A DNA stretch of 64,000 bases from Okamejei kenojei (Eukaryota). Each line of letters opens with the position of its first letter. The stretch's first letter is position 1. The stretch is from positions 4,712,001 through 4,776,000 of the forward strand of contig CM069160.1 in NCBI GenBank assembly GCA_035221665.1. Direction: 5' to 3'. The notes below the pieces were generated by a model. The model saw only the letters and a list, made by a program, of their open reading frames with translations. It ran no database searches and had not been told where the DNA came from. Of the stretch, positions 1 through 64,000 are shown one piece after another. The translations under genes and the position numbers were made by a program.

Positions 1-114
1 CACCACTTACAATGTTCCCGGTTCGGTTATTCCCAGCGTTCCCGTGACCAGAGACACGTTCTCGATGCTGGGGGGTTCTCTCTGGTCATGACCTGTCTTG
101 TCATCTTGTTACAG

Positions 115-1016
115 CAAACGTTCTCTCTCTCGTGGTCCTGTCCCGGGGAATGTGCGGCCTCTCCAAAGTGGTCATCCGTTACATGCTAACTATGGCAGTC
201 GCAGACACAATGGTCTGTATATTTAATGTCACCGTGGGGAACGTCCTCAGGTATCATTTTCCGGATTCATTCCTGGCATACACCTGTACGTGTCGCCTTA
301 CATCCTTTATACAAATATCCTGCGTACAATTCTCCGTCTGGTCCACAGTGTCATTCACAGTCGACCGCTTCTTCGCCATTTGTTGCCAGAAATTAAAATC
401 AAAATACTGCACCGAGAGAACCGCCGCAGTGATTCTAACGACAGTGTGTTTGTGCAGCTTTTTGATCCATATTCCAGTTTATTTTCGGAATGAGCCCAGC
501 TATATTGCCGGTGATATACGATGGGGCTGCCAGACAGTTGCAGAATATGCTACATCGACCGCATGGAAGACGTACAAATGGGTCTCCAAACTTTTGGTAC
601 CACTGCTGCCACTGCCGCTGGTACTGCTGTTAAATTCACTGACCGTCGGGCACATTGTACAGGTCAGTCGAATTCGCAGCGCCCTGAAGCGCCGCGTGGA
701 CGGTAATATCTGTGATCCCGAGATCAGAAACCGGAGGACTTCAATCATTCTGTTATTTGCTATCTCGGGGAGCTTCACTGCGCTGTGGACTCCAGTTATG
801 ATACTCGACTTGTGTTTCGAAGTCACGCAGAGTTTTGCGGTCAACGCCCCAAGGTCCCTTTATCTTGCGATTAGAATAGCGCTTCTGCTAATGTATTTGA
901 GTTCCTGTACAAACACTTGTATTTATGCTCTTGTCCAGAGGAGGTTCCGGGAGGATGCGAAGAAAGTGATAGCATATCCATTTATTATTATTGTCCGGTT
1001 TTTAAAAATAAATTAG
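115..1016 (+). CDS. GPR139/GPR142-like class A orphan GPCR, main coding exon (mid-TM1 to stop); first exon lies upstream of the window
   Basis: Acceptor ttgttacag|CA AAC GTT at 113-114 (phase 1) gives ANVLSLVVLSRG, in frame with ORF 132..1016. Hydrophobic TM segments with LTMAVAD (TM2), TVDRFFAICC (DRY-like), KYCT, RRTSIILLFAIS (TM6) and SSCTNTCIY (TM7). Confidence 0.88.
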
Positions 1017-1079
1017 ACCGTTGAATCGAAGCTTGTTGCCTGATCTCTTGCATTACCTGCCATTTAACTGCCCTTCCCT

Positions 1080-1620
1080 TTTCCATACCGACGTATCTGT
1101 CCTTGGCCATAGGAGAGAGGCCACACACAAACTGGCGAAGCAGAACCTTATATTCTGCTGAGTTAGCCTAGTACACAACGGTATGAAGATTGATGTATAG
1201 CAAGGAACTGCAGATGCGCGTTCAAACCGAAGATAGGCACAAAATGCTGAAACAACTCAGCGGGACAGGCAGCATCTCTGGAGAGAAAGATTGGGGAACA
1301 TCACCCATTCCTTCCCTCCAGAGATGCAGCCTGTCCCGCCGAGTTACTCCAGCATTTTGTGTCTTTCGGTATGAAGATTGAATATCCCAATTTTAAATAG
1401 TATCACCCTGTCGTTCATGTGCCCCTAACCCGATACGGCACCCGTTCTTCCCAATATCCCCCCACTCCCTGTCCACTTCCATCAACATCCCTCCCTCTGG
1501 CTTCACATTTCACTCCTTCTCTTTCCACATCCAACAGAATTTTGTCTCATTTTCACCTTTAGCCGTTTTCATTATTTTCAACCATCAGCCAATCACCCTT
1601 CCCCTCACCCGAATCCACGT
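1080..1620 (+). mobile_element. Degenerate Penelope-like element fragment (GIY-YIG C-terminus and 3' region) with nested palindromic repeat
   Basis: gaggccacacacaaactggcgaagcagaaccttatattc resembles the EAQHKLEEQHLIF-coding segment of the 33511-34310 element. Confidence 0.55.
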
Positions 1621-1719
1621 AATACTGGCGTTGGGAGGAACTGCAGAAGCTAGTTTCTAAGGAAGATAGACACAAAGTGCTGGAGTAACTCAGCGGGTCA
1701 GGCAACATCTCTGAAGAAA

Positions 1720-2068
1720 AACATATAGAAACATAGACATAGAAAACATAGAAATTAGGTGCAGGAGCAGGCCATTCGGCCCTTCGAGCCTGCACCGCCA
1801 TTCAATATGATCATCCAACTCAGTATCCTGCACCTGCCTTCTCTCCATACCCCCTGATCCCTTCAGCCACAAGGGCCACATCCAACTCCCTCTTAAATAT
1901 GGCCAACGAACTGGCCTCAACTACCTTCTGTGGCAGAGAATTCCACAGATTCACCACTCTCTGTGTGAAAAACGATTTTCTCATCTCGGTCCTAAAAGAC
2001 TTCCCCCTTATCCTTAAACTGTGACCCCTTGTCCTGGACTTCCCCAACATCGGGAAAATCTTCCTGCA
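1720..2068 (-). mobile_element. CR1 LINE 3' fragment
   Basis: ORF 1820..2050 (TRGHSLRI...FFTQRVVNLWNSLP) followed by the 3' UTR and (TTTCTATG)n tail. Confidence 0.9.
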
Positions 2069-3504
2069 ATATATGACGTTTCGGCTCGGAAGTCTTCAGA
2101 GACGCTGCCTGACTCGCTGAGTTACCCCAGCACTTTGTACTTATGAAGAAACGTTCCGATCCGAAAGGTCACCTCTTCTTGTACTCCAGAGATGCTATCC
2201 ACATATTACATGCCAAGCTTTATTCCGACCCCACGTCTCGTTTGCTCTTTTCTTTCCCTACTACAAGATGGGCTCGGCCGAAATCGTAGTCTATCAATTC
2301 CCTCCACAGATGCTGCCTGACCCACTAAGTTCCTTCAGCACGTTGTATTCCGATCCTAATACATTGTGCTGTTGGTTGAAAGGCGAAGATTTGGATGACC
2401 GGGCAGTGTAAGGTTCCAAACAATGGAGCGTAATGTTCTATTATAGTTTCGTCCATTGTGCCCTGTTGATCAAATGGATTTAAATTAAACAGAAAAAACC
2501 TTGAAATGCTCAGCAGGTCGGGCGGGTCTCTGCGAAGAGAAACAGAGTCCATATTCCAGGTCGAAAGGCTACACCAGATCTTACCAGCAAGAGCGATAGT
2601 AGGAAAATCCAAAACATGTCACGATAGACGCTGAATATCGAAAATAAGAATAATTTTGATTGAATATATTTGCCCTAAGAGGTTGACTCGGTTTCTATTC
2701 TCACAGATGCTGACTGACCTATCGAGTATTTTCTGCATTTTCGGTTGACATTTCCAAATTTCAGCATGTGCAGATTTTTGTTTAATTATCACTTTTCAAA
2801 CGGCAGTAGTTCAATCTCAGACCCCAGCGTTAAACATATGTTACAATCGGATGACAATTTAGCGGGCTTTCTGTACGAATAGTAGAATCATTGAAATGTA
2901 CGAAGAAAAAGCATAACATGGAGATCCACGGAACTGCAGGTGCCAGAATCTTGGAAATAACATAAAGCGCGAGAGGAACTCACCGGGTCAAGCCACACTC
3001 GTGGAGGGAATGGATAGGCAAGGTTTCGGCTCGGGATGTTGTTTTAGAAAAGAGAGGAATTAGCCCATCGCGTCCATACTGGCCCAAAAGACTGCTAATT
3101 TCGCTTAACTGTTAATGGTCCCAGCCAGACCGGTTAGGGCTCTTCAACCGTTGAAATCTGAGGGGCATAAGATTGTTTCTGAAACGTGGCGACTCTTTGT
3201 GTTCTATATCAGAAGTGTACTATTATTAGAATAAATGTTTGAACATATTTATGTGTGACTGTGGTTATGTATAACGTGATTTTACTGAATTGATAGCAAA
3301 ACAAATAAAGTCACTGTATCTACCTACTTTTGACAATAAAGTACCATGGAACCACTGAGTTTCGGATCACCATCATTTATTCAGTGAATACAAGTATTTT
3401 TAATTATCCATCTACCACCGTCCACTCGTTACAGGGGCACGCTTGCATTTTCACTTCTTTGTTTTTCCCCATGAGATAATGTGTTGTGTTTAATAACGTT
3501 CCTA

Positions 3505-4100
3505 TTTCTTTTTTCCACTTTAGTTTTTATTGCTTTATGTATACACAAATAAAACACAAATATAGCAACGAAACATACAACATTACATTGAAACGTACAA
3601 CAGTGTAGCGGGGGGTTCAGTTTGCAATTAATGATGCAGTATTCAGAACTATTTTCATATTAAAACATTTTCCAATAACTTACATTATTGTCTATAAAAT
3701 TATACAGTGTTGATGTCTTTATTTCTATACCTAATCCACTTTTCCCATTTTCTGTTAAACTCGTCTTCTTTCACTCTTAGAGAATATGTCATTTTCTCCA
3801 TGACAAATATTTCCTGTACTATGTCTAACCATTGTCTAAGTCTGGGTGTGTCCGCTGCGAGCCAGTTTCTTGTAATGGCCTTTCTGCCAGCTGTGCGTAG
3901 GATTTTAACCAAGTATTGGTCTTCCTTCAGCACCACTGTAGTTATATTACCCAGGTATAAAATGGAACACTTCTTGCAGACTATATGTCCTAATACCTCC
4001 GTTAATTCTGAATTCACTCTGTCCCAAAATGGATCTATTTTTGGGCAACTGCAGAACATATGTGCATGGTTTGCGTCTGTTTGACCACATTGCCTCCAGC
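3505..4100 (-). mobile_element. L1/Tx1-clade LINE 3' end
   Basis: ORF 3700..4107 has the ORF2 C-terminal zinc-finger region WRQCGQTDANHAHMFCSCPKI...RKAITRNW...F..KW.KW, followed by an A-rich tail. Confidence 0.8.
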
Positions 4101-5308
4101 CAGGCACGTGCCGTGAGTAATCAGCCAGGGTAGGCAGTGGCTATTAAAAATCTTGAAAACCGCGCACGCGCACATTGTTCCCTCCCCGGTGAAATGTCAT
4201 TCGGCTTTTTTTTAAATCATGGAAACGGCGCATGCGCAGATTGTTCTCTCGACTTTTATCAAGTAATTTGTCTTCCATATAACCATATAACCATATAACA
4301 ATTACAGCACGGAAACAGGCCCTCTCGGCCCTTCCAGTCCGTGCCGACCATTTGTTTTCCCCTAGTCCCATCTACCTGCACTCAGACCATACCCCTCCAT
4401 TCCCTTCACGTCCATATACCTATCCACTTTACTCTTAAATGTTAAAATCGATCCTGCCTCCACCACTTCTGCTGGAAGCTGATTCCACACAGCCACCACC
4501 CTCTGAGTAAAGAAGTTCCCCCTCACGTTACCCCGAAACCTCTGTCCCTTAATTCTCATGTCATGCCCTCTTGTTTGAATCTTCCCTACCCTCAATGGGA
4601 AAAACGTATCCACGTCAACTCTGTCTATCCCTTTCATCCTTTTAAAGACCTCAATCAAGTCCCCCCTTAACCTTCTGCGCTCCAAAGAATAAAGACCTAA
4701 CTTGTTCAACCTTTCTCTGTAACATAGTTGCTGGAACCCTGGCAACATTCTAGTAAATCTCTTCAATAGGTCCTATCTCTTAATAAAGATTTTTTTTAAA
4801 AAAGCTCAATTAAATTTACTTACCATATTATTTGTACACAAAATCCATTCTTCTCTCTTCGTTTGCAGCAAAAATATCCGTAAGTTTGCTTCGTGAAACT
4901 CTTCAGGTAATCACTATCCATCTTTGAAAATCCCGCTAAGAAAACTTGCGCACGCGCAGCGCAGTAGGCTAGTGCGCAGCGCAGCACATGCACGCAGTTC
5001 ACAGTGGAAAGGCAGAGTTTCAGCTGCCTTTGCGGACCGTTCCCACTGATGGCTTGAAGGAACGTCGACGGCACGTGAGTAGCACATACCTCCGCGTTTA
5101 AAACGTACTGCGGATGAAAGGAACGGGAGAATTATGCCTCTATCTCTTAGGGAAGCATAATTCTCCCGTGCCTTTACTATTTATGACCATTTTATATATG
5201 TTTTATATATATTTTAAATATGTTATACATATATAAAATAACTACTGTTTTATAATTTTAGTCAGGGTAGGCACTGCCTACCTTGCCTACCCTGACGGCA
5301 CGTGCCTG
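4101..5308. mobile_element. Non-autonomous DNA transposon (hAT-like CAGG termini) containing a nested CR1
   Basis: TIRs caggcacgtgccgt (4101) and acggcacgtgcctg (ends 5308), with imperfect extension (ggtaggcagtg). No matching TSD. Confidence 0.7.
4276..4763 (-). mobile_element. CR1 LINE 3' fragment (second subfamily)
   Basis: ORF 4362..4766 (RFTRMLPG...LGLYSLERRRLRGDLIEVFK) with an (ATATGGTT)n tail. Confidence 0.9.
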
Positions 5309-7110
5309 GATGATTCCTAGCTGCAGTAATTTGTTGCAGAAATTCATCCATGGCATGATCATATGAATTTGTTAATCTGCAGGTTCTGACCAGACCATTA
5401 CAAGAGCTTGGACTGTCGGATAAGACCATGAATGTTATAACTGCGGCTTGGAGAAATAGAATTTTAAAACAATATTTTGTTTATATAAAGAAATTGGAAA
5501 TCTTTGGTAGACAGTCAAAGTTATTTTATAATACTGCTAACATATCAGATATATTGGAGTTCCTTGTTGGATTGCATTTTATCAGCACCTAAGTGACAGG
5601 GCCATTAATAGGGCTCAGAGTGCTTTATCGTCCTATTTAGGACAAATTGCTGACCAAGAATCTATCGAGGCTCATCCGTTAATATCCGGATATGGAAAGG
5701 AATAAATAAAATCTGCCCAAAGTAGAAATACAGAAGTTGGGAGGTCAGCATAGTTCTTAGTTTTAAAGAAGGAACTGCAGATGCTGGAGAATCGAGGGTA
5801 CACAAAAGGCTGGAGAAACTCAGCGGGTGCAGCAGCATCTAAGGAGCGTCTCTGAAGAAGGGTCTCGACCCGAAACGTCGCCTATCTCCTTCGCTCCTTA
5901 GATGCTGCTGCACCCACTGAGTTTCTCCAGCCTTTTGTGTACCCAGCATAGTTCTTACTTTGCTTGGGCAATGGGCTCCAATTCTATCACTGTGTTGAAA
6001 GTTAACATTTGAAGTAATAAGGCTCATGACTTTAGTATCAGCATTAAGAGTGCAAACGTTGCAAATGTTACGTTAGATTGTATGCATGTAGCTACAGATA
6101 ACATTGGTTTATATGTTTATGACTTTACCAAACAAAGCCGACCAGGAGGAGCTGGAACCAAGGTAACATTTTAAGCATATCCTGTCGACCAAAAAATTGT
6201 GTATGGTGAAGCATTGACTCAATATGTTGAAGTACGCAAGAGTCTCCATGGTGGTGGGACAGCGCTACTTATTACACACACAAACTACATAAAGTATCAG
6301 TACAAACTGATGTTTCTAGATAGTTACATTCTAGATGGTTAAAACAGGTTTGGGAGGAGTAGACATTGAGATGTGAAAAACTCACTCCACTAGGGAGGTA
6401 GATACATCCACGGTAAAGGCACAGGATGGGCCGCTCGATCAATAATTAGAGGCCGTAGGGGGATGTAAAATAAAATTTTCAAAGTACGAGGAACCAGTCT
6501 CACGGTGTCAGGGTTGGACACACGGTGTTGGGTTCTCCTTGATTGTTGCTTTGTTTTATATTATCAATTTATATTATAAATTTATATATTTGCTTATAAA
6601 TTTCCCTTACGATGGAAGGGTTATTACTTTCATTATTTTATAATGAAAAGATTTATTACATAAACTGAAGCAATGTTTAAAAGATGTATTATTTACTCAC
6701 TACTGTGTTGACTGAGTCAGAATGTCGTATGGAATGAATCTACGACATAAAAAACAGAGCTTCAAAATCTTCACGTAGTCATTCACGTGACACCAGTAAA
6801 ATAGTAAGATTAAACGAGAACTTACCAAGCTTGAAGTTTGATCGTTATTTTATGAGGAGTAACGATGAGGGATTACGTGCCCTCCACTCCCAACCCTCAT
6901 AAAATAAATGATCATCTGGTAGTTCTAGTCCATGTTGAGCCTTACTATCTTACTCGGGCTATTTGGTTCTGTGTTTTTCATTCCGCTGCTTTGAAGTATG
7001 CCGATCATGCACCAGGCGGGACTTCTTCACGTAATCCCTCATCGTTACTCCTCATAAAATAACAATCAAACTTCAAACTTGGTAAGTTCTCGTTTAATCT
7101 TACTATTTTA
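5309..7110 (+). mobile_element. 5'-truncated DIRS retrotransposon (degenerate tyrosine recombinase, ICR, right ITR)
   Basis: Colinear with about 11780-13433 of the full copy (e.g. atatgaatttgttaatctgcagg; ctcactccactaggg = HSTR). ICR at about 6768-6879 is complementary to the right end at about 7027-7109. Confidence 0.88.
5760..5943. mobile_element. Penelope-derived palindromic insertion with a 14-bp TSD, inside the DIRS recombinase gene
   Basis: Inverted arms gtacacaaaaggctggagaaactcag / ctgagtttctccagccttttgtgtac, flanked by cagcatagttctta at 5746-5759 and 5944-5957. Confidence 0.8.
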
Positions 7111-7407
7111 CTGCTCTCTATCTCAAGCTGTTTCATACTGCTATGGATGGTAACATTTGTACGTTACATATGCACACAATTTGCAGGCGTTGAGTTCATG
7201 CTCACAGATTACAACGATCCTTTCGCCATTATGGAGCACACTGGGTATATGCTGCAGTGCCTGAGTTCGTGCACAAACACATTTATTTATGCAGTGGCTC
7301 AGGCAAAGTTCAGAGAATCATTGACGAATACGCTGAAATATCCTTTTACTTTATTGAATAGATTAGTTCTAACCTCGGACCAAAGATCAGGTAGCGGTTT
7401 TCAATAA
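7105..7407 (+). pseudogene. 3' remnant (TM6, TM7, tail) of a second GPR139-like GPCR, cut off by a DIRS element
   Basis: Reads (I)LLLSISSCFILLWMVTFV...MLQCLSSCTNTFIYAVAQAKFRE..KYPF, paralogous to the end of the 115-1016 protein. It starts directly at the DIRS right terminus and no 5' part is visible. Confidence 0.85.
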
Positions 7408-10029
7408 TCCATTATCTAAATCCATTTACCTGTTGTCGCCCAATAAAAAATGTTTGAACAGAGCATGGATGGCATGCCACGAAAGCTTCTCTGAAGTATT
7501 TATCAACTAACCTAAAGAAGCCAAGTCTTCATATGTTCATAAAATGGCGCATTGTAAAAACACAATTAGTCCATTCTGCCCATCATGACTACTCTTCCGT
7601 TCAATTACGGCAGATCATCTATCATTCTTTACACCATTCTCCTGCCTTCCCCCCTTAACCACAGACACCCGTACTAATCAAGAATCTATCTACCTCCACC
7701 TGAAAAAATATCCATCGAATTGCCCTACACAGCCTTCTGTGGCACCCAATTCCACATAATCACCACCCTCCAACTGTTCTTAGGTTGTAGTCCTAGACTT
7801 TCCCAGTAGTGGAAACACTCCCTCGACATACATTCTATCCAGGCCTTCCATTACTCAATATGTCTTGCGAATGGAGGCACGAGGTTGCAGAAGCTTGAAT
7901 CTTGAGCAAAAAAAACACATTTCTGAAGGAAGCCAACGATCTCTACGCGAAACGTCATCTGTCCCACCCACCACAGATGCTGCCTGATCCACAGAGTTCC
8001 TCCGATAGATTGTTCTTTGTTCATATCTTGTAAATGCTATTCGTCATGTTCAATGCGACGTCTCCACGGAAGAGTATTCTCAATTATATAAAATATACAA
8101 CCTTGAAATTTATAATTAATAATAATACAAATAATATCAATAGTATGAAATGTATCATTAATATCATGTATTTCATTATTGTAAAATAATGTACTTTGTT
8201 ATTATTTGTTTCTATAATAAAAATAAAATTAAAAATATTTTAATATTGTCAATTACTATCGTATTTCTTTGTGATATCACCAAATTGAATTATTGTCATC
8301 CTGACGTAGCACAGAAACTCACTAAAATGCTTGAAACTTCTCATCACACAGCTCCCTCTCTCAGTCCCATTATGAATTCATGCATCGCATTTCTATATCA
8401 GCTTCATGCAACCGCGGGGAAAAGCATCTTTGATAGAAGCCTGTTATGCACCGGTGCAAATCGCCGAGCCCGTCTACGTTAGGCAATGTATACTTGTACA
8501 TTTATTTTACTTCGGAGTCACGTGAGTGACTACGTGAAGAAGAGCCCGCCTCACGCTGGTAACGGCATGACGTCGACGCTGACGGCAGAAGGTGGAGCTG
8601 CAGTAAGGAGCAGCTCCTCGCAGCGGTCGGAACGGCCCGCAGGTAAGAACAGTAAAGTTGGGATTTCTTAGGGGCGCTGGGTAGGTCCAGCAGTATAGGA
8701 AATATATTAAATCAGGTCAGAGTCATATTAGTGCTGGATAAGCACAGATGATGAAGTAAACTTATATTCGCGGGTTAAATGCTTCCTGGGGTGAAAAATA
8801 AATATACGGGAAGCTAGTGCGGAGCCGGTTCCGATACCGGTGGCCGCAGATATACCCGTTAGCGAATTAGTTTACAAAATGATAACCACGGAGAGAAATG
8901 CTCCGAATATGAAAAATGGAAATAAAATAAAAAATAAAAAAATCTGAGAGGCCCGTGGTTCTGATGACTCTGACATTGAAAAGTCCCTCCAGATAAGTAA
9001 AACTATGTGGAACTGATTATGGAGCATATGGAGAAAGTTCTCCAAATAATTATGAGACTAGGGTCAAAGTACCCTGAAAGGTTCCTAAAATTAGCCCTGA
9101 GGGGTTTAATTATTCGAATATGGCCATGGGCCTAATTGGAAGTTGGAACTCCGGACCCAGGATTTGGGCCGGAAGAAGTCTCATGGGATGAAATCCCAAT
9201 TGATTTAGGGCTGCAGAAGGCAGACCCTGTTGATGGTGATTTGCATTTTGAAAGCACACCACAAAATAAAAATAAAAATAAAATGAAAAAAATATGAAAA
9301 GAGGCCAAAGATGCCTGGAATAGCAAAAGGTTTTTTGCTATATATGAAGGAAGTGGTGAGGCTATGGAAGAAATCCTAGCTGCCAACATATATATATGGT
9401 ATCTCACCAAACTTCATGTTTTGTGATGATTGAAATATTAAAATTGCACAGCACAGGAAATTGTGCCTCATTTGGAAGAGCCTACGGTTTATCCGTTAAT
9501 ATGGGCATCCATGATCCAAATATGAGAGCGTCAAATAGTGAGGTTTTAAAAATCCTCACAAATTATTTCTGCTGCTATTATGGCTTTTGGGCAGATGAAA
9601 GGAAAACATAAAATAAAGACGCTATTGTGCAATTCTTTCTATGAAATTTTATATAATATAAATGGCTATTTGGCCCATTTTTCACCCAAGGTTTGCATAC
9701 CTGTGTCGAGCAAGTGGTGTTTAAGCTCTTGGTTATCTGTTTGGAATAATCTGCCTAACTTATTGAAATTGGATGAAAAGCTAAATATTTTAGCTGCATG
9801 AAACCTTCGTCTTTGGACGAAAAGGTATTTTCGCCAGAAGGGGATTTGATATTGGAAATAGAGGCAGAAAATATGTCAAGGAAGTTTTATTGTATTGCAC
9901 AACCAAATACTTACCCGAATTCAGGGGATAAGGAGACCACCACGCTCATATGCAGAGGAATTAAAGACTTGTTCCCTGCTTAAAGAAACTGCGGATTAAT
10001 CTCCAGTTAGAGGGAGATTACAAAAAGTT

Positions 10030-11876
10030 TATTAAGACTGGCTTACTATTATTTTTGATCAGTATATTACGAGCAGTTTCATTAACTACTATTACTTTTA
10101 AAAAAAAGAGGTTAATCCTCCTGTACAGAATAAACCTGCTTATGTTTCGTGTTTTCTGCAATTGAAAAAGCAGAGATTTTATGTTCACATTGCCTAATTA
10201 TCTGGAAAAGAGGTAATGGAAAAGATTTTGAACACAAGCATAAATTTGTCTTTAATGTTAGAAGGCATTACAGATGATGGTTGCAGAAGTATTCTGGACC
10301 TTACAGGTCTAAATAAGTTTGTAGAATACAAACATGTTCAAATGGAGTCATTGAATACTGCAAAATATTTAATTCAGCAGGTTGTTATATGGCTAAGATT
10401 GATGAAAAGACGCCTATTATTCTGTACCTATGCATCAGGTTTCGGTAGTACTTAAATTTTAATTGGTTGTGACAATTATGGCAGTTAAGCTTTGCCAAAT
10501 GGACTGAGTTCAGCTTTTTACTCTTTACGAAACTGTTGAAACCAGTTTAGCCCAATTAGAGCACAAAATGCACATCATTATGGCTTATCTCAATGACATT
10601 CTGGTCATTAGTGATTATCAGGAGTCAGCTGAGGACTCAGTTTCAGTTACTAAAGCTTTGTGGTAAGCTAAGGTTCTTAATTCATCTAATTAAGCCCCAG
10701 CTGCAGCCAGCACAAACAATTTACTTTTGGGGTTTGTAATTAACTCAGTGACTATGTTAATACCTTTACCAACAGTTAAAGTCGATGATATTTTGGTAAC
10801 TTGTCATTATCTCATTCAAAACCTTATCCTTCCATCCGAGAAATGGTGACAACCATTGGTGAACTGCTAGCAGCATTTCCTGCAGTAGAATTTGGTTCAT
10901 TACATTTATTGATATCTTCGAAGGTACAAGATACAAGCTCTCAAAGAGAAGGCAGGCCATTTGACAGGCCTATGTAATTAACAAAAGAAGCTGTATTGGA
11001 ATTTACAAATGGTGGGTTAAAAAAGGAAAATGTCCCACAAGCTGCTAATAAATATTATGATTAAACAGCCTGAAATGGTTTTACATACAGATGCTAGTGC
11101 TCTCGGATGGGGGGCCACAGATTTATCCTCCAGTTGTGGAGGTAGATGGAAAACTGAAGAACAAGTGTTTCTCCAAGAGTATGGTATTAACTATTTGGAG
11201 TTATTGGGGGCCTTTTATGGGCTTAAAGCATATTGTTGTGCTAAACAAGGTCTGCATGTGTTAATACAATTACACAATAAAACAGCTGTGGTTTACATTT
11301 AATCACATGGGGAGAGTTGGATCAGTATCATGTGATTATCTGGTCAATGAGATATGGCAATGGTGTATTGGTCGGCAGATATGGATTGCAGTAAGCTATA
11401 CTCCAGGTAAAGACAATGTGGTAGCAGATGAAAGGTCCAGGATTTTTAAAGATAATACGGAATGGATATTTAAGCCAGCAATATTTAAGAATATTGTTCG
11501 ACGATTTGGGTTGCCAGAAATTGATTTGTTTGCATCCAGGCTTAATCATCACTTGCCTCATTATGTGTCTTGGGAACACGATCCGGACGCAGTTGCAGTA
11601 GATGCATTTTTATTACACTGGGGAAAAATGTTCTTTTATGCTTTTCCACCATTTGCTCTGATCCAGAGATGCTTGAAGAAAATAGAGCAAGATTCAGCTT
11701 CCGGATTGTTGGTAGTGCCAAATTGGCCAACTCAACCTTGGTTCCCAGTTATGCTGAATATGATTAAAGAACCGTATATGCAGATTCTTAACTGTAGTGA
11801 TATCTTGACTAATCCAGTAACAAATGAAGATTACCCATTATATGCATATATGAATTTGTTAATCTGCAGGTTTTGA
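10030..11876 (+). pseudogene. DIRS pol region (RT, RNase H, DNA N6-adenine methyltransferase-like domain), frameshifted
   Basis: ILDLTGLNKFVEYKHVQMESL and LPNGLSSA (RT); YLND at about 10586 (YLDD with D>N); LHTDASALGWGA and INYLEL (RNase H); IDLFASRLN and FYAFPPF (MT-like). Confidence 0.85.
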
Positions 11877-11879
11877 CCA

Positions 11880-12842
11880 GACCACTACAGGAACTGGATT
11901 GTCGGACCAAACTTGACAGTTATTGGCGCATCATGGCGAGATAGCACACAGAAACAATATATGACACATATTAAGAAATGGAAGAATTTTGCACACAGTC
12001 AAAATTTTTCTGATGATTATGTGAATGTTACTCATGTTTTGGAATTCCTTGCCAATTTGCGCTTTGGCCAACATTTAAGTTACAGTGCCATTAACACTGC
12101 ACGCAGTGCCTTGTCGTCCTATTTAGGACTTATGACTGGTGAGAAATCAATTGGGTCGCATCCATTAATATCACGATTCATGAAAGGAATTTTTCACATG
12201 AATCCGCCAAAACCTAGATATACAGAGATTTGGGATGTGAGCATAGTACTTGCTCTACTTAGAGAATGGACGCCAATTGAAGGGTTGTCATTGGATAGGT
12301 TAACATTGAAATTGGTCATGTTAATGTCACTGGTCTCAGCCAAAGAGTGCAAACTTTACAAATGTTGCGTTAGACTGTATGCATGTGACTACAGATAACG
12401 TTGTATTCTATGTTTACGATCTGATCAAACAAAGTAGACCAGGGAGATCTGGAACAAAGGTAACCTTTCAAGCTTTTCATATTGAGCTTGCTTTGTGTGT
12501 GGTTAGACATTTGAACCAATGTATTAAAGTGACGGACACTTTTCGAGGAAACGAAAAGACATTGCTGCTTACGCACAAAAAGCCACACACAAAAGCTTCA
12601 GTTCAAACTATCTCAAAAATGGTTGAAACAGGTGTTGGTTTTAGCGGGAGTAGACACTGATGTCTTCAAATCTCACTCCACCAGGGCGGCAGCTACGTCC
12701 GCGGCGAAGGGGCGGGACGTACCTCTCGAGCATATTTTTAAAAATCGCAGGGTGGAGTAAAGAAGAAACTTTTTCAAAGTTCTACAACAAACCTGTTCAC
12801 ACTATGACAAGCTTTGGACACGCGGTGTTGGGAGCACTATAA
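11880..12842 (+). pseudogene. DIRS tyrosine recombinase, frameshifted
   Basis: SWRDSTQKQY...SYSAINTARSALS...HPLISRFMKG...WDV; FKSHSTRAAATS and AGWS...F.KFY occur in shifted frames. Confidence 0.85.
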
Positions 12843-14276
12843 TCACCTGCTTTGTTTGCTATTAATTGCTATAATCAGTTGTGTAGTCACTGATATCTTT
12901 TGTCACTTGTAATCATTTTTCCCTCAAATATAAGGAGGGTATTATATGGTTTTTCAGCCATTAAAAAAAAACTTAATTATGAAAAGATCTAACATTTGTG
13001 TGCTTTCTCATGTATGTGTTTACTTAGCCGGACTGTCGTACGGATTAATTCTACGACATAAAAAACACAGAAAGCTTTAAAACTCTTCACGTAGTCACTC
13101 ACGTGACTCCGAAGTAAAATAGTAAGATTAAACGAGAACTCACCTGTTCGAAGTTTGATCGTTATTTTACGAGGAGTTACGATGAGGGATTACGTGCCCT
13201 CCACTCCCACCCTCGTAAAATAAATGATCAAATGGTGGTTCTTAAGTCTTTTTATGAGCCTTACTATGTTACTCCGGCTTTGGTGTTTTCTGTGTTTTTT
13301 CATGCCGTTGCTTTGAAGTATGCCGTTACCAGCGTGAGGCGGGCTCTTCTTCACGTAATCCCTCATCGTAACTTCCTCGTAAAATAACGATCAAACTTCG
13401 AACAGGTGAGTTCTCGTTTAATCTTACTATTTTATCTGCACATTAGCTGTAAACGCAGCGTCAGAACGCTGTAACACTATATTCTGCACGCTGGTATATA
13501 TTTTTTATCTTTACACTACTTATGTATGGCTTAATTGTATTCACCCATAGTATGATGTGGCTGAATACCACGCAAAGGGTTTTTCACTGAATCTGGTTAC
13601 CCGTGTCAATAATAAACCATAGGTTGTATCAATCGATTGCAGCATCTAGTGTTTATTTTAAGCAGGTAGCAAGGTTTTATTAAATGTTCCTTTTTGCCAT
13701 TGACTACGTGGTGAAGAGCCATCCTTTTCCCACCGCTGAAGACCTCCATGCGCTAGTACAATATTCTGTCGGCGTGGGGCGTTTCGGCATTTGCAATACT
13801 GAGGATCAGCGACATATTTCCAAATCAGAATGGCTGTCAATTTGGATCTTGATCTGCAGGTGCTATTTTTATACTGTAGATTTCTAAGGGAGAATAACAA
13901 TAATTGCCCGCTTGGAAAGCGAAAGGGTGTTGATTTTACCGTCCAGAGGAAAATGATTATAATCTTCCATTCAGTGGCCAAAAGTAATACTTGTCCAAAT
14001 GAATCTTTTCTTCCCAGGACATCAGCACTTGCAAGCACTTGCAATTTCCAAGTTCGGGCGAGTCCCACTGTCTGGTCAAAATGATGGTGATTCAATTATT
14101 ATTTGAACAGAGACTGATGGCGGGGGAGTTAGCTTGGCAATGTTATTGAATGTTACATCTTGCCTAATACTACACCTGCAAACAACGTTGCTGTCATTCA
14201 CACATCTCCTAAACATGGAACTCGTATCTATACCAAAATCTTTGATTGAAATCAGAAAATATAAACAAATATTAAG

Positions 14277-14470
14277 GGCCGCTTCGCAGCAATCGAACGG
14301 ATACCTCGCAGCGTCAGAGACCTGGGTTTGATCCGGACTACGGGTGCTGCCTGTGTGAAGGTCGTACGTTCACACTGACTGCGTGGGTTTTCTCCGGGCG
14401 CTGGTCTCCACCCACATTCCAAAGTCATGCAGGTTTACAGGTTAATTGCCCCCTGTAAATTGCCCCTAGT
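14277..14470 (+). mobile_element. tRNA-derived SINE (HE1-like), degenerate
   Basis: B-box-like gggtttgatccggactacgggtgctg and the body shared with other copies in the window. Confidence 0.65.
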
Positions 14471-15567
14471 AAGATTTGTAAGGTGCCAACGTGGGATTGA
14501 GTCATCGAATCACACTGCGTTGAAACAGGTTTTTCGGCACAACATGCCCCATCCACATTAGTCCCAACTCCCCACGCTTGGCTCATAACCTATCCTAAGC
14601 ATGTACCTGTCCGATTGTCTGTTAATTGTTATGATAGTACCTGATTCAACCTCCTCCTCTGGCAGCTCGTTCCATATACCGTTCCGTTGTGTAAAAATGT
14701 TACCTCCCAGGCTATTAAATCTCTACATTCACCCCCTCTCATCGTAAACCTATATCCTCTGGTTCTCGAGTCCCCTATTATGGGGAAAAAACTCATGCGC
14801 AATTACCCGATTGATTGCTCTCATAATTTTGTAAACCTCTTTCAGATCACCCCATCCTCCTGCACCCTAAATAATGAAATCAGAGCCTTCTCAACATCAC
14901 CCTCCCTGAACATGTACCCACTTCAAGAACAGTTCAGCATAGGAACAGGCCCTTTGGCCCACATCTTCTGTTCCGAACGTGATGCCAAGTTGAACTAATC
15001 TCCTCTACCAACACATGTTCCATATCCCTCCTTTGCCTGCATACCCATGCCTTTCCAAATACGTCAAATGCGACTAGCAAGTCTCCTTGTAAATCTTCTC
15101 TGGACTCTTTCCAGCTGGTGTGTTAAAAACAAAGTGCATGAAGAATTCAGTGGGTCAGGCAGCATCTGTGGTGGGAATCGACTGACAACGTTTTGAAGTC
15201 ACCAGTCAGAACAAGCTTTAAATAGCCTGAAAAGTCGTTGTTTCATTCCATCCCACAGATGTTGCCAGACACACTGTGTTCCTCCAACAGCTTTGCTCAA
15301 CGTTACAATATCTGCAGTTTCTAGAATCGCCAGAGATCTGTTAACTGTTACCATTCGTTTACCCTATTTTATTACATTTTGTATAACATTTCTGTTATAT
15401 GATGTTGCAGTCTTGGAGATGTTTTCACCTCAGCTGCGAACCTGCTTTCCTCCTGTACATTTCTACTTTAATCATGCTAAATTATGGTAATTGCCACCAA
15501 AACACGTCATCACTACCACTACAATACTACTCCCATCTTGCTGCCAAGCAATACCCACCATTTTATA

Positions 15568-16346
15568 TACATAGAAACATAGATAATAGGTGCAGGAGTA
15601 GGCCATTCGGCCCTTCGAACCTGCACCGCCATTCAATATGATCATGGCTGATCATCCAACTCAGTATCCCGTACCTGCCTTCTCTCCATACCCCCTGATC
15701 CCCTTAGCCACAACGACCACATATAACTCCCTCTTAAATGGAGCCAATGAACTGGCCTCATCTACCCTCTGTGGCAGAGAGCTCCAGAGACTCACCACTC
15801 TCTGTGTGAAAAAAGTCTTTCTCATCTCGGTCTTAAAGGATTTCCCCCTTATCCTTAAGCTGTGACCCCTTGTCCTGGACTTCCCCAACATCGGGAACAA
15901 TCTTCCTGCATCTACCCTGTCCAACCCGTTAATAAATTTGTAAGTTTCCATAAGATCCCCTCTCAATCTCCTATATTCTAGAGAGTATAAGCCGAGTCTA
16001 TCCAGTCTTTCTTCATAAGACAGTCCTAACATCCCAGGAATCAGTCTGGTGAACCTTCTCTGCACTCCTTCTATGGCAATAATGTCCTTCCTCAGATTTG
16101 GAGACCAGAACTGTACGCAATACTCCAGTTGTGGTCTCACCAAGACCCTATACAACTGAAGTAGAACCTCCCTGCTCCTATACTCAAATCCTTTTGCTAT
16201 GAAAGCTAACATACCATTCGCTTTCTTCACTGCCTACTGCACCTGCATGCCTACTTTCAATGACTGGTGTACCATGACACCCAGGTCTCGCTGCATCTCC
16301 CCTTTTCCTAATCGGCCACCATTTAGATAATAGTCTGCTTTCCTGT
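15568..16346 (-). mobile_element. CR1 LINE 3' fragment
   Basis: ORF 15661..16230 is the CR1 ORF2 C-terminus, nearly identical to the 57334-58512 copy. Confidence 0.92.
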
Positions 16347-17820
16347 CACTTCCAGTCACCTTAATACTATTCCTCAATTAATTTGAGAACCTCTGCACTC
16401 TGGTTCAGTGACAGATAATATTAAGTGTAAATTCACAACTATTTATTGTTCTGGGGTGGGTTATTTCGCACCATATAAACAGGCCAAAATATTTCTCTAT
16501 CCGTATCCCTATTTGATCATTGTATTTGATAGACAATGATAAACACAAAACAATGGATCATTTAAATGTTTACTGTGCTGATGGAGACCATTCATCCTAT
16601 TTGGCCAATGCCACCTCTCTACTGGAGAAAATCACGTGTTCAACCCCAGCCCTTAGACTGTACTTTTTCATTTTCCTGCTCACAATAAGTTTATCCAATT
16701 CTCTCTTTGTAATGACACATAAATAGCATTCGGATCAATGAACGGAGAAAGAAAGTTTCAGGGGTACAAATGATTATCTTTATTACATCAAATTACACGA
16801 CAAAGCATTAAAAAAGCAACGAATCTCATAGTGTTGGGCTCAATGTGTTAAATGATAGAAGCAGTGGCAAATACCATCAAGTCTCATTCTTCTGCCCATT
16901 GGAGACTCCTATTTATGACGGCTGGTATGGAGATCTTGCGGGCCCAGCCACTGTCTTTCAAAGGTTCTGCATTAAATCACGCACCGAGCTATTCTTGCAT
17001 GTATCTGAGAAAGAAAGGTTTATCTTATCCTTTTACTACACTGTAAATATCCTTGTAGGCTGCTCCATAATTTCCCAGTTATTCTAAGCGAGCCGACGCA
17101 TTTTCTCAAGCATCAAATTGTTTCCCAAAGCCAACGTACTTTCTTACCATTCAGTGCCGTTAGCGGAACATTTCATCTCAGGTGAAAACCCTGTTTACCT
17201 TTTCCAATGCATTATGGGCATAATGGACCCAACTACACATATACGTGACATACATTTGAAATTCCAAACACACGTTGCATATATGTCCTTGTTCTCTCTC
17301 ACTGTGACATCTAGCCCTCAAACCTTCCATCAACGTGAACAGCCTCCCCATCCATTCTTCCCAGTAAAGATTGATCATTTTCCAGAGCTCCAAGAAATTA
17401 ATTTGTGATTCACCACCATCTGACTGAAGAGATTTACCCTGATCCCTTTCTAAAGATACATCATGTTATTCTGAGAAATATACTTGCCAAGACTACAGCA
17501 TCTGCAGTTTTAGTCTCCTGATCTTAGGAATAATGTTCTTGTTATGGAGGGAGTGTTGTGAACGTTCATCATATTTCAGGAATGGGAGGACAAATGTATG
17601 AAGGGCAATTTGGGCGATTAGTTTTACATCTGTGATTAGGACCATTCTAAAACTACTACAAAATTCATATAGGTCTGTACAGATTCATGAGAGTCAAGAG
17701 TGTTTTAGTGTCATATGTCCCAGATAGTACAGTGACATTATTACTCGCTGCAGCACACGGAATATGTAAGCATAGCACACGGTAAACAATATGAAAAGCG
17801 AGGAATAAAAATCAGTGTGC

Positions 17821-17853
<33 letters not shown>

Positions 17854-20800
17854 TACTAATGGGTACACACACATATACGTGTATATATGTACGTATACAT
17901 ATATTCAAGAGGGAAATCAGGTCAGTTCAGGACCCAGTAGTCAGAATCTGAAGCTCAGGCATAAAGTTGAGACGAAGAGCGATTACTTCTTCCACAGAAT
18001 GATGAACGTGTGGAATGTTATACCACTGGAAGCAATTGAACACAGATCATTACATTTATTCAAACAGTTATATGTTATTCGTATGGTCAAAGGATCACAG
18101 ATGATGAGGAGAAATAAAAGGATCAAGGTAATAAATGTGGGTCATAATTTGTCACATGGATTAATAGTTGAGGCTCAAATGCCTGAATTCCTATTAATTT
18201 TATATTCTACATTTCAACATTTTTGTATTTATCCTGGCCACATTTCCTCTGCATCGAAGAGCATGATAACTTAAACGGAAAAGATACCCTGGTGCCTATG
18301 CAGTTTTTGCAGATAAGACAGATGCATACATTGGTTTGGTGTTCACAAAGCGAGGACAAATCAGAAAACAAATTCTGAACACGCCATCCATTGCTGTTTC
18401 AATGTGTTAACTCAAGATGCAAAAAAAGAATACTACTGTATTTTTTTAAGCACAGCACTGAAAATATACTAACCTATATTTAAAACTTTTTTGGATAAAA
18501 TAAATAAAACATGGTCATCGAATCTCCCTGGCTAAGTCTTCCACCCCCTGCCCTCCACCCCTTTGAGAAGTGGCTGAAGGGTGATACATAAAGGTTTTAA
18601 ATGAATCACATTGGTGAAAACATTTCCACCATAAAATCCAGCAGGGAATTCTACAGAGAATGCTCCCTCTCCTCCTCTCCCACCCAATACTGGTGACAAT
18701 GAGGATCCAGATGAATGAATTGCATTTAGGGGAAGGCTGGGCAAACACAAAGGAGAAAGGAACAGTCGGTTCTACATTGGAGAATCCAGCATAGACTAGC
18801 CAACTATTTTGCAGATCGCATGTGGGAAGAGGCTCATGTGGACTATATGCAGCAGTATTGACGGGATAGGCAGAGTGGCCTGTTTCTACACACTTGTTTC
18901 CACTACAACCTTGTATTGCTTTCACTGCCAATTCATTTTGGTCATTTTGTTCCCTTTCTTTTAAAAAAAACATACAAAATCAACTTTGACGTAAGATAAC
19001 TGTGATTGATGCTGTTGCAAATAAATGGAGGCATTACATTTTCTTAACAACAATTTATTTTTTGCCTTGCATATTATATCTTTCATATTATATCTTGCAT
19101 ATTCCATATATCTTGCCTTTACTTTGCAACATGAAGCCACTATACAACAGGGTGCAATCCAATGTGCTTACTTGGACTTCATGCCCATCTATTTCCAAAC
19201 ATCTTGCACTCAATGGTCTATTCATCAAGCACATTCTACAGGCAACTATTATTTGGTGAAATGTCAAGAGCAGCACTTGTACCAAATGAGCCACATAAAA
19301 TGAACTTGATCACAGTGCCACCAGTCACTGTGGACAATTTTATATTCATATCAATGATGCATTCTATGCATTAGATTAGAAATCTACAAAGTTCAAACAA
19401 TCAAGACGTTTTGACATCATCAAATAACCAAGCATCATGTAACAACATTTACTGGTGCTGAGTCTCAGAATAAATGCAATGTTAAAACAAAATATATTCT
19501 ATCCAATAATGACTGTAGCTAATGGAATCTGCGACTAAAAACAGAAGACTGAAAGCATTCAATGGCTCAAACAAAATTATTGGGACAAATGGTTGATATC
19601 ACAAATAGGGTCAAGAACCTGCACCAGGCATGTGAGGGAAGAGGATGGATTGCCCATATATAGCAATCAGGGAGGAATAGGACAGAGGCTGGTAGATCAA
19701 ATGTAGAACCAGGTGGGGAGAGGATAATAGGTAAATGGAAACATGTATGAGAGGAGGAGGAAGAGGCGAACAACAGGAGAATAAACTTTTCAAGTGAGAC
19801 AGAGGTTCACCTTCACCTTTTTCAAATTTCCCTACTGCATTCACTGCTCACACTGTGGTCTTCTCTACTTTGGAGAAACTAGCTTAGACGTCAACCATTT
19901 TGTAGAGCACGTACCCTTTGAAGTAAAGAGAATCCTGAGACATTGTATGGTATTTTAACACCTCTTCCCACTCTCACACTGACCCATCTGTCATTATCCT
20001 TGGGCACTGAAAGTTTTAAGTAAAATATCTGATAATCCACCTGGGTACCTTACATGACGGTGGTATGAATATAAAGTTTTCACATTTCAGCTTATCCATA
20101 CCACTGGTGCTCATTTGTTCTCCCACAACCAACCCTACACCAACTTTGCTCCATCTGCCCATCATCACCTTCCCAGCTGATTCCACCTGCCACTTACCAG
20201 CCTCTGCCCCATTCCCCCTTCAAGCTGTTAGAATCTGGCCATCCTCTCCTTCAAATCTAATGCAGTGCCTTGACTTGAAATGTTGGTATATGTCACTTGC
20301 CTCCACAGATGCTGTTTGACCAAGTACTTCCACTGGCCTTTCTTTAGTCTAAAATTCTTGTTGGAAATAACCACAAAGTCTTACTCTATCTATAATTGAA
20401 ACCATTTAATTGGTGATCTTACAGAGCTTTCTAAAATCATGAGGGCGATTGATCAGGATTTATTTTACCCAGGGTAGGGTAATCAAGAACCAGCAAAACC
20501 AGGTTTAAGCAGTTCAATACAAATTGTTTAGGTGTCGGAGCTGTCAAACAGGGGCGTCACCTATTTTGCTGGGGGGGGGGGGGGGCAAGCTAGTCTCCCT
20601 AGAGGGTCAAACAAGATTATAGCCTATCACTACATCCCAGTGTATAGCTAGTACATTAAAACATATAACACTTAATTTAATACTGACAAAATATTGCACG
20701 GTTGCACTCACTAATTATCATGAAATATCATTCTGAAGCAAGTAAAGAAAAAGACGATTGTCATGTATTTTTACAGAGGTGCTGGCAAGATACCGACTCG

Positions 20801-22139
20801 CCCTGACTATCCCACAGCTCTGGGCCTTCACACACACACTCACTCACACACACACACACACACACTCACCCTCACACCCACTCAGCTACACACCCACCAG
20901 GGTTATAGGCTCAGCACCAGGCCCACAACCACAAAGGATGCACATATCACATGGTCTGACTCAGCTGCATCCTAGTGCTCCCCCCTCCTACAGGGAACCT
21001 CAGTAGTGATGGGTCTTCCCCTTACCCCTCTTTTAATCAGTTTACCCCGACCACACATCCGCTAGTTATAATTCGACGCTGTTCATTATTTTCTTTAACA
21101 GAGGTGCCAGATCGGTGCCCCGGTGAGCTCCGGCAGCACTGCACCCCTGGGTTTAAGGTGAGGAGGAAGATTTAGTAGGAACCCGAGAGGCAACCTTTTC
21201 TACTAAGAGGTTACTGGGTGTATGGAATGAGCTGCCAGAGAAGGTAGAATAACAACATTGAAAAGACACTTGGACAGATACATGGATAGAACATGTTGAG
21301 AGGAAAGTGGGCCAAACATTGGCAAATGTGACTAGCCTAAATGTAGCAGCTTGTTCTGCTTGGAGCATTAGGCGGAAGTACCTGCTTCGGTGCTATATGG
21401 CTCTAAGACTCTTTGTTAGATGATCATAAACATGGCAAATGGAGTTTAATAATGGAAAATATGTGCTCACACACTCTGGTAAGAGCAATTAAAAGGAAGC
21501 TATTATCTAAATGGAGTGAGATTGCAAATGAGTGGAGTACAAGAGATTCAAGTGCTTAAAGTGCAAAAGAAAAGCCAGCAGGTGGACGCAGCATACAACG
21601 CAGAAGGTGATTAGCATATTGGCATTCAAAGGTAGGTTACTATTGTAATTATGGGACATGATGTTGCTAAGGACATATCAGGAGCACTGTGCACAGGTTG
21701 GTCCTCAGATTTAAGAAAGGATATATTAATATTGGATATCACCCAGAAGAGATTTCTGGAATAAGCAAGTGTTGCCTCACCGTGAATGGCTGAAATCACT
21801 GATTCAGTGATCAGTGTCCCTTGGAGATGACAAGAAACAGTTAAACTTATGAATGTATTAAAGAGGTATGATGGGGTGGTGAATTGATGGATCGTGCGTG
21901 GATATATTCTAAAAGAACAGGGAATTGTGTCTTATGTGGAATAAGCACAGTAAAGGGGTTGAGGCCTCAGTCATATCAGCTGTTATCAACATAAATTGCT
22001 AGACAGCTCTAATTTGTACAAATGCAGGGCAGTCTATTGAGAATTTCTGTCATGTTTGATAAACATAATTTAACTCTTTCCATTTTTTTCAGTTCCTGCA
22101 TTTTAATCACATCCATGAAATCTTCTACTCAGCGTTTGG

Positions 22140-22180
22140 TTAGCAGTGCACGTTCTGGTTTGGTTGAATATTTTGATAAT
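22140..22180 (-). CDS. Predicted cytoplasmic-tail exon of the class I gene (DYQNIQPNQNVHC*)
   Basis: Strong acceptor atttccctcctcag in apparently non-repeat sequence 1.9 kb downstream of the TM exon. The phase-1 join gives GAT TAT CAA AAT ATT...TGC TAA. Confidence 0.7.
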
Positions 22181-25100
22181 CTGAGGAGGGAAATTATATA
22201 TTAGACAACTAACAAATGGCAGAGAACAGAACTCAGAAAGATGCAACTTGTTTATTCGCTTTAACTGTTGATCCATCCCACATAACATCTACCTTCCAGA
22301 TATAATGGTACAGGGCCAGACACCCAGGTTTGATCCTGACTACGGGTGATGTCTGTACGGAATTTGTACCTTCTCCCTGTGACTGCATAGGTTTTCTCCA
22401 GGTGCTCCAGTTTCCTCCCACATTCCAAAGACAGACGTGCAGGTATGTAGGTTATTGACTTGTGTCCCTAGATTATGTGGGTGATCGTTGGTTGGTGCGG
22501 ACTCAGTGGGCCGAAATGTCTGTTTCAATGCTCTCTCTCTAAACTAAACAAAAAACTCAATGCTCCTTCAAATAGTTTCGTCCACACAAGTTCTACGTTT
22601 CCAACTTTCGCTTCCTCACTAGGGTCAAATTACAGAGACCAATTAATCCATAAACCCTGGCATATTTGGTATGTGTGTGGAAACTGGAGTACAGTGGAAA
22701 CCCATGCGGTCATGGGGAAAACATGCAAACTTCACACAGCCGACAACCGAGGTTAGGATTGAACTGATGTCTCTGACGCTCTGAGGCAGCAGCTCTATCA
22801 GCTGCGCCACTCATGTTCAGCACAAACGTTGTTGGACGACGGACCTGTTCCTCTATTACAGGGGCATTCCCATGCACCGTAGAATTCAGCGACTCCGCAA
22901 CATTGGGTCACTGGAAGTATTCCCTGCCTGACGATCAGATCACATTGAAATGCCTCCAGATCAGTCGGACAGACACCAGTTAGGCAGCATCTGCCTGCAA
23001 ATGATTCATGTCCCTCCAACCCCTGCATCTCCATGCACCCAGGAAGGTGCACACCAAACGCCACCATCCCTGGCAGTGCTTCCCAGGCACACACCACATA
23101 GAGTGTAATAAAAACCTGCCCTTTTTTTAAAACTGCAGCTTCTACCCTGTACTGAATATAATGCAATAAGTTAAATGTCATAGTAGGCATTTAGTTAATT
23201 GGGATAATTTTAGTCAATTGGGAGGTGTGATTGCAAATCCTATACAATATCATAAACCAAGTAAAATGTGACAAAGTCAAAATGGCCCGGCACAAAGAAC
23301 AGAATATTCATGAACATCGATAACATGTCAAGGTACTGAATAAAACAGTTGGGATGTTCTGCTACAGTTGTACAAGATGTTGGTGCGGCCGCATATGGAG
23401 TATTGCGTTAAGTGTTGGTCACTCCACTATCGGAAGGATGTCATTAACAGGCCTGAGATTCAGGGAGAGGATGGGCACGCTTGGACTTTATTCTTTGGCA
23501 TCCAAGTGGCTGAGGGATGATCATATAGAGGTTTATAAAATCAAGGGGAACAGATAGATTGAATGCACGGAATCTTTTAACCAGCCTTGTGTAATCAAGA
23601 ACCAGAGGACTTAGGTTTAAGGTGAGAAGGAAACGAGTTATTCGGAACCATAGGAAGTGGAAATATGGAACATTCCAGGGGAAGGAGTCGAGGCAGGTAT
23701 TAAAAAAGCATTTAGAACACACTTGGACAGGTACAAGTATAGTTTAATTGACCACTGTAAATTGCCCTCAGTAGGTGGGTGACTGGATGAGAATGTGCAA
23801 TAAGATAGAATTCATGAGAACAGGTGGTTGGTGGTTCGCATGGACTCAGTGGGCCAAAGGGACTGCTTGTATGCTGTACCTTTCGATGATATCTCTAGGA
23901 TTTGGTGCAGTGAATCCATAATGCCTACCTATTTATGTGACTCTGAATTCACAATTTTCAAATATCTGATTATCAAAAACATTTAACAACAGCACAAAGG
24001 CTAGTTGACAGTGGTGACTGGCGAGGCATTTCAGGTGTAGCTGCTGCCTTACCCTACTTGAGATCAATCATTTCTTCAAGCCCAATACATCATTAGCAAC
24101 CGTGCATCACAGTGTTTCCATCTTACCTCTCCTCTTTTTTCTCCACCAAACAATTACTACCAAGACAATAGCCAGTAATATCAGCACACACACGGCAATA
24201 AGGCCTATGTGCCTGTCTTTCTTCCTATTTCCTTCTGAAAAATAAGAATGCATCATTTTTTACAAATCAATTGTTAAGCTGTGCATCTAAATAGATTGGC
24301 ACTGTCTGAAGACTTCAGGATGAAGAAGGGTCTCGACCCGAAATGCCACCTATTCCTTTTCTCCAGAGATGCTACCTGACCGCTGAGTTACTCCAGCATT
24401 TTGTGTCTATCTTTGGCGCTTTTCAAGGTATATAAATATGTTGTTTTGAATCATGGAGTTCTGCAGCATGGCAAAGGGACAATATCTGTTCTGTACAACT
24501 GTATGATCTATGGGACCATCACAGCCACAACTTAATTCAAGAAAGAAGGTGAATTGAAAGCAGAAAGCTTTAACCCTATATCACCGAACATCTGTTTTGG
24601 GGAAAATGCTGGATATTTAATATGCTGAACATTTAATGCTGAACATTTAATAATAACAAAATAATAAAGTGCATTAACAGGGCATTAATGGGAAAATTCT
24701 AGAAAGAAAGAGATGCAGATACTGATTTACACAAAAGCATTAGTTTAGTTTTTTGTCACGAGTATTGAGGTACAGTGGAAGGCTTTTGTTACGTGTTAAT
24801 CAGTCAGTGGAAAGAATATACATGATAGACACAAAATGCTGGAGTAACTCAGGCAACATCTCTGGCGAACATGTACTCAGTCAGAAGGATTGTGACCCGA
24901 AACATCAGCTATTTCTTTTCTCCAGAGATGCTGCCTGACCAGCTGAGTTATTCCAGCAATTTGTGTCCATCTATCTCCCTACACATGGACAGTTGACATT
25001 TCGTTTTGGGACCCTTCTTCAAACTTTGTTTGAGAAATTGATTAGAATTCTTTGAAAATGCAACAGGAACCCGCAGACAATGTATATTCGAGCAGCAGTA

Positions 25101-28100
25101 GTTTGCAGGTGTGCACAGCCTAAAATTCAAAAACAAAATGATGGAAAAGCAGAATAGGTAACAAAATTGGAATGAGAAACAAAATAAATACGATATATTT
25201 GCACGGGTTATTGATAGGGGACGATCAGCCATGATCACAATGAATGACGGTGCTGGCTCGAAGGGCAGAATGGCCTCCTCCTGCACCTATTTTCTATGTT
25301 TCTATGTTTCTAAAATGTAGAGGTCCAAGCGTCGTGAACAAATCAATGTTTTTTTAAGATAAACTGTTTCGGCACACTCGCGTTTAGTAAGGATTTGCGC
25401 AACGTTCCTGCCGTTGTAATCGGGCACACAAGAAGGGTCTCGACCCGAAACGTCGCCTATCTCCTTCGCTCCTTAGATGCTGCTGCACCCGCTGAGTTTC
25501 TCCAGCCTTTTGTGTACCCCCAGTTGACTGACGACTGACTCATCATCAACTCCTTCCAAAACCCTGTCACATGATAGTCCCAGGGTACACAAAAAGCTGG
25601 AGAAACTCAGCGGGTGCAGCAGCATCTAAGGAGCGAAGGAGATAGGCGACGTTTCGGGTCGAGACCCTTCTTCAGACTAATAATTAGCATGAATGGAAAA
25701 ACATGATAGTCCCAGCTCCCCTGACGAGGGTTCTAGCAATAAGTGGTCTGACCACCAGATGTCGCCAGAATATCTTGAGTTTCATAAGATATCTGATCAA
25801 GTGATGCAAAGGCACGTGGCTTATGACATTGGGGGTAATAATTAGCATGAATGGAAAAACAATTAAGAGCAAGCAGTGATTTGTCTTAAAGGAGTGTTCA
25901 GGTTGGGAAACGGCAACTGCAGGTTGGGAATCAATGCACGAAAGTGAACTACTTATCGTTGGCATTAAGAGCAGGTGAAGGGACTGATGGTGCTGTAGCC
26001 TAGATTGCTGATGATAGATAGATAGGTTGGAAATTAAGTTTCGGAGTATGTCAACAGTCTTCAGAGTGAAACATCAGATTCCTTAGTTGTGCATTGTTCG
26101 AGAGAATCTTCAAAAGTGAGCATTTGTGTAGGTTAGTGCAGCATACCTGGAATCAAATTGGTACGATCACTGTTTGTCAGGCAGTTATATTTTTCGTTGC
26201 AGAAGCTGTAACTTGCGTCACGGAACTTACTTCATTAGGTTTCGTTTTATTAATGTCAGATGTTTCAAGATACAGTGAAAAGGTTTTTTTTTTGCATGCT
26301 ATCCAAACAAATTAGATACTACACATAAATACAAATTCAAAAACAATAGATAGAGCAAAGAGGAGGATACAGAGTACAGAATATAGTTCTCAACATTGTA
26401 TCGCATCAGTTCCACAGACAATATTCAATGTGTTATGAGGTTGAGGTGAATCGGGCATTAAACATACATTCTGGAAGGACACTTCCGAAGCCTGATAACA
26501 GATGGAAAGGGGGTGTTCCTGAGTCAGGCAGTGCATATTTTTAACTTTCTGTACCTATTGCCTGATGGGAGCAGGAAGGAGGAATGACCGGGGTGGGATA
26601 AGGCTCGTTTTCCAAGGCAACCAGGTGTAGATTGAGTCAATAGTAGGAAGTCTGGCCTGTGTGATGATCTTTAACTCTGTGTATATTCTTGCAGTCTTGG
26701 GCAGTGCAGTTCCCAAATCAAGATGTGATGCAACTCACAACATGCTTTCTCAAGCGGCATCTGTAGATGTTTGCTGGAGTCACCAGAGACATGATGAATA
26801 TTCCCAGTCTCCTGAGGAAGTAGATGTGCCGGTGTGCCTCCTTGGCTATGTGGTCAGTCCATGACAGAATATTGGATGTATTCATGCCAAGGAACATGAA
26901 GCTCTCAATCATTTGCACTTCAGACCATTGATTCGGATTGGGGCATGTGCTCCCCCAGTGCCTTGCTGTTAATCACATCATGAGGAAAGATTATTTTTTT
27001 TATTTAAACGTACCTTTCATGGATTTCAGTTCCACCACTGAGAATCCCAAATACTCCTTCCTTGTATATCAGTTATTTATTTACTTTTGATAAATTTTCT
27101 GTTGACAAAGTCTTCTGCTCAAGTGGAGAGTGGGTGCTGATTATGTGATTGCTTAGAGCAACACCACTAAACAAATAAAGTTTAAGCATCTTGGAATATG
27201 GGATGTAGTCACAATGATTAAAATGGAAACAACAGAAGATAATGATTATCTACTAAATAATATTTAATGTTCTTACCCCAGATGATGGTCTTCCCACCGG
27301 GCAGGCTGCTGTGATCGACATGACAGGAATACTGTTTCCCATCATACGGATCATACTCAAGGACAGACGTTAGATGATATGTTCCATCGTTGTTGGGTAT
27401 GACCCCAGAAGATTTGGTCTCAGAGACATGTTGACCATTCTGCAACCAGCTGACATTGATAGCCGGTGGGTAAAATCCAAACACAGTGCAGTACAGGACT
27501 GAACGATCATCAGGGCGGGCAGTGAGAGTGACCTCAGGGGAAACTACAAGACAGTAAGTTGGTTATTTTCACCTTTAGTAAAACTTGCACAGTCACTCAC
27601 CACGAAATATTATTCAGTCTACTACAACCACCAAGTTACTGTCCACATCTGCCCCATTTTGCCTCTTTCATCACCATCAACCAACCACGTGGTTTAAAAG
27701 GGATCGCACGCTCCCTGTTAAGACAGTACACAAGAAAGTTTGAAAGCACGTACCATTAAATTCAGGAACACCTTCTTCCCCACTGTTATTGGACTACTGA
27801 ATGATTCTCATGTAAGATAAGGTGTTGCCCTGATCTTCCAACCAATCTCATTGTGATCCTTGCAACTCTTTTTGATCTGCACTTTCTCTGTAACTGTAAT
27901 GCTATGACATTGTAATTCTGCACTCTGAATATTGTTCTCTTTGCACTGTTCTACCTGTGGATGGCTTGATTGCACATGTGTAGTATGATATGATTGGATA
28001 ACACACAGACAAACTTTAGACTATATCTCAGTTCATGTGACAATAATAAACTAATTCCAACGGCAAATCTTTTCACTGCGGCACATTATTGATAATAATA

Positions 28101-31100
28101 AATAATTGACATGTTACAAAATGAGGGCCAATTGGGGAGGGGACAAGCTTAAAATTGGCAGTATTTTCACTCTTCTTCAATAAGAGATGAAAGGGACCAG
28201 TCATTGTTTACAAAATTCTGAAGAAGGGTCTCGACCCGAAACGTCGCCTATCTCCTTCACTCCTTAGATGCTGCTGCACCCGCTGAGTTTCTCCAGCCTT
28301 GTGTACCCCCCCATTGTTTATAAAATCTCTTTTTGCAGAGTTTGGTCATTCTCTGGCACTCTCAACCCCAGAGATTTGTGAAGACATAATCATTGGAAGT
28401 ATTTAATGTGGCGGGAGTTAAACTTTTGAAAGATTGGAGAATTGAGTGCAATGAGGAACTGGCACCGAACAGGAGTTGAGGCCCGAGGAACGTCAGCCAT
28501 GAACATATTGAATGGTGGGCAGGTTTCAGGATCAAATGGCTTACTCGGAAACTTGATAACCGAGGAGAAAATCAGGCTTCTGAATGATCGTTCCGTCAGC
28601 TAGGGTACTGTCCAATTGACCACTACTCCATTACAGACAGTGGACTTTGTTTATGGAACTATGTAGCAAGGAACTGTAGATGCTGGTTTAAACCGCAGAT
28701 ATACACAAAATGCTAGAGTAACTCAATGGGTCAGGCAGCATCTCTGGAGAGAAGGAATGTGTCACGTTTCGTGTTGAAACCCTTCTCTAATGGAACTGGT
28801 GTGCTACATTGCTGAGAACTATATGCTGCACTCTGTACCTTCCCCTTTACTCTACCTACAGTACCTGAGTTTGACTTGATCATATATATGTATGTTGTTG
28901 TCTCATCCAATTGGATAGCATGCAAAACAAAGCTTTACACTTTACCTCAGGACATGGGCAGCACAGTGGGGCAGCGGGAAAGTTGCTGCTTACAGTACCA
29001 CAGACCCAAGTTCAATCCTGACAATGGGTACTGTCTATATGGAGTTCATATATTCTCCCTGTAACCATGTGAGTAATCTCCGGGTGCTCCAGTTCAGTCA
29101 CATTCAAAGACGTGCAGGTTTGTAAGATTTTTGGCTTCTGTATATTGTCCCTAGTGTGTAGGATTGAACTAATGTTTGGGTGGTCGTTAGTCAGCACAGG
29201 TTCAGTGGGCCAAAAGGCCTATTTCCATGCTGTACCTCCAAACTAAACGTGACAATAATAAATCTAAACGTACCCCTGTGCCTATCTGTAGATTAGTGTC
29301 ACTCATACTGTGGCTCCGCCCACAGGCTTATCAGGGAGCTCTCTCTCTCTCTCTCGCTCTCTCTCTGGTAGACTCGCAGTAAGCATACTGAGAAGAAAGC
29401 ACCTTGTGTTTCCTCTGCAGAGTTACTAATAAAATAATATGGGTTCTAACCACTATGTGTGAATTTGATCATTCTTCCAACACTATCTCTTGTGTTGTTA
29501 TGTCTCTGGAACTAAGTGGCAGCTGCTCTTAACTGTTGTAGCATAACTGTTTATGTTGAACAATTCATGAAAAAAGTCTAAAAGGTTAAAAAAACAAATG
29601 ATTCCAGCATGTTGAAAGACAATTGAGACTGATACATAATGGGGTGGCACTGCGGTACAGTTCCAGTGACGAGGGTTCGATCACAATCTTGAAACAGAAA
29701 ATCTTAATCTGAGGCAGGCGCCTCTACTTCACCAATCCAGTGCTGTTATGACACTGCGCCTTAACATGAGAAAACGAGAAATTGGGTATTTCCTTGGGGT
29801 AAAAACAGACTTTTCAGAGACTTGGAAGCTGCAAGATAGTCCTGGAATGTGGTGGATCTCTGCGAGCTGTCCCAGAAGAGGACGTATTGTACTTATGTAC
29901 AGTATGACTTGACTGGAGAGAATGCAGAACAACCAGTTCACTATGGATAGACACAAAAAGCTGGAGTAACTCAGCATCTCTGGAGAGAAGGGATGGGGTG
30001 TCCAGCATCTGCTGTTCCATCCAAACCATTTCACTGCATCTCTGCATGCATGAAACTAAACAGAGTTATATAAAATGCAGCACATACTGCAATATTCATG
30101 TATGTCAGGCTGTTGTGATTTTGCAGGTGGATAACGTAACTAATTAAAAAAAAACACAAAAACGTGCAGGTGTAACTCAGTGGCTCAGGCAGCATCGGAA
30201 AGACATGGTTACGTAATGTTTCAGCTTTGGATCCTTCTTCATACTTCTTGCATCTGTTCTTTCTGACTTCAACTTAACTGTTGAAATGACCAGTTCCTTT
30301 ATCGACAGGGAATGCAACTCGTTGAATGTGGAATTGAGTTTGAAAGTTGCAACATGTCCAGGCAGAAGCTGAGTTGTTGGTCCTCAAGGTTACTTTCACC
30401 CTTGTTATCCTAGTGTAAGAGGTACAGATGGATGGATCATGGTTGGTGTTGAATGGAGAATTAAAGTGGCAGGAATCGTGAATCTTAGAAAGTCCCATGG
30501 ATTGAATGCGGGTTCTCCAGAAAGCAGCCATTCAATTTGTTTCATTGATGCAATGTGGAAGATTATGTCATAAAAACCAAATGCAGTAGATTTGACTGGA
30601 AGTGCAAGTGTTTCACATTGTTTCACATTGAAGAACTGCCTGGGTCTATGGACAGTGGAAGGGAAGAGGTAAATGGATAGATGTTGCATGCGCCAAGACA
30701 GGAAAGTAAAGGAAAGTTGTGGGGATAGTAGAGCAGACCAAGGAGCGAAACAAGGAATGACTATTTCAAAACATAGAATGGCGAGCAGAGCAGGAGGATG
30801 GGCGGAAGAAATGAATTGACTAATTGAATCAGATTTAAACTGGGAGGAAGTATTTACCATGGAAGTATTCTCCATGGAGGAGTGGAAAACGTATCCCTGC
30901 CCTGTCCAATGACCATAGAACAGTACAGCACCAGAACAGGATTTTCAGCCTGTAATGTCCATGTCGAACAGCAACACAGAAGCACAGTGAAAGAGTGGCT
31001 GTCTTACAGCATTAGAGACACGGGTTTGATCCTGACTAGAGTGCTGCCTGGACAGAGTGTGTACGTTCTCTCTGTCATCCTGTGGGTTTTCTCTGGGGGC

Positions 31101-34100
31101 TCCAGTTGCTTCCCAAATACAAAAGACATGCAGGTTAATTGGCTTTTGTAAATTGTCCCTAGCTTGTAGGACAGAAATAGTGAATGGGCAATTGCTGGTC
31201 AGTGCAGACTCAGTGGCCCACAGGTCCTGTTTCCATACTCTATCTCTAAACTAAATCAAAACTAATCTCCACTGCCTGCATGTGATCCATATCCGTGTAT
31301 TCGCTGCATATCCACGAGCCTGTCCAAAGCCTTCTTAAGCACCATTATCATGTCCTCCTCTACCACCACTCCTGGTAGCGCATTCTAGGTATCAAGCTCT
31401 CTCTGTGCAAAATAACACTTGACCTGCACATCTCGTGTAAATGTTGCCCTTTGAAGCTTAACGCTATGCTCTATAGAGATGTGTGATAGAGATGCAATCG
31501 TATTAGGGGCTGTCAAACGTGGTCAAGAAAATCCATGGTTAACTAATATGAAAGACATCAATTACACTTTCTCCCTGTCAAACAGGGATGTAATGCTGAG
31601 GTTCTATAAGGCACCGGTCAAGCCACATTTGGAGCATTGTGAGCAATTGTGGGCACCATATCTGAGGAAGGATGTGCTGGCTCTGGAGAGGGTCCAGAGG
31701 AGGTGTACAAGAATGATCCCAGGAATGAGTGGGTTAACATATGATGAGCATTTGATGGCAGTGGACCTGTACTCGCTGGATTTTAGAAGAATAAGGAGGG
31801 ACCTCATTGAACCATACCAAATAGTGAACGGCTTTGAGAGAGTGGATGTCTCCACTGGTGGGAGAGTCTACGACTGGAGGTAATTGTCTCAATATTAAAG
31901 GACATTCTTTTGGGAAAGAGATGAGGAGGAATATATTTTGTCAGAGGGTGGTGATCCTGTAGAATTATTTGCCACAGAAGGCTTTGGAATCCGTCAATGG
32001 ATATTTTTAAGGCATAGATGGATTCTTGATTAGTATGCAAGTCAGGGGTTATGGGGAGAAGGCAGGAGAATGGAGTTAGGAGGGAGAGATAGATCAGCCA
32101 TAATTGAATGGCGGAGTAGACTTGATGGGCCGAATGTTCTAATGCTGCACCCATCACTTATGACCTTATGACTCAGTTGGTTTCCTCCATGTGATCCAGT
32201 TTTGTTCCATATACCAAAAACGTGCCAGTGAGCTAGTCAGACATTGCAAATTATCCATAGTGGAACTGAGTGAACAGAGAATCCGAGGGAGCTGAGTGCA
32301 AGTTGTGAGAGAGAGTTGTGGAACAGTTCGTCGACATTGCATTGAAAACTAGCATAGACTCAATGGGCCGAATTACCTTTCCCTCTGTCATGATTGGGTC
32401 AGAGATAATATTACTCATTGCCTCAAAAACAGTGAAATATTACTAATTGCCTACCATCACAAAACAACATCCTTTGTTCTGAACTCACCTTCTCTGGTCA
32501 GGTATGTCTTTCCAATTGCGTAGTATGTATGCCATAGATCCACACAGTCATTTTCTAACAAGCTCTTGAAATAACGGTTCATTTTTTCATTCTTGTCCCA
32601 TTTCTCTTTGAAGGTCTCAGCTATTGGGTCATGCACCGTCCACTTTAGTTTGTCTTTATCAAAACTAAATGCATCTCTTCCATCAAAAGCCAACTTCAAT
32701 ATCCCTACATTGGGACTGTGATCGCTCACCTCACAACCAAACTGTCCTTGAACATAATGATAATCTGAAAGAAAAACAAAATCATTATTTGATTCATTGT
32801 TATGACTGGGGTCATTTCTGAACACCAGGGTCCAAGTCATTTATATATGTCGCAAGTAGCAAGGGTCACAGGACAGACCCCTGCAGAACTCTACTTGTCA
32901 CTGAACGACAGTCTGAATATTCGGCCTTCCATGCAACTGTAGAGACCATATTATTGTACGGGTGTGAGGCATGGACTCTCACTCCAGCACTGTCCAAGTC
33001 TCTCGATGGTACCTACATCCGAATGCTCAGAATAGTTCAAAATGTCAGTTGGAGGGACCACATCACCAACGCCCAGCTCTATGGGGAGACTCCACCTCTG
33101 ACCGAGAAGATCACGTTGAGCAGGATGAGGCTCGCAGGTCACTGGCTCCGCCACCAAGAAATGCCAGCAAACAAGGTTGTGCTGTGGGGACCCACCCATG
33201 GAAGACGAGACCTGGGTCGGCCAATCAAGATGATGCTGAAGATGTTTATGGAAGACCCACCTGTAGAGATAGAAGAGGAGCTTGCCAGCTGCATGGAAGA
33301 CAGAGATGTGTGTTGCTCCGTCATCGTGCCAGTCAAAAACCAGCATGGCACTAATGTTTTCGACGATTATTATTATTATTATCATCATCATCCACTACAC
33401 CCCTCTGTCCTGGGGATTTATCCACATTTCCCTTCAAGTGACCCAACATCTCCTTCTTGCTTAACTTCAAAGTGCCCCTGCATGTTAGCATTCTCCACAT
33501 TGATTCTCCATGTGTAAGAAAGAACTGCAGATGTTAAAATCGAAGGTAGACACTAAATGCTGGAGTAACTCAGCGGATCAGGCAGCTTCTCTCGATAGAA
33601 GGAATGGGCGTCGTTTTGGGTCGAGACCCTTCTTCAGACTGATGTCAGGGGAGGGACAAAGATAAGAGTGTAGGCGGAGACAGTAAGACTGGTGGGAGAA
33701 TTGGGAAGGGGGAGGGGACGGAGAGAGAAATCAAGGGCTATCGAAAGTTATAGAAGTCAATGTTCATACCGCTGGAGTGTAGACTGCCCAAGCGAAATAT
33801 GAGGTGCTGTTCCTCCAATTTGTGCTGGGCCTCACTCTGACAATGGAGGAGGCCCAGGACAGAAACATCAGATTGGAAATGGGAGGGGGAGTTGAAGTGC
33901 TGAGCCACTGGGAGATCAGGTAGGATAAGATGGACTGAGCGGAGGTGTTCAACAAAATGATCGCCGAGCCTGCGCTTGGTCTCGTCGATGTACAGAAGAT
34001 GACAACGGAAACAGCGGATACAGTAGATGAGGTTGGGGGAGGAGCAAGTGAACATCTGCCTCACCTGGAAAGGCTTTGGGTCCTTGGATGTAGTCGAGGG

Positions 34101-37100
34101 CGGACGTAAAGGAACGGTTGTTGCATCTCCTGCGGATGTAGGAGAAAGTGTCTGGGGAGGGGGTGGTTTGGGTGCGAAGGGACGAGTTGACCAGGGAGGT
34201 TCGGAGGGAACGATCTCTGCGGAAAGCAGAAAGTGGTGGAGATGGGAAGATGTGGCCAGTAGTCGGATCCTGTTGCAGGTGGCGAAAATGTTGGAGGATT
34301 ATATGCTGTACTTACTATTAAAAGTCCTTGCTTTTCTCCATGTCTTTCTTGGTGAAACCAAATGCAAAGTATGGGGGATGGAGGAAACTTTTTCTAATCT
34401 CTTACCTCGATGTAGATGACATTTTTTTTTCCGTATCTTATCTCCGTCCACACTGAAGCCTAACATCGAGGTGTTGGCGGCCTTTGCATTTTTTTAGTGT
34501 GACTGTATTGTAATCTGAATTTAATTGCACCTTAATTTGTACATGTGACAATAAGCTGACCTTGAGATATTGAAAAAGATGAGGGATTTTCTGTAATCTG
34601 ACTCGCCAAAGCCACTTTGTGGCCTCTTTTGGCCCCTTTAGTTTTAAGCTTTTGAGATACAGTGCAGAAACAGGCCCTTCAGCCCACACTAAGGACAATT
34701 TACATTTATTCTAAGCCGATTTACCTACATACCTGTACGTCTTTGGAGTGTGGGAGGAAACCGAAGATCTCGGAGAAAACCCACGTAGTCACGGGGAGAA
34801 CGTACAAACTCCTTACAGACAGCATCCGTAGTCAGGATGGACGGCGGGTCTCCAACGCTGCAGGTGCTGCAAGGCAGCAACTCTCTAGCTGTGCCACCCT
34901 CTAATCACACACTTGAGTTATTCCCTCCTTTCTTTACATTCCTCAAAGCTCCTGCCTGATTCCATCCTCCTGAACCTTACATGCACTTTCTTTTTTTTTC
35001 TTTCTAATTAAATTTAAAACCTTTTTGGTTATGCAAGCTTCCATTCCTTTGCCATTGCCATCCTTCCTCACACTGGAACTGGTGATTAAATAACTCATAC
35101 ATAAGTCATGGGAGTCACGGTAACAGGACATTGTAACAGGGCATCGTAACATATGCATGTCCATTCCACCTGTGCTTATAATGCAGAATACTTCCTACTT
35201 TCAATGGGATTTTCTGCCAATAATATAAACCACCTGATTGCCACATGCATGAAGTCAACACAATTTAAGAAAGACAAAAGAAAGACAAAAGAAAGACACC
35301 AGAAGCTGGAGTCACTCAGCATCTCAGGTGAAAAGGAATGTGACATTTTGGTGGCAGGTGTGATAGAGGTCGCAACCAGAAACATCACCTATTCCCTTTC
35401 TCCAGACTTGCTGCCTCACCCACTGACTCCAGCTTTTTGTGTTAATCTTCGGTTTCAATCAGCATCCGCAGTTCCTTCCTAAAATTAAGAAAGACACAAA
35501 ATGTTGGGGTAACTCAGCCGGTCAGGCAGCATCTCTGGATAGTGCACCGGCTACGATCTTTCGGTCCATCTGCTTGCCGTTTCCTAGGAAACTGTTCCTT
35601 ATTAACCTGTTCAGTGTCACCCCCGGGTATACTCAGGTCATGGCCAATTGTGAAATAAAAACGTGGCAGTCAACAGGTTAACAAGGTGTGGACAGAGTGT
35701 GGGGACTTCAGTGCAAGTCTTTGATCCAAGACCAGGTGAGAGGGAGGGGGGAGAGAGAGGTGGGAGAGAGAAGGGGGAGAGAGAGAAGAGGGGAGAGAGA
35801 AGGGGGAGATGGGAGTATGGGGTTCATTTTCCCCACACAAGCCATAGGGGACTGGGTAATCCGAACCCAAGCACCAAGTTGAAAGCGGCCGATGGTGCTC
35901 ATCCCTCGGTTCAGCCCCCACCCTCCGCATGCTGTGGAGCGGAGATGTGGGACAATGTTCATCCGTTCACAGTGATGTGATGGACTCCTCCTGGGTGGGC
36001 AACACCTGTATAGCAGGCTTTTTTGAGGGTTGTGCCCTCCCCCTGCACTGCTGCCTTTTTGGTGTCATCTCTAAAACACGTCTCCTCTGCAAAAAGCTCT
36101 CAGCTATGAATGAACATGCCTTGGTGTGAAAGAGGTGACATTCTGCTGTTTAAATTACCTTTTTTTCCACTGACCTTTCTTTCACCCCGGAGCACCCCGT
36201 AGTGGCGACTGCAGGGGGTTCGGGGCTCGGGGAGGCCCCGACCACGGGGGAACATTGTGGAACATCAGGGGAAGAGACTGACTTTGGTGCCTTCCCTCAC
36301 AGTGGGAAATTTTGATCCTGCTGTGGGGGATGTTTTATGTTGATTCCTATCTACTCCATGTTGTGTTCTTTATTTTAATGTATGGCTGTATGGTGATTTA
36401 ATTACGCTGTGCCAATTGGCACACGTGACAAATAAATGCATCTTATCTTATCTTATCACAAAATTCTAAAAGGACTGGACATGCTAGATGCAGGAAAAAT
36501 GTTCCCAATGTTGGGCGAGTCCAGAAGCAGGGGCCACACTCTTAGAATGCAGGGGAGGTCATTTAAGACCGAGGTGAGAAAAAAACCTTTTCATCTAGTG
36601 TTGTGAATTTATGGAATTCCCTGCCACAGAGGGCAGTGGAGGCCAATTCACTAGATGGATTTAAGAGAGAGTTAGATAGAGCTCTAGGGGCAAGTGGAGT
36701 CAAGGGATATGGGGAGAAGGCAGGCACGGGTTATTGATCAGCCATGATCACAATGAATGGCGGTGCTGGCTCGAAGGGCCGAATGGCCACCTCCTGCTCC
36801 TATTTTCTATGTTTCTTTGTTTATATTACTTCGACTACCTACGACTAGCATCACGACCGACTACAACCGGCTTCGACTAAACCTACGACTAAAAAAATAT
36901 TAGATTTTTCCCACGGCGACCTATTTTTAGTCGCGGTCAACTTTTAACATTTTGAAAAATACGCCACGACCTAGCTGAACCCTCGACTACGCGGAGACCA
37001 CTCTCGACCATGAAGGAGAGTGACAAAGACCTCCTACGACCTCGTGGCGACCTTGCCGGGACTATGGGCCGCGGGCAAACTTGCCAGAGGTCGCGGTGGA

Positions 37101-40100
37101 GGTCGCCTAAGTGGGGCAGGGGCTTTAGGTGAATCATTCCCTCTGGCATTGATAGGTGAATCAAAGGAGGGGGGGAGGAGGGGGTGTAGAAATTTGTAAG
37201 GATTTGCTGGTGAGTTTGCTTAAAAACTGCTCACTCCTTGAAATTAAGAGTCTGGGAACGTTAGCCCAGAGATAAAGAACAGCTTGTGAACTCAAGGTTA
37301 TAATTGATAAAAGCCTTGGCACAACTGTGAACAACAACCCTTTATTAGGACGAAGGTAATGAGCTAATGCCAACCAGCCCCCAGGAGCAATAAGGAAGGG
37401 ACAACACTTGGACGATGGTTTCATTCCAATAAGAAACACCATAAACATTGACAGCCAAATAAAAAGTAATGATGTTGTATAGATCAAGAGCCTTCTTTTC
37501 AAGCTGCTTTCTGCATTCTTTTAGTTGTTCTGCAGGTCTTTTAGTTTCTCTCGTTTTCGTGTTTTCAAGAAATACCACGAATAGCTGACTCTATACTAAT
37601 TATTGAAACTTTGAAAAATATGTGCAGGAGTAGGCCATTCGGCCCTTCACGCCAGCACCACCATTCAATATGATCATGGCTGATCATCTAAAATCAGGAC
37701 CCCGTTCCTGCTTTTTCCCCATATCCCTTGATTTCTTTAGCCTTAAGAGCTAAATCTAACTCCCTCTTGAAAGTACGTTGTTTAGATATGAGCCTTCTTT
37801 TCAAGCTTCTTTCTGAAGTCTTTTAGTTGTGTTTTACAGGTGCTTTAGTTTGTCTCGTCTTCTCTCTGCTGAATATGTAACATCTACAAGCTGTGAACAA
37901 CAAACATCCTTGAAAACCAACATGGGAGTGTGAGTACAAAGCACATTCTAACGTGACCCGACTTCAGTCTGAAGTAGGATCCTCACCCGAAATGTCACCT
38001 ATCCATGTTCTCCAGAGATGCTGCTTCACCTGCTGATTTCCTCCAGCACTTTGTGTTTTTTTGTATAAGCCAGCATCTGCACTTCCTTTTATCTACATTT
38101 TTTAAATAGTTCAATCCAGACAATTCGTTCAATTTTACACTTGTGACTAAAATGAGAAGGCAATTCAAGGGTAAATAACTGTCCATAATTCCAAGTGTCA
38201 TGAGAAAGAGGCCTTTCAGCCTCCTGAGCCCACTTTAGCCCAGAGAACAACACTAATTTTGCCCAAAACGGATCTTCCTCATTTCTATCAATGCCACAAA
38301 TGCACCTTTACGAAGAGAAATTTGCAGCGGTGGATTAATCTACTAAATCAGCACATTTTTGGTATGTGGGAGGAAACTGGAGAACAAACATTGTCACAGG
38401 GAGAATGCTTAAACCCCTGTCCCACTTACCTGTCCTTGACACGCTAATTACGCCACCTCCTGGTCACGTTGAGGCGCGACGGTCCCGCGAAGGTCGCCTG
38501 CGACTTCATGCGCCTGCACAGCCGTCTGGAGCACGTGACGTCATTTGAAGATGGACACAAAATGCTGGAGTAACTCAGCGAGACCGGCAGCATCTCTGGG
38601 GAGAAGCAATGGGTGATGTTTCGGGTCGAGACCCTTCTTCAGTCTGAAAGAAGGGTCTTGACCCAAAACGTCATCCATTCCTTCTATCCAGAGATGCTGC
38701 CGGTCCTGCCGAGTTACTCCAGCATTTTGTGTCTATCTTCAATTTTCTTGGCCCCGCTCTGGGAGTAGAAGTGGGAGCGGATCCGGACCGTAACGGCCGG
38801 TGAACCCCAGGCCGAGCTCGGCGATCGTTTGCCTCCTTCTGCTGCTGCTGGAGGTGAGACGTTGCGTCGCGCCAGGGTCTTGGGCCTGTCCCACTTTGGC
38901 CGTCAGTTACGCGACAGGCCGGTGGCGCGCGAAGATTTCGTTCGCTACAAACTTTTGGAGCGCTGCACGATACCGCGCACAACGACATACCCCTCCGCGC
39001 CTCTCAATGGGACCGGCCCCGCGCGGCCACTGGATGCCCGTGTGCCTCAACGCGACGACGAGGTCGCGTAATCTGCATGCCAAGGACACGTAAGTGGGAC
39101 AGGCCCTTTATACTCCCCACAGACTGCACTGGAGATGATTGAACCCGGATCACTGGAGCTGTGAGGCAGCAAGGCTCTTTGCTATAAAGCAGTCATAGAG
39201 AGAGTCACGCAGCATGGAAACAAGCCCTTTGGCTCAACATGTTCATGCTAATCTAGATACCCCATCTAAGCTAGTCCCATTTACCCTGCAATGGGTATAT
39301 ACTGTATCACTCAAAACCTTTCCCATGCATGTCCCTGTCCAAGTGTCTTTTAAATATTGTTATTGTACCTGCCTCAGCTCCATTCTCTGGCAGCTCATTC
39401 CATATACTTAACACTCTCTGAGCACAAAGATTGCGTCCCAGGTTCCAATCAAATCTTCCCTCTCTCACACTAAACCCATGTCCTCTGGCATTTTATTCCC
39501 CTTCTCTGGGTAAAAGGCTCCGCGCATACACTCTATCAATTCCCCTCATGATTTTAAGCACCCCTATAAGATCACCCCTTAGCCTACTGTGCTCCATGGA
39601 ATAAAGCCCTAGCTTGCCCAAACTCTCTCTCTTGTTCACAATCTTGAGGCCCAGCAATTTGCTCATAAATCTCAGAAACATAACAATGTTGCAGATAATA
39701 TGCGCACCATGATTAATGCAAATAAAACATCTTATTTTTGAAGGCAATATGATTCAATAAACATGGTTCAATGAATCTGACGATAATCCAATAAATGTCT
39801 TATTCACATTAATTCACATGTAATTTGAAAATAATAATAAATATTGCAAGGTATGGAAAATTGATAGAAATTATGCCCAGTGCATATTTTGATGTATCGT
39901 ACACACCTTACCCTGTCCAGAGTCAAACATTAAATATAATTTGTTTAATGTGTAACCAAAGAGGTAACAAAAAGCAATGTCTTAAAAAGTAATTAATCAT
40001 GAAACATGAATAGATGAATATGTGTTCATAATGAATACCCAAGGTATGCAAAGAGTCTTCTATCCAGAGATGCTGCCTGTCCCGCTGAGTTACTCCAGCA

Positions 40101-40673
40101 TTTTGTGTCTGTGCTGTAAACCAGCATCTGCAGTTCAATCCTACACATCTACAGTATGTTATCCACATTCTCACCCAACGAGCACAACGAGAACAATTTA
40201 CAGAGCCCAATTAACCTACAAACTTGCACATTTACACGATATAGGACAAAACTGGAGCACCTGGAGGAAATATGTGTGGTCACAGGGAGAACGTGTAAAC
40301 TTGCTCGAGGTCAGGATCTAACCTGGATCTCTGGCACAGCGAGGTATTTCTGAGAGATTTTTTTATTAACATTGATCACAATCCAAATTTATTCAAATGA
40401 ATGAACTAACTTGTTGTTTCGTTATGCCTCCGCATCCACTCGTCGACTTGCCCTTTGATGATTCCATGGAAACCATTTTCGGAAACCGTATTTGTTACCC
40501 AGTATCTCCTGTCAAATGCAGCCGCCATCCATTTCTGTCTTGGAACTGTAATGGCCATGTTTTTGTCATAATACTGTATCTCACAACCGTCCAGAACACC
40601 CACCACACTATATTCTGGTAGATGAGTACTCCCGTGGTTCAGGGTGTAGTAATAGATCAGTGTGTGTGAGGCC
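22140..40673 (-). CDS. MHC class I-like heavy-chain gene, nonclassical-looking; leader exon not securely located
   Basis: Five exons with GT-AG boundaries, joined in phase 1 from alpha1 onward: 40673-40411, 32764-32489, 27543-27277, 24234-24127, 22180-22140. Domain order is alpha1-alpha2-alpha3(C1-Ig)-TM-cytoplasmic. Confidence 0.92.
23340..23735 (+). mobile_element. Degenerate CR1 fragment (intronic)
   Basis: LVRPHMEYCV...LGLYSL...TRGLRFKV remnants in mixed frames. Confidence 0.75.
24127..24234 (-). CDS. MHC class I connecting peptide / transmembrane exon
   Basis: 108 nt, phase 1-1. EGNRKKDRH-IGLIAVCVLILLAIVLVVIVWW-RKKRR. Boundaries tttttcag / gtaaga. Confidence 0.88.
26460..26920 (-). mobile_element. 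Rex1/L2-type LINE fragment (intronic)
   Basis: ESFMFLG...LSWTDHI.K.AHRHIYFLRRL...NIYRC...SCIT in ORF 26718..26918. Confidence 0.7.
27277..27543 (-). CDS. MHC class I alpha3 (C1-set Ig) exon
   Basis: 267 nt, phase 1-1. VSPEV...LYCTVFGFYPPAINVSW...PNNDGTYH...YSCHVDHSSL...IW. Boundaries cttgtag / gtaag. Confidence 0.95.
28955..29248 (+). mobile_element. tRNA-derived SINE (HE1-like)
   Basis: ggcagcacagtggggcagcgg (A box), gttcaatcc (B box), LINE-derived 3' tail ending ctaaa. Confidence 0.75.
31580..32172 (+). mobile_element. CR1 fragment (intronic)
   Basis: [36 protein letters not shown] in ORF 31479..31883, plus the CR1 3' UTR. Confidence 0.85.
32489..32764 (-). CDS. MHC class I alpha2 exon
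   Basis: 276 nt, phase 1-1. HYVQGQFGCE...AFDGRD...KEKW...ENDCVDLW..Y with the C101-C164 pair. Boundaries ctttcag / gtgagt. Confidence 0.93.
32925..33390 (+). mobile_element. RTE-clade LINE 3' fragment
   Basis: LYGCEAWTLT...RMLR...VSWRDHITN..LY...RMRLAGH..RH...GRP followed by a (TAT/CAT)n tail. Confidence 0.8.
33511..34310 (-). mobile_element. Penelope-like element 3' part: GIY-YIG endonuclease and pseudo-LTR
   Basis: ORF 33738..34064 FTCSSPNLIYCIRC.RC.LLYI(G>D)ETKRRL.D.F.EH...VAQHFN, followed by the CTGAAGAAGGGTCTCGACCC repeat. Confidence 0.88.
34645..34900 (-). mobile_element. tRNA-derived SINE (HE1-like)
   Basis: Reverse complement of the SINE body (tcctgactacggatgctgtctgt...ctcccacactccaaagacgtacagg). 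Confidence 0.78.
36458..36820 (+). mobile_element. CR1 3' fragment
   Basis: KILKGLD.LDAGKMFPML...WNSLPQRAVEA plus the 3' UTR and tttctatg tail. Confidence 0.82.
38545..38742. repeat. Near-perfect ~200-bp palindrome made of two inverted Penelope pseudo-LTR ends
   Basis: ttgaagatggacacaaaatgctggagtaactc...cttcttcag|tctgaaagaaggg...gagttactccagcattttgtgtctatcttcaa. Confidence 0.85.
38882..39107. mobile_element. MITE with GGGCCTGTCCCACTT TIRs (PIF/Harbinger-like)
   Basis: gggcctgtcccactt ... aagtgggacaggccc. Related ends occur near 37110, 38415, 46194-46438, 56670 and 56940. Confidence 0.7.
40411..40673 (-). CDS. MHC class I alpha1 exon
   Basis: ASHTLIYYYT...LPEYSVVGVLDG..IQYYD...VPRQKWM...YW...RRHNETT, with the conserved N86 glycosylation site. 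Acceptor tgtctag, donor gttagt. Length 263 nt, so entry is in phase 2. Confidence 0.9.
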
Positions 40674-41029
40674 CTAGACACAAATAAAAGAATACAATTA
40701 TTGTCAAGCAATAGAAATTTCTATGGATAGGAAAGGTTTGGAGGGAAATCGGCAAAACACCAATTGGACTTAATTTGCACTACACATGATAGCCTTTATC
40801 CTGTATCTATATATTGTGAACGGCTTCATTGTAATGTAGTCTTTTCACTGACTGGATAGCAAACACGAAACATTTTCACGTGACATTAATAATAAATTAA
40901 ATTAAGCTAAAATATAGGTAGGTGGGTCAAGGGTAGATGGGGCATCTTGGCCGGCATAGATAAGGTGGGCTGAAGGGCCTGTTTCTATGCTGTATATGAT
41001 TTTAAATGTCAAGCTAACTTAGGTTATTT

Positions 41030-41313
41030 TAGTTTAGCTTAGACATACAGTGTGGAAACAGGCCCTTCAGCACGAGTCCACACATTAACACTATCCTACA
41101 CACGAAGGAGAATTTACATTTATACCAAGCCAATTAACCTACAAACCTGTACGTCTTTGGAGTGTGGGAGGAAAGTGAAGATCTTGGAGAAAACCCACAC
41201 TGGTCATGAGGAGAATGTACAAACTCCCTACAGACAGCACCCATAGTCAGGATCGGACCTGGGGCACTGGCACTTTAAGGCAGCAACTCTATCACAGCCC
41301 CACTGTGCCGCCC
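41030..41313 (-). mobile_element. tRNA-derived SINE (HE1-like)
   Basis: Full SINE on the minus strand from gggcggcacagtgg to the ctaaa tail. Confidence 0.78.
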
Positions 41314-42758
41314 TTACTGATCAACATTTGGAAATAATATGATATTCAGATGTTCCACCCACAAATGTAAGTCACGGCAGTTATTTGGTTCACAGGCCAC
41401 CATACATTACTCCATGTGTCGTTAAATAGTAAAATCTAGGGGTAGGTATTGGAAATATCAGGAAGATAAAAAGAGATCAGGAACCAAAAAGGTTAGCATG
41501 GACTTGATGGGTCAAAGGGCTTGTTTCTGTGCTGCACTCTCTATGCTGCACGCCCAATTAGTTGCATCACATCATATTTATGTCGTAACCTTCAGTTGAT
41601 TAGTCTAACAGGGGTTCATTCACTCGTGTGTCAGACGACATGTAGCTCGCTGTTGGCTCCTGTCATCGTCCAACACGTTGACAGAATTGGTCGCCCGAAG
41701 CGTCACAGAGTGCATCGTGTCGTCGGTTCCAGGGATCGCCACGAGGAGGCTTCTGTCATGATCCCCCACAAAAAGGGTGACGGTGGAACAGCGGTAGAGT
41801 TACTGCCTTACAGCACAAGAGACCGCCAGGTTCAATCCTGACCACGGGTGCTGTCTGTGTGGAGTTTTTACGTTCGACCTGTGGGTTTTCCCTGGGTGCT
41901 CCAGTTTCCTCCCACACTCCAAAGACGAGTTTGTAGTTTAATAGGCTTTGGTAAAGATTATAAATTGTTGCTAGTCTATAGGATATTGCTACCGTATGGG
42001 GATCGCTGTTCAGCGTGGTCTTGGTGGGCTGAAATGCCAGTTCCCATGCTGTATCTCTATATCATTTTGAGCTGCAATATACAATAAGTTGCCCACATTG
42101 GATTGCATCATGGCAGTACATCAAGAGCAGGCTCTAAAATTATCAATGTAACATTTAACTTCTGCTTTGATATGACCTCCTGGTGACTTTTGTGATAGTT
42201 CACCACATTCTCCTTTGTCAGGGAGTTCCCCCATCATCTCACTGGTGAGGCAGGCCCCACATTCACACTCCCTCAAATACCACACATTTCCTGCTCGACT
42301 AGTTATTCAACCGTTTACTCTCACAGTCTGCCCTGTGAATGTGCAGAAATTAACATCACCAAAAAAAATCAGGATTGAACAACTCATTATCAACCTTAGA
42401 CACTAAGTGCTAAAGTAACTCAGCAAGACCGCAGCATCTCTGGAGAAAAAGACTGGATGGCACTTCGTGTCAGGACCCTACTTCAGTCTCATGCAGGGTT
42501 AGTCTGAAGAAGGGCCCCAAACCCGAAGCATCAGTCTGAGGAAGGGTCCCAACCTGAAGCTTCACCCAGCATCACCCATCCTTTTCTCTACAGAGATTCT
42601 GTCTGACCCATTGAGTTACTCCAGCATTTTGTGACACACTTTGGTACAAACCAGCATCTGCAGTTCGTTATTTCTACATCATTATCTATCTCTTTGAGAA
42701 AGCATTCCCATAGAATTTGCATCCTAACAAAATAAGATCACACAAAGTTACCAATAAG

Positions 42759-43070
42759 GACGACACAGTAGCACAGCGGTAGAGTTGACAGTGTTTGCAG
42801 TGCCAGATGCCCGGTTTCAATCCTGACTATGGGTGCTGTCTGTACGGAGTTAGTACGTTCTCCCCGTGACCTGCGTGGATTTTCGCCGAGATCTTCGATT
42901 TCCTCCCACACTCCAAAGACGTGCAGGACTGTAGGTTAACTGGCTTGATGCATGTGTAAAATTGTCCCTCGTTTGCATAGAATAGTGTTAGTGTGCGGGT
43001 TAGTCGCTGGCCGGTACAGACTCGGTGGGCCGAAAGGCCTGCTTCCACGCTGTATAGCTAAACAACAAAA
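42759..43070 (+). mobile_element. tRNA-derived SINE (HE1-like); further copies near 22300, 22620, 30980, 40190, 41778, 56265 and 61245
   Basis: gacgacacagtagcacagcggtagag (A box), ggtttcaatcctgactatgggtgctgtctgtacggag, tail gggccgaaaggcctg...ctaaa. Confidence 0.8.
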
Positions 43071-45153
43071 AAAACTAAAGAACCTATTTTACATATCTCA
43101 CTTCTCTTTGGTTCAAGCAGTGACTCTCTCTGGTATAATCTGCTTGATAGTCATTTTCAGTGCTTATTCTGGCTAATAGAGATAGCAACATGAAAACCAC
43201 AGAAATAATCTTAAAATAAACTGAATCATGCAGCATATAAACAGGCCCTTTACCCAATCTTGTCTATGCTGGACCGAGATGTTTATGCCGAGCTGCATTT
43301 ACATGAATTATGCCCTTATCCCTCCCTGATGTTCCTACCAAAAGTCCAAATGTTTTATAGACATTGTGATTATGTCTGCCTCGACCATCTCCCCTGCAGC
43401 TCATTCCAGATAAACTACTGCGGGTGAGACATGTCTGACCTCAGATCTCCTTGACTGTTCTCTCTCCATCACGTGTTAAACTCCAGTTCTAGTCTCCACT
43501 GCCCTGGGAAAGAGTTACTCTCTATCCTAACTTATACCCCAAAGATGGCTAGACACAAAATGCTGGAGTAACTCAGTAGGGTAGGCAGCAAACTCTGGAG
43601 AGAAGGAATGGGATGATGTTTAGAAACGTCACTCATTCCTTCTCTCCAGTGATGCTGCCTGTCCTGCTGAGTCTTTCTCCCAGCATTTTATGTTCTGTCT
43701 TCGGTGTAAACCAGCATCTGTAGATCCTTCCTGAAGATATGTCTCAACTGATTAAAAAGGGTCTCTTGAGCCGAATGCGTCACTAATTCCTTCTCTACAG
43801 TGATGCTGCCTGTCCACTGAGTTACTCCAGCTGTTTGTGTCTTTCTTCGGTTTAAACCAGCTTCGGAATACCCTTCCGACACTACAGTATCTATTAGCCC
43901 TCATTATTTCACTCCTGCATTCCAGTGAGAATAAAATGCAGCCTATCAAATCTCTTCACATAACAACAGACCTTTATTCAGGCAAACAACCTGGCAAAAC
44001 CCTTTTGCACTATTTTTGATGGCATACATCCTTTTAGTTTAGAGATACATTGCAGAAACAGGCCCCTTCGGCCCACAGCCGACCAGTGGATCCCGCACAG
44101 TAATTAGTAGTGGAGCGGACCAGAACTATACCACAACACTCCATGTGCAGGGGGGGCCTTTTTTAAAAATAAAAAACCAAAAATTTTTCTTGGGTTTTTG
44201 TTTTGTTTGATTTTCTCAATACTCATATACTGGATGACTGAGTCTATTCTAAGTTGTTACAGGGCCCCTGGTGAGACAGCACCTGGAGTATTGTGTGCAG
44301 TCTTGGTCTTCCTCCGTTTGGAGAAGGACATCTTGCTATTGAGGGAATGCAGCAAAGTTCACAGGAAGGTTAATTCCCGCGGGATGGTAGGGACTGACAT
44401 TATGGTAAAATAATGAATCAAACTGGGCTGTATTCACTGGAATTCAGAAGGATGATGAGGGGATCTTATTAGAAAAAACTGAAACTATAAGGGATTTGAA
44501 CTGGCTAGATGCAGGAAAACTAAAGGGACATTTAGGATTGAGATGGGGGAAACTTTTCAGCCGAGTGTTGTGAATCTGTGAATTCTCTGCCACAGAAGGA
44601 GAGTGGAGGACCAATTACTTATGTATTCAAGAGAGAGTTAGTTTAGGGGTTAATGGATCAAGGGATATGGGGTGAAAAGCAGGAACGGCTGGTACTGGAT
44701 TCTGGTTGATCAGCATGACCATATTGATATGTTGGTGCCGTGGCTTGAAGGGCCCAATCGGCCTACTCCTGTGCCGTATTTTATATGTTTTTATGTCTAA
44801 GCGGAAAAGATGCAAAGTGCATTCTTTGCTTTCCTGATCTACTTGTTGGTGGTTTTCAGGTAACTATGAACTGAAAACCCAAGGACATAAACAGGCCGAT
44901 AGCACCAATTCACACATGTTGGTATTACATTCCTTCTGTATTGCTCCATGCAGCTCTCTAGATAATTGTATCCCACTGTATCCATAGCAACCTTCTTGAA
45001 CGTTTATGAATCCCTAATGTATTAGTCATCTACAACTAGTAATTCAACCCACCATAAACACCACCACACAACACACCCCATCCACCCCCCAGCTCATACT
45101 TTACCTCCCTCATTACTCACTGTCCACACGAGTGATCTGCCCCCCACTCACAT

Positions 45154-45653
45154 NNNNNNNNNNNNNNNNNNNNNNNNNNNNNNNNNNNNNNNNNNNNNNN
45201 NNNNNNNNNNNNNNNNNNNNNNNNNNNNNNNNNNNNNNNNNNNNNNNNNNNNNNNNNNNNNNNNNNNNNNNNNNNNNNNNNNNNNNNNNNNNNNNNNNNN
45301 NNNNNNNNNNNNNNNNNNNNNNNNNNNNNNNNNNNNNNNNNNNNNNNNNNNNNNNNNNNNNNNNNNNNNNNNNNNNNNNNNNNNNNNNNNNNNNNNNNNN
45401 NNNNNNNNNNNNNNNNNNNNNNNNNNNNNNNNNNNNNNNNNNNNNNNNNNNNNNNNNNNNNNNNNNNNNNNNNNNNNNNNNNNNNNNNNNNNNNNNNNNN
45501 NNNNNNNNNNNNNNNNNNNNNNNNNNNNNNNNNNNNNNNNNNNNNNNNNNNNNNNNNNNNNNNNNNNNNNNNNNNNNNNNNNNNNNNNNNNNNNNNNNNN
45601 NNNNNNNNNNNNNNNNNNNNNNNNNNNNNNNNNNNNNNNNNNNNNNNNNNNNN
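45154..45653. other. Assembly gap (exactly 500 N; true size unknown)
   Basis: Run of N. The round length suggests a scaffolding placeholder. Confidence 0.98.
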
Positions 45654-46193
45654 CCATAGATAGATAGTATTGCATCTTGCCCACCACCGAAGTCAGGCTA
45701 AACATCGGTCTGTAAATTCCCTGTTTTCTCTCTCGCTCCTTTCTTGGAGAAGTGCGATAACATTAGCTATCTCCAGTCCGCAGGAATTGATCCTGAATCT
45801 ATTGAACATTGGGCCTGAGTTAAAGAGAGAGGTTTTAGCAGTGTTAGGCTTTATTCATTAGAGCACGGAGGATGAGGGGTGATATTTTGGAGGGTTAACA
45901 TCATTGAGGGGAATTGGCTTAAATACATAGTATTTTACCCAGAACTATGGGATTCGAGAACGAGTGAACATAGGTTTAAGTGTGGGGGGAAATATTTAAT
46001 AATAGGAAATGTGAGGTTTAGAAGGATATGGGGGCAAAGCACAGGGGCTGGTTGGGACTCTTGTAGGTCGGCATTTGATCAGCATGGGCATGTTGTTGCG
46101 AAGGGCCCCGTTTCCACCCATGTTTGACTCATGATTCTCTCCCCTTCACCATGAGCATTAGGCCCTCTAGCTTTAGAAAAAATGCCGGGGTAA

Positions 46194-46438
46194 AGGGCCT
46201 GAACCACTTGGGCGTAATTTGGCGCTTCACACAGGTGGGCGCGCGAGTGATCTTGTGAATCCCAAAATCCTGGAGCGCTGCATGCAACTGCGCGTCACTG
46301 CCTACGAGGACCATGTCTCACCAGCGTGCCATGTGCGTGTAATGCATGCCATTGCGGCAGTTACGTGTTGTGCGTGTGACGCGTGAATGATGTAGCGTAA
46401 ATGACACGCAAAATAACACGCCAAGTAGGACAGGCCCT
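46194..46438. mobile_element. MITE (PIF/Harbinger-like)
   Basis: Imperfect TIRs agggcctgaaccactt / aagtaggacaggccct in a TAA/TTT context. Confidence 0.6.
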
Positions 46439-47241
46439 TTTAAAGTATCTCAAGGGGTCAGACCAAGCATCTCTGGATATGTATAGGGATATTTCGGGTC
46501 AAGCCACCCTTCTTCGACTAAATTGTAATAGGGGGAGAGAAAGCTGGAAGGGAAGTTGGTGGGAACAAAGCCTAGTAAGTGATAGGTGGATTATAGCCAA
46601 AGTGGGGGGATGGATTAATGGCAGATGGGTGGACACTGGCCAGTGATGGGAGGAAGATAAAACGCACAAAATGTGAAGCAGGAGGAATAGGAGATGTAGG
46701 TGGAGGAGACTAGAGGAAGTGGGGCAAGGAGGGCAGTGAGATGGTGCAGGTTCGTTGCGAAAAATTGGGTGAATCAGTAACTTGCTATCCTAAGTGGAAC
46801 ACGAGGTGCGGTTAACTTCGGATTGGTGTGCTGGCCTCACTGTGCGCAACTGCAAGAGCTTGCGAGGACAGAATGTCAGTGTGAGATGGAATGAGGGGCC
46901 ATTTTTTTCACTGACAGTGACCGGTTTTGCTTTCACTTGCTCTCGGTTCTACCCAGATCTGCTGCATCTCCCAGCTTGTCAGCCACTGTAACTCCACGTT
47001 CCATCGTACACTGAATCTCTGTGTCCCAGCCCACCTGCAGAGTCCTCGGTCCGGTCATTGGGTCAGGTTCTGGTGAAAGGCTGTTGGGAGTGAAGGGGGA
47101 TGGGCTGAGGCAGAGGGAGGATTGAGTAGTGGCGGGGAGGGGATTGAGAGGGTCATCTTCCTTGGGCGACGGGGTTGCTGGCAACTTCACAGGGACTGGG
47201 GGTCTTTGTTTTATTGCTTCACTCTTCCTCTGTGTTTGCAG

Positions 47242-47423
47242 GAACTTGTCGTTTGAGGTGGGGCTCCGGGGAGGTGACGGCCCTGGTGGGACCCTCGGGC
47301 GGGGGGGAAGACCACCATGCGTCAGGCCTCTGCAGCCGTTTCTATGAGCCTCAGTTGGCCACATCCTGCTGGAAAAAACGGGCGGCCATGAGGACTACGA
47401 GCACATGGTACTACCACGCTAAG
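47242..47423 (+). CDS. TAP2: TAP2 Walker A exon
   Basis: Acceptor tgtgtttgcag, donor gtcagg; gaggtgacggccctggtgggaccctcgggc = EVTALVGPSG. Confidence 0.85.
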
Positions 47424-50400
47424 GTCAGGGGCACTGAGGGTCAGGACACATGGGGGGTTACTGAGGGTCAGGTCACATGGGCAGTGAGGGGTCCGTGGGG
47501 GGTGACAATGGGCAGTGGAACGGGTTCGTCAGTGGTCAATGAGGGGTGGGTCAGGATCAGTTGAAGTGGGGGGGTGTGTGGACAGTGTCTTGTGTAACAC
47601 CTCGTGCAACAGACTCTATCTGTGTGATTACTTGTAAACACTGTGCCATCTTGTGACGTGCAGACATTCGTATCCCTGTGTGACACATTGCGCACTCAGA
47701 GAGCAAACATGTTTGAAACAAGTTTGAAACAGGTTTATTCATGGTAACCACTTTGAGATGACAGTCATCTCGTTTTCGGAGGGGGTCCAACGTAGAACAT
47801 AACAGTACAAGGACATTTATTAAATACATGGAGGGCTTCTCATTGACCCACCTACCCACACACCATCCCCAAAACCCCTCCATCCCCACTTTGTTATAGT
47901 TTATGGGACAATTGTTAATTGACTTTACATTCCATAAATAATAAGGTGTATGTGTTACAGATAATGTTGATGCATAATACCCCTATACCACCTATCATAC
48001 ATCGTACGTTAATACATACTATCAACATTATTACATGATCTATTATTCATAGTATTGTGACATTATACATTATGGGACCTTGTTACACTATGCAATTCAA
48101 TAGATACAGTGTGACGAGTACAAGTACACAGTGTATCCCCATAGATACGTGTACGCCACAGTGCACCCCCCCCCCCGTGTGATAACATGTACATAGTGTG
48201 CCCCCGTGTGATACATGTACACAGTGCCCCTGTGTAGCAAGTGTCACAATCAGTGCCACCCTATGTGTCGGGACACATGTAGTGTGCTGTGTGACACGTG
48301 TACACTCAGTGCCACCCTCATGGGACATGTGTACCCAGTGTGCCCCACATACGACCCACATCTACATTCGATGCCACGCCGTGTGTGACACGTGTATACT
48401 TTGCACCCATGTGACACGTGTACACTAGGTGCCTCCCCCAGGTGACCACACGTACAAGGCTTGCCCCTGTGTGACACGTGTACACAATGTGCCACTTGTG
48501 ACACTGCGTTAACTAGATGACCACCCCCAGTGTGACACATATACAAGGCATGCCCTGTGTAAACACGTGTACACACTGTGCCCCCTTTAGTGACATGTGT
48601 ACACTAGGTGCCACCCACAGTGTGACAATAATAAGGCAGCCCCTGTGTGTACATGTAACACTCTGCCCCCTTGTGACAAGATGCACACTCAGTGCCACCC
48701 CATGTGCCACCGTGTTCACACTCAGTGCCCACATGTTTAACGTGTAAACTCAGTGCCACCCCCATGAGCCCAGTGTACACTGTGACATTGTGGTGCAAGA
48801 TTCCCTGAGGCAGATGCTGTCGCTTCTCCACGGTGGCGCTCGTGGGTAGGAAGCCGACCACTCTTTGCCCTATCGGTGCGGGCAACATCCGCTACGGGCT
48901 GGGAGCACTGCCCGCAGGCCAGACGTCGGCAGCTGCTTGCCCAGAGTGCCAGCGCACGGGAATTCCTCGAGAGGATTGGAACAGGGTTCGGAAGCAGGTA
49001 CGTCACAGCGCTCCGGGGAGAGGGAAGCAGGGAGCACTGCTGACCGTGGCACCCTGGCAGCTGGCTTACAGGGGACCGGCTCAATGGGGCACCGCAGCTG
49101 CAGGTGGAGTCGGTAATCTAGAATCACGGGGTTGATCACTATACTGTGTGGGAGGCACATAAGGCTTAGTGATGCGAATCAACAGGGTCTGATCGCTTTA
49201 GCCCTAGTGTGCAGTTCACCAGGATTGATCACTGTACTAGTGTGGATCACCAGGGTGTGATTACTACAGTCCTAGTGTGCAGTTCACCAGCGCATTTGAT
49301 TGCTATAGTCCTAGTGTGCAGTTCACCCAGGGTCGCGTGTTCACTATACTGTGTGGGAATCACCAAGGGGTGTGATCGCTATAGTCTAGTGTGGGAATCA
49401 CCAGCGTGGTGTTTGTGATCACTGTGGCCCCAGTGTGGACATCACCAGGTGACCTGGTGATCAAGGGGGACGGGGCAGTCTATGCTGTGACGACAGTGAC
49501 ATGGTTTGCGCCGGTCGTGGTGACCTCGAGAGTCTGTGGCACGCAACTGTCCACGGACACGCTCTTTTTCTTGTCCTTCTTATAATAAGGGACTTGACTC
49601 CAAGTATTTTCTGATGTACCAGAAGTTACAAAGGGGACTTTCCATATAGTCGGAATTGCATCAGGCAATCATTATAGTACCAATAGTACCATTCTTTATC
49701 TACAATCCATCTTCAAACCCCACGCAGTGACCAGCATCATGGATATTCGTACAGGGGCTGCAACTCCTCACACTCACATTTTCCCATAAACACGGCCTCT
49801 TCTTCGCCACAGAAGTTACAGGCAGCTGGCGATAGTCCCTCAACTGAATCAAATTTATAGTACACACCACAGCCCGTGCACCACTCTCCACCCCGTGGTC
49901 CCGATTGTAAAGGGGAAGGACACCCTTATCCACTTATAGATTAGACCTCCACTGGGGACCACGCACTGTTGTGTGTGTGTAGTGTGTGGTGACCACACTC
50001 TGTCCGTGTGTGGACACTTGCTCGCGTTTGTTGTAACGGGCGTCCTCTCCGTGAGCAGATTTGGGCGAGGCCCGGCGGGCTGATCTCGGCGGGACAGAAG
50101 CAGCGGGATCGCCATCGCCCGCGCCCTGGTCCGGCAGCGCGGATTCTGGTTCCTGGACGAGGCCCACCAGCTCCTTGGACACACACACTGAGTTATCGGT
50201 GAGCAGCTGCCGCCTGCCCACAGCGCGCTGCTCAGTCACCGCGTGCATGTCAATGTGGGCTGAGCTCTGGGAACGCTTACTGTCAGCTCAGTCACACTGT
50301 TGTCTCATCTACTTTCCCCTACTCACCCTCACCCATCCTCTACATTCCCCCCACCCACCTGTGCCCCTCTCCCAGTCATCTCTGCCCAACCCCATATATC

Positions 50401-52392
50401 GTCCCCAACCCTTCTACCCGCCCCCACCCGCTCACTCCCCTCCATTCACCTGCTGCCCACCACCATTCCCCAACCACGGACCGCCCATGAATGATGGCGG
50501 AGTAGACTTGATGGGCAGAATGGCCTAATTCTGCACCTATCATAATATGATCTTTTGAACATATCCCAGCTACACTCATCCAACCTGCCCGCGTTGGTAA
50601 ATATATCCCACCAAACCTGACCTTTCCATGTACCTGTCTCTCTGTTTCTTAAACGTTGGGATAGTCGCTGCCGAAATTACCATTACTCCTCTTTGCAGCG
50701 CGTTCAATACCCACCACCCTTTGTGCGAAAAAGCCAGCCCACAGGCTCCTATTTAATATTTCCCCCTTCATCTTAAACCCTAAATCCCCTGACCCTTCGA
50801 TTTACCTGCTCTGAGGAAGAAACTGTGCATCTACCCGATCTATTCCTCTCATGATTTTATACATAAAAGATCACCCTCAGCCTTCTGCACTCCAGCCTAC
50901 TCAACCTCTCCCTTTAGCTCAGACCCTCTAGTCCTGGCAAATTCATCGTAAATCTTATCTGTACCCTTTCCCGCTTAACAACATCTTTCCTACAACATGG
51001 TGCCCAGAATCTGAACACAATACTCACAAATGCGGCCTCAACAAAGTCTAATACAACTGCAACATGATTTGCTAACTTCTATATTCAATACTTTGGCTGA
51101 TGTGGCAAAAGCCTTTTTGACCACCCTATCTACCTGCGACACCACCTTCAAGGAACCATGCAACTGCAATCCTAGATTCCTCAGCTCTTCAACACTCGCC
51201 AAGAGCCCTACCATTCACCGCGTAGGTCCTGCTCATGTTAGACTTCCCAAATACAACCACTCTCACATTTCTCTGCTATTCTTACTATATTTAACTGAGT
51301 TTTAGTTAAAAACTTTAATGTTTCCCCATAGCCCCATTCCCACATTGACCTTTCTATACTGGGCCTCCTCCATTGCCAGCCAGAGTGAGGCCACACACAA
51401 ACTGGAGGGAAACAGCATCTCGTATCCTGCTTGGGTACCTCCAGCAAACACCCCCCCCTCCCCCTCATTTTCTGCCCCACACCTTCCCCGTTTTTTTTCT
51501 CCCCCTCCCCAGTGCACCACCTGGAGTCGCACCTATTTCTCTCCACCCCCTCCATTAACATTCCTTCCTCCGGCTTCATAGTTCATAACTCTTCAATCCT
51601 TTTGTCTCACACCTTCTGCTTTAACCTCTGCCCTTTATGATAACCATCTACCTATCAAAAAAACATTGCCTTTGTTCCGTTAGTATTAGGATCGTTATGA
51701 ATAGGTAGAATGCTGGACTTTGCAGGAAGATATTCATTAGAGCGAGGCTAACAACGTAAATAGGTGGACGCTGGGAACGGCGCATTTTTTTATTTTTATG
51801 TTTATTAATCAAATACTTTTAATCAAAAAACAATAATAAACATACAGAGTATTAACACAATTAAAAGTAGTTGTTATTCAGTAAATTCACATCTAAAAAG
51901 GAAGAGTCTTTTAAAGGCCAGTTGATCAAACTGTCCACCTGCCTGCTTCCCCCTCCTCCTCCATCCCCCCCCCCCCCCCCCCCCCCCCCCCGCTCTTTCC
52001 CCCACTCAACCCCAATCCCGCCTCCCAGCGCGACAGTGTCTATCAGCGGCCGGGGCGATGTGGGCCGGCGCCTGCGGGTGTGGATTCGGGCGGGCGGGAG
52101 GGCGGGCGAGGTTGGGGTGGCCGCGGGTACGGGGCAGGCAGGCTTCTGACTAAACTCCGCTTTCTTTCCGCAGATCCAGCGGCCCTGGTGCGTGAGCCGG
52201 CGGCCGCAGCTCTGGTGATCGCCATCGGCTGAAGACAGTGCAGCGGGGCGGACAGGATCGTGGGTGCTGGAGGGCGGCCGGGTGGTGGAAACGGGGCACG
52301 CACCCTCAGCTGATGGAGCTCGGCGGCTGCTACTCCCCATGGTGCTGCGCCAGTTCACCAACGGGGAGCAGGGAGCGGCCGGGGGAGACTAG
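47242..52392 (+). CDS. TAP2: TAP2 (antigen peptide transporter 2), last four exons encoding the NBD; many 1-bp indels (assembly error or pseudogene)
   Basis: After indel correction: exon 47242-47423 NLSFE...GEVTALVGPSGGGKTT (Walker A)...FYEPQ...YEH.YYHAK; exon 48833-48997 VALVG...NIRYGL; exon 50059-50198 DLGEAGGLISAGQKQRIAIARALVR..RILVLDEATSSLD; exon 52174-52392 [34 protein letters not shown]...*. Intron positions match TAP genes. The non-consensus AGQ signature with DE Walker B and H-switch fits TAP2 rather than TAP1. Confidence 0.85.
48080..48790. repeat. Minisatellite (~30-bp unit gtgtgacacgtgtacactcagtgccacccc) in a TAP2 intron
   Basis: Degenerate tandem units are directly visible. Confidence 0.85.
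48833..48997 (+). CDS. TAP2: TAP2 Q-loop exon
   Basis: VALVG...NIRYGL...EFLE..EQG. The acceptor reads ctccacg (probably ctccag plus 1 nt); donor gtacgt. Confidence 0.75.
49125..49455. repeat. Minisatellite (~36-40-bp unit tagtgtgcagttcaccagggtgtgatcactatagtcc) in a TAP2 intron
   Basis: About eight degenerate tandem units. Confidence 0.75.
50059..50198 (+). CDS. TAP2: TAP2 signature / Walker B exon
   Basis: ISAGQKQR, IAIARALVR, LDEA, TSSLD; boundaries cag / gtgagc. Confidence 0.88.
52174..52392 (+). CDS. TAP2: TAP2 terminal exon
   Basis: Branch-like ctgac and acceptor tttctttccgcag; [37 protein letters not shown]; TAG at 52390-52392. Confidence 0.85.
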
Positions 52393-52649
52393 GGGTAGGG
52401 ACACGGGGAGCGATGAGAGTGGGGAGACAGAGAGGAAGGGAGGGAGGGGCAATGAGGGGGAAGAGAATGAGTGGGGCTGGGAAACAAGGAGGGACAGGGT
52501 GGGGAGTTGGAGAGGGAGATGAGGGATATGGAGAGTTGTGAGGGAGAAGGGGAGAGATGTTGACAGTGCAGACCCAGGAGAGAGGGAGGGTTGGTTAGTG
52601 AGCCAGCGAGGGAGTGGGTTAGATGAGGGAGAATGAGGGCGGGGAAGCT

Positions 52650-54460
52650 AGTGGTTTTTGCAGATAGTGAAGATGGTTGTGAATGATTGCAACAGGATCT
52701 GGATCGATTGGCCAGGTGGGCTGAGGAATGGTTGATGGAATTTAATACAGAGAAGTGTGAGGTGTTGCATTTTGGACGTCGAACAAGGGCAGGACCTACA
52801 GAGTGAATGGCAGGCCTCTGGGTAGTGTTGTAGAGCAGAGGGCTCTAGGAGTACAAGTATATGGTTACATGACGGTCGAGTCGCAGGTAGATAAGTTGGT
52901 CAAAAAAGCTTTTGGCACTTTGGCCTTCATCAGTCAGAGTATTGAGGAGTGAAGGGGATGTCATGTTGCAGTTGTATAAGAGGTTGGTGAGACCCCATTT
53001 AGAACATTGTATTCAGTTCTGGGCACCATGTTAGAGGAAAGATATTAGAAACATAGAAACATAGAAATTAGGTGCAGGAGTAGGCCATTGAGCCCTTCGA
53101 GCCTGCACTGCCATTCAATATGATCATGGCTTATCATCCAACTCAGTATCCCGTACCTGCCTTCTCTCCATACCCTCTGATCCCCTAGCCACAAGGGCCA
53201 CATCTAACTCCCTCTTAAATATAGCCAATGAACTGGCCTCCACTACCCTCTGTGGCAGAGAGTTCCAGAGACCCACCACTCTGTGTGTGAAAAAAAGTCC
53301 TTCTCATCTCGGTCCTAAAGGATTTCCCCCTTATCCTTAAGTTGTGACCCCTTGTCCTGGACTTCCCCAACATCGGGAACAATCTTCCTGTATGTAGCCT
53401 GTCCAACCCCTTAAGAATTTTGTGAGTTTCTATAAGATCCCCTCTCAATCTCCCAAATTCTAGAGAGTATAAACCGAGTCTATCCAGTCTTTCTTCATAA
53501 GACAGTCCTGACATCCCAGGAATAAGTCTGGTGAACCTTCTCTGCACTCCCTCTATGGCAATAATGTCCTTCCTCAAATTTGGAAACCAGAACTGTACAC
53601 AATACTCCAGGTATCATCTCACCAAGACCCTATACAACTGAAGTAGAACCTCCCTTCTCCTATACTCAAATCCTTTTGCTATGAAAGCTAACATACCATT
53701 CGCTTTCTTCACTGCCTGCTGCACCTGCATGCCTACTTTCAATGACTGGTGTCCCATGACACCCAGGTCGCGTTGCATCTCCCCTTTTCCTAATCGGCCA
53801 CCATTTAGATAATAGTCTGCTTTCCTGTTTTTTCCACCGTGGATAACCTCGCATTTATCCACATTATACTGAATCTGCCAAACATTTAGGGTTGTGACTT
53901 GGACCCAGCCTGTCCAAGTCACGCCTAGCCTATCCAAGTCACGCTTATATTGTCAAGCTTGAAAGGGTTCAGAAAAGATTTACGAGGATGTTGTCAGGAC
54001 TACAGGGTGTGAGAGCTCTAGGGAGAGGTTGAAATAGGATGGTGTCTATTTTGAATAGGTATGGGTTTGGTGTTTTCTCCATGGAGCGTAGGAGGATGTT
54101 GGGAGATCTCATAGAGGTATATACAATCATGAGAGGAATAGATCGGGTAGCCGCACAGAGTATTTTACTCAGAGTAGGGGAATCGAGGATCAGACGACAT
54201 AGGTTCTAGGTGAAGGGGAAAATATTTAATAGGAATCTGAGAAGTATTTTTCCCACAGAGGGAGGTGGGTGTATAGAACATTCCATAGGAAGTAATTGAG
54301 ACTATCCCATTGTATAAAAAGCAGTAGGACAGGTACACGGATAGGGCAGGTTTGGAGGGTTATGGACCAAGCGCAGGCAAGTGGGGCTAGAGTAGCTGGG
54401 ACATTGTTGACTGGCGTGGGCGAGTTGGGCCGAAGGCCTGTTTCCACACTTATTAATCTA
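52650..54460 (+). mobile_element. Older CR1 (RT C-terminus and 3' end) split by a younger antisense CR1
   Basis: LQQDLDRLARWAEEWLMEFNTEKCEVLHF...LVRPHLEHCIQFWAP on the left resumes as KLERVQKRFTRML on the right; atatt is present on both sides of the insert. Confidence 0.82.
53047..53945 (-). mobile_element. CR1 3' fragment (nested)
   Basis: ORFs 53614..53937 and 53215..53577; (TTTCTATG)n tail at about 53047-53066. Confidence 0.9.
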
Positions 54461-56457
54461 TGACTAATGACTATTGAGTAAGGGGGGGGGGGGGGGGGAT
54501 TTTTTTTAGTGAGGGTGGGGTTGTGGGGGGGTGGGGCATGCATGGGGAGGAGATAGTGAGGGTGAGGAGGGGGAGGGGTGGAAAGCGAGTGAATGGACGG
54601 AAGGTGAATGGAAGGTAAGGGAAGGTGGCAGTGGGGAAAGTGAGTGGGGTGTGTGTGTGGGGAGGGAGGGTGGGGTGTGAATTTGGGGAAGGGAGGGGGG
54701 GTGAGGGTGGGGAACAGTATGGGGTGAGTGTGTGGAAGGGATGGGGTGAATGTGGGGAAAGGGAGGGGTGAGGGTGTGGGGGTGGGGAAGGGGGGAGGGA
54801 GTGTGTGGGATGGGGTGGGGGAGGGGTGAGGGGAGGGATCGTGCATCCGCCAGTGCAGGGTCTGGGCCGCCCCAGATTAATTCCACTTCAGTGCAATAAA
54901 CGAGATTTTCAGTTACACTGGTTTCAGGTTTGAACTAATTTGTAGACTCTCACAGTGACCAGAGGGCGTCTGTCGGTAGGTCTTCTCTCCCTTCATCTTT
55001 CTCCCCCCCCCCCCCCCGCCCTCTATCTCTGCCTCTATCTCCCCCCTCTCTATTTTTCTCTTCCTCCCTTTCTCTTTGTCTGCTCACGCTCCCTCCATCC
55101 CTGCCTCTCCATCTCTCTCTCCCCTCCACTGTAACCCACTCCCACAGCTGGGGAACGGTCACCCCCGCCCCTCGCTGAGCGGATCATCCCGGAGGTGGGT
55201 TGTTTGGTGCGCGGAGGCGCATTGGCCGAAGCTGCTGCCGGCGTGGGAATGCCTCCACCCCCATATATACCAAGTGCTGCGATCTGGACTCAGCAAGCCG
55301 AGCAGCATCTGTGGGGGGAGACGACGGGGATGGGTTTAAACGGGTACAAACCCAAATGGAATACAGGGAAGAGAGGCGCGGAGGGGGAAGGGAGGGAGGC
55401 ACATTAATGTTGTACATTAATGGATAATTTAATGTTGAAAGCTATCTAAGCGTATGGCCTCACTCTGGTAATGGAGGATGCCGAGAACAGAAATGTCAGT
55501 GTGGGAATGGGAAGGGGAGGTAAGATGGGAGATCCAGCAGACCTGGACAGACCGAACGCTAGTGTTGGAGTAAACGGTCGCCTGCCCAACACTTGGTCTT
55601 ATCGATGTGAAGGGGTAAACTTGGAGGAAACCAGAGGAACATCATCTCCTGTTTCCTTTAGATACATGTACAATCTGCCCGCAATTCTCAAATTTTATGT
55701 AATGGCATAAATATAACTAGGGTGAATGGATGATCGTTGGTCGGTACAAACTCGGTGGGCCGAAGGGCCTGCTTCTATGCGGTATCTCGAAAGGTAACTA
55801 AATTACAAACAAACCCCCTTTCTTCTCCTTGCTCCACCTTGTCCCACCTGCATTCCCCTCCCCGGCACCTTCCACTTTTTATTCCTTCCTCGGGCTCCTC
55901 AATGCGTTCCTCCTTATCTCACACATTGTTTGTCTTTATATCTCGGTCCAACCATTCATCGGCCAAAACGCCTCACCCCCACCTTTATCGCCAGAATATA
56001 TCCTATCCTCATCTCTCTTCCAGCCACCCCCCCCGCCACCACAATCAGTCTGAAGAAGGGTCCCGGCCAGAAACATCACCTATCCATGTTCTCCACAAAA
56101 GCTGCCTGACCCGCTCAGTTACTCCAGCACTAAGTGTCTTGATTTGTAAACCAGGATCTGCAGTTCCTCGTTTCTCCGTCGGTCCGCTATGGGATACGGA
56201 TGGGTTACCGCGCCGCTGACAGCTCCGGTTCTTTGGTGAGATTCATCCACGTTACATCTGGCGGCGGCATGATAGCGCACCGGCAGAGTTGCTGCCTCAC
56301 AGCGCCGGGTTCGGAGTACTAAATACAGGTGCTGTCTGTACGGGGTTTTGTACGTTCTCCCCGTGATATCTCGGGAATTCATCCGGGCTTGTAACGTCAG
56401 GGGAGTTCCCGGGTTAACCCGGTCTCCGGGCGTTGGGGCCGGGCAGCGCGAGCTCCG

Positions 56458-56499
<42 letters not shown>

Positions 56500-56615
56500 T
56501 CCCCGTCCCCGTCCCCGTCCCCGTCCCCGTCCCCGTCCCCCAGATGCTGCCTGACCCACTCAGTTACTCCAGCTTGTTGTGTCAATCCTCTAATAATTGA
56601 CCTCATGTCTTTCAG

Positions 56616-56642
56616 GAAGGATTCGGATTCTCCCCAAAGCTG
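56616..56642 (+). pseudogene. 27-nt mini-exon of a butyrophilin/TRIM-like gene (candidate)
   Basis: tgtctttcag|27 nt|gtacgt; the phase-1 reading xRIRILPKA is open. Confidence 0.55.
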
Positions 56643-57087
56643 GTACGTTTCAGGATTGGTGCTGTTAAGGTCCTGTCCAATTTGAGCCGTGACTTGCGCG
56701 ACAGGCCGGTAGTGACGGTCCCGTGAGAGTCGCGCGCGTCATCATGCGCCCGCACAGCAGTCTGGAGCGCATGACGTAATTTGAAAAAATGCAGGAGTAA
56801 CTCAGCGAGACCGGCAACTGGAGAGAAGGAATGGATGATGTTTCAGCTCGAGCTTCTTCTTCAGTCTGAAAGGAGGGTGTTGACCCGAAACGTCACCCAT
56901 TGCTTTTCTCCAGAGATGCTGCCGGTCCCGCTGAGTTAAGGGCCTGTCCCACTTACGTGTCCTTGGCACGCAAATTACGCGACCACGTGGTCGCGTTGAG
57001 CCGCGACGGCATACCTGCGAGCGGGCGTTTGCAGATTGTTATCGGACTGAATTCATTAACATGAATCCTTTTTTCTTACACTTTCAG

Positions 57088-57114
57088 GCATGGACAGAAT
57101 CAGAAACGCTGCTG
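57088..57114 (+). pseudogene. 27-nt mini-exon preceding the B30.2 exon
   Basis: ttttttcttacactttcag|27 nt|gtaaga; phase-1 reading GMDRIRNAA joins in frame to VAVSLDPDTAH. Confidence 0.65.
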
Positions 57115-57333
57115 GTAAGATCTTCTCTTCACCAAGTCTCTGCTCAACCGTTTTAGTGACTTTCATAGAGTCATACAGAAACAGGCCCTACGGCCCAACG
57201 TGCCAATGCTGACCCACATATCCTATCTGCACTATTCCCACCTGCCCACACTGACCCACATGTCTATAGAAAATAGGTGCAGGAGTAGGCCATTCGGTCC
57301 TTCCAGCCAGCACCGCCATTGAATCTGATCATA

Positions 57334-58512
57334 CGACAAGGTCCCACATAAGAGATTAGTATACAAACTTAAAGCATACGGTATTAGGGGTTCAGTATTG
57401 ATGTGGATAGAGAACTGGCTGGCAAACAGGAAGCAAAGAGTAGGAGTAAACGGGTCCTTTTCACAATGGCAGGCAGTAACTAGTGGGGTACCGCAGGGCT
57501 CAGTGCTGGGACCCCAGCTATTTACAATATATATTAATGATCTGGATGAGGGAATTGAAGGCAATATCTCCAAGTTTGCGGATGACACTAAGCTGGGGGG
57601 CAGTGTTCGCTGTGAGGAGGATGCTAGGAGACTGCAAGGTGACTTGGATAGGCTGGGTGAGTGGGCAAATGTTTGGCAGATGCAGTATAATGTGGATAAA
57701 TGTGAGGTTATCCACTTTGGTGGCAAAAACAGGAAAGCAGACTATTATTTAAATGGTGGCCGATTAGGAAAAGGGGAGATGCAGCGAGACCTGGGTGTCA
57801 TGGTACACCAGTCATTGAAAGTAGGCATGCAGGTGCAGCAGGCAGTGAAAAAAGCGAATGGTATGTTAGCTTTCATAGCAAAAGGATTTGAGTACAGGAG
57901 CAGGGAAGTTCTACTTCAGTTGTACAGGGTCTTGGTGAGACCACACCTGGAGTATTGCGTGCAGTTTTGGTCTCCAAATCTGAGGAAGGACATTATTGCC
58001 ATAGAGGGAGTGCAGAGAAGGTTCACCAGACTGATTCCTGGGATGTCAGGACTGTCTTATGAAGAAAGACTGGATAGACTCGGTTTATACTCTCTGGAAT
58101 GTAGGAGATTAAGAGGGGATCTTATAGAAACTTACAAAATTCTTAAGGGGTTGGACAGGCTAGATGCAGGAAGATTGTTCCCGATGTTGGGGAAGTCCAG
58201 GACAAGGGGTCACAGCTTAAGGATAAGGGGGAAATCCTTTAAGACCGAGATGAGAAAGACTTTCTTCACTCAGAGAGTGGTGAGTCTCTGGAACTCTCTG
58301 CCACAGAGGGTAGTTGAGGCCAGTTCATTGGCTATATTTAAGAGTGAGTTGGATGTGGCCCTTGTGGCTAAGGGGATCAGAGGGTATGGAGAGAAGGCAG
58401 GTACGGGATACTGAGTTGGATGATCAGCCATGATCATATTGAATGGCGGTGCAGGCTCGAAGGGCTGAATGGCCTACTCCTGCACCTAATTTCTATGTTT
58501 CTATGTTTCTAT
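57334..58512 (+). mobile_element. Young CR1 LINE, 5'-truncated, RT C-terminus still open
   Basis: ORF 57398..58414 with SGVPQGSVLGP and FADD; (TTTCTATG)n tail. Confidence 0.95.
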
Positions 58513-58942
58513 CATGGCTGATCATCCACAATCAGTACCCCGTTCCTGTCTTCTCCCCATATCCCCTGACTCCGCTATCTTTAAGAGCCTGTCTAGGTCT
58601 CTCTTGAAAGCATCCAGAGAAACGGCCTCCACCGCCCTCTGAGGCAGAGCATTCCGCAGACTCACAACTCTCTGGGTGAAAAAGTGTTTTCTTATCTCCG
58701 TTCTAAATGGCTTATCACTTATTCTTAAACTTTGTGGCCCCCGGTTCAGGACGCCCCCAACATCGGGAATATGTTTTCCTGCCTCGAGCGTGTCCAAACC
58801 CTTAATAATCTTATATGTTTCAATAAGATATCATCTCATCCTTCTAAACTCCATTGTATACGAGCCCAGCCGCTCCATTCTCTCATCATTTGACAGTCCT
58901 GCCATCCCGGGAATTAACCTCGTAAACATACGCTGCACTCCC
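58513..58942 (-). mobile_element. CR1 3' fragment, tail-to-tail with the previous copy
   Basis: FFTQRVVSLRNALPQRAVEA in ORF 58522..58797. Confidence 0.85.
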
Positions 58943-59150
58943 TGTACATTAGTCCCACCTTTCCACGCTGACCATCATGCCCCACCTACACTAAGTACTA
59001 CTACCTACCCGCGTTTGGCCCATATCCATCTAAACTTGTCCTATCCATGTACCTGTCTAAATGACTTGGAAATGTTGTGATAGTCCCAGCCTCCTCCTGC
59101 ACCTATTGTCTCTGTTTCTGTCCTTAACCTGAACACCACATGACTTTCAG

Positions 59151-59700
59151 TTGCTGTGTCTCTGGACCCCGACACTGCCCACCAGATGCTCCAGGTACCC
59201 CTGACCTGGTCACCGTGCGCTGTGTCAAGGGGCAGTTGATCACTTCTGGAGACAGAGCGGGGCTTGAACCCGTCCTCTCAGTGATGGGGAAGCCACCTCT
59301 CGGAGATGAGGAGGGATCACCTCTGGCAGACGCTACTGGGTGGTGAAGGTGGACAGCAACTCCGAATGGGACCTGGGAGTTGCCTCCAAAAATGCGGAGA
59401 AGAGCGCGAGTAGCTCGCTGATCCCCGAGGGAGGGGTCTGGTCCATCGGGTGACACCAGAAGGTGTTCAGGGTCAACGACGCCAATTCCACGCGGATTTT
59501 CATCCACCCAGCCACCCAGGAGAAGATCCAGATGATCGGTGTATACCTTGACTACAACAAGGGCAAGGTCCTGTTCTGTGATAACAGCACCGGTTCTCAC
59601 CTCCACTCCTTCCGCGATTGTACGTTCGAGGGGGGGGGGGGGGGGGGCTCCTCCCCTTCTTCAACGTCTGGGCTTCACGGAAACCCACTGACAATTTGAC
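59151..59700 (+). pseudogene. B30.2 (PRY/SPRY) exon of a butyrophilin- or TRIM-like gene, disrupted
   Basis: Acceptor actttcag; VAVSLDPDTAHQML, GITSGRRYWVVKV...WDLGVA, GVWSIG* (in-frame TGA), IGVYLDYNKGKVLF.D, LLPFF; frameshifts present. Confidence 0.88.
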
Positions 59701-60387
59701 CAATCGTCCAGGCTGCATGAGTCCGAGTCCATCGTCCAGTTGTACAGGCTGCGTGAGTCCTAGTTCATCATCCAATTGTCCATGTCCAGGCTGTGTGAGT
59801 CCTGCTTCATCGTCGAGTTGTCCAGGTTGCGTGAGTCCGAGTCCATCGTCCAGTTGGACAGACTGCGTGAGTCCGAGTTCAGTGTCCAATTGTCCAGTTG
59901 TCCAGGCTGCGTGAGTCCAAGTTCATTGTCCAAATGTCCAGGCTACGCGAGTCCATGTTCATTGTCCAATTGTCCATGTCCAGGCTGCGTGAGTCCAAGT
60001 TCATTGTCCAGTTGTCCAGGCTGTGTGAGTCCATGTTCATTGTCCAATTGGTCATGTCCAGGCTGCATGAGTCCAAGTTCATTGTCCAGTTGTCCAGGCT
60101 GCGTGAGTCCATGTTCATTGTCCAGTTGTCCAGGCTGTGTGAGTCCATGGTTATTGTCCAATTGTACATGTCCAGGCTGCATGTATCTTAGTTCATTGTC
60201 CAGTTGTCCAGGTTGCATGAATCCTACCTCATTGTCCAACTGTCCAGTTGTCCAGACTGCATGAGTCCTAGTTCAGTGTCCAATCGTCCAGTTGTCCAGG
60301 CTGAGTGAGTCCAAGTTCGTTGTCCAGGCAGCATGAGTCCATGTTAACTGTCCAGTTATCCAGTTGTCCAGGCGGAGTGAGTCCTAG
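59700..60387. repeat. Minisatellite (30-36-bp unit tgtccaggctgcgtgagtccaagttcattgtccagt)
   Basis: About 20 tandem units starting at the end of the B30.2 exon. Confidence 0.92.
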
Positions 60388-60389
60388 TT

Positions 60390-61235
60390 GCCCGGGCATC
60401 GAGTGTCCTCTTACAAATTAATATCACCAGCAACTTGTCCCAGACCAGCCACATCGAAGCAACGGCCAAGAAAGCAAACCAACGCATGTCCCCAACAACT
60501 CTCACCAACATCTACGCATGCCCCGTGCAAATCATTTTATTCGGGATGCATCACAGCACGGTTTTGGAAACAGCTCCAGCCAAGATCGCAAGAAATTGAT
60601 GAGAGTTGTGTACACAGCCCAGTCCGTCACACACAAACCAACCTCCCTTCCACCGACTCCATCCACACCTCACGCTGCATCCGCAAAGCCAACAGCCCAG
60701 ACCATCACACACACAAACCAACCTCCCTTCCATCACCTCCATCTACACCTCATGCTGCAACGGCAAGGCCAGCAGCCCAGACCATCACACACACAAAGCA
60801 ACCTCCCTTCCATCACCTTCATCTACTCCTCACGCTGCCTTGGCAAGGCCAGCAGCCCAGACCATCACACACAAAGCAACCTCCCTTTCATCACCCCCAT
60901 CTACCCCTCACGCTGCCTCGGCAAGGCCAGCAGCATAATCTAGGACCAGACTCACCCCAGGTCACTCCCGCTCCTCCCCTCTCCCATCGAACAAGAGGCA
61001 TATAAGTGTGAAAACGCACACCTCCAGATTCAGGGACAGTTTTCTTCCAGGCTGTTATCAGGCAACTGAACCGTCCTCTCACCAACTAGAGAGCAGTCCC
61101 CGACCTCCCATCTATTTCTTTAGAAACCTTGGGTCTATCTTTAATTGCACTTAACCAGACTTTATCTTGCACTAAAACATGTTATTCCCTTTATCCTGCA
61201 TCTGTACACTGCGGACGGCTTGATTGTAATCATTG
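60390..61235 (+). mobile_element. Rex1/L2-type LINE 3' fragment with an internal ~77-bp tandem amplification (60620-60935)
   Basis: SGCITA.F motif and 3' end (RFRDSFFPAVIR-like); four repeats of cccagaccatcacacacaaa...acctcccttccatcacc...cctcacgctgc. Confidence 0.7.
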
Positions 61236-61499
61236 TTTAATTCAGCTTAGTTTAGAGATACAGCGTGGAAACAGGCCCTTCGGCCCACCGGGTCCATGCC
61301 GACCAGCGATCCCCCAACACTAACACTACCTACAACACCCACTAGGGACATTTTTTTAAATTTACACCAAGCCAATTAACCTACAAACCTGCACGTCTTT
61401 GGATTGCGGGAGGAAACCGAAGATCTCGGGGAAAACCAACGCAGGTCACGGGCAGAACGTACAAACTCCGTACAGACAGCTGTTTTTTGGGGAGTCGGG

Positions 61500-62555
61500 T
61501 AATCCTGAGAGGGGGAAGACGCTGGGTGGGATCAATGAATCCTGGGCACCAGTTAGGACAGCAAGAATACTAGACAGTCACAGCTCATGAGAATAGCCTC
61601 CTGAATGTTAGCATGCAGGTACAGCAGGCAGTGAAGAAAGCGAATGGCATGTTGGCCTTTATAACAAGAGGAGTTGAGGATAGGAGCAAATAGGTCCTTC
61701 TGTAGTTGTACAGGGCCCTCGTGAGACCACACCTGGAGTACAGTGTGCAGTTTTGGTCTCCACATTTGAGGAAGGACATTCTTGCTATTGAGGGAGTGCA
61801 GCGTAGGTACACGAGGTTAATCCCGGGATGGCGGGACTGTCATATGTTGATAGAATGGAGCGGCTGGGCTTGTATACACTTACATTTTGATGAGAGTGGG
61901 TCTTATTATTCAGGTTAACAGGTATAAGATTATTCAGGATTTGGACACGCTGGAGGCAGAAAACATGTTCCCGATGTTGTGGTAGTCCAGAACCAGGGGG
62001 CCATAGTTTAAGAATAAGGGGTAAGCCATTTAGAACGGAGATGAGGAAAAACGTTTCCACCCAGAGAGTTGTGAATCTGTGGAATTCTCTGCCTCAGAAG
62101 GCAGTGGAGGCCAATTCTCTGAAGGATTTCAAGAGAGAGTTAGATAAAGTACTTAAAGATAGCGGAGTCGGGGGATATGGGGAGAAGGCAGGAACGGGGT
62201 ACTGATTGGGGATGATCAGCCATGCTAACATTGAATGGCAGTGCTGGCTCGAAGGGCCCAATGGCCTACTCCTGCACCTATTGTCTAATAGGTTTAAGGT
62301 GAGGGGGGAAAGATTCAATAGGAATCGGAGCAGGTAACGTTTTCATGCAAAGGGTGGTAAGTGTATGGAACGAGCTGCCAGAGGAGGTAGATGATGGAGA
62401 CACTATCGGAACGTTTAGGAAACCTTTGGACAGGACAGGTTTAGAGGGATATGAACCAACTGCAGACAGGTGGGACTAGTGTAGATGGGACATCTTGGCC
62501 GATGTGGGCAAGTTGGACCTAAGGGCCTGTTTCCACACTCTATCACTCTCTGACT
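61500..62555 (+). mobile_element. CR1 fragments
   Basis: [34 protein letters not shown] followed by two successive CR1 3' ends. Confidence 0.85.
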
Positions 62556-62789
62556 AGAGTGTGCACTTTGGAATATGGCACCTCTTGCTTACAAGGACCA
62601 GTAGACTGTTATGTGGACTTGCTCACCTGGGGTACGGCAATACTCTACTAGACTGTTTGTGATAAAAATATAATTTCAGTGTGTAGCATTTCACATCTGT
62701 GACAATAAAAGTGCCAATGACATTCCGACGGCTGCGTGCGTGTGCAATTTGTAAACAACAAAAACAGGAGCTAGACCAGGAGCAGAGGA

Positions 62790-63190
62790 GAGGGAACGGG
62801 GGTCTGGCCCACCGCACCCTCGAGGTCGGCTGTGGGAGGTTCCCACTTCTGCGGCGAGGAAGAGACCGTGTTCCATGTCTACGTGCAGTGTGAGAGGTTG
62901 CAGCCCCTGTTCGACCATCTGAAGGGGCTGCTCCTCAAGTGTTGGCTGCATTTTAGCCCCACACTCCTGATATTTGGGCACCCGGTACAGAGGAGGGAGG
63001 GTCGGGAGGGAGGGGGGGGGGATCTCCCTGTCCGTCTGCTCCTGGGCCTGGCTAAGATGGCCATTCGCGGGTCCAGGCAGCGGGTAGTCGATGGCCACAC
63101 CAGGAACGGCTGCCTGCCCCTCCCCCTGTCCGTGCCCGCGTGTCCCTGGAGAGGGAACACACACGCGGTGTCCACGGGGACTCTGTAAAC
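62790..63190 (+). mobile_element. Tx1/L1-clade ORF2 C-terminal fragment
   Basis: HFCGEEETVFHVYVQCERLQPLF..LKGLLL..WLHFSPTLLIFG...LLLGLAKMAI in ORF 62832..63188. Confidence 0.75.
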
Positions 63191-64000
63191 CATTAGTGGC
63201 AGGGTGGAGCTCAAACGCGGACCCCGCAGAGTGAAGCTCAAACGCGGACCCTACAGGGTGAACATCCAGCGCAGAACTGGGGGAGATACGCTGCCCCGTC
63301 GCTCTTGGTTCTCCCTACACGGTCCGCCATGTAGTTTACTGTACACGGTCCGGCCTATTAGGTTTGCACTGCGTTGCCAGCGCCCACAGCGCCGCGTCCC
63401 CGCCTCGCTTTATTTTAAAACGTGCACACTCTTAGTTCCGTTTCCACGCGATGGACCCTACACGGTCCGCTTACAGATTCAGAGACAGATACATGGTCCG
63501 CTTGAGTTTCACCCCGCACCTGAAGGACGGGAGGGTGTGGTGGGGGTGGGGGGGGGGGGGGATTAAGGAACTGCCAGGGCCGGATTAAGGAACTGCCAGG
63601 CCCTGAACACAGAAAATATTACTGTGCCCCCATATAGTGGAAACGACAACCTAGAAGGAAATACTATGATCAATGCAGGTAGACAAAATGCTGGAGAAAC
63701 TCAGCGGGTGACGTAGCATCTATGGAGCGAAGGAAGAAAGGTTTCAGCCCGAAACGTTGCCTATTTCCTTCGCTCCATAGATGGTGACTCACCCGCTGAG
63801 TTTGTCCAGCATTTTTGTCTACCTTCGATTTTTCAGCATCTGCAGTTCCTTCTTAAACAACTGATCTATGCAGACTTGGATGCTTTACGGGACCATTATC
63901 TCTCAATGGAGAATGCTTCTATTCAGGAGAATTGTGACACTATTGAAACCGAAATAAGGCAGATGATGGAGAGACATATACAAAAAAAAAAACAGCAGCC

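Follow-up and report, generated by a model that had tools for sequence, protein, structure and literature searches.

A conserved membrane-near YxxPhi motif in the tail of the elasmobranch nonclassical MHC class I molecule UGA as a probable sorting signal

To our knowledge CD1 is known from amniotes only, and the question of when the presentation of lipids began, and with it the routing through endosomes, is therefore an open one. CD1 tails carry tyrosine-based motifs, given in the accessible part of PMC5002281 as YQNI, YQDI and YQGV in human, YEGI and YEDM in marsupials, YQDI in crocodilians and YEDV in lizard. The human CD1b tail RRRSYQNIP and its binding of AP-2 and AP-3, which the original prediction had taken as its point of comparison, are confirmed in the published passages available, where YQNI of CD1b binds AP-3 while the CD1c signal (YQDIL) binds AP-2 and not AP-3. 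AP mu subunits read membrane-near YxxPhi signals in short tails (PMC2133128, PMC5297682, PMC10235903, PMC2199866). According to the excerpts of these papers, mu-subunit binding requires Y and Phi, Val in the Phi position is merely tolerated by mu2, and mu3A is said to prefer an acidic residue preceding the Tyr (PMC2133128), and the LAMP1 signal depends on its spacing from the membrane (PMC2199866). In elasmobranchs, two class I lineages, UFA and UGA, are described as CD1-like and as binding lipids comparable to those of CD1d, in a personal communication cited in the available part of a 2025 review (PMC12562908). UFA corresponds to the lineage of PDB entry 8GM8, and shark UGA is represented by PDB entry 9CH4, a March 2026 release under the title 'shark nonclassical MHC CLASS I, UGA'. 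The UGA lineage, its structure and the signal type are therefore already known, and since the group that solved the structure may have noted the tail, the advance made here is modest. A description of the UGA tail was not found in the literature searched, which was mainly open-access and did not include the original publication on UFA and UGA, and the passages searched of PMC13262535 and PMC13337447 hold nothing on UGA or UFA.

The window analysed here is a stretch of 64,000 nucleotides of Okamejei kenojei (contig CM069160.1, positions 4,712,001 to 4,776,000), and the class I gene in it lies on the minus strand. From its 5' end, the alpha1 exon (263 nt, 40411..40673) is followed by the alpha2 exon (276 nt, 32489..32764, PF00129), the alpha3 exon of the Ig C1-set (267 nt, 27277..27543, Pfam PF07654 with E 2.3e-20) and an exon of 108 nt for the connecting peptide and TM helix (24127..24234), at the end of which stands the basic stop-transfer sequence RKKRR. 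A phase-1 GT-AG intron of 1946 nt (22181..24126) separates the latter from the tail exon, whose coding part, (D)YQNIQPNQNVHC and a stop, occupies 22140..22180. UGA genes have six coding exons with a single tail exon carrying tail and 3' UTR, a layout of CD1 type which is also that of MR1. An assembly gap of 500 N lies at 45154..45653, and the likeness of intron 1 to that of an intact copy of the gene, described below, stops at 44150. On the plus strand, the window also holds a GPR139-like GPCR gene (48-1013) and a fragment of another (7105-7353), and in Leucoraja UGA models (P0003, P0021 and P0022) read through into such a GPCR. Segments at 11265-12395 (+), 15661-16233 (-), 33738-34298 (-) and 57329-58411 (+) are retroelement remnants, which by their motifs we take to be DIRS-like, CR1/L2-like and Penelope-like.

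The window gene of this skate is orthologous to UGA, a nonclassical class I molecule of sharks. Both its alpha1 exon (E 3.6e-37, next match 7e-10) and its alpha2 exon (E 1.8e-34, next match 6e-14) have 9CH4 as top PDB match, and so do the orthologue of Amblyraja (P0023, E 8.6e-118, next match 4.4e-48) and that of zebra shark (P0042, E 6.7e-170), which falls in the same clade. The predicted structure of the skate protein P0029 (pLDDT 89) superimposes on 9CH4 with a TM score of 0.95 and an rmsd of 1.4-1.5 A; an earlier fold computed from 16 sequences (pLDDT 56) was too poor for geometry. In a tree of 56 rows, from which four rows were removed by the trimming rule and which included no CD1 sequence, 20 UGA-like proteins of sharks and rays lie on one side of a branch with support 100/99, separate from the sister, UDA-like and classical-type clades; the window exons stood outside this tree and are represented in it by skate orthologues that are 86-94% identical. 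The label UDA-like is tentative and given by sequence features. With regard to a possible MHC linkage, for which class I genes served as the markers, UGA shares its contig with UFA, UDA-like, sister-lineage and classical-type class I genes. The skate protein is 57-58% identical to 9CH4 over 267 residues, and differs from it in that the crystal construct is tailless, whereas the tails of rays and skates continue for 8-9 residues beyond the motif, up to a terminal Cys. Skates are also multi-copy, with four UGA copies in this genome and at least nine records in Rhinoraja, in contrast to the accessible text of the review, which describes UGA as single- or low-copy (PMC12562908). As the gene is UGA, of a lineage reported to be CD1-like, the case for a sorting signal is stronger than could be known when it was first proposed.

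That proposal depends on one splice. The 3' end of the TM exon (24234-24127, minus strand) reads AGA G/GTAAG, and the acceptor AG of the tail exon lies at 22182-22181, preceded by 11 pyrimidines among 13 bases, and fails a strict polypyrimidine filter. Joined in phase 1, the two exons translate as RKKRR-DYQNIQPNQNVHC with a TAA stop at 22142-22140, and YQNI is encoded at 22167..22178 with its Tyr as tail residue 7 past the TM helix. Taken alone, a motif reached through the choice of an acceptor proves little, since 28 (3.6%) of the 777 AG dinucleotides from the donor down to position 12000 yield YxxPhi within six codons. The identical junction is found in the RefSeq models P0023 (Amblyraja) and P0025 (Leucoraja) as well as in three Logan contigs, 1435-3455 nt long and each coding for the full 334-aa protein; because this protein covers more than 18 kb of genomic DNA here, contigs that hold it whole must be spliced. 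The same tail exon is present in P0023, P0025, P0029-P0031 and the three other copies of this genome, and two shark models, P0049 and P0058, in which the TM exon is skipped, join alpha3 to D-Y-N-x-V and so fix the same exon start. Acceptors near 19534, the alternative named when the junction to 22181-22182 and the reading RKKRR-DYQNI were proposed, would give VADSISYSHYWIEYILF or DSISYSHYWIEYILF, and such a tail is absent from all homologous tails compared. Contigs of four runs compared with 21450-22300 do not reach the tail exon and hence speak neither for nor against the junction. By homology, the TM-tail splice and its reading can thus be regarded as real and settled, as the original prediction had it. 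The skipping of the TM exon in the RefSeq isoforms P0049 and P0058 is a separate observation, pointing to a possible soluble UGA.

Conservation of the motif, scored as Y..[LIVMF] no more than 12 residues from the TM helix, was likewise borne out in other rays and sharks. It is present in 35 of 50 UGA records, which are non-independent in that nine are Rhinoraja paralogues (four further records without TM were dropped), and by genus in 14 of 16, comprising all seven genera of rays and skates and seven of nine of sharks. The 15 UGA records without it include five read-through models of Leucoraja, three models of Pristiophorus (all of that genus), three of Rhincodon (one reading YSLT, one without the exon), two Pristis paralogues, one Hemitrygon paralogue and one Heptranchias isoform. 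None of 11 tails of the UGA sister lineage (one record dropped) and none of 37 of other elasmobranch class I (11 dropped for lack of TM or tail) has the motif, giving 0/48 for elasmobranch non-UGA class I tails combined, and among unnamed class I representatives it occurs in 6 of 93, a further 49 having been dropped, at a chance expectation from composition of about 5%. Hence a functionless chance reading, for which the 3.6% of nearby acceptors that yield such a motif could be cited, is hardly credible in the face of 14 of 16 genera against 0/48 control tails. The same verdict applies to a dead locus, against which stand the spliced full-length contigs and an intact genomic copy with an identical tail, although the window copy itself has a frameshift and yielded no leader exon, and two further copies are rich in indels. 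For the UGA lineage, chance and a dead locus are thus largely refuted, which does not extend to the window copy.

Within the window copy, the alpha1 exon has an extra CA in the CA run at its start (263 nt vs 261 nt in the intact copy), a +2 frameshift which in the frame set by the leader leads to an early stop (PHTH and stop), and no nearby acceptor restores the frame. Neither the window nor the 10 kb beyond it yielded a leader exon for this copy; a genome-wide search returned at least one leader exon, that of the neighbouring copy on the plus strand. The four UGA copies of this genome lie inside about 320 kb, and the neighbour in question (G000:C30, about 4836800-4866600, +), about 100 kb away from the window copy, is 97-99% identical to it (~98%), with gap-free coding exons and the same tail. 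The two remaining copies (L002/L021 and L003/L004) have dense indels, which are typical of unpolished sequence and may be assembly noise. An intact open reading frame is accordingly found in the neighbour, which is likely the working gene in this assembly, and not in the frameshifted, leaderless window copy, which would be either a disrupted duplicate or a haplotype that was assembled incorrectly.

The sequence variants of the motif provide further information about what is constrained. Across UGA it reads YQNI, YQTI, YENI, YESI, YNTV, YNIV, YNVV, YNVI or YNAV, so that Y and Phi only are constant. In rays and skates the motif is YQNI, YQTI, YENI or YESI, after which the tail runs on for 8-9 residues and ends in Cys, and this terminal Cys is kept in all 22 ray and skate records with a tail exon. 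In sharks, YNTV, YNIV, YNVV, YNVI or YNAV forms the C-terminus of the tail, as in zebra shark, which ends in GYNVI. The Tyr lies at tail position 6-8 from the TM helix, and is preceded by an acidic residue in most records; a Gly is not general there, the residue being D, A, E or G. The exact YQNI occurs in 5 of the 35 motif records, all of rajid type, in addition to this genome, and Rhinoraja UGA has YQTI. Acylation of the Cys in the TM helix, which the original prediction had also considered, did not hold up: S-acylation takes place on the cytosolic side, and this Cys is in the half of the helix that faces the lumen and is missing from most shark orthologues, which makes acylation there unlikely.

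Signalling offers a different function for the same Tyr. The Grb2-SH2 consensus is pY-x-N, and YQNI and YENI match it, from which the original prediction had derived a possible Grb2 site. This did not survive the comparison, with Asn at +2 in only 10 of the 35 motif records and 4 of 14 genera, as against Phi at +3 in all 35, as the definition demands, and in 14 of 16 genera. The Tyr could alternatively correspond to the phosphorylation and cross-presentation tyrosine of classical class I, as classical-type tails carry GYNP[AT] on the exon that follows the TM exon, likewise in phase 1, and the tail tyrosines of CD1d are described in the available passages of PMC11481681 as phosphorylatable and signalling-competent. 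Classical tails, however, have A or T at +3, and shark UGA tails end directly after Phi. A Tyr that serves signalling in either way and not AP sorting is therefore judged highly improbable. The classical-type tails do bear on the origin of the motif: their GYNP[AT] lies at the same phase-1 position, with its Tyr as the sixth codon of the exon where that of UGA is the second, and the UGA Tyr may have been co-opted from this exon.

With Y and Phi fixed, the middle positions free, and the motif placed near the membrane in a short tail, the pattern fits recognition by AP mu subunits, and we estimate at roughly 0.7 the probability that the UGA tail is a working AP-adaptor sorting signal, as far as can be judged from conservation of the sequence. 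UGA with beta2m would reach the cell surface, where the YxxPhi tail would likely bind the mu subunit of AP-2 and possibly that of AP-3, and UGA could then be internalised and cycle through endosomes in the manner of CD1b-d, such that its likely lipid-binding groove could exchange ligands there. As YQNI of CD1b binds AP-3 and the YQDI of CD1c does not, the depth to which UGA would be routed cannot be read from the motif. Similarity to CD1b-d, as these are described in the excerpts consulted, is found in the short basic tail, its own last exon and the membrane-near YxxPhi, with YQNI identical in rajid skates. UGA differs from CD1b in that it keeps Y7, Y59, K146, W147 and Y171 and in that its tail runs 8 residues beyond the motif. 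The shark form x-Y-N-x-[VI], terminal and six to seven residues from the TM helix, resembles the (G)YxxPhi type of LAMP1, an unrelated protein whose GYQTI includes the YQTI of Rhinoraja UGA, with the difference that the motif of ray UGA is non-terminal, 8-9 residues short of the C-terminus. Within fish class I, the tail of Atlantic cod with YQPL and a dileucine is described in the accessible part of PMC3760826 and represents an independent gain of YxxPhi; in contrast to UGA, whose motif is common to sharks and rays, these are U-lineage peptide binders with young motifs at the level of species.

Inheritance from CD1 is another way to explain the tail, in which UGA would be a true CD1 orthologue and the motif would descend from the jawed-vertebrate ancestor. 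The ray form Y-[QE]-[NTS]-I does resemble amniote CD1 tails, as far as the excerpt of PMC5002281 shows them, the six-exon layout and the short basic tail are those described for CD1, and the review, in its available text, argues from UFA and UGA that CD1 originated about 500 My ago (PMC12562908). The ectodomain does not single out CD1: its identity with CD1 chains is 19-24%, and other class I molecules are at least as close. By sequence, CD1 ranks behind MR1 and classical class I, with no CD1 chain among the 60 best PDB matches listed, an absence from the top Foldseek and phmmer matches that is in itself no proof of difference; UGA scores 74-84 bits with PF00129 and no more than 30 with PF16497, under the cut-off of the latter; and fold Z-scores are nearly tied (ZAG 24.1, chicken CD1-1 23.9, HFE 23.9, H-2Kd 23.7, CD1d 22.3). 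Neither sequence nor fold thus places UGA nearer to CD1 than to the remaining class I molecules. The shark form YNx[VI] is similar to the GYNP[AT] exon of classical class I, and the passages seen of a 2023 paper, in which UFA is mentioned as unpublished, call its CD1 orthology hard to assess. Descent of the tail from CD1 is therefore unlikely. Because YQNI is confined to rajid skates and other rays and sharks differ, and because the YQTI that LAMP1 shares with Rhinoraja and the independently gained YQPL of cod show that such signals converge, the exact identity with CD1b has likely arisen by convergence under a single functional constraint. What stood of the endosomal sorting signal proposed at the outset, as convergent or ancestral, is therefore the conserved YxxPhi with CD1- and LAMP-like spacing in a class Ib gene; an ancestral identity of the tetrapeptide did not stand, with YQNI in 5/35 records and YNx[VI] in sharks.

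The groove of UGA is less clear-cut than its tail. With positions taken to follow HLA-A2 numbering, all 19 UGA sequences have Y159 replaced by L, W167 lost, T143 lost and F/L123 replaced by A, I or V, so that four of the ten positions of the peptide-anchor set are replaced throughout, five (Y7, Y59, K146, W147 and Y171) are mostly kept and R84 is variable. Mean groove hydropathy (KD) is 0.65 in UGA vs 0.11 in 16 classical-type sequences (range -0.52 to 1.01); the UGA groove is thus moderately hydrophobic only and overlaps the classical-type range. The highest mean among the groups compared, 1.35, is that of the sister lineage.

Among elasmobranch class I tails examined, YxxPhi is restricted to UGA, and hence a trafficking trait is added to the lipid binding reported for this lineage. 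UFA, on the same contig as UGA at a separate locus and 27% identical to it, is likewise reported to be CD1-like, but its coding sequence stops after a hydrophobic stretch, leaving no cytoplasmic tail, in the models of Rhinoraja, Stegostoma and Scyliorhinus (P0092, P0126, P0136) and in this genome (L009:2068-2151; G000:C30 about 8383470-8383550, minus strand), and its C-terminus looks like a putative GPI signal. Tailed UGA and tailless UFA suggest a division of labour. Whether elasmobranchs run a CD1-style, compartment-divided lipid presentation, in which UGA with a YxxPhi tail inherited from a common ancestor with CD1 would sample late endosomes, and tailless UFA and the motif-free sister lineage would remain on the cell surface or in early endosomes, is doubtful on present evidence; if true, the split between UGA and UFA or the sister lineage would parallel that between CD1b-d and CD1a.

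The sister lineage, unnamed and present in sharks and rays, encodes TM and tail on one exon and lacks YxxPhi. In this genome it has four copies with alpha2 94-99% alike (L005-L007 and L011-L014; G000:C30 near 3.85, 4.12, 4.38 and 7.00 Mb). An assignment of this clade to UFA was rejected, P0101 having no match to 8GM8 at E<=1e-38 and UFA being another family. The three RefSeq models of UFA fuse an upstream class I gene to it. In stingray and devil ray, the RefSeq chains P0059-P0065 (476-1391 aa) contain several class I units each, through read-through or as a real tandem arrangement. Finally, the UDA-like tails of P0096, P0099, P0119, P0121 and P0124 end in E-x-x-K-M-L-V or similar, which we take to be a possible dileucine-type signal.

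What the first reader, a model, noticed from the sequence alone, without database searches (positions are those of the whole stretch)
22140..40673. Nonclassical MHC class I gene with a hydrophobic groove and CD1b-like sorting tail: candidate lipid or hydrophobic-ligand presenter in a cartilaginous fish
Seen: the spliced protein has class I architecture. By manual alignment to HLA numbering (approximate), the peptide-end anchors Y7, Y59, R84, K146, W147 and Y171 are kept, but T143>F, Y159>L, W167>L and Y123>A are lost. Many groove-facing positions are hydrophobic (F70, I73, I74, W81, V95, F99, L114, L116, F143, M152, F156, L159, L167). The predicted tail is WW-RKKRRDYQNIQPNQNVHC*. Known: loss of these anchors marks nonclassical class I, and CD1 molecules combine hydrophobic grooves with YxxPhi tails. 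Inference: this molecule may traffic through endosomes and carry lipid, lipopeptide or hydrophobic peptide cargo. I cannot assign it to a named chondrichthyan lineage (UAA/UBA/UCA/UDA/UEA or others) without a search.
Basis: partly seen in the sequence, partly recalled or inferred. Interest (0 to 1): 0.85.

Follow-up and report, generated by a model that had tools for sequence, protein, structure and literature searches.

The report
Skate copy of shark UGA gene

Summary

Each extracellular exon is 61-70% identical (from the printed alignments) to PDB 9CH4, titled "shark nonclassical MHC class I, UGA" (released 2026-03-18). Each is 87-94% identical to skate proteins. In trees, all three exons sit inside the skate branch of a clade that spans sharks and rays. 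A 2025 review calls UFA and UGA CD1-like and lipid-binding, citing a personal communication.

Added here:
- The YxxPhi tail is conserved across UGA and absent from its sister lineage.
- Skates carry many near-identical copies: at least 9 distinct annotated proteins in Rhinoraja, and first-reader notes list more class I genes near this window.
- This copy has no detectable leader exon.
- It carries a 2-bp CA excess at 40668-40660. In the orthologs' frame this reads G-P-H-T-H-stop.

It may be a pseudogene or an assembly error. 

The parts
40411..40673 (-). alpha1 exon (263 nt); in-frame reference window:40412-40672:-
   Evidence: Read. PDB best hit 9ch4_A, E 3.6e-37. 87-94% identical to skate orthologs. 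Sits in the skate subclade, SH-aLRT 98.
40657..40673 (-). 5' defect: the exon starts GG CCT CAC ACA CAC TGA. The run (CA)4C at 40668-40660 is 2 nt longer than the orthologs' G-P-H-T-L-I reading needs. This puts a stop at 40659-40657 in the phase-1 frame.
   Evidence: Sequence. Orthologs read ALAGPHTLIYYY. tblastn finds GPHT at 40674-40663 in the other frame. The first two residues differ from all six aligned skate proteins.
32489..32764 (-). alpha2 exon (276 nt) with the C101-C164 pair
   Evidence: Pfam MHC_I E 5.7e-15. 9ch4_A E 2.6e-34.
27277..27543 (-). alpha3 exon (267 nt), Ig C1-set
   Evidence: Pfam C1-set E 1.6e-20. 9ch4_A E 3.5e-33.
27218..27276 (-). Open frame that continues past the alpha3 donor (GKNIKYYLVDNHYLLLFPF*). 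If the intron were retained, the product would lack the TM segment.
   Evidence: ORF 27218-27484. The Leucoraja model P0157 ends ...GKNVKYSFIDNHYLLLFPF.
24127..24234 (-). connecting peptide, transmembrane segment and basic stop-transfer (…VIVWWRKKRR)
   Evidence: 86-94% identical to the five skate models that carry the TM exon.
22140..22180 (-). cytoplasmic tail exon DYQNIQPNQNVHC*; the YQNI codons are at 22178-22167
   Evidence: The tail is conserved in skates, rays and sawfish, and sharks end in YN[VIAT][VI].
45154..45653 (.). assembly gap (500 N) upstream of alpha1; it could hide the leader exon

Best explanation
The gene is a skate paralogue of UGA, a nonclassical MHC class I lineage found in sharks and rays.

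Shown here: it has the class I alpha1-alpha2-alpha3-TM-tail architecture. It groups with the UGA crystal-structure protein and with UGA-type genes of 20 shark and ray species in the tree. It keeps 125 of the 127 residues that are at least 90% conserved in that lineage.

Inferred from the family: the product would pair with beta2-microglobulin. Its groove is lined by conserved F70, I73, I74, W81, F99, L114, L116, F143, M152, F156, L159 and L167, with glycines at 69, 76 and 97, and would hold a lipid or other hydrophobic ligand. The cytoplasmic YQNI (YxxPhi) would bind adaptor complexes, so that the molecule recycles through endosomes and samples ligands there, as CD1b, CD1c and CD1d do.

For this copy: it is one of several tandem copies in a skate genome. 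As assembled it lacks a leader exon. It also has a 2-bp CA excess that puts a stop five codons into the mature protein in the ancestral frame. I lean about 55:45 to a defective copy or null allele rather than an assembly error.
For: - PDB hits for each exon.
- 9CH4 is titled UGA and is about 88% identical (printed alignment) to the zebra shark member P0172.
- The protein search finds only three 50%-identity clusters near alpha1, then a drop to 46% identity and below.
- 17 named orthologues in sharks, rays and skates.
- In the tree, the UGA clade of 24 rows has SH-aLRT 99. It mirrors the shark/batoid split and is separate from the other shark class I clades.
- Each window exon sits inside the skate subclade.
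- Conserved residues are kept.
- The tail motif is conserved in UGA and absent from the sister lineage.
- CD1B/C/D motifs are YQNI/YQDI/YQGV.
- Literature on UFA/UGA lipid binding.
- Multicopy state in Rhinoraja. First-reader notes list three further class I genes near this window.
- Frame defect.
Against: - Lipid binding is not shown here and is cited only as a personal communication in a review.
- Six of the residues that hold peptide ends in classical class I are kept.
- Mean hydropathy of 42 groove positions is 0.63-1.01 for UGA. One classical-type shark sequence scores 0.32 and one CD1b-like sequence 1.67, so the groove is intermediate.
- The predicted ortholog fold matches chicken CD1-1, H-2Kd, HFE and ZAG equally well, at Z 24.5-25.
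- All other exons and splice sites are intact, which would fit a working gene with a local assembly error.
Confidence: 0.75

Rival explanations
1. The copy is intact and expressed. On this view the extra CA is an assembly error in a short dinucleotide run, and the leader exon lies in or beyond the 500-N gap.
For: - Five exons are open, with consensus splice sites, and 125 of 127 lineage-conserved residues are kept.
- DNA runs of the same organism hold only 0.91 of the sampled words of 40390-40720. That fits one local difference between the reads and the assembly.
- A gap sits 4.5 kb upstream.
Against: - The 0.91 share cannot be placed on the CA run.
- Skate arrays contain models with missing or aberrant 5' ends: P0179 starts inside alpha1 and P0182 has a foreign N-terminus. 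Defective copies are therefore plausible.
- No alternative acceptor restores the frame (my reading of the sequence).
Confidence: 0.4
2. UGA molecules, this one included, present peptides or lipopeptides rather than free lipids. They would use the retained Y7, Y59, R84, K146, W147 and Y171 to hold a peptide end.
For: - These six positions are conserved across most of the lineage.
- Pfam scores MHC_I at 74-83 bits, and the CD1-type model MHC_I_3 stays below its cut-off.
- Groove hydropathy is intermediate.
Against: - T143, Y159, W167 and Y123 are replaced by F/L, L, L and A/I throughout the lineage.
- The review reports lipids by mass spectrometry.
- Gly97, Gly69 and Gly76 are conserved, which suggests a remodelled groove (my inference).
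Confidence: 0.15
3. It is a true orthologue of tetrapod CD1, not a convergent CD1-like class I lineage.
For: - Functional likeness: YxxPhi tail and hydrophobic groove.
- The sister lineage gives a weak hit to a primate CD1b-like protein, E 5e-12.
- Chicken CD1-1 is the top non-UGA structural match, Z 25.0, though tied with others.
Against: - The CD1-type Pfam model is below threshold.
- The single CD1 sequence in the tree sits on a very long branch outside all shark clades.
- The authors themselves call orthology hard to assess.
Confidence: 0.1
4. It is the classical, polymorphic class I gene (UAA) of this species.
Against: - The orthologue model P0154 is only 32% identical to nurse shark UAA (6LUP) in the Foldseek alignment, and 6LUP scores E 1e-9 to 1e-10 against the alpha1/alpha2 exons.
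- Four of the ten anchor positions tabulated are lost.
- It lies in a different clade from the UAA-type sequences P0223, P0261 and P0267.
Confidence: 0.01

Closest known systems
Shark UGA (PDB 9CH4, 'Crystal structure of shark nonclassical MHC CLASS I, UGA', released 2026-03-18)
   Same: - Domain order is the same.
- By count of the printed alignments, identity is about 70% in alpha1 and alpha2 and 61% in alpha3.
- The conserved hydrophobic groove residues are the same.
- The window gene falls in the same clade.
- Its shark relatives also end in a YxxPhi tail.
   Different: - The window gene is from a skate.
- It has a longer tail: DYQNI plus eight residues ending in Cys, against the sharks' C-terminal YN[VIAT][VI].
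- It belongs to a multicopy array, whereas the review calls UGA 'single- or low-copy'.
- It carries a 5' frame defect.
Skate RefSeq models: Amblyraja radiata XP_032898133.1, Leucoraja erinacea XP_055521885.1, Rhinoraja longicauda XP_078272153.1 and paralogues
   Same: - 87-94% identity per extracellular exon.
- The exon structure is implied to be the same.
- The tail RK[KN]R[RK]DYQ[NT]I[QP]PN.. is shared.
- GPR139-like genes are neighbours in both.
   Different: - Those models have a leader (M..LLSFF.VQ.ALA) and read G-P-H-T-L at the alpha1 start.
- The window reads out of frame there, and no leader was found.
Human CD1b, CD1c and CD1d
   Same: - A short basic tail with a tyrosine motif; YQNI is identical to CD1B.
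- A groove rich in hydrophobic residues.
- UGA is reported to bind lipid.
- A beta2m-type alpha3 domain.
   Different: - The sequence fits the classical MHC_I profile, not the CD1 profile.
- It keeps six peptide-end residues.
- Hydropathy is intermediate.
- Per the literature, UGA is MHC-linked in elasmobranchs.
- Orthology is unresolved.
Shark UFA (PDB 8GM8, released 2024-11-27)
   Same: It is the other elasmobranch lineage described as CD1-like, and it is also a nonclassical class I fold.
   Different: - UFA is a distant lineage: 29% identity and Z 21.7 to the ortholog model.
- For alpha1, E is 1.6e-9, no closer than classical UAA.
- It is not the sister lineage found here. That lineage's best PDB hit is 9CH4, and 8GM8 is not within E 1e-40.
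Unnamed sister lineage, labelled 'MR1-like' by NCBI (e.g. Leucoraja XP_055486430.1, Pristis, Stegostoma)
   Same: - It shares motifs: VPRQ.WMA, AGFHG..KG, MN.YFK.LLE.DC.
- It lies on the same chromosomes.
- It joins UGA with SH-aLRT 89.
- Its groove positions are even more hydrophobic, with mean hydropathy 1.35-1.48.
   Different: - Identity is 39-47% per extracellular exon.
- Position 59 is H and position 7 is F.
- It has long Q-rich tails with no tyrosine motif.

Membership tests
Elasmobranch UGA lineage | Closest solved or known sequence is UGA in all extracellular domains | tested here: met
   9ch4_A is the top hit for the alpha1, alpha2 and alpha3 exons, at E 3.6e-37, 2.6e-34 and 3.5e-33. 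The next alpha1/alpha2 hits are at 1e-9 to 1e-13. The title is given.
Elasmobranch UGA lineage | Falls inside the clade that holds the UGA structure's close relatives | tested here: met
   The clade of 24 sequences has SH-aLRT 99. Each window exon sits inside the skate subclade at 98/99, and alpha2 within the batoid clade at 96. Trees used the quick method and single-domain alignments. No joined window protein was used.
Elasmobranch UGA lineage | Keeps the residues conserved across the lineage | tested here: met
   125 of 127 columns that are at least 90% conserved are kept. The exceptions are Y118D and K179E in mature numbering.
Elasmobranch UGA lineage | Binds lipid ligands | not testable with these tools
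   Only a literature statement is available (PMC12562908, personal communication). No coordinates or ligand data were on hand.
Elasmobranch UGA lineage | Complete open reading frame from the leader to the stop | tested here: not met
   No leader exon was found. The 2-bp excess gives a stop at 40659-40657 in the orthologs' frame. This bears on whether the copy is functional, not on lineage membership.
CD1 family | Sequence fits the CD1-type profile (Pfam MHC_I_3, PF16497) above its cut-off | tested here: not met
   The alpha2 exon scores 20 bits against a cut-off of 35. Amblyraja P0154 gives no hit, and zebra shark UGA P0172 scores 29.8 bits.
CD1 family | Tyrosine-based YxxPhi sorting motif in a short tail | tested here: met
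   YQNI at 22178-22167. It is conserved across UGA. CD1B has YQNI. Sorting itself was not tested.
CD1 family | Deep, almost wholly hydrophobic groove | tested here: inconclusive
   22-25 of 42 groove positions are hydrophobic, with mean hydropathy 0.63-1.01. The CD1b-like sequence scores 1.67 and the classical-type sequence 0.32.
Classical class I (UAA) | Full set of invariant peptide-end residues (Y7, Y59, R/Y84, T143, K146, W147, Y159, Y171) | tested here: not met
   Position 143 is F and position 159 is L; 167 is also L and 123 is A. The UAA-type sequence P0223 has the full set.
Classical class I (UAA) | High allelic polymorphism centred on the groove | not testable with these tools
   No population data were available. 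Seven full-length Rhinoraja paralogues compared differ at 28 sites, and only 3 of these are groove positions.

The most novel reading that the evidence does not exclude
In skates, UGA has grown from a single or low-copy gene into a tandem family interleaved with GPR139-like genes: at least nine distinct annotated proteins in Rhinoraja, and possibly several genes within about 1 Mb here. UGA and its tail-less sister lineage may divide the work the way CD1 isoforms do. UGA would survey endosomes through its YxxPhi tail, and the sister lineage would stay on the secretory or surface route. If so, a two-compartment lipid-presentation system predates the shark-ray split.
Probability: 0.25. Interest if true: 0.55.

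Novelty: new member of a known kind. Interest (0 to 1): 0.35.

Why it matters
It shows that a reader working from raw sequence alone arrived at the same idea that structural work reached for UGA. That idea is an MHC-linked, CD1-like lipid presenter in the oldest jawed vertebrates.

For the field, the modest additions are these:
- The tyrosine sorting tail is a conserved, lineage-specific feature of UGA from sharks to skates.
- A sister lineage lacks that tail.
- Skates hold many near-identical copies, some of them apparently defective.

These points bear on how early endosomal lipid sampling arose, and on how copy number should be read in skate MHC assemblies.

Tried and rejected
- **Leader exon.** A scan for Met plus a hydrophobic core plus a GT donor over 40674-47200, and a tblastn with four orthologue leaders, found nothing credible. 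A weak match at 46693-46646 has no start codon.
- **Alternative acceptors.** None near 40673 restores a phase-1 frame (my reading).
- **Read evidence.** The look-up of sequencing runs listed DNA holders of the same organism at a 0.91 share of words, and no clear RNA holder.
- **Lineage names.** The supplements of PMC10751288 label the genes only 'MHC-Ib'. Searches for 9CH4, UFA/UGA and nurse shark CD1 found no primary paper.
- **Groove hydrophobicity.** A simple hydrophobic fraction did not separate UGA from the other shark clade. Mean hydropathy separated it only moderately.
- **Fold ranking.** It did not tell CD1 from classical class I.
- **TAP2-like pieces at 47148-52519.** They show a Walker-A-like GPSGGGED and a signature-like SAGQKQR, but none of the five segments gave a Pfam hit at E 0.1 or better. 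I could not confirm a TAP2 gene.
- **My first guess that the sister lineage is UFA.** Rejected: 8GM8 (UFA) is not among that lineage's PDB hits at E 1e-40.
- **Joined model.** The joined spliced protein was not built, searched or folded. The Amblyraja database protein stood in for it.
Full report
**What is there.** The finding lies on the minus strand. Reading the sequence gives five exons with AG/GT borders:
- alpha1, 40673-40411
- alpha2, 32764-32489
- alpha3, 27543-27277
- connecting peptide, TM segment and basic anchor, 24234-24127
- an 11-codon tail exon, 22180-22140

The four junctions between these exons are phase 1. The tail reads RKKRR-DYQNIQPNQNVHC*. A tblastn of the exons against the window finds no second class I gene. 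Pfam finds MHC_I in the alpha2 exon and C1-set in the alpha3 exon; alpha1 alone gives no hit. My mapping to HLA numbering uses the HLA-A2 sequence from memory and is approximate.

**What it is.** Each extracellular exon has the same best solved relative, 9ch4_A, at E 3.6e-37, 2.6e-34 and 3.5e-33. For the alpha1 and alpha2 exons, classical class I (including nurse shark 6LUP), MR1 and ZAG follow at 1e-9 to 1e-13; for alpha3 the next hits are beta2m-fusion and antibody chains that carry extra Ig domains.
- An exhaustive search with alpha1 found only three 50%-identity clusters close to it, at 86, 65 and 64% identity. Identity then dropped to 46% and below.
- These clusters are 'class I F10 alpha chain-like' models of little skate, thorny skate and a sawshark.
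- A search with the thorny skate protein listed orthologues in skates, sawfish, manta, stingrays and seven shark genera.
- I folded that skate protein, which is 90-92% identical to the window's extracellular exons, with an alignment of 69 sequences; mean pLDDT was 84.
- Foldseek and VIA-align both return 9CH4 first (TM 0.96; Z 30.0, rmsd 1.4 Å). They give its title as 'Crystal structure of shark nonclassical MHC CLASS I, UGA', released 2026-03-18.
- 9CH4 is about 88% identical (printed alignment) to the zebra shark member.

In a tree of alpha1-alpha3, the UGA clade of 24 sequences has SH-aLRT 99 and mirrors the shark/batoid split. Each window exon, placed separately, sits inside the skate subclade or the batoid clade at 96-99. 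The window keeps 125 of the 127 lineage-conserved residues.

**What is known about UGA.** The 2023 MBE paper on the elasmobranch MHC mentions an unpublished CD1-like lineage, UFA, in the class Ib cluster. [quoted passage not shown] It adds that crystal structures and mass spectrometry suggest lipids like those bound by human CD1d, citing a personal communication. PDB 8GM8 is UFA. It is as far from the window gene as classical UAA is. I found no primary paper in the library. It is not new.

**How it most likely works.** Shown here:
- the architecture and the lineage;
- conservation of the hydrophobic groove positions F70, I/L73, I74, W81, F99, L114, L/F116, M152, F156, L159, L160 and L167, and of glycines at 69, 76 and 97, across 24 sequences;
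- loss of T143, Y159, W167 and Y123 throughout the lineage, with Y7, Y59, K146, W147 and Y171 kept.

Mean hydropathy of 42 groove positions is 0.63-1.01 in UGA and 1.35-1.48 in its sister lineage. It is 0.32 in one classical-type shark sequence and 1.67 in one CD1b-like sequence. The groove is therefore enriched in hydrophobic residues but intermediate.

The tail motif is the strongest new point. Batoids have [DA]-Y-[QE]-[NST]-I plus eight residues ending in Cys. Sharks end in Y-N-[VIAT]-[VI]. The whale shark has YSLT, and a few models are truncated. The sister lineage has long Q-rich tails without any tyrosine motif. Human CD1B, CD1C and CD1D carry YQNI, YQDI and YQGV.

Inferred, not shown: pairing with beta2m, lipid cargo, and adaptor-dependent recycling through endosomes.

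**The 5' end.** Skate orthologues read ...ALA-G-P-H-T-L-I-Y-Y-Y. In the window, the bases after the acceptor are GG CCT CAC ACA CAC TGA. This encodes G-P-H-T in the phase-1 frame expected of class I genes. It then has one CA unit too many, (CA)4C at 40668-40660, and meets a stop at 40659-40657.
- No alternative acceptor repairs this.
- No leader exon was found up to 47200.
- A 500-N gap lies at 45154-45653.
- Rhinoraja models include one that starts inside alpha1 and one with a foreign N-terminus, so defective copies may occur in skate arrays.

Against decay, every other exon is open and conserved. Five DNA runs of the same organism, from two studies, hold only 0.91 of the sampled words around the exon, and a sixth run holds 0.75. 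This could reflect a difference at this very site, but it cannot be placed there. The question stays open; I lean slightly towards a defective copy.

**Context.**
- Rhinoraja longicauda has ten distinct annotated proteins of this type on one chromosome. The seven full-length ones compared are 95.5-99% identical, and their differences are not centred on the groove.
- First-reader notes on this genome list similar class I genes 47 kb before, 88 kb after and 855 kb before this window. These notes are unchecked.
- GPR139-like sequence lies at 108-995 and 7105-7353 on the plus strand. In little skate, a GPR139-like gene is fused to the UGA-type gene in read-through models.
- The TAP2-like pieces noted by another reader at 47148-52519 look degenerate, with GPSGGGED in place of a Walker A lysine. 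None of the five segments gave a Pfam hit.

**Verdict.** This is a new skate member of a known kind, possibly a broken one. Interest is low to moderate.

Noticed in passing
window 27218-27276 (minus strand): The frame stays open past the alpha3 donor (GKNIKYYLVDNHYLLLFPF*). A Leucoraja RefSeq model (P0157) ends in nearly the same peptide. An intron-retaining isoform without a TM segment may therefore be shared among skates, or the intron may simply be conserved.
   Followed up: partly
window 47148-47561, 49993-50525 (plus strand): TAP2-like remnants: GEVTALVGPSGGGED (Walker A with the Lys-Ser/Thr replaced by Glu-Asp), ..SAGQKQR.., and a frame-shifted ..TRPTSSLD... None of the five segments gave a Pfam hit at E 0.1 or better. 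It looks like a decayed fragment, not a working TAP2.
   Followed up: partly
window 108-995 and 7105-7353 (plus strand): GPR139-like receptor sequence. The first stretch is 41% identical over 301 aa, and the second is a 58%-identical C-terminal fragment. Both matches are to the GPR139 part of a little skate read-through model that fuses a UGA-type gene with GPR139. The pairing of the two gene types seems conserved in skates.
   Followed up: partly
proteins P0008, P0205-P0215 (not in the window): This is a sister lineage of UGA, present in sharks and rays and labelled 'MR1-like' by NCBI. It has F7 and H59, a more hydrophobic groove and no tyrosine tail. It is not UFA: 8GM8 is absent from its PDB hits at E 1e-40. 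I could not find a name for it.
   Followed up: partly
proteins P0164, P0178-P0186 (Rhinoraja longicauda, one 41.5-Mb chromosome): Ten distinct UGA-type proteins are annotated, and the seven full-length ones compared are 95.5-99% identical. This is at odds with the 'single- or low-copy' wording in the review. It could be a real expansion, or partly assembly duplication.
   Followed up: partly
window 31479-31883, 53215-53937, 57398-58414: Reverse-transcriptase-like ORFs of a repeated retroelement lie in the class I introns and flanks; for example, ...FADDTKL... occurs in the 338-aa ORF at 57398-58414. These are ordinary repeats.
   Followed up: no
No letters of this stretch were sent to any public search afterwards.
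   Followed up: no
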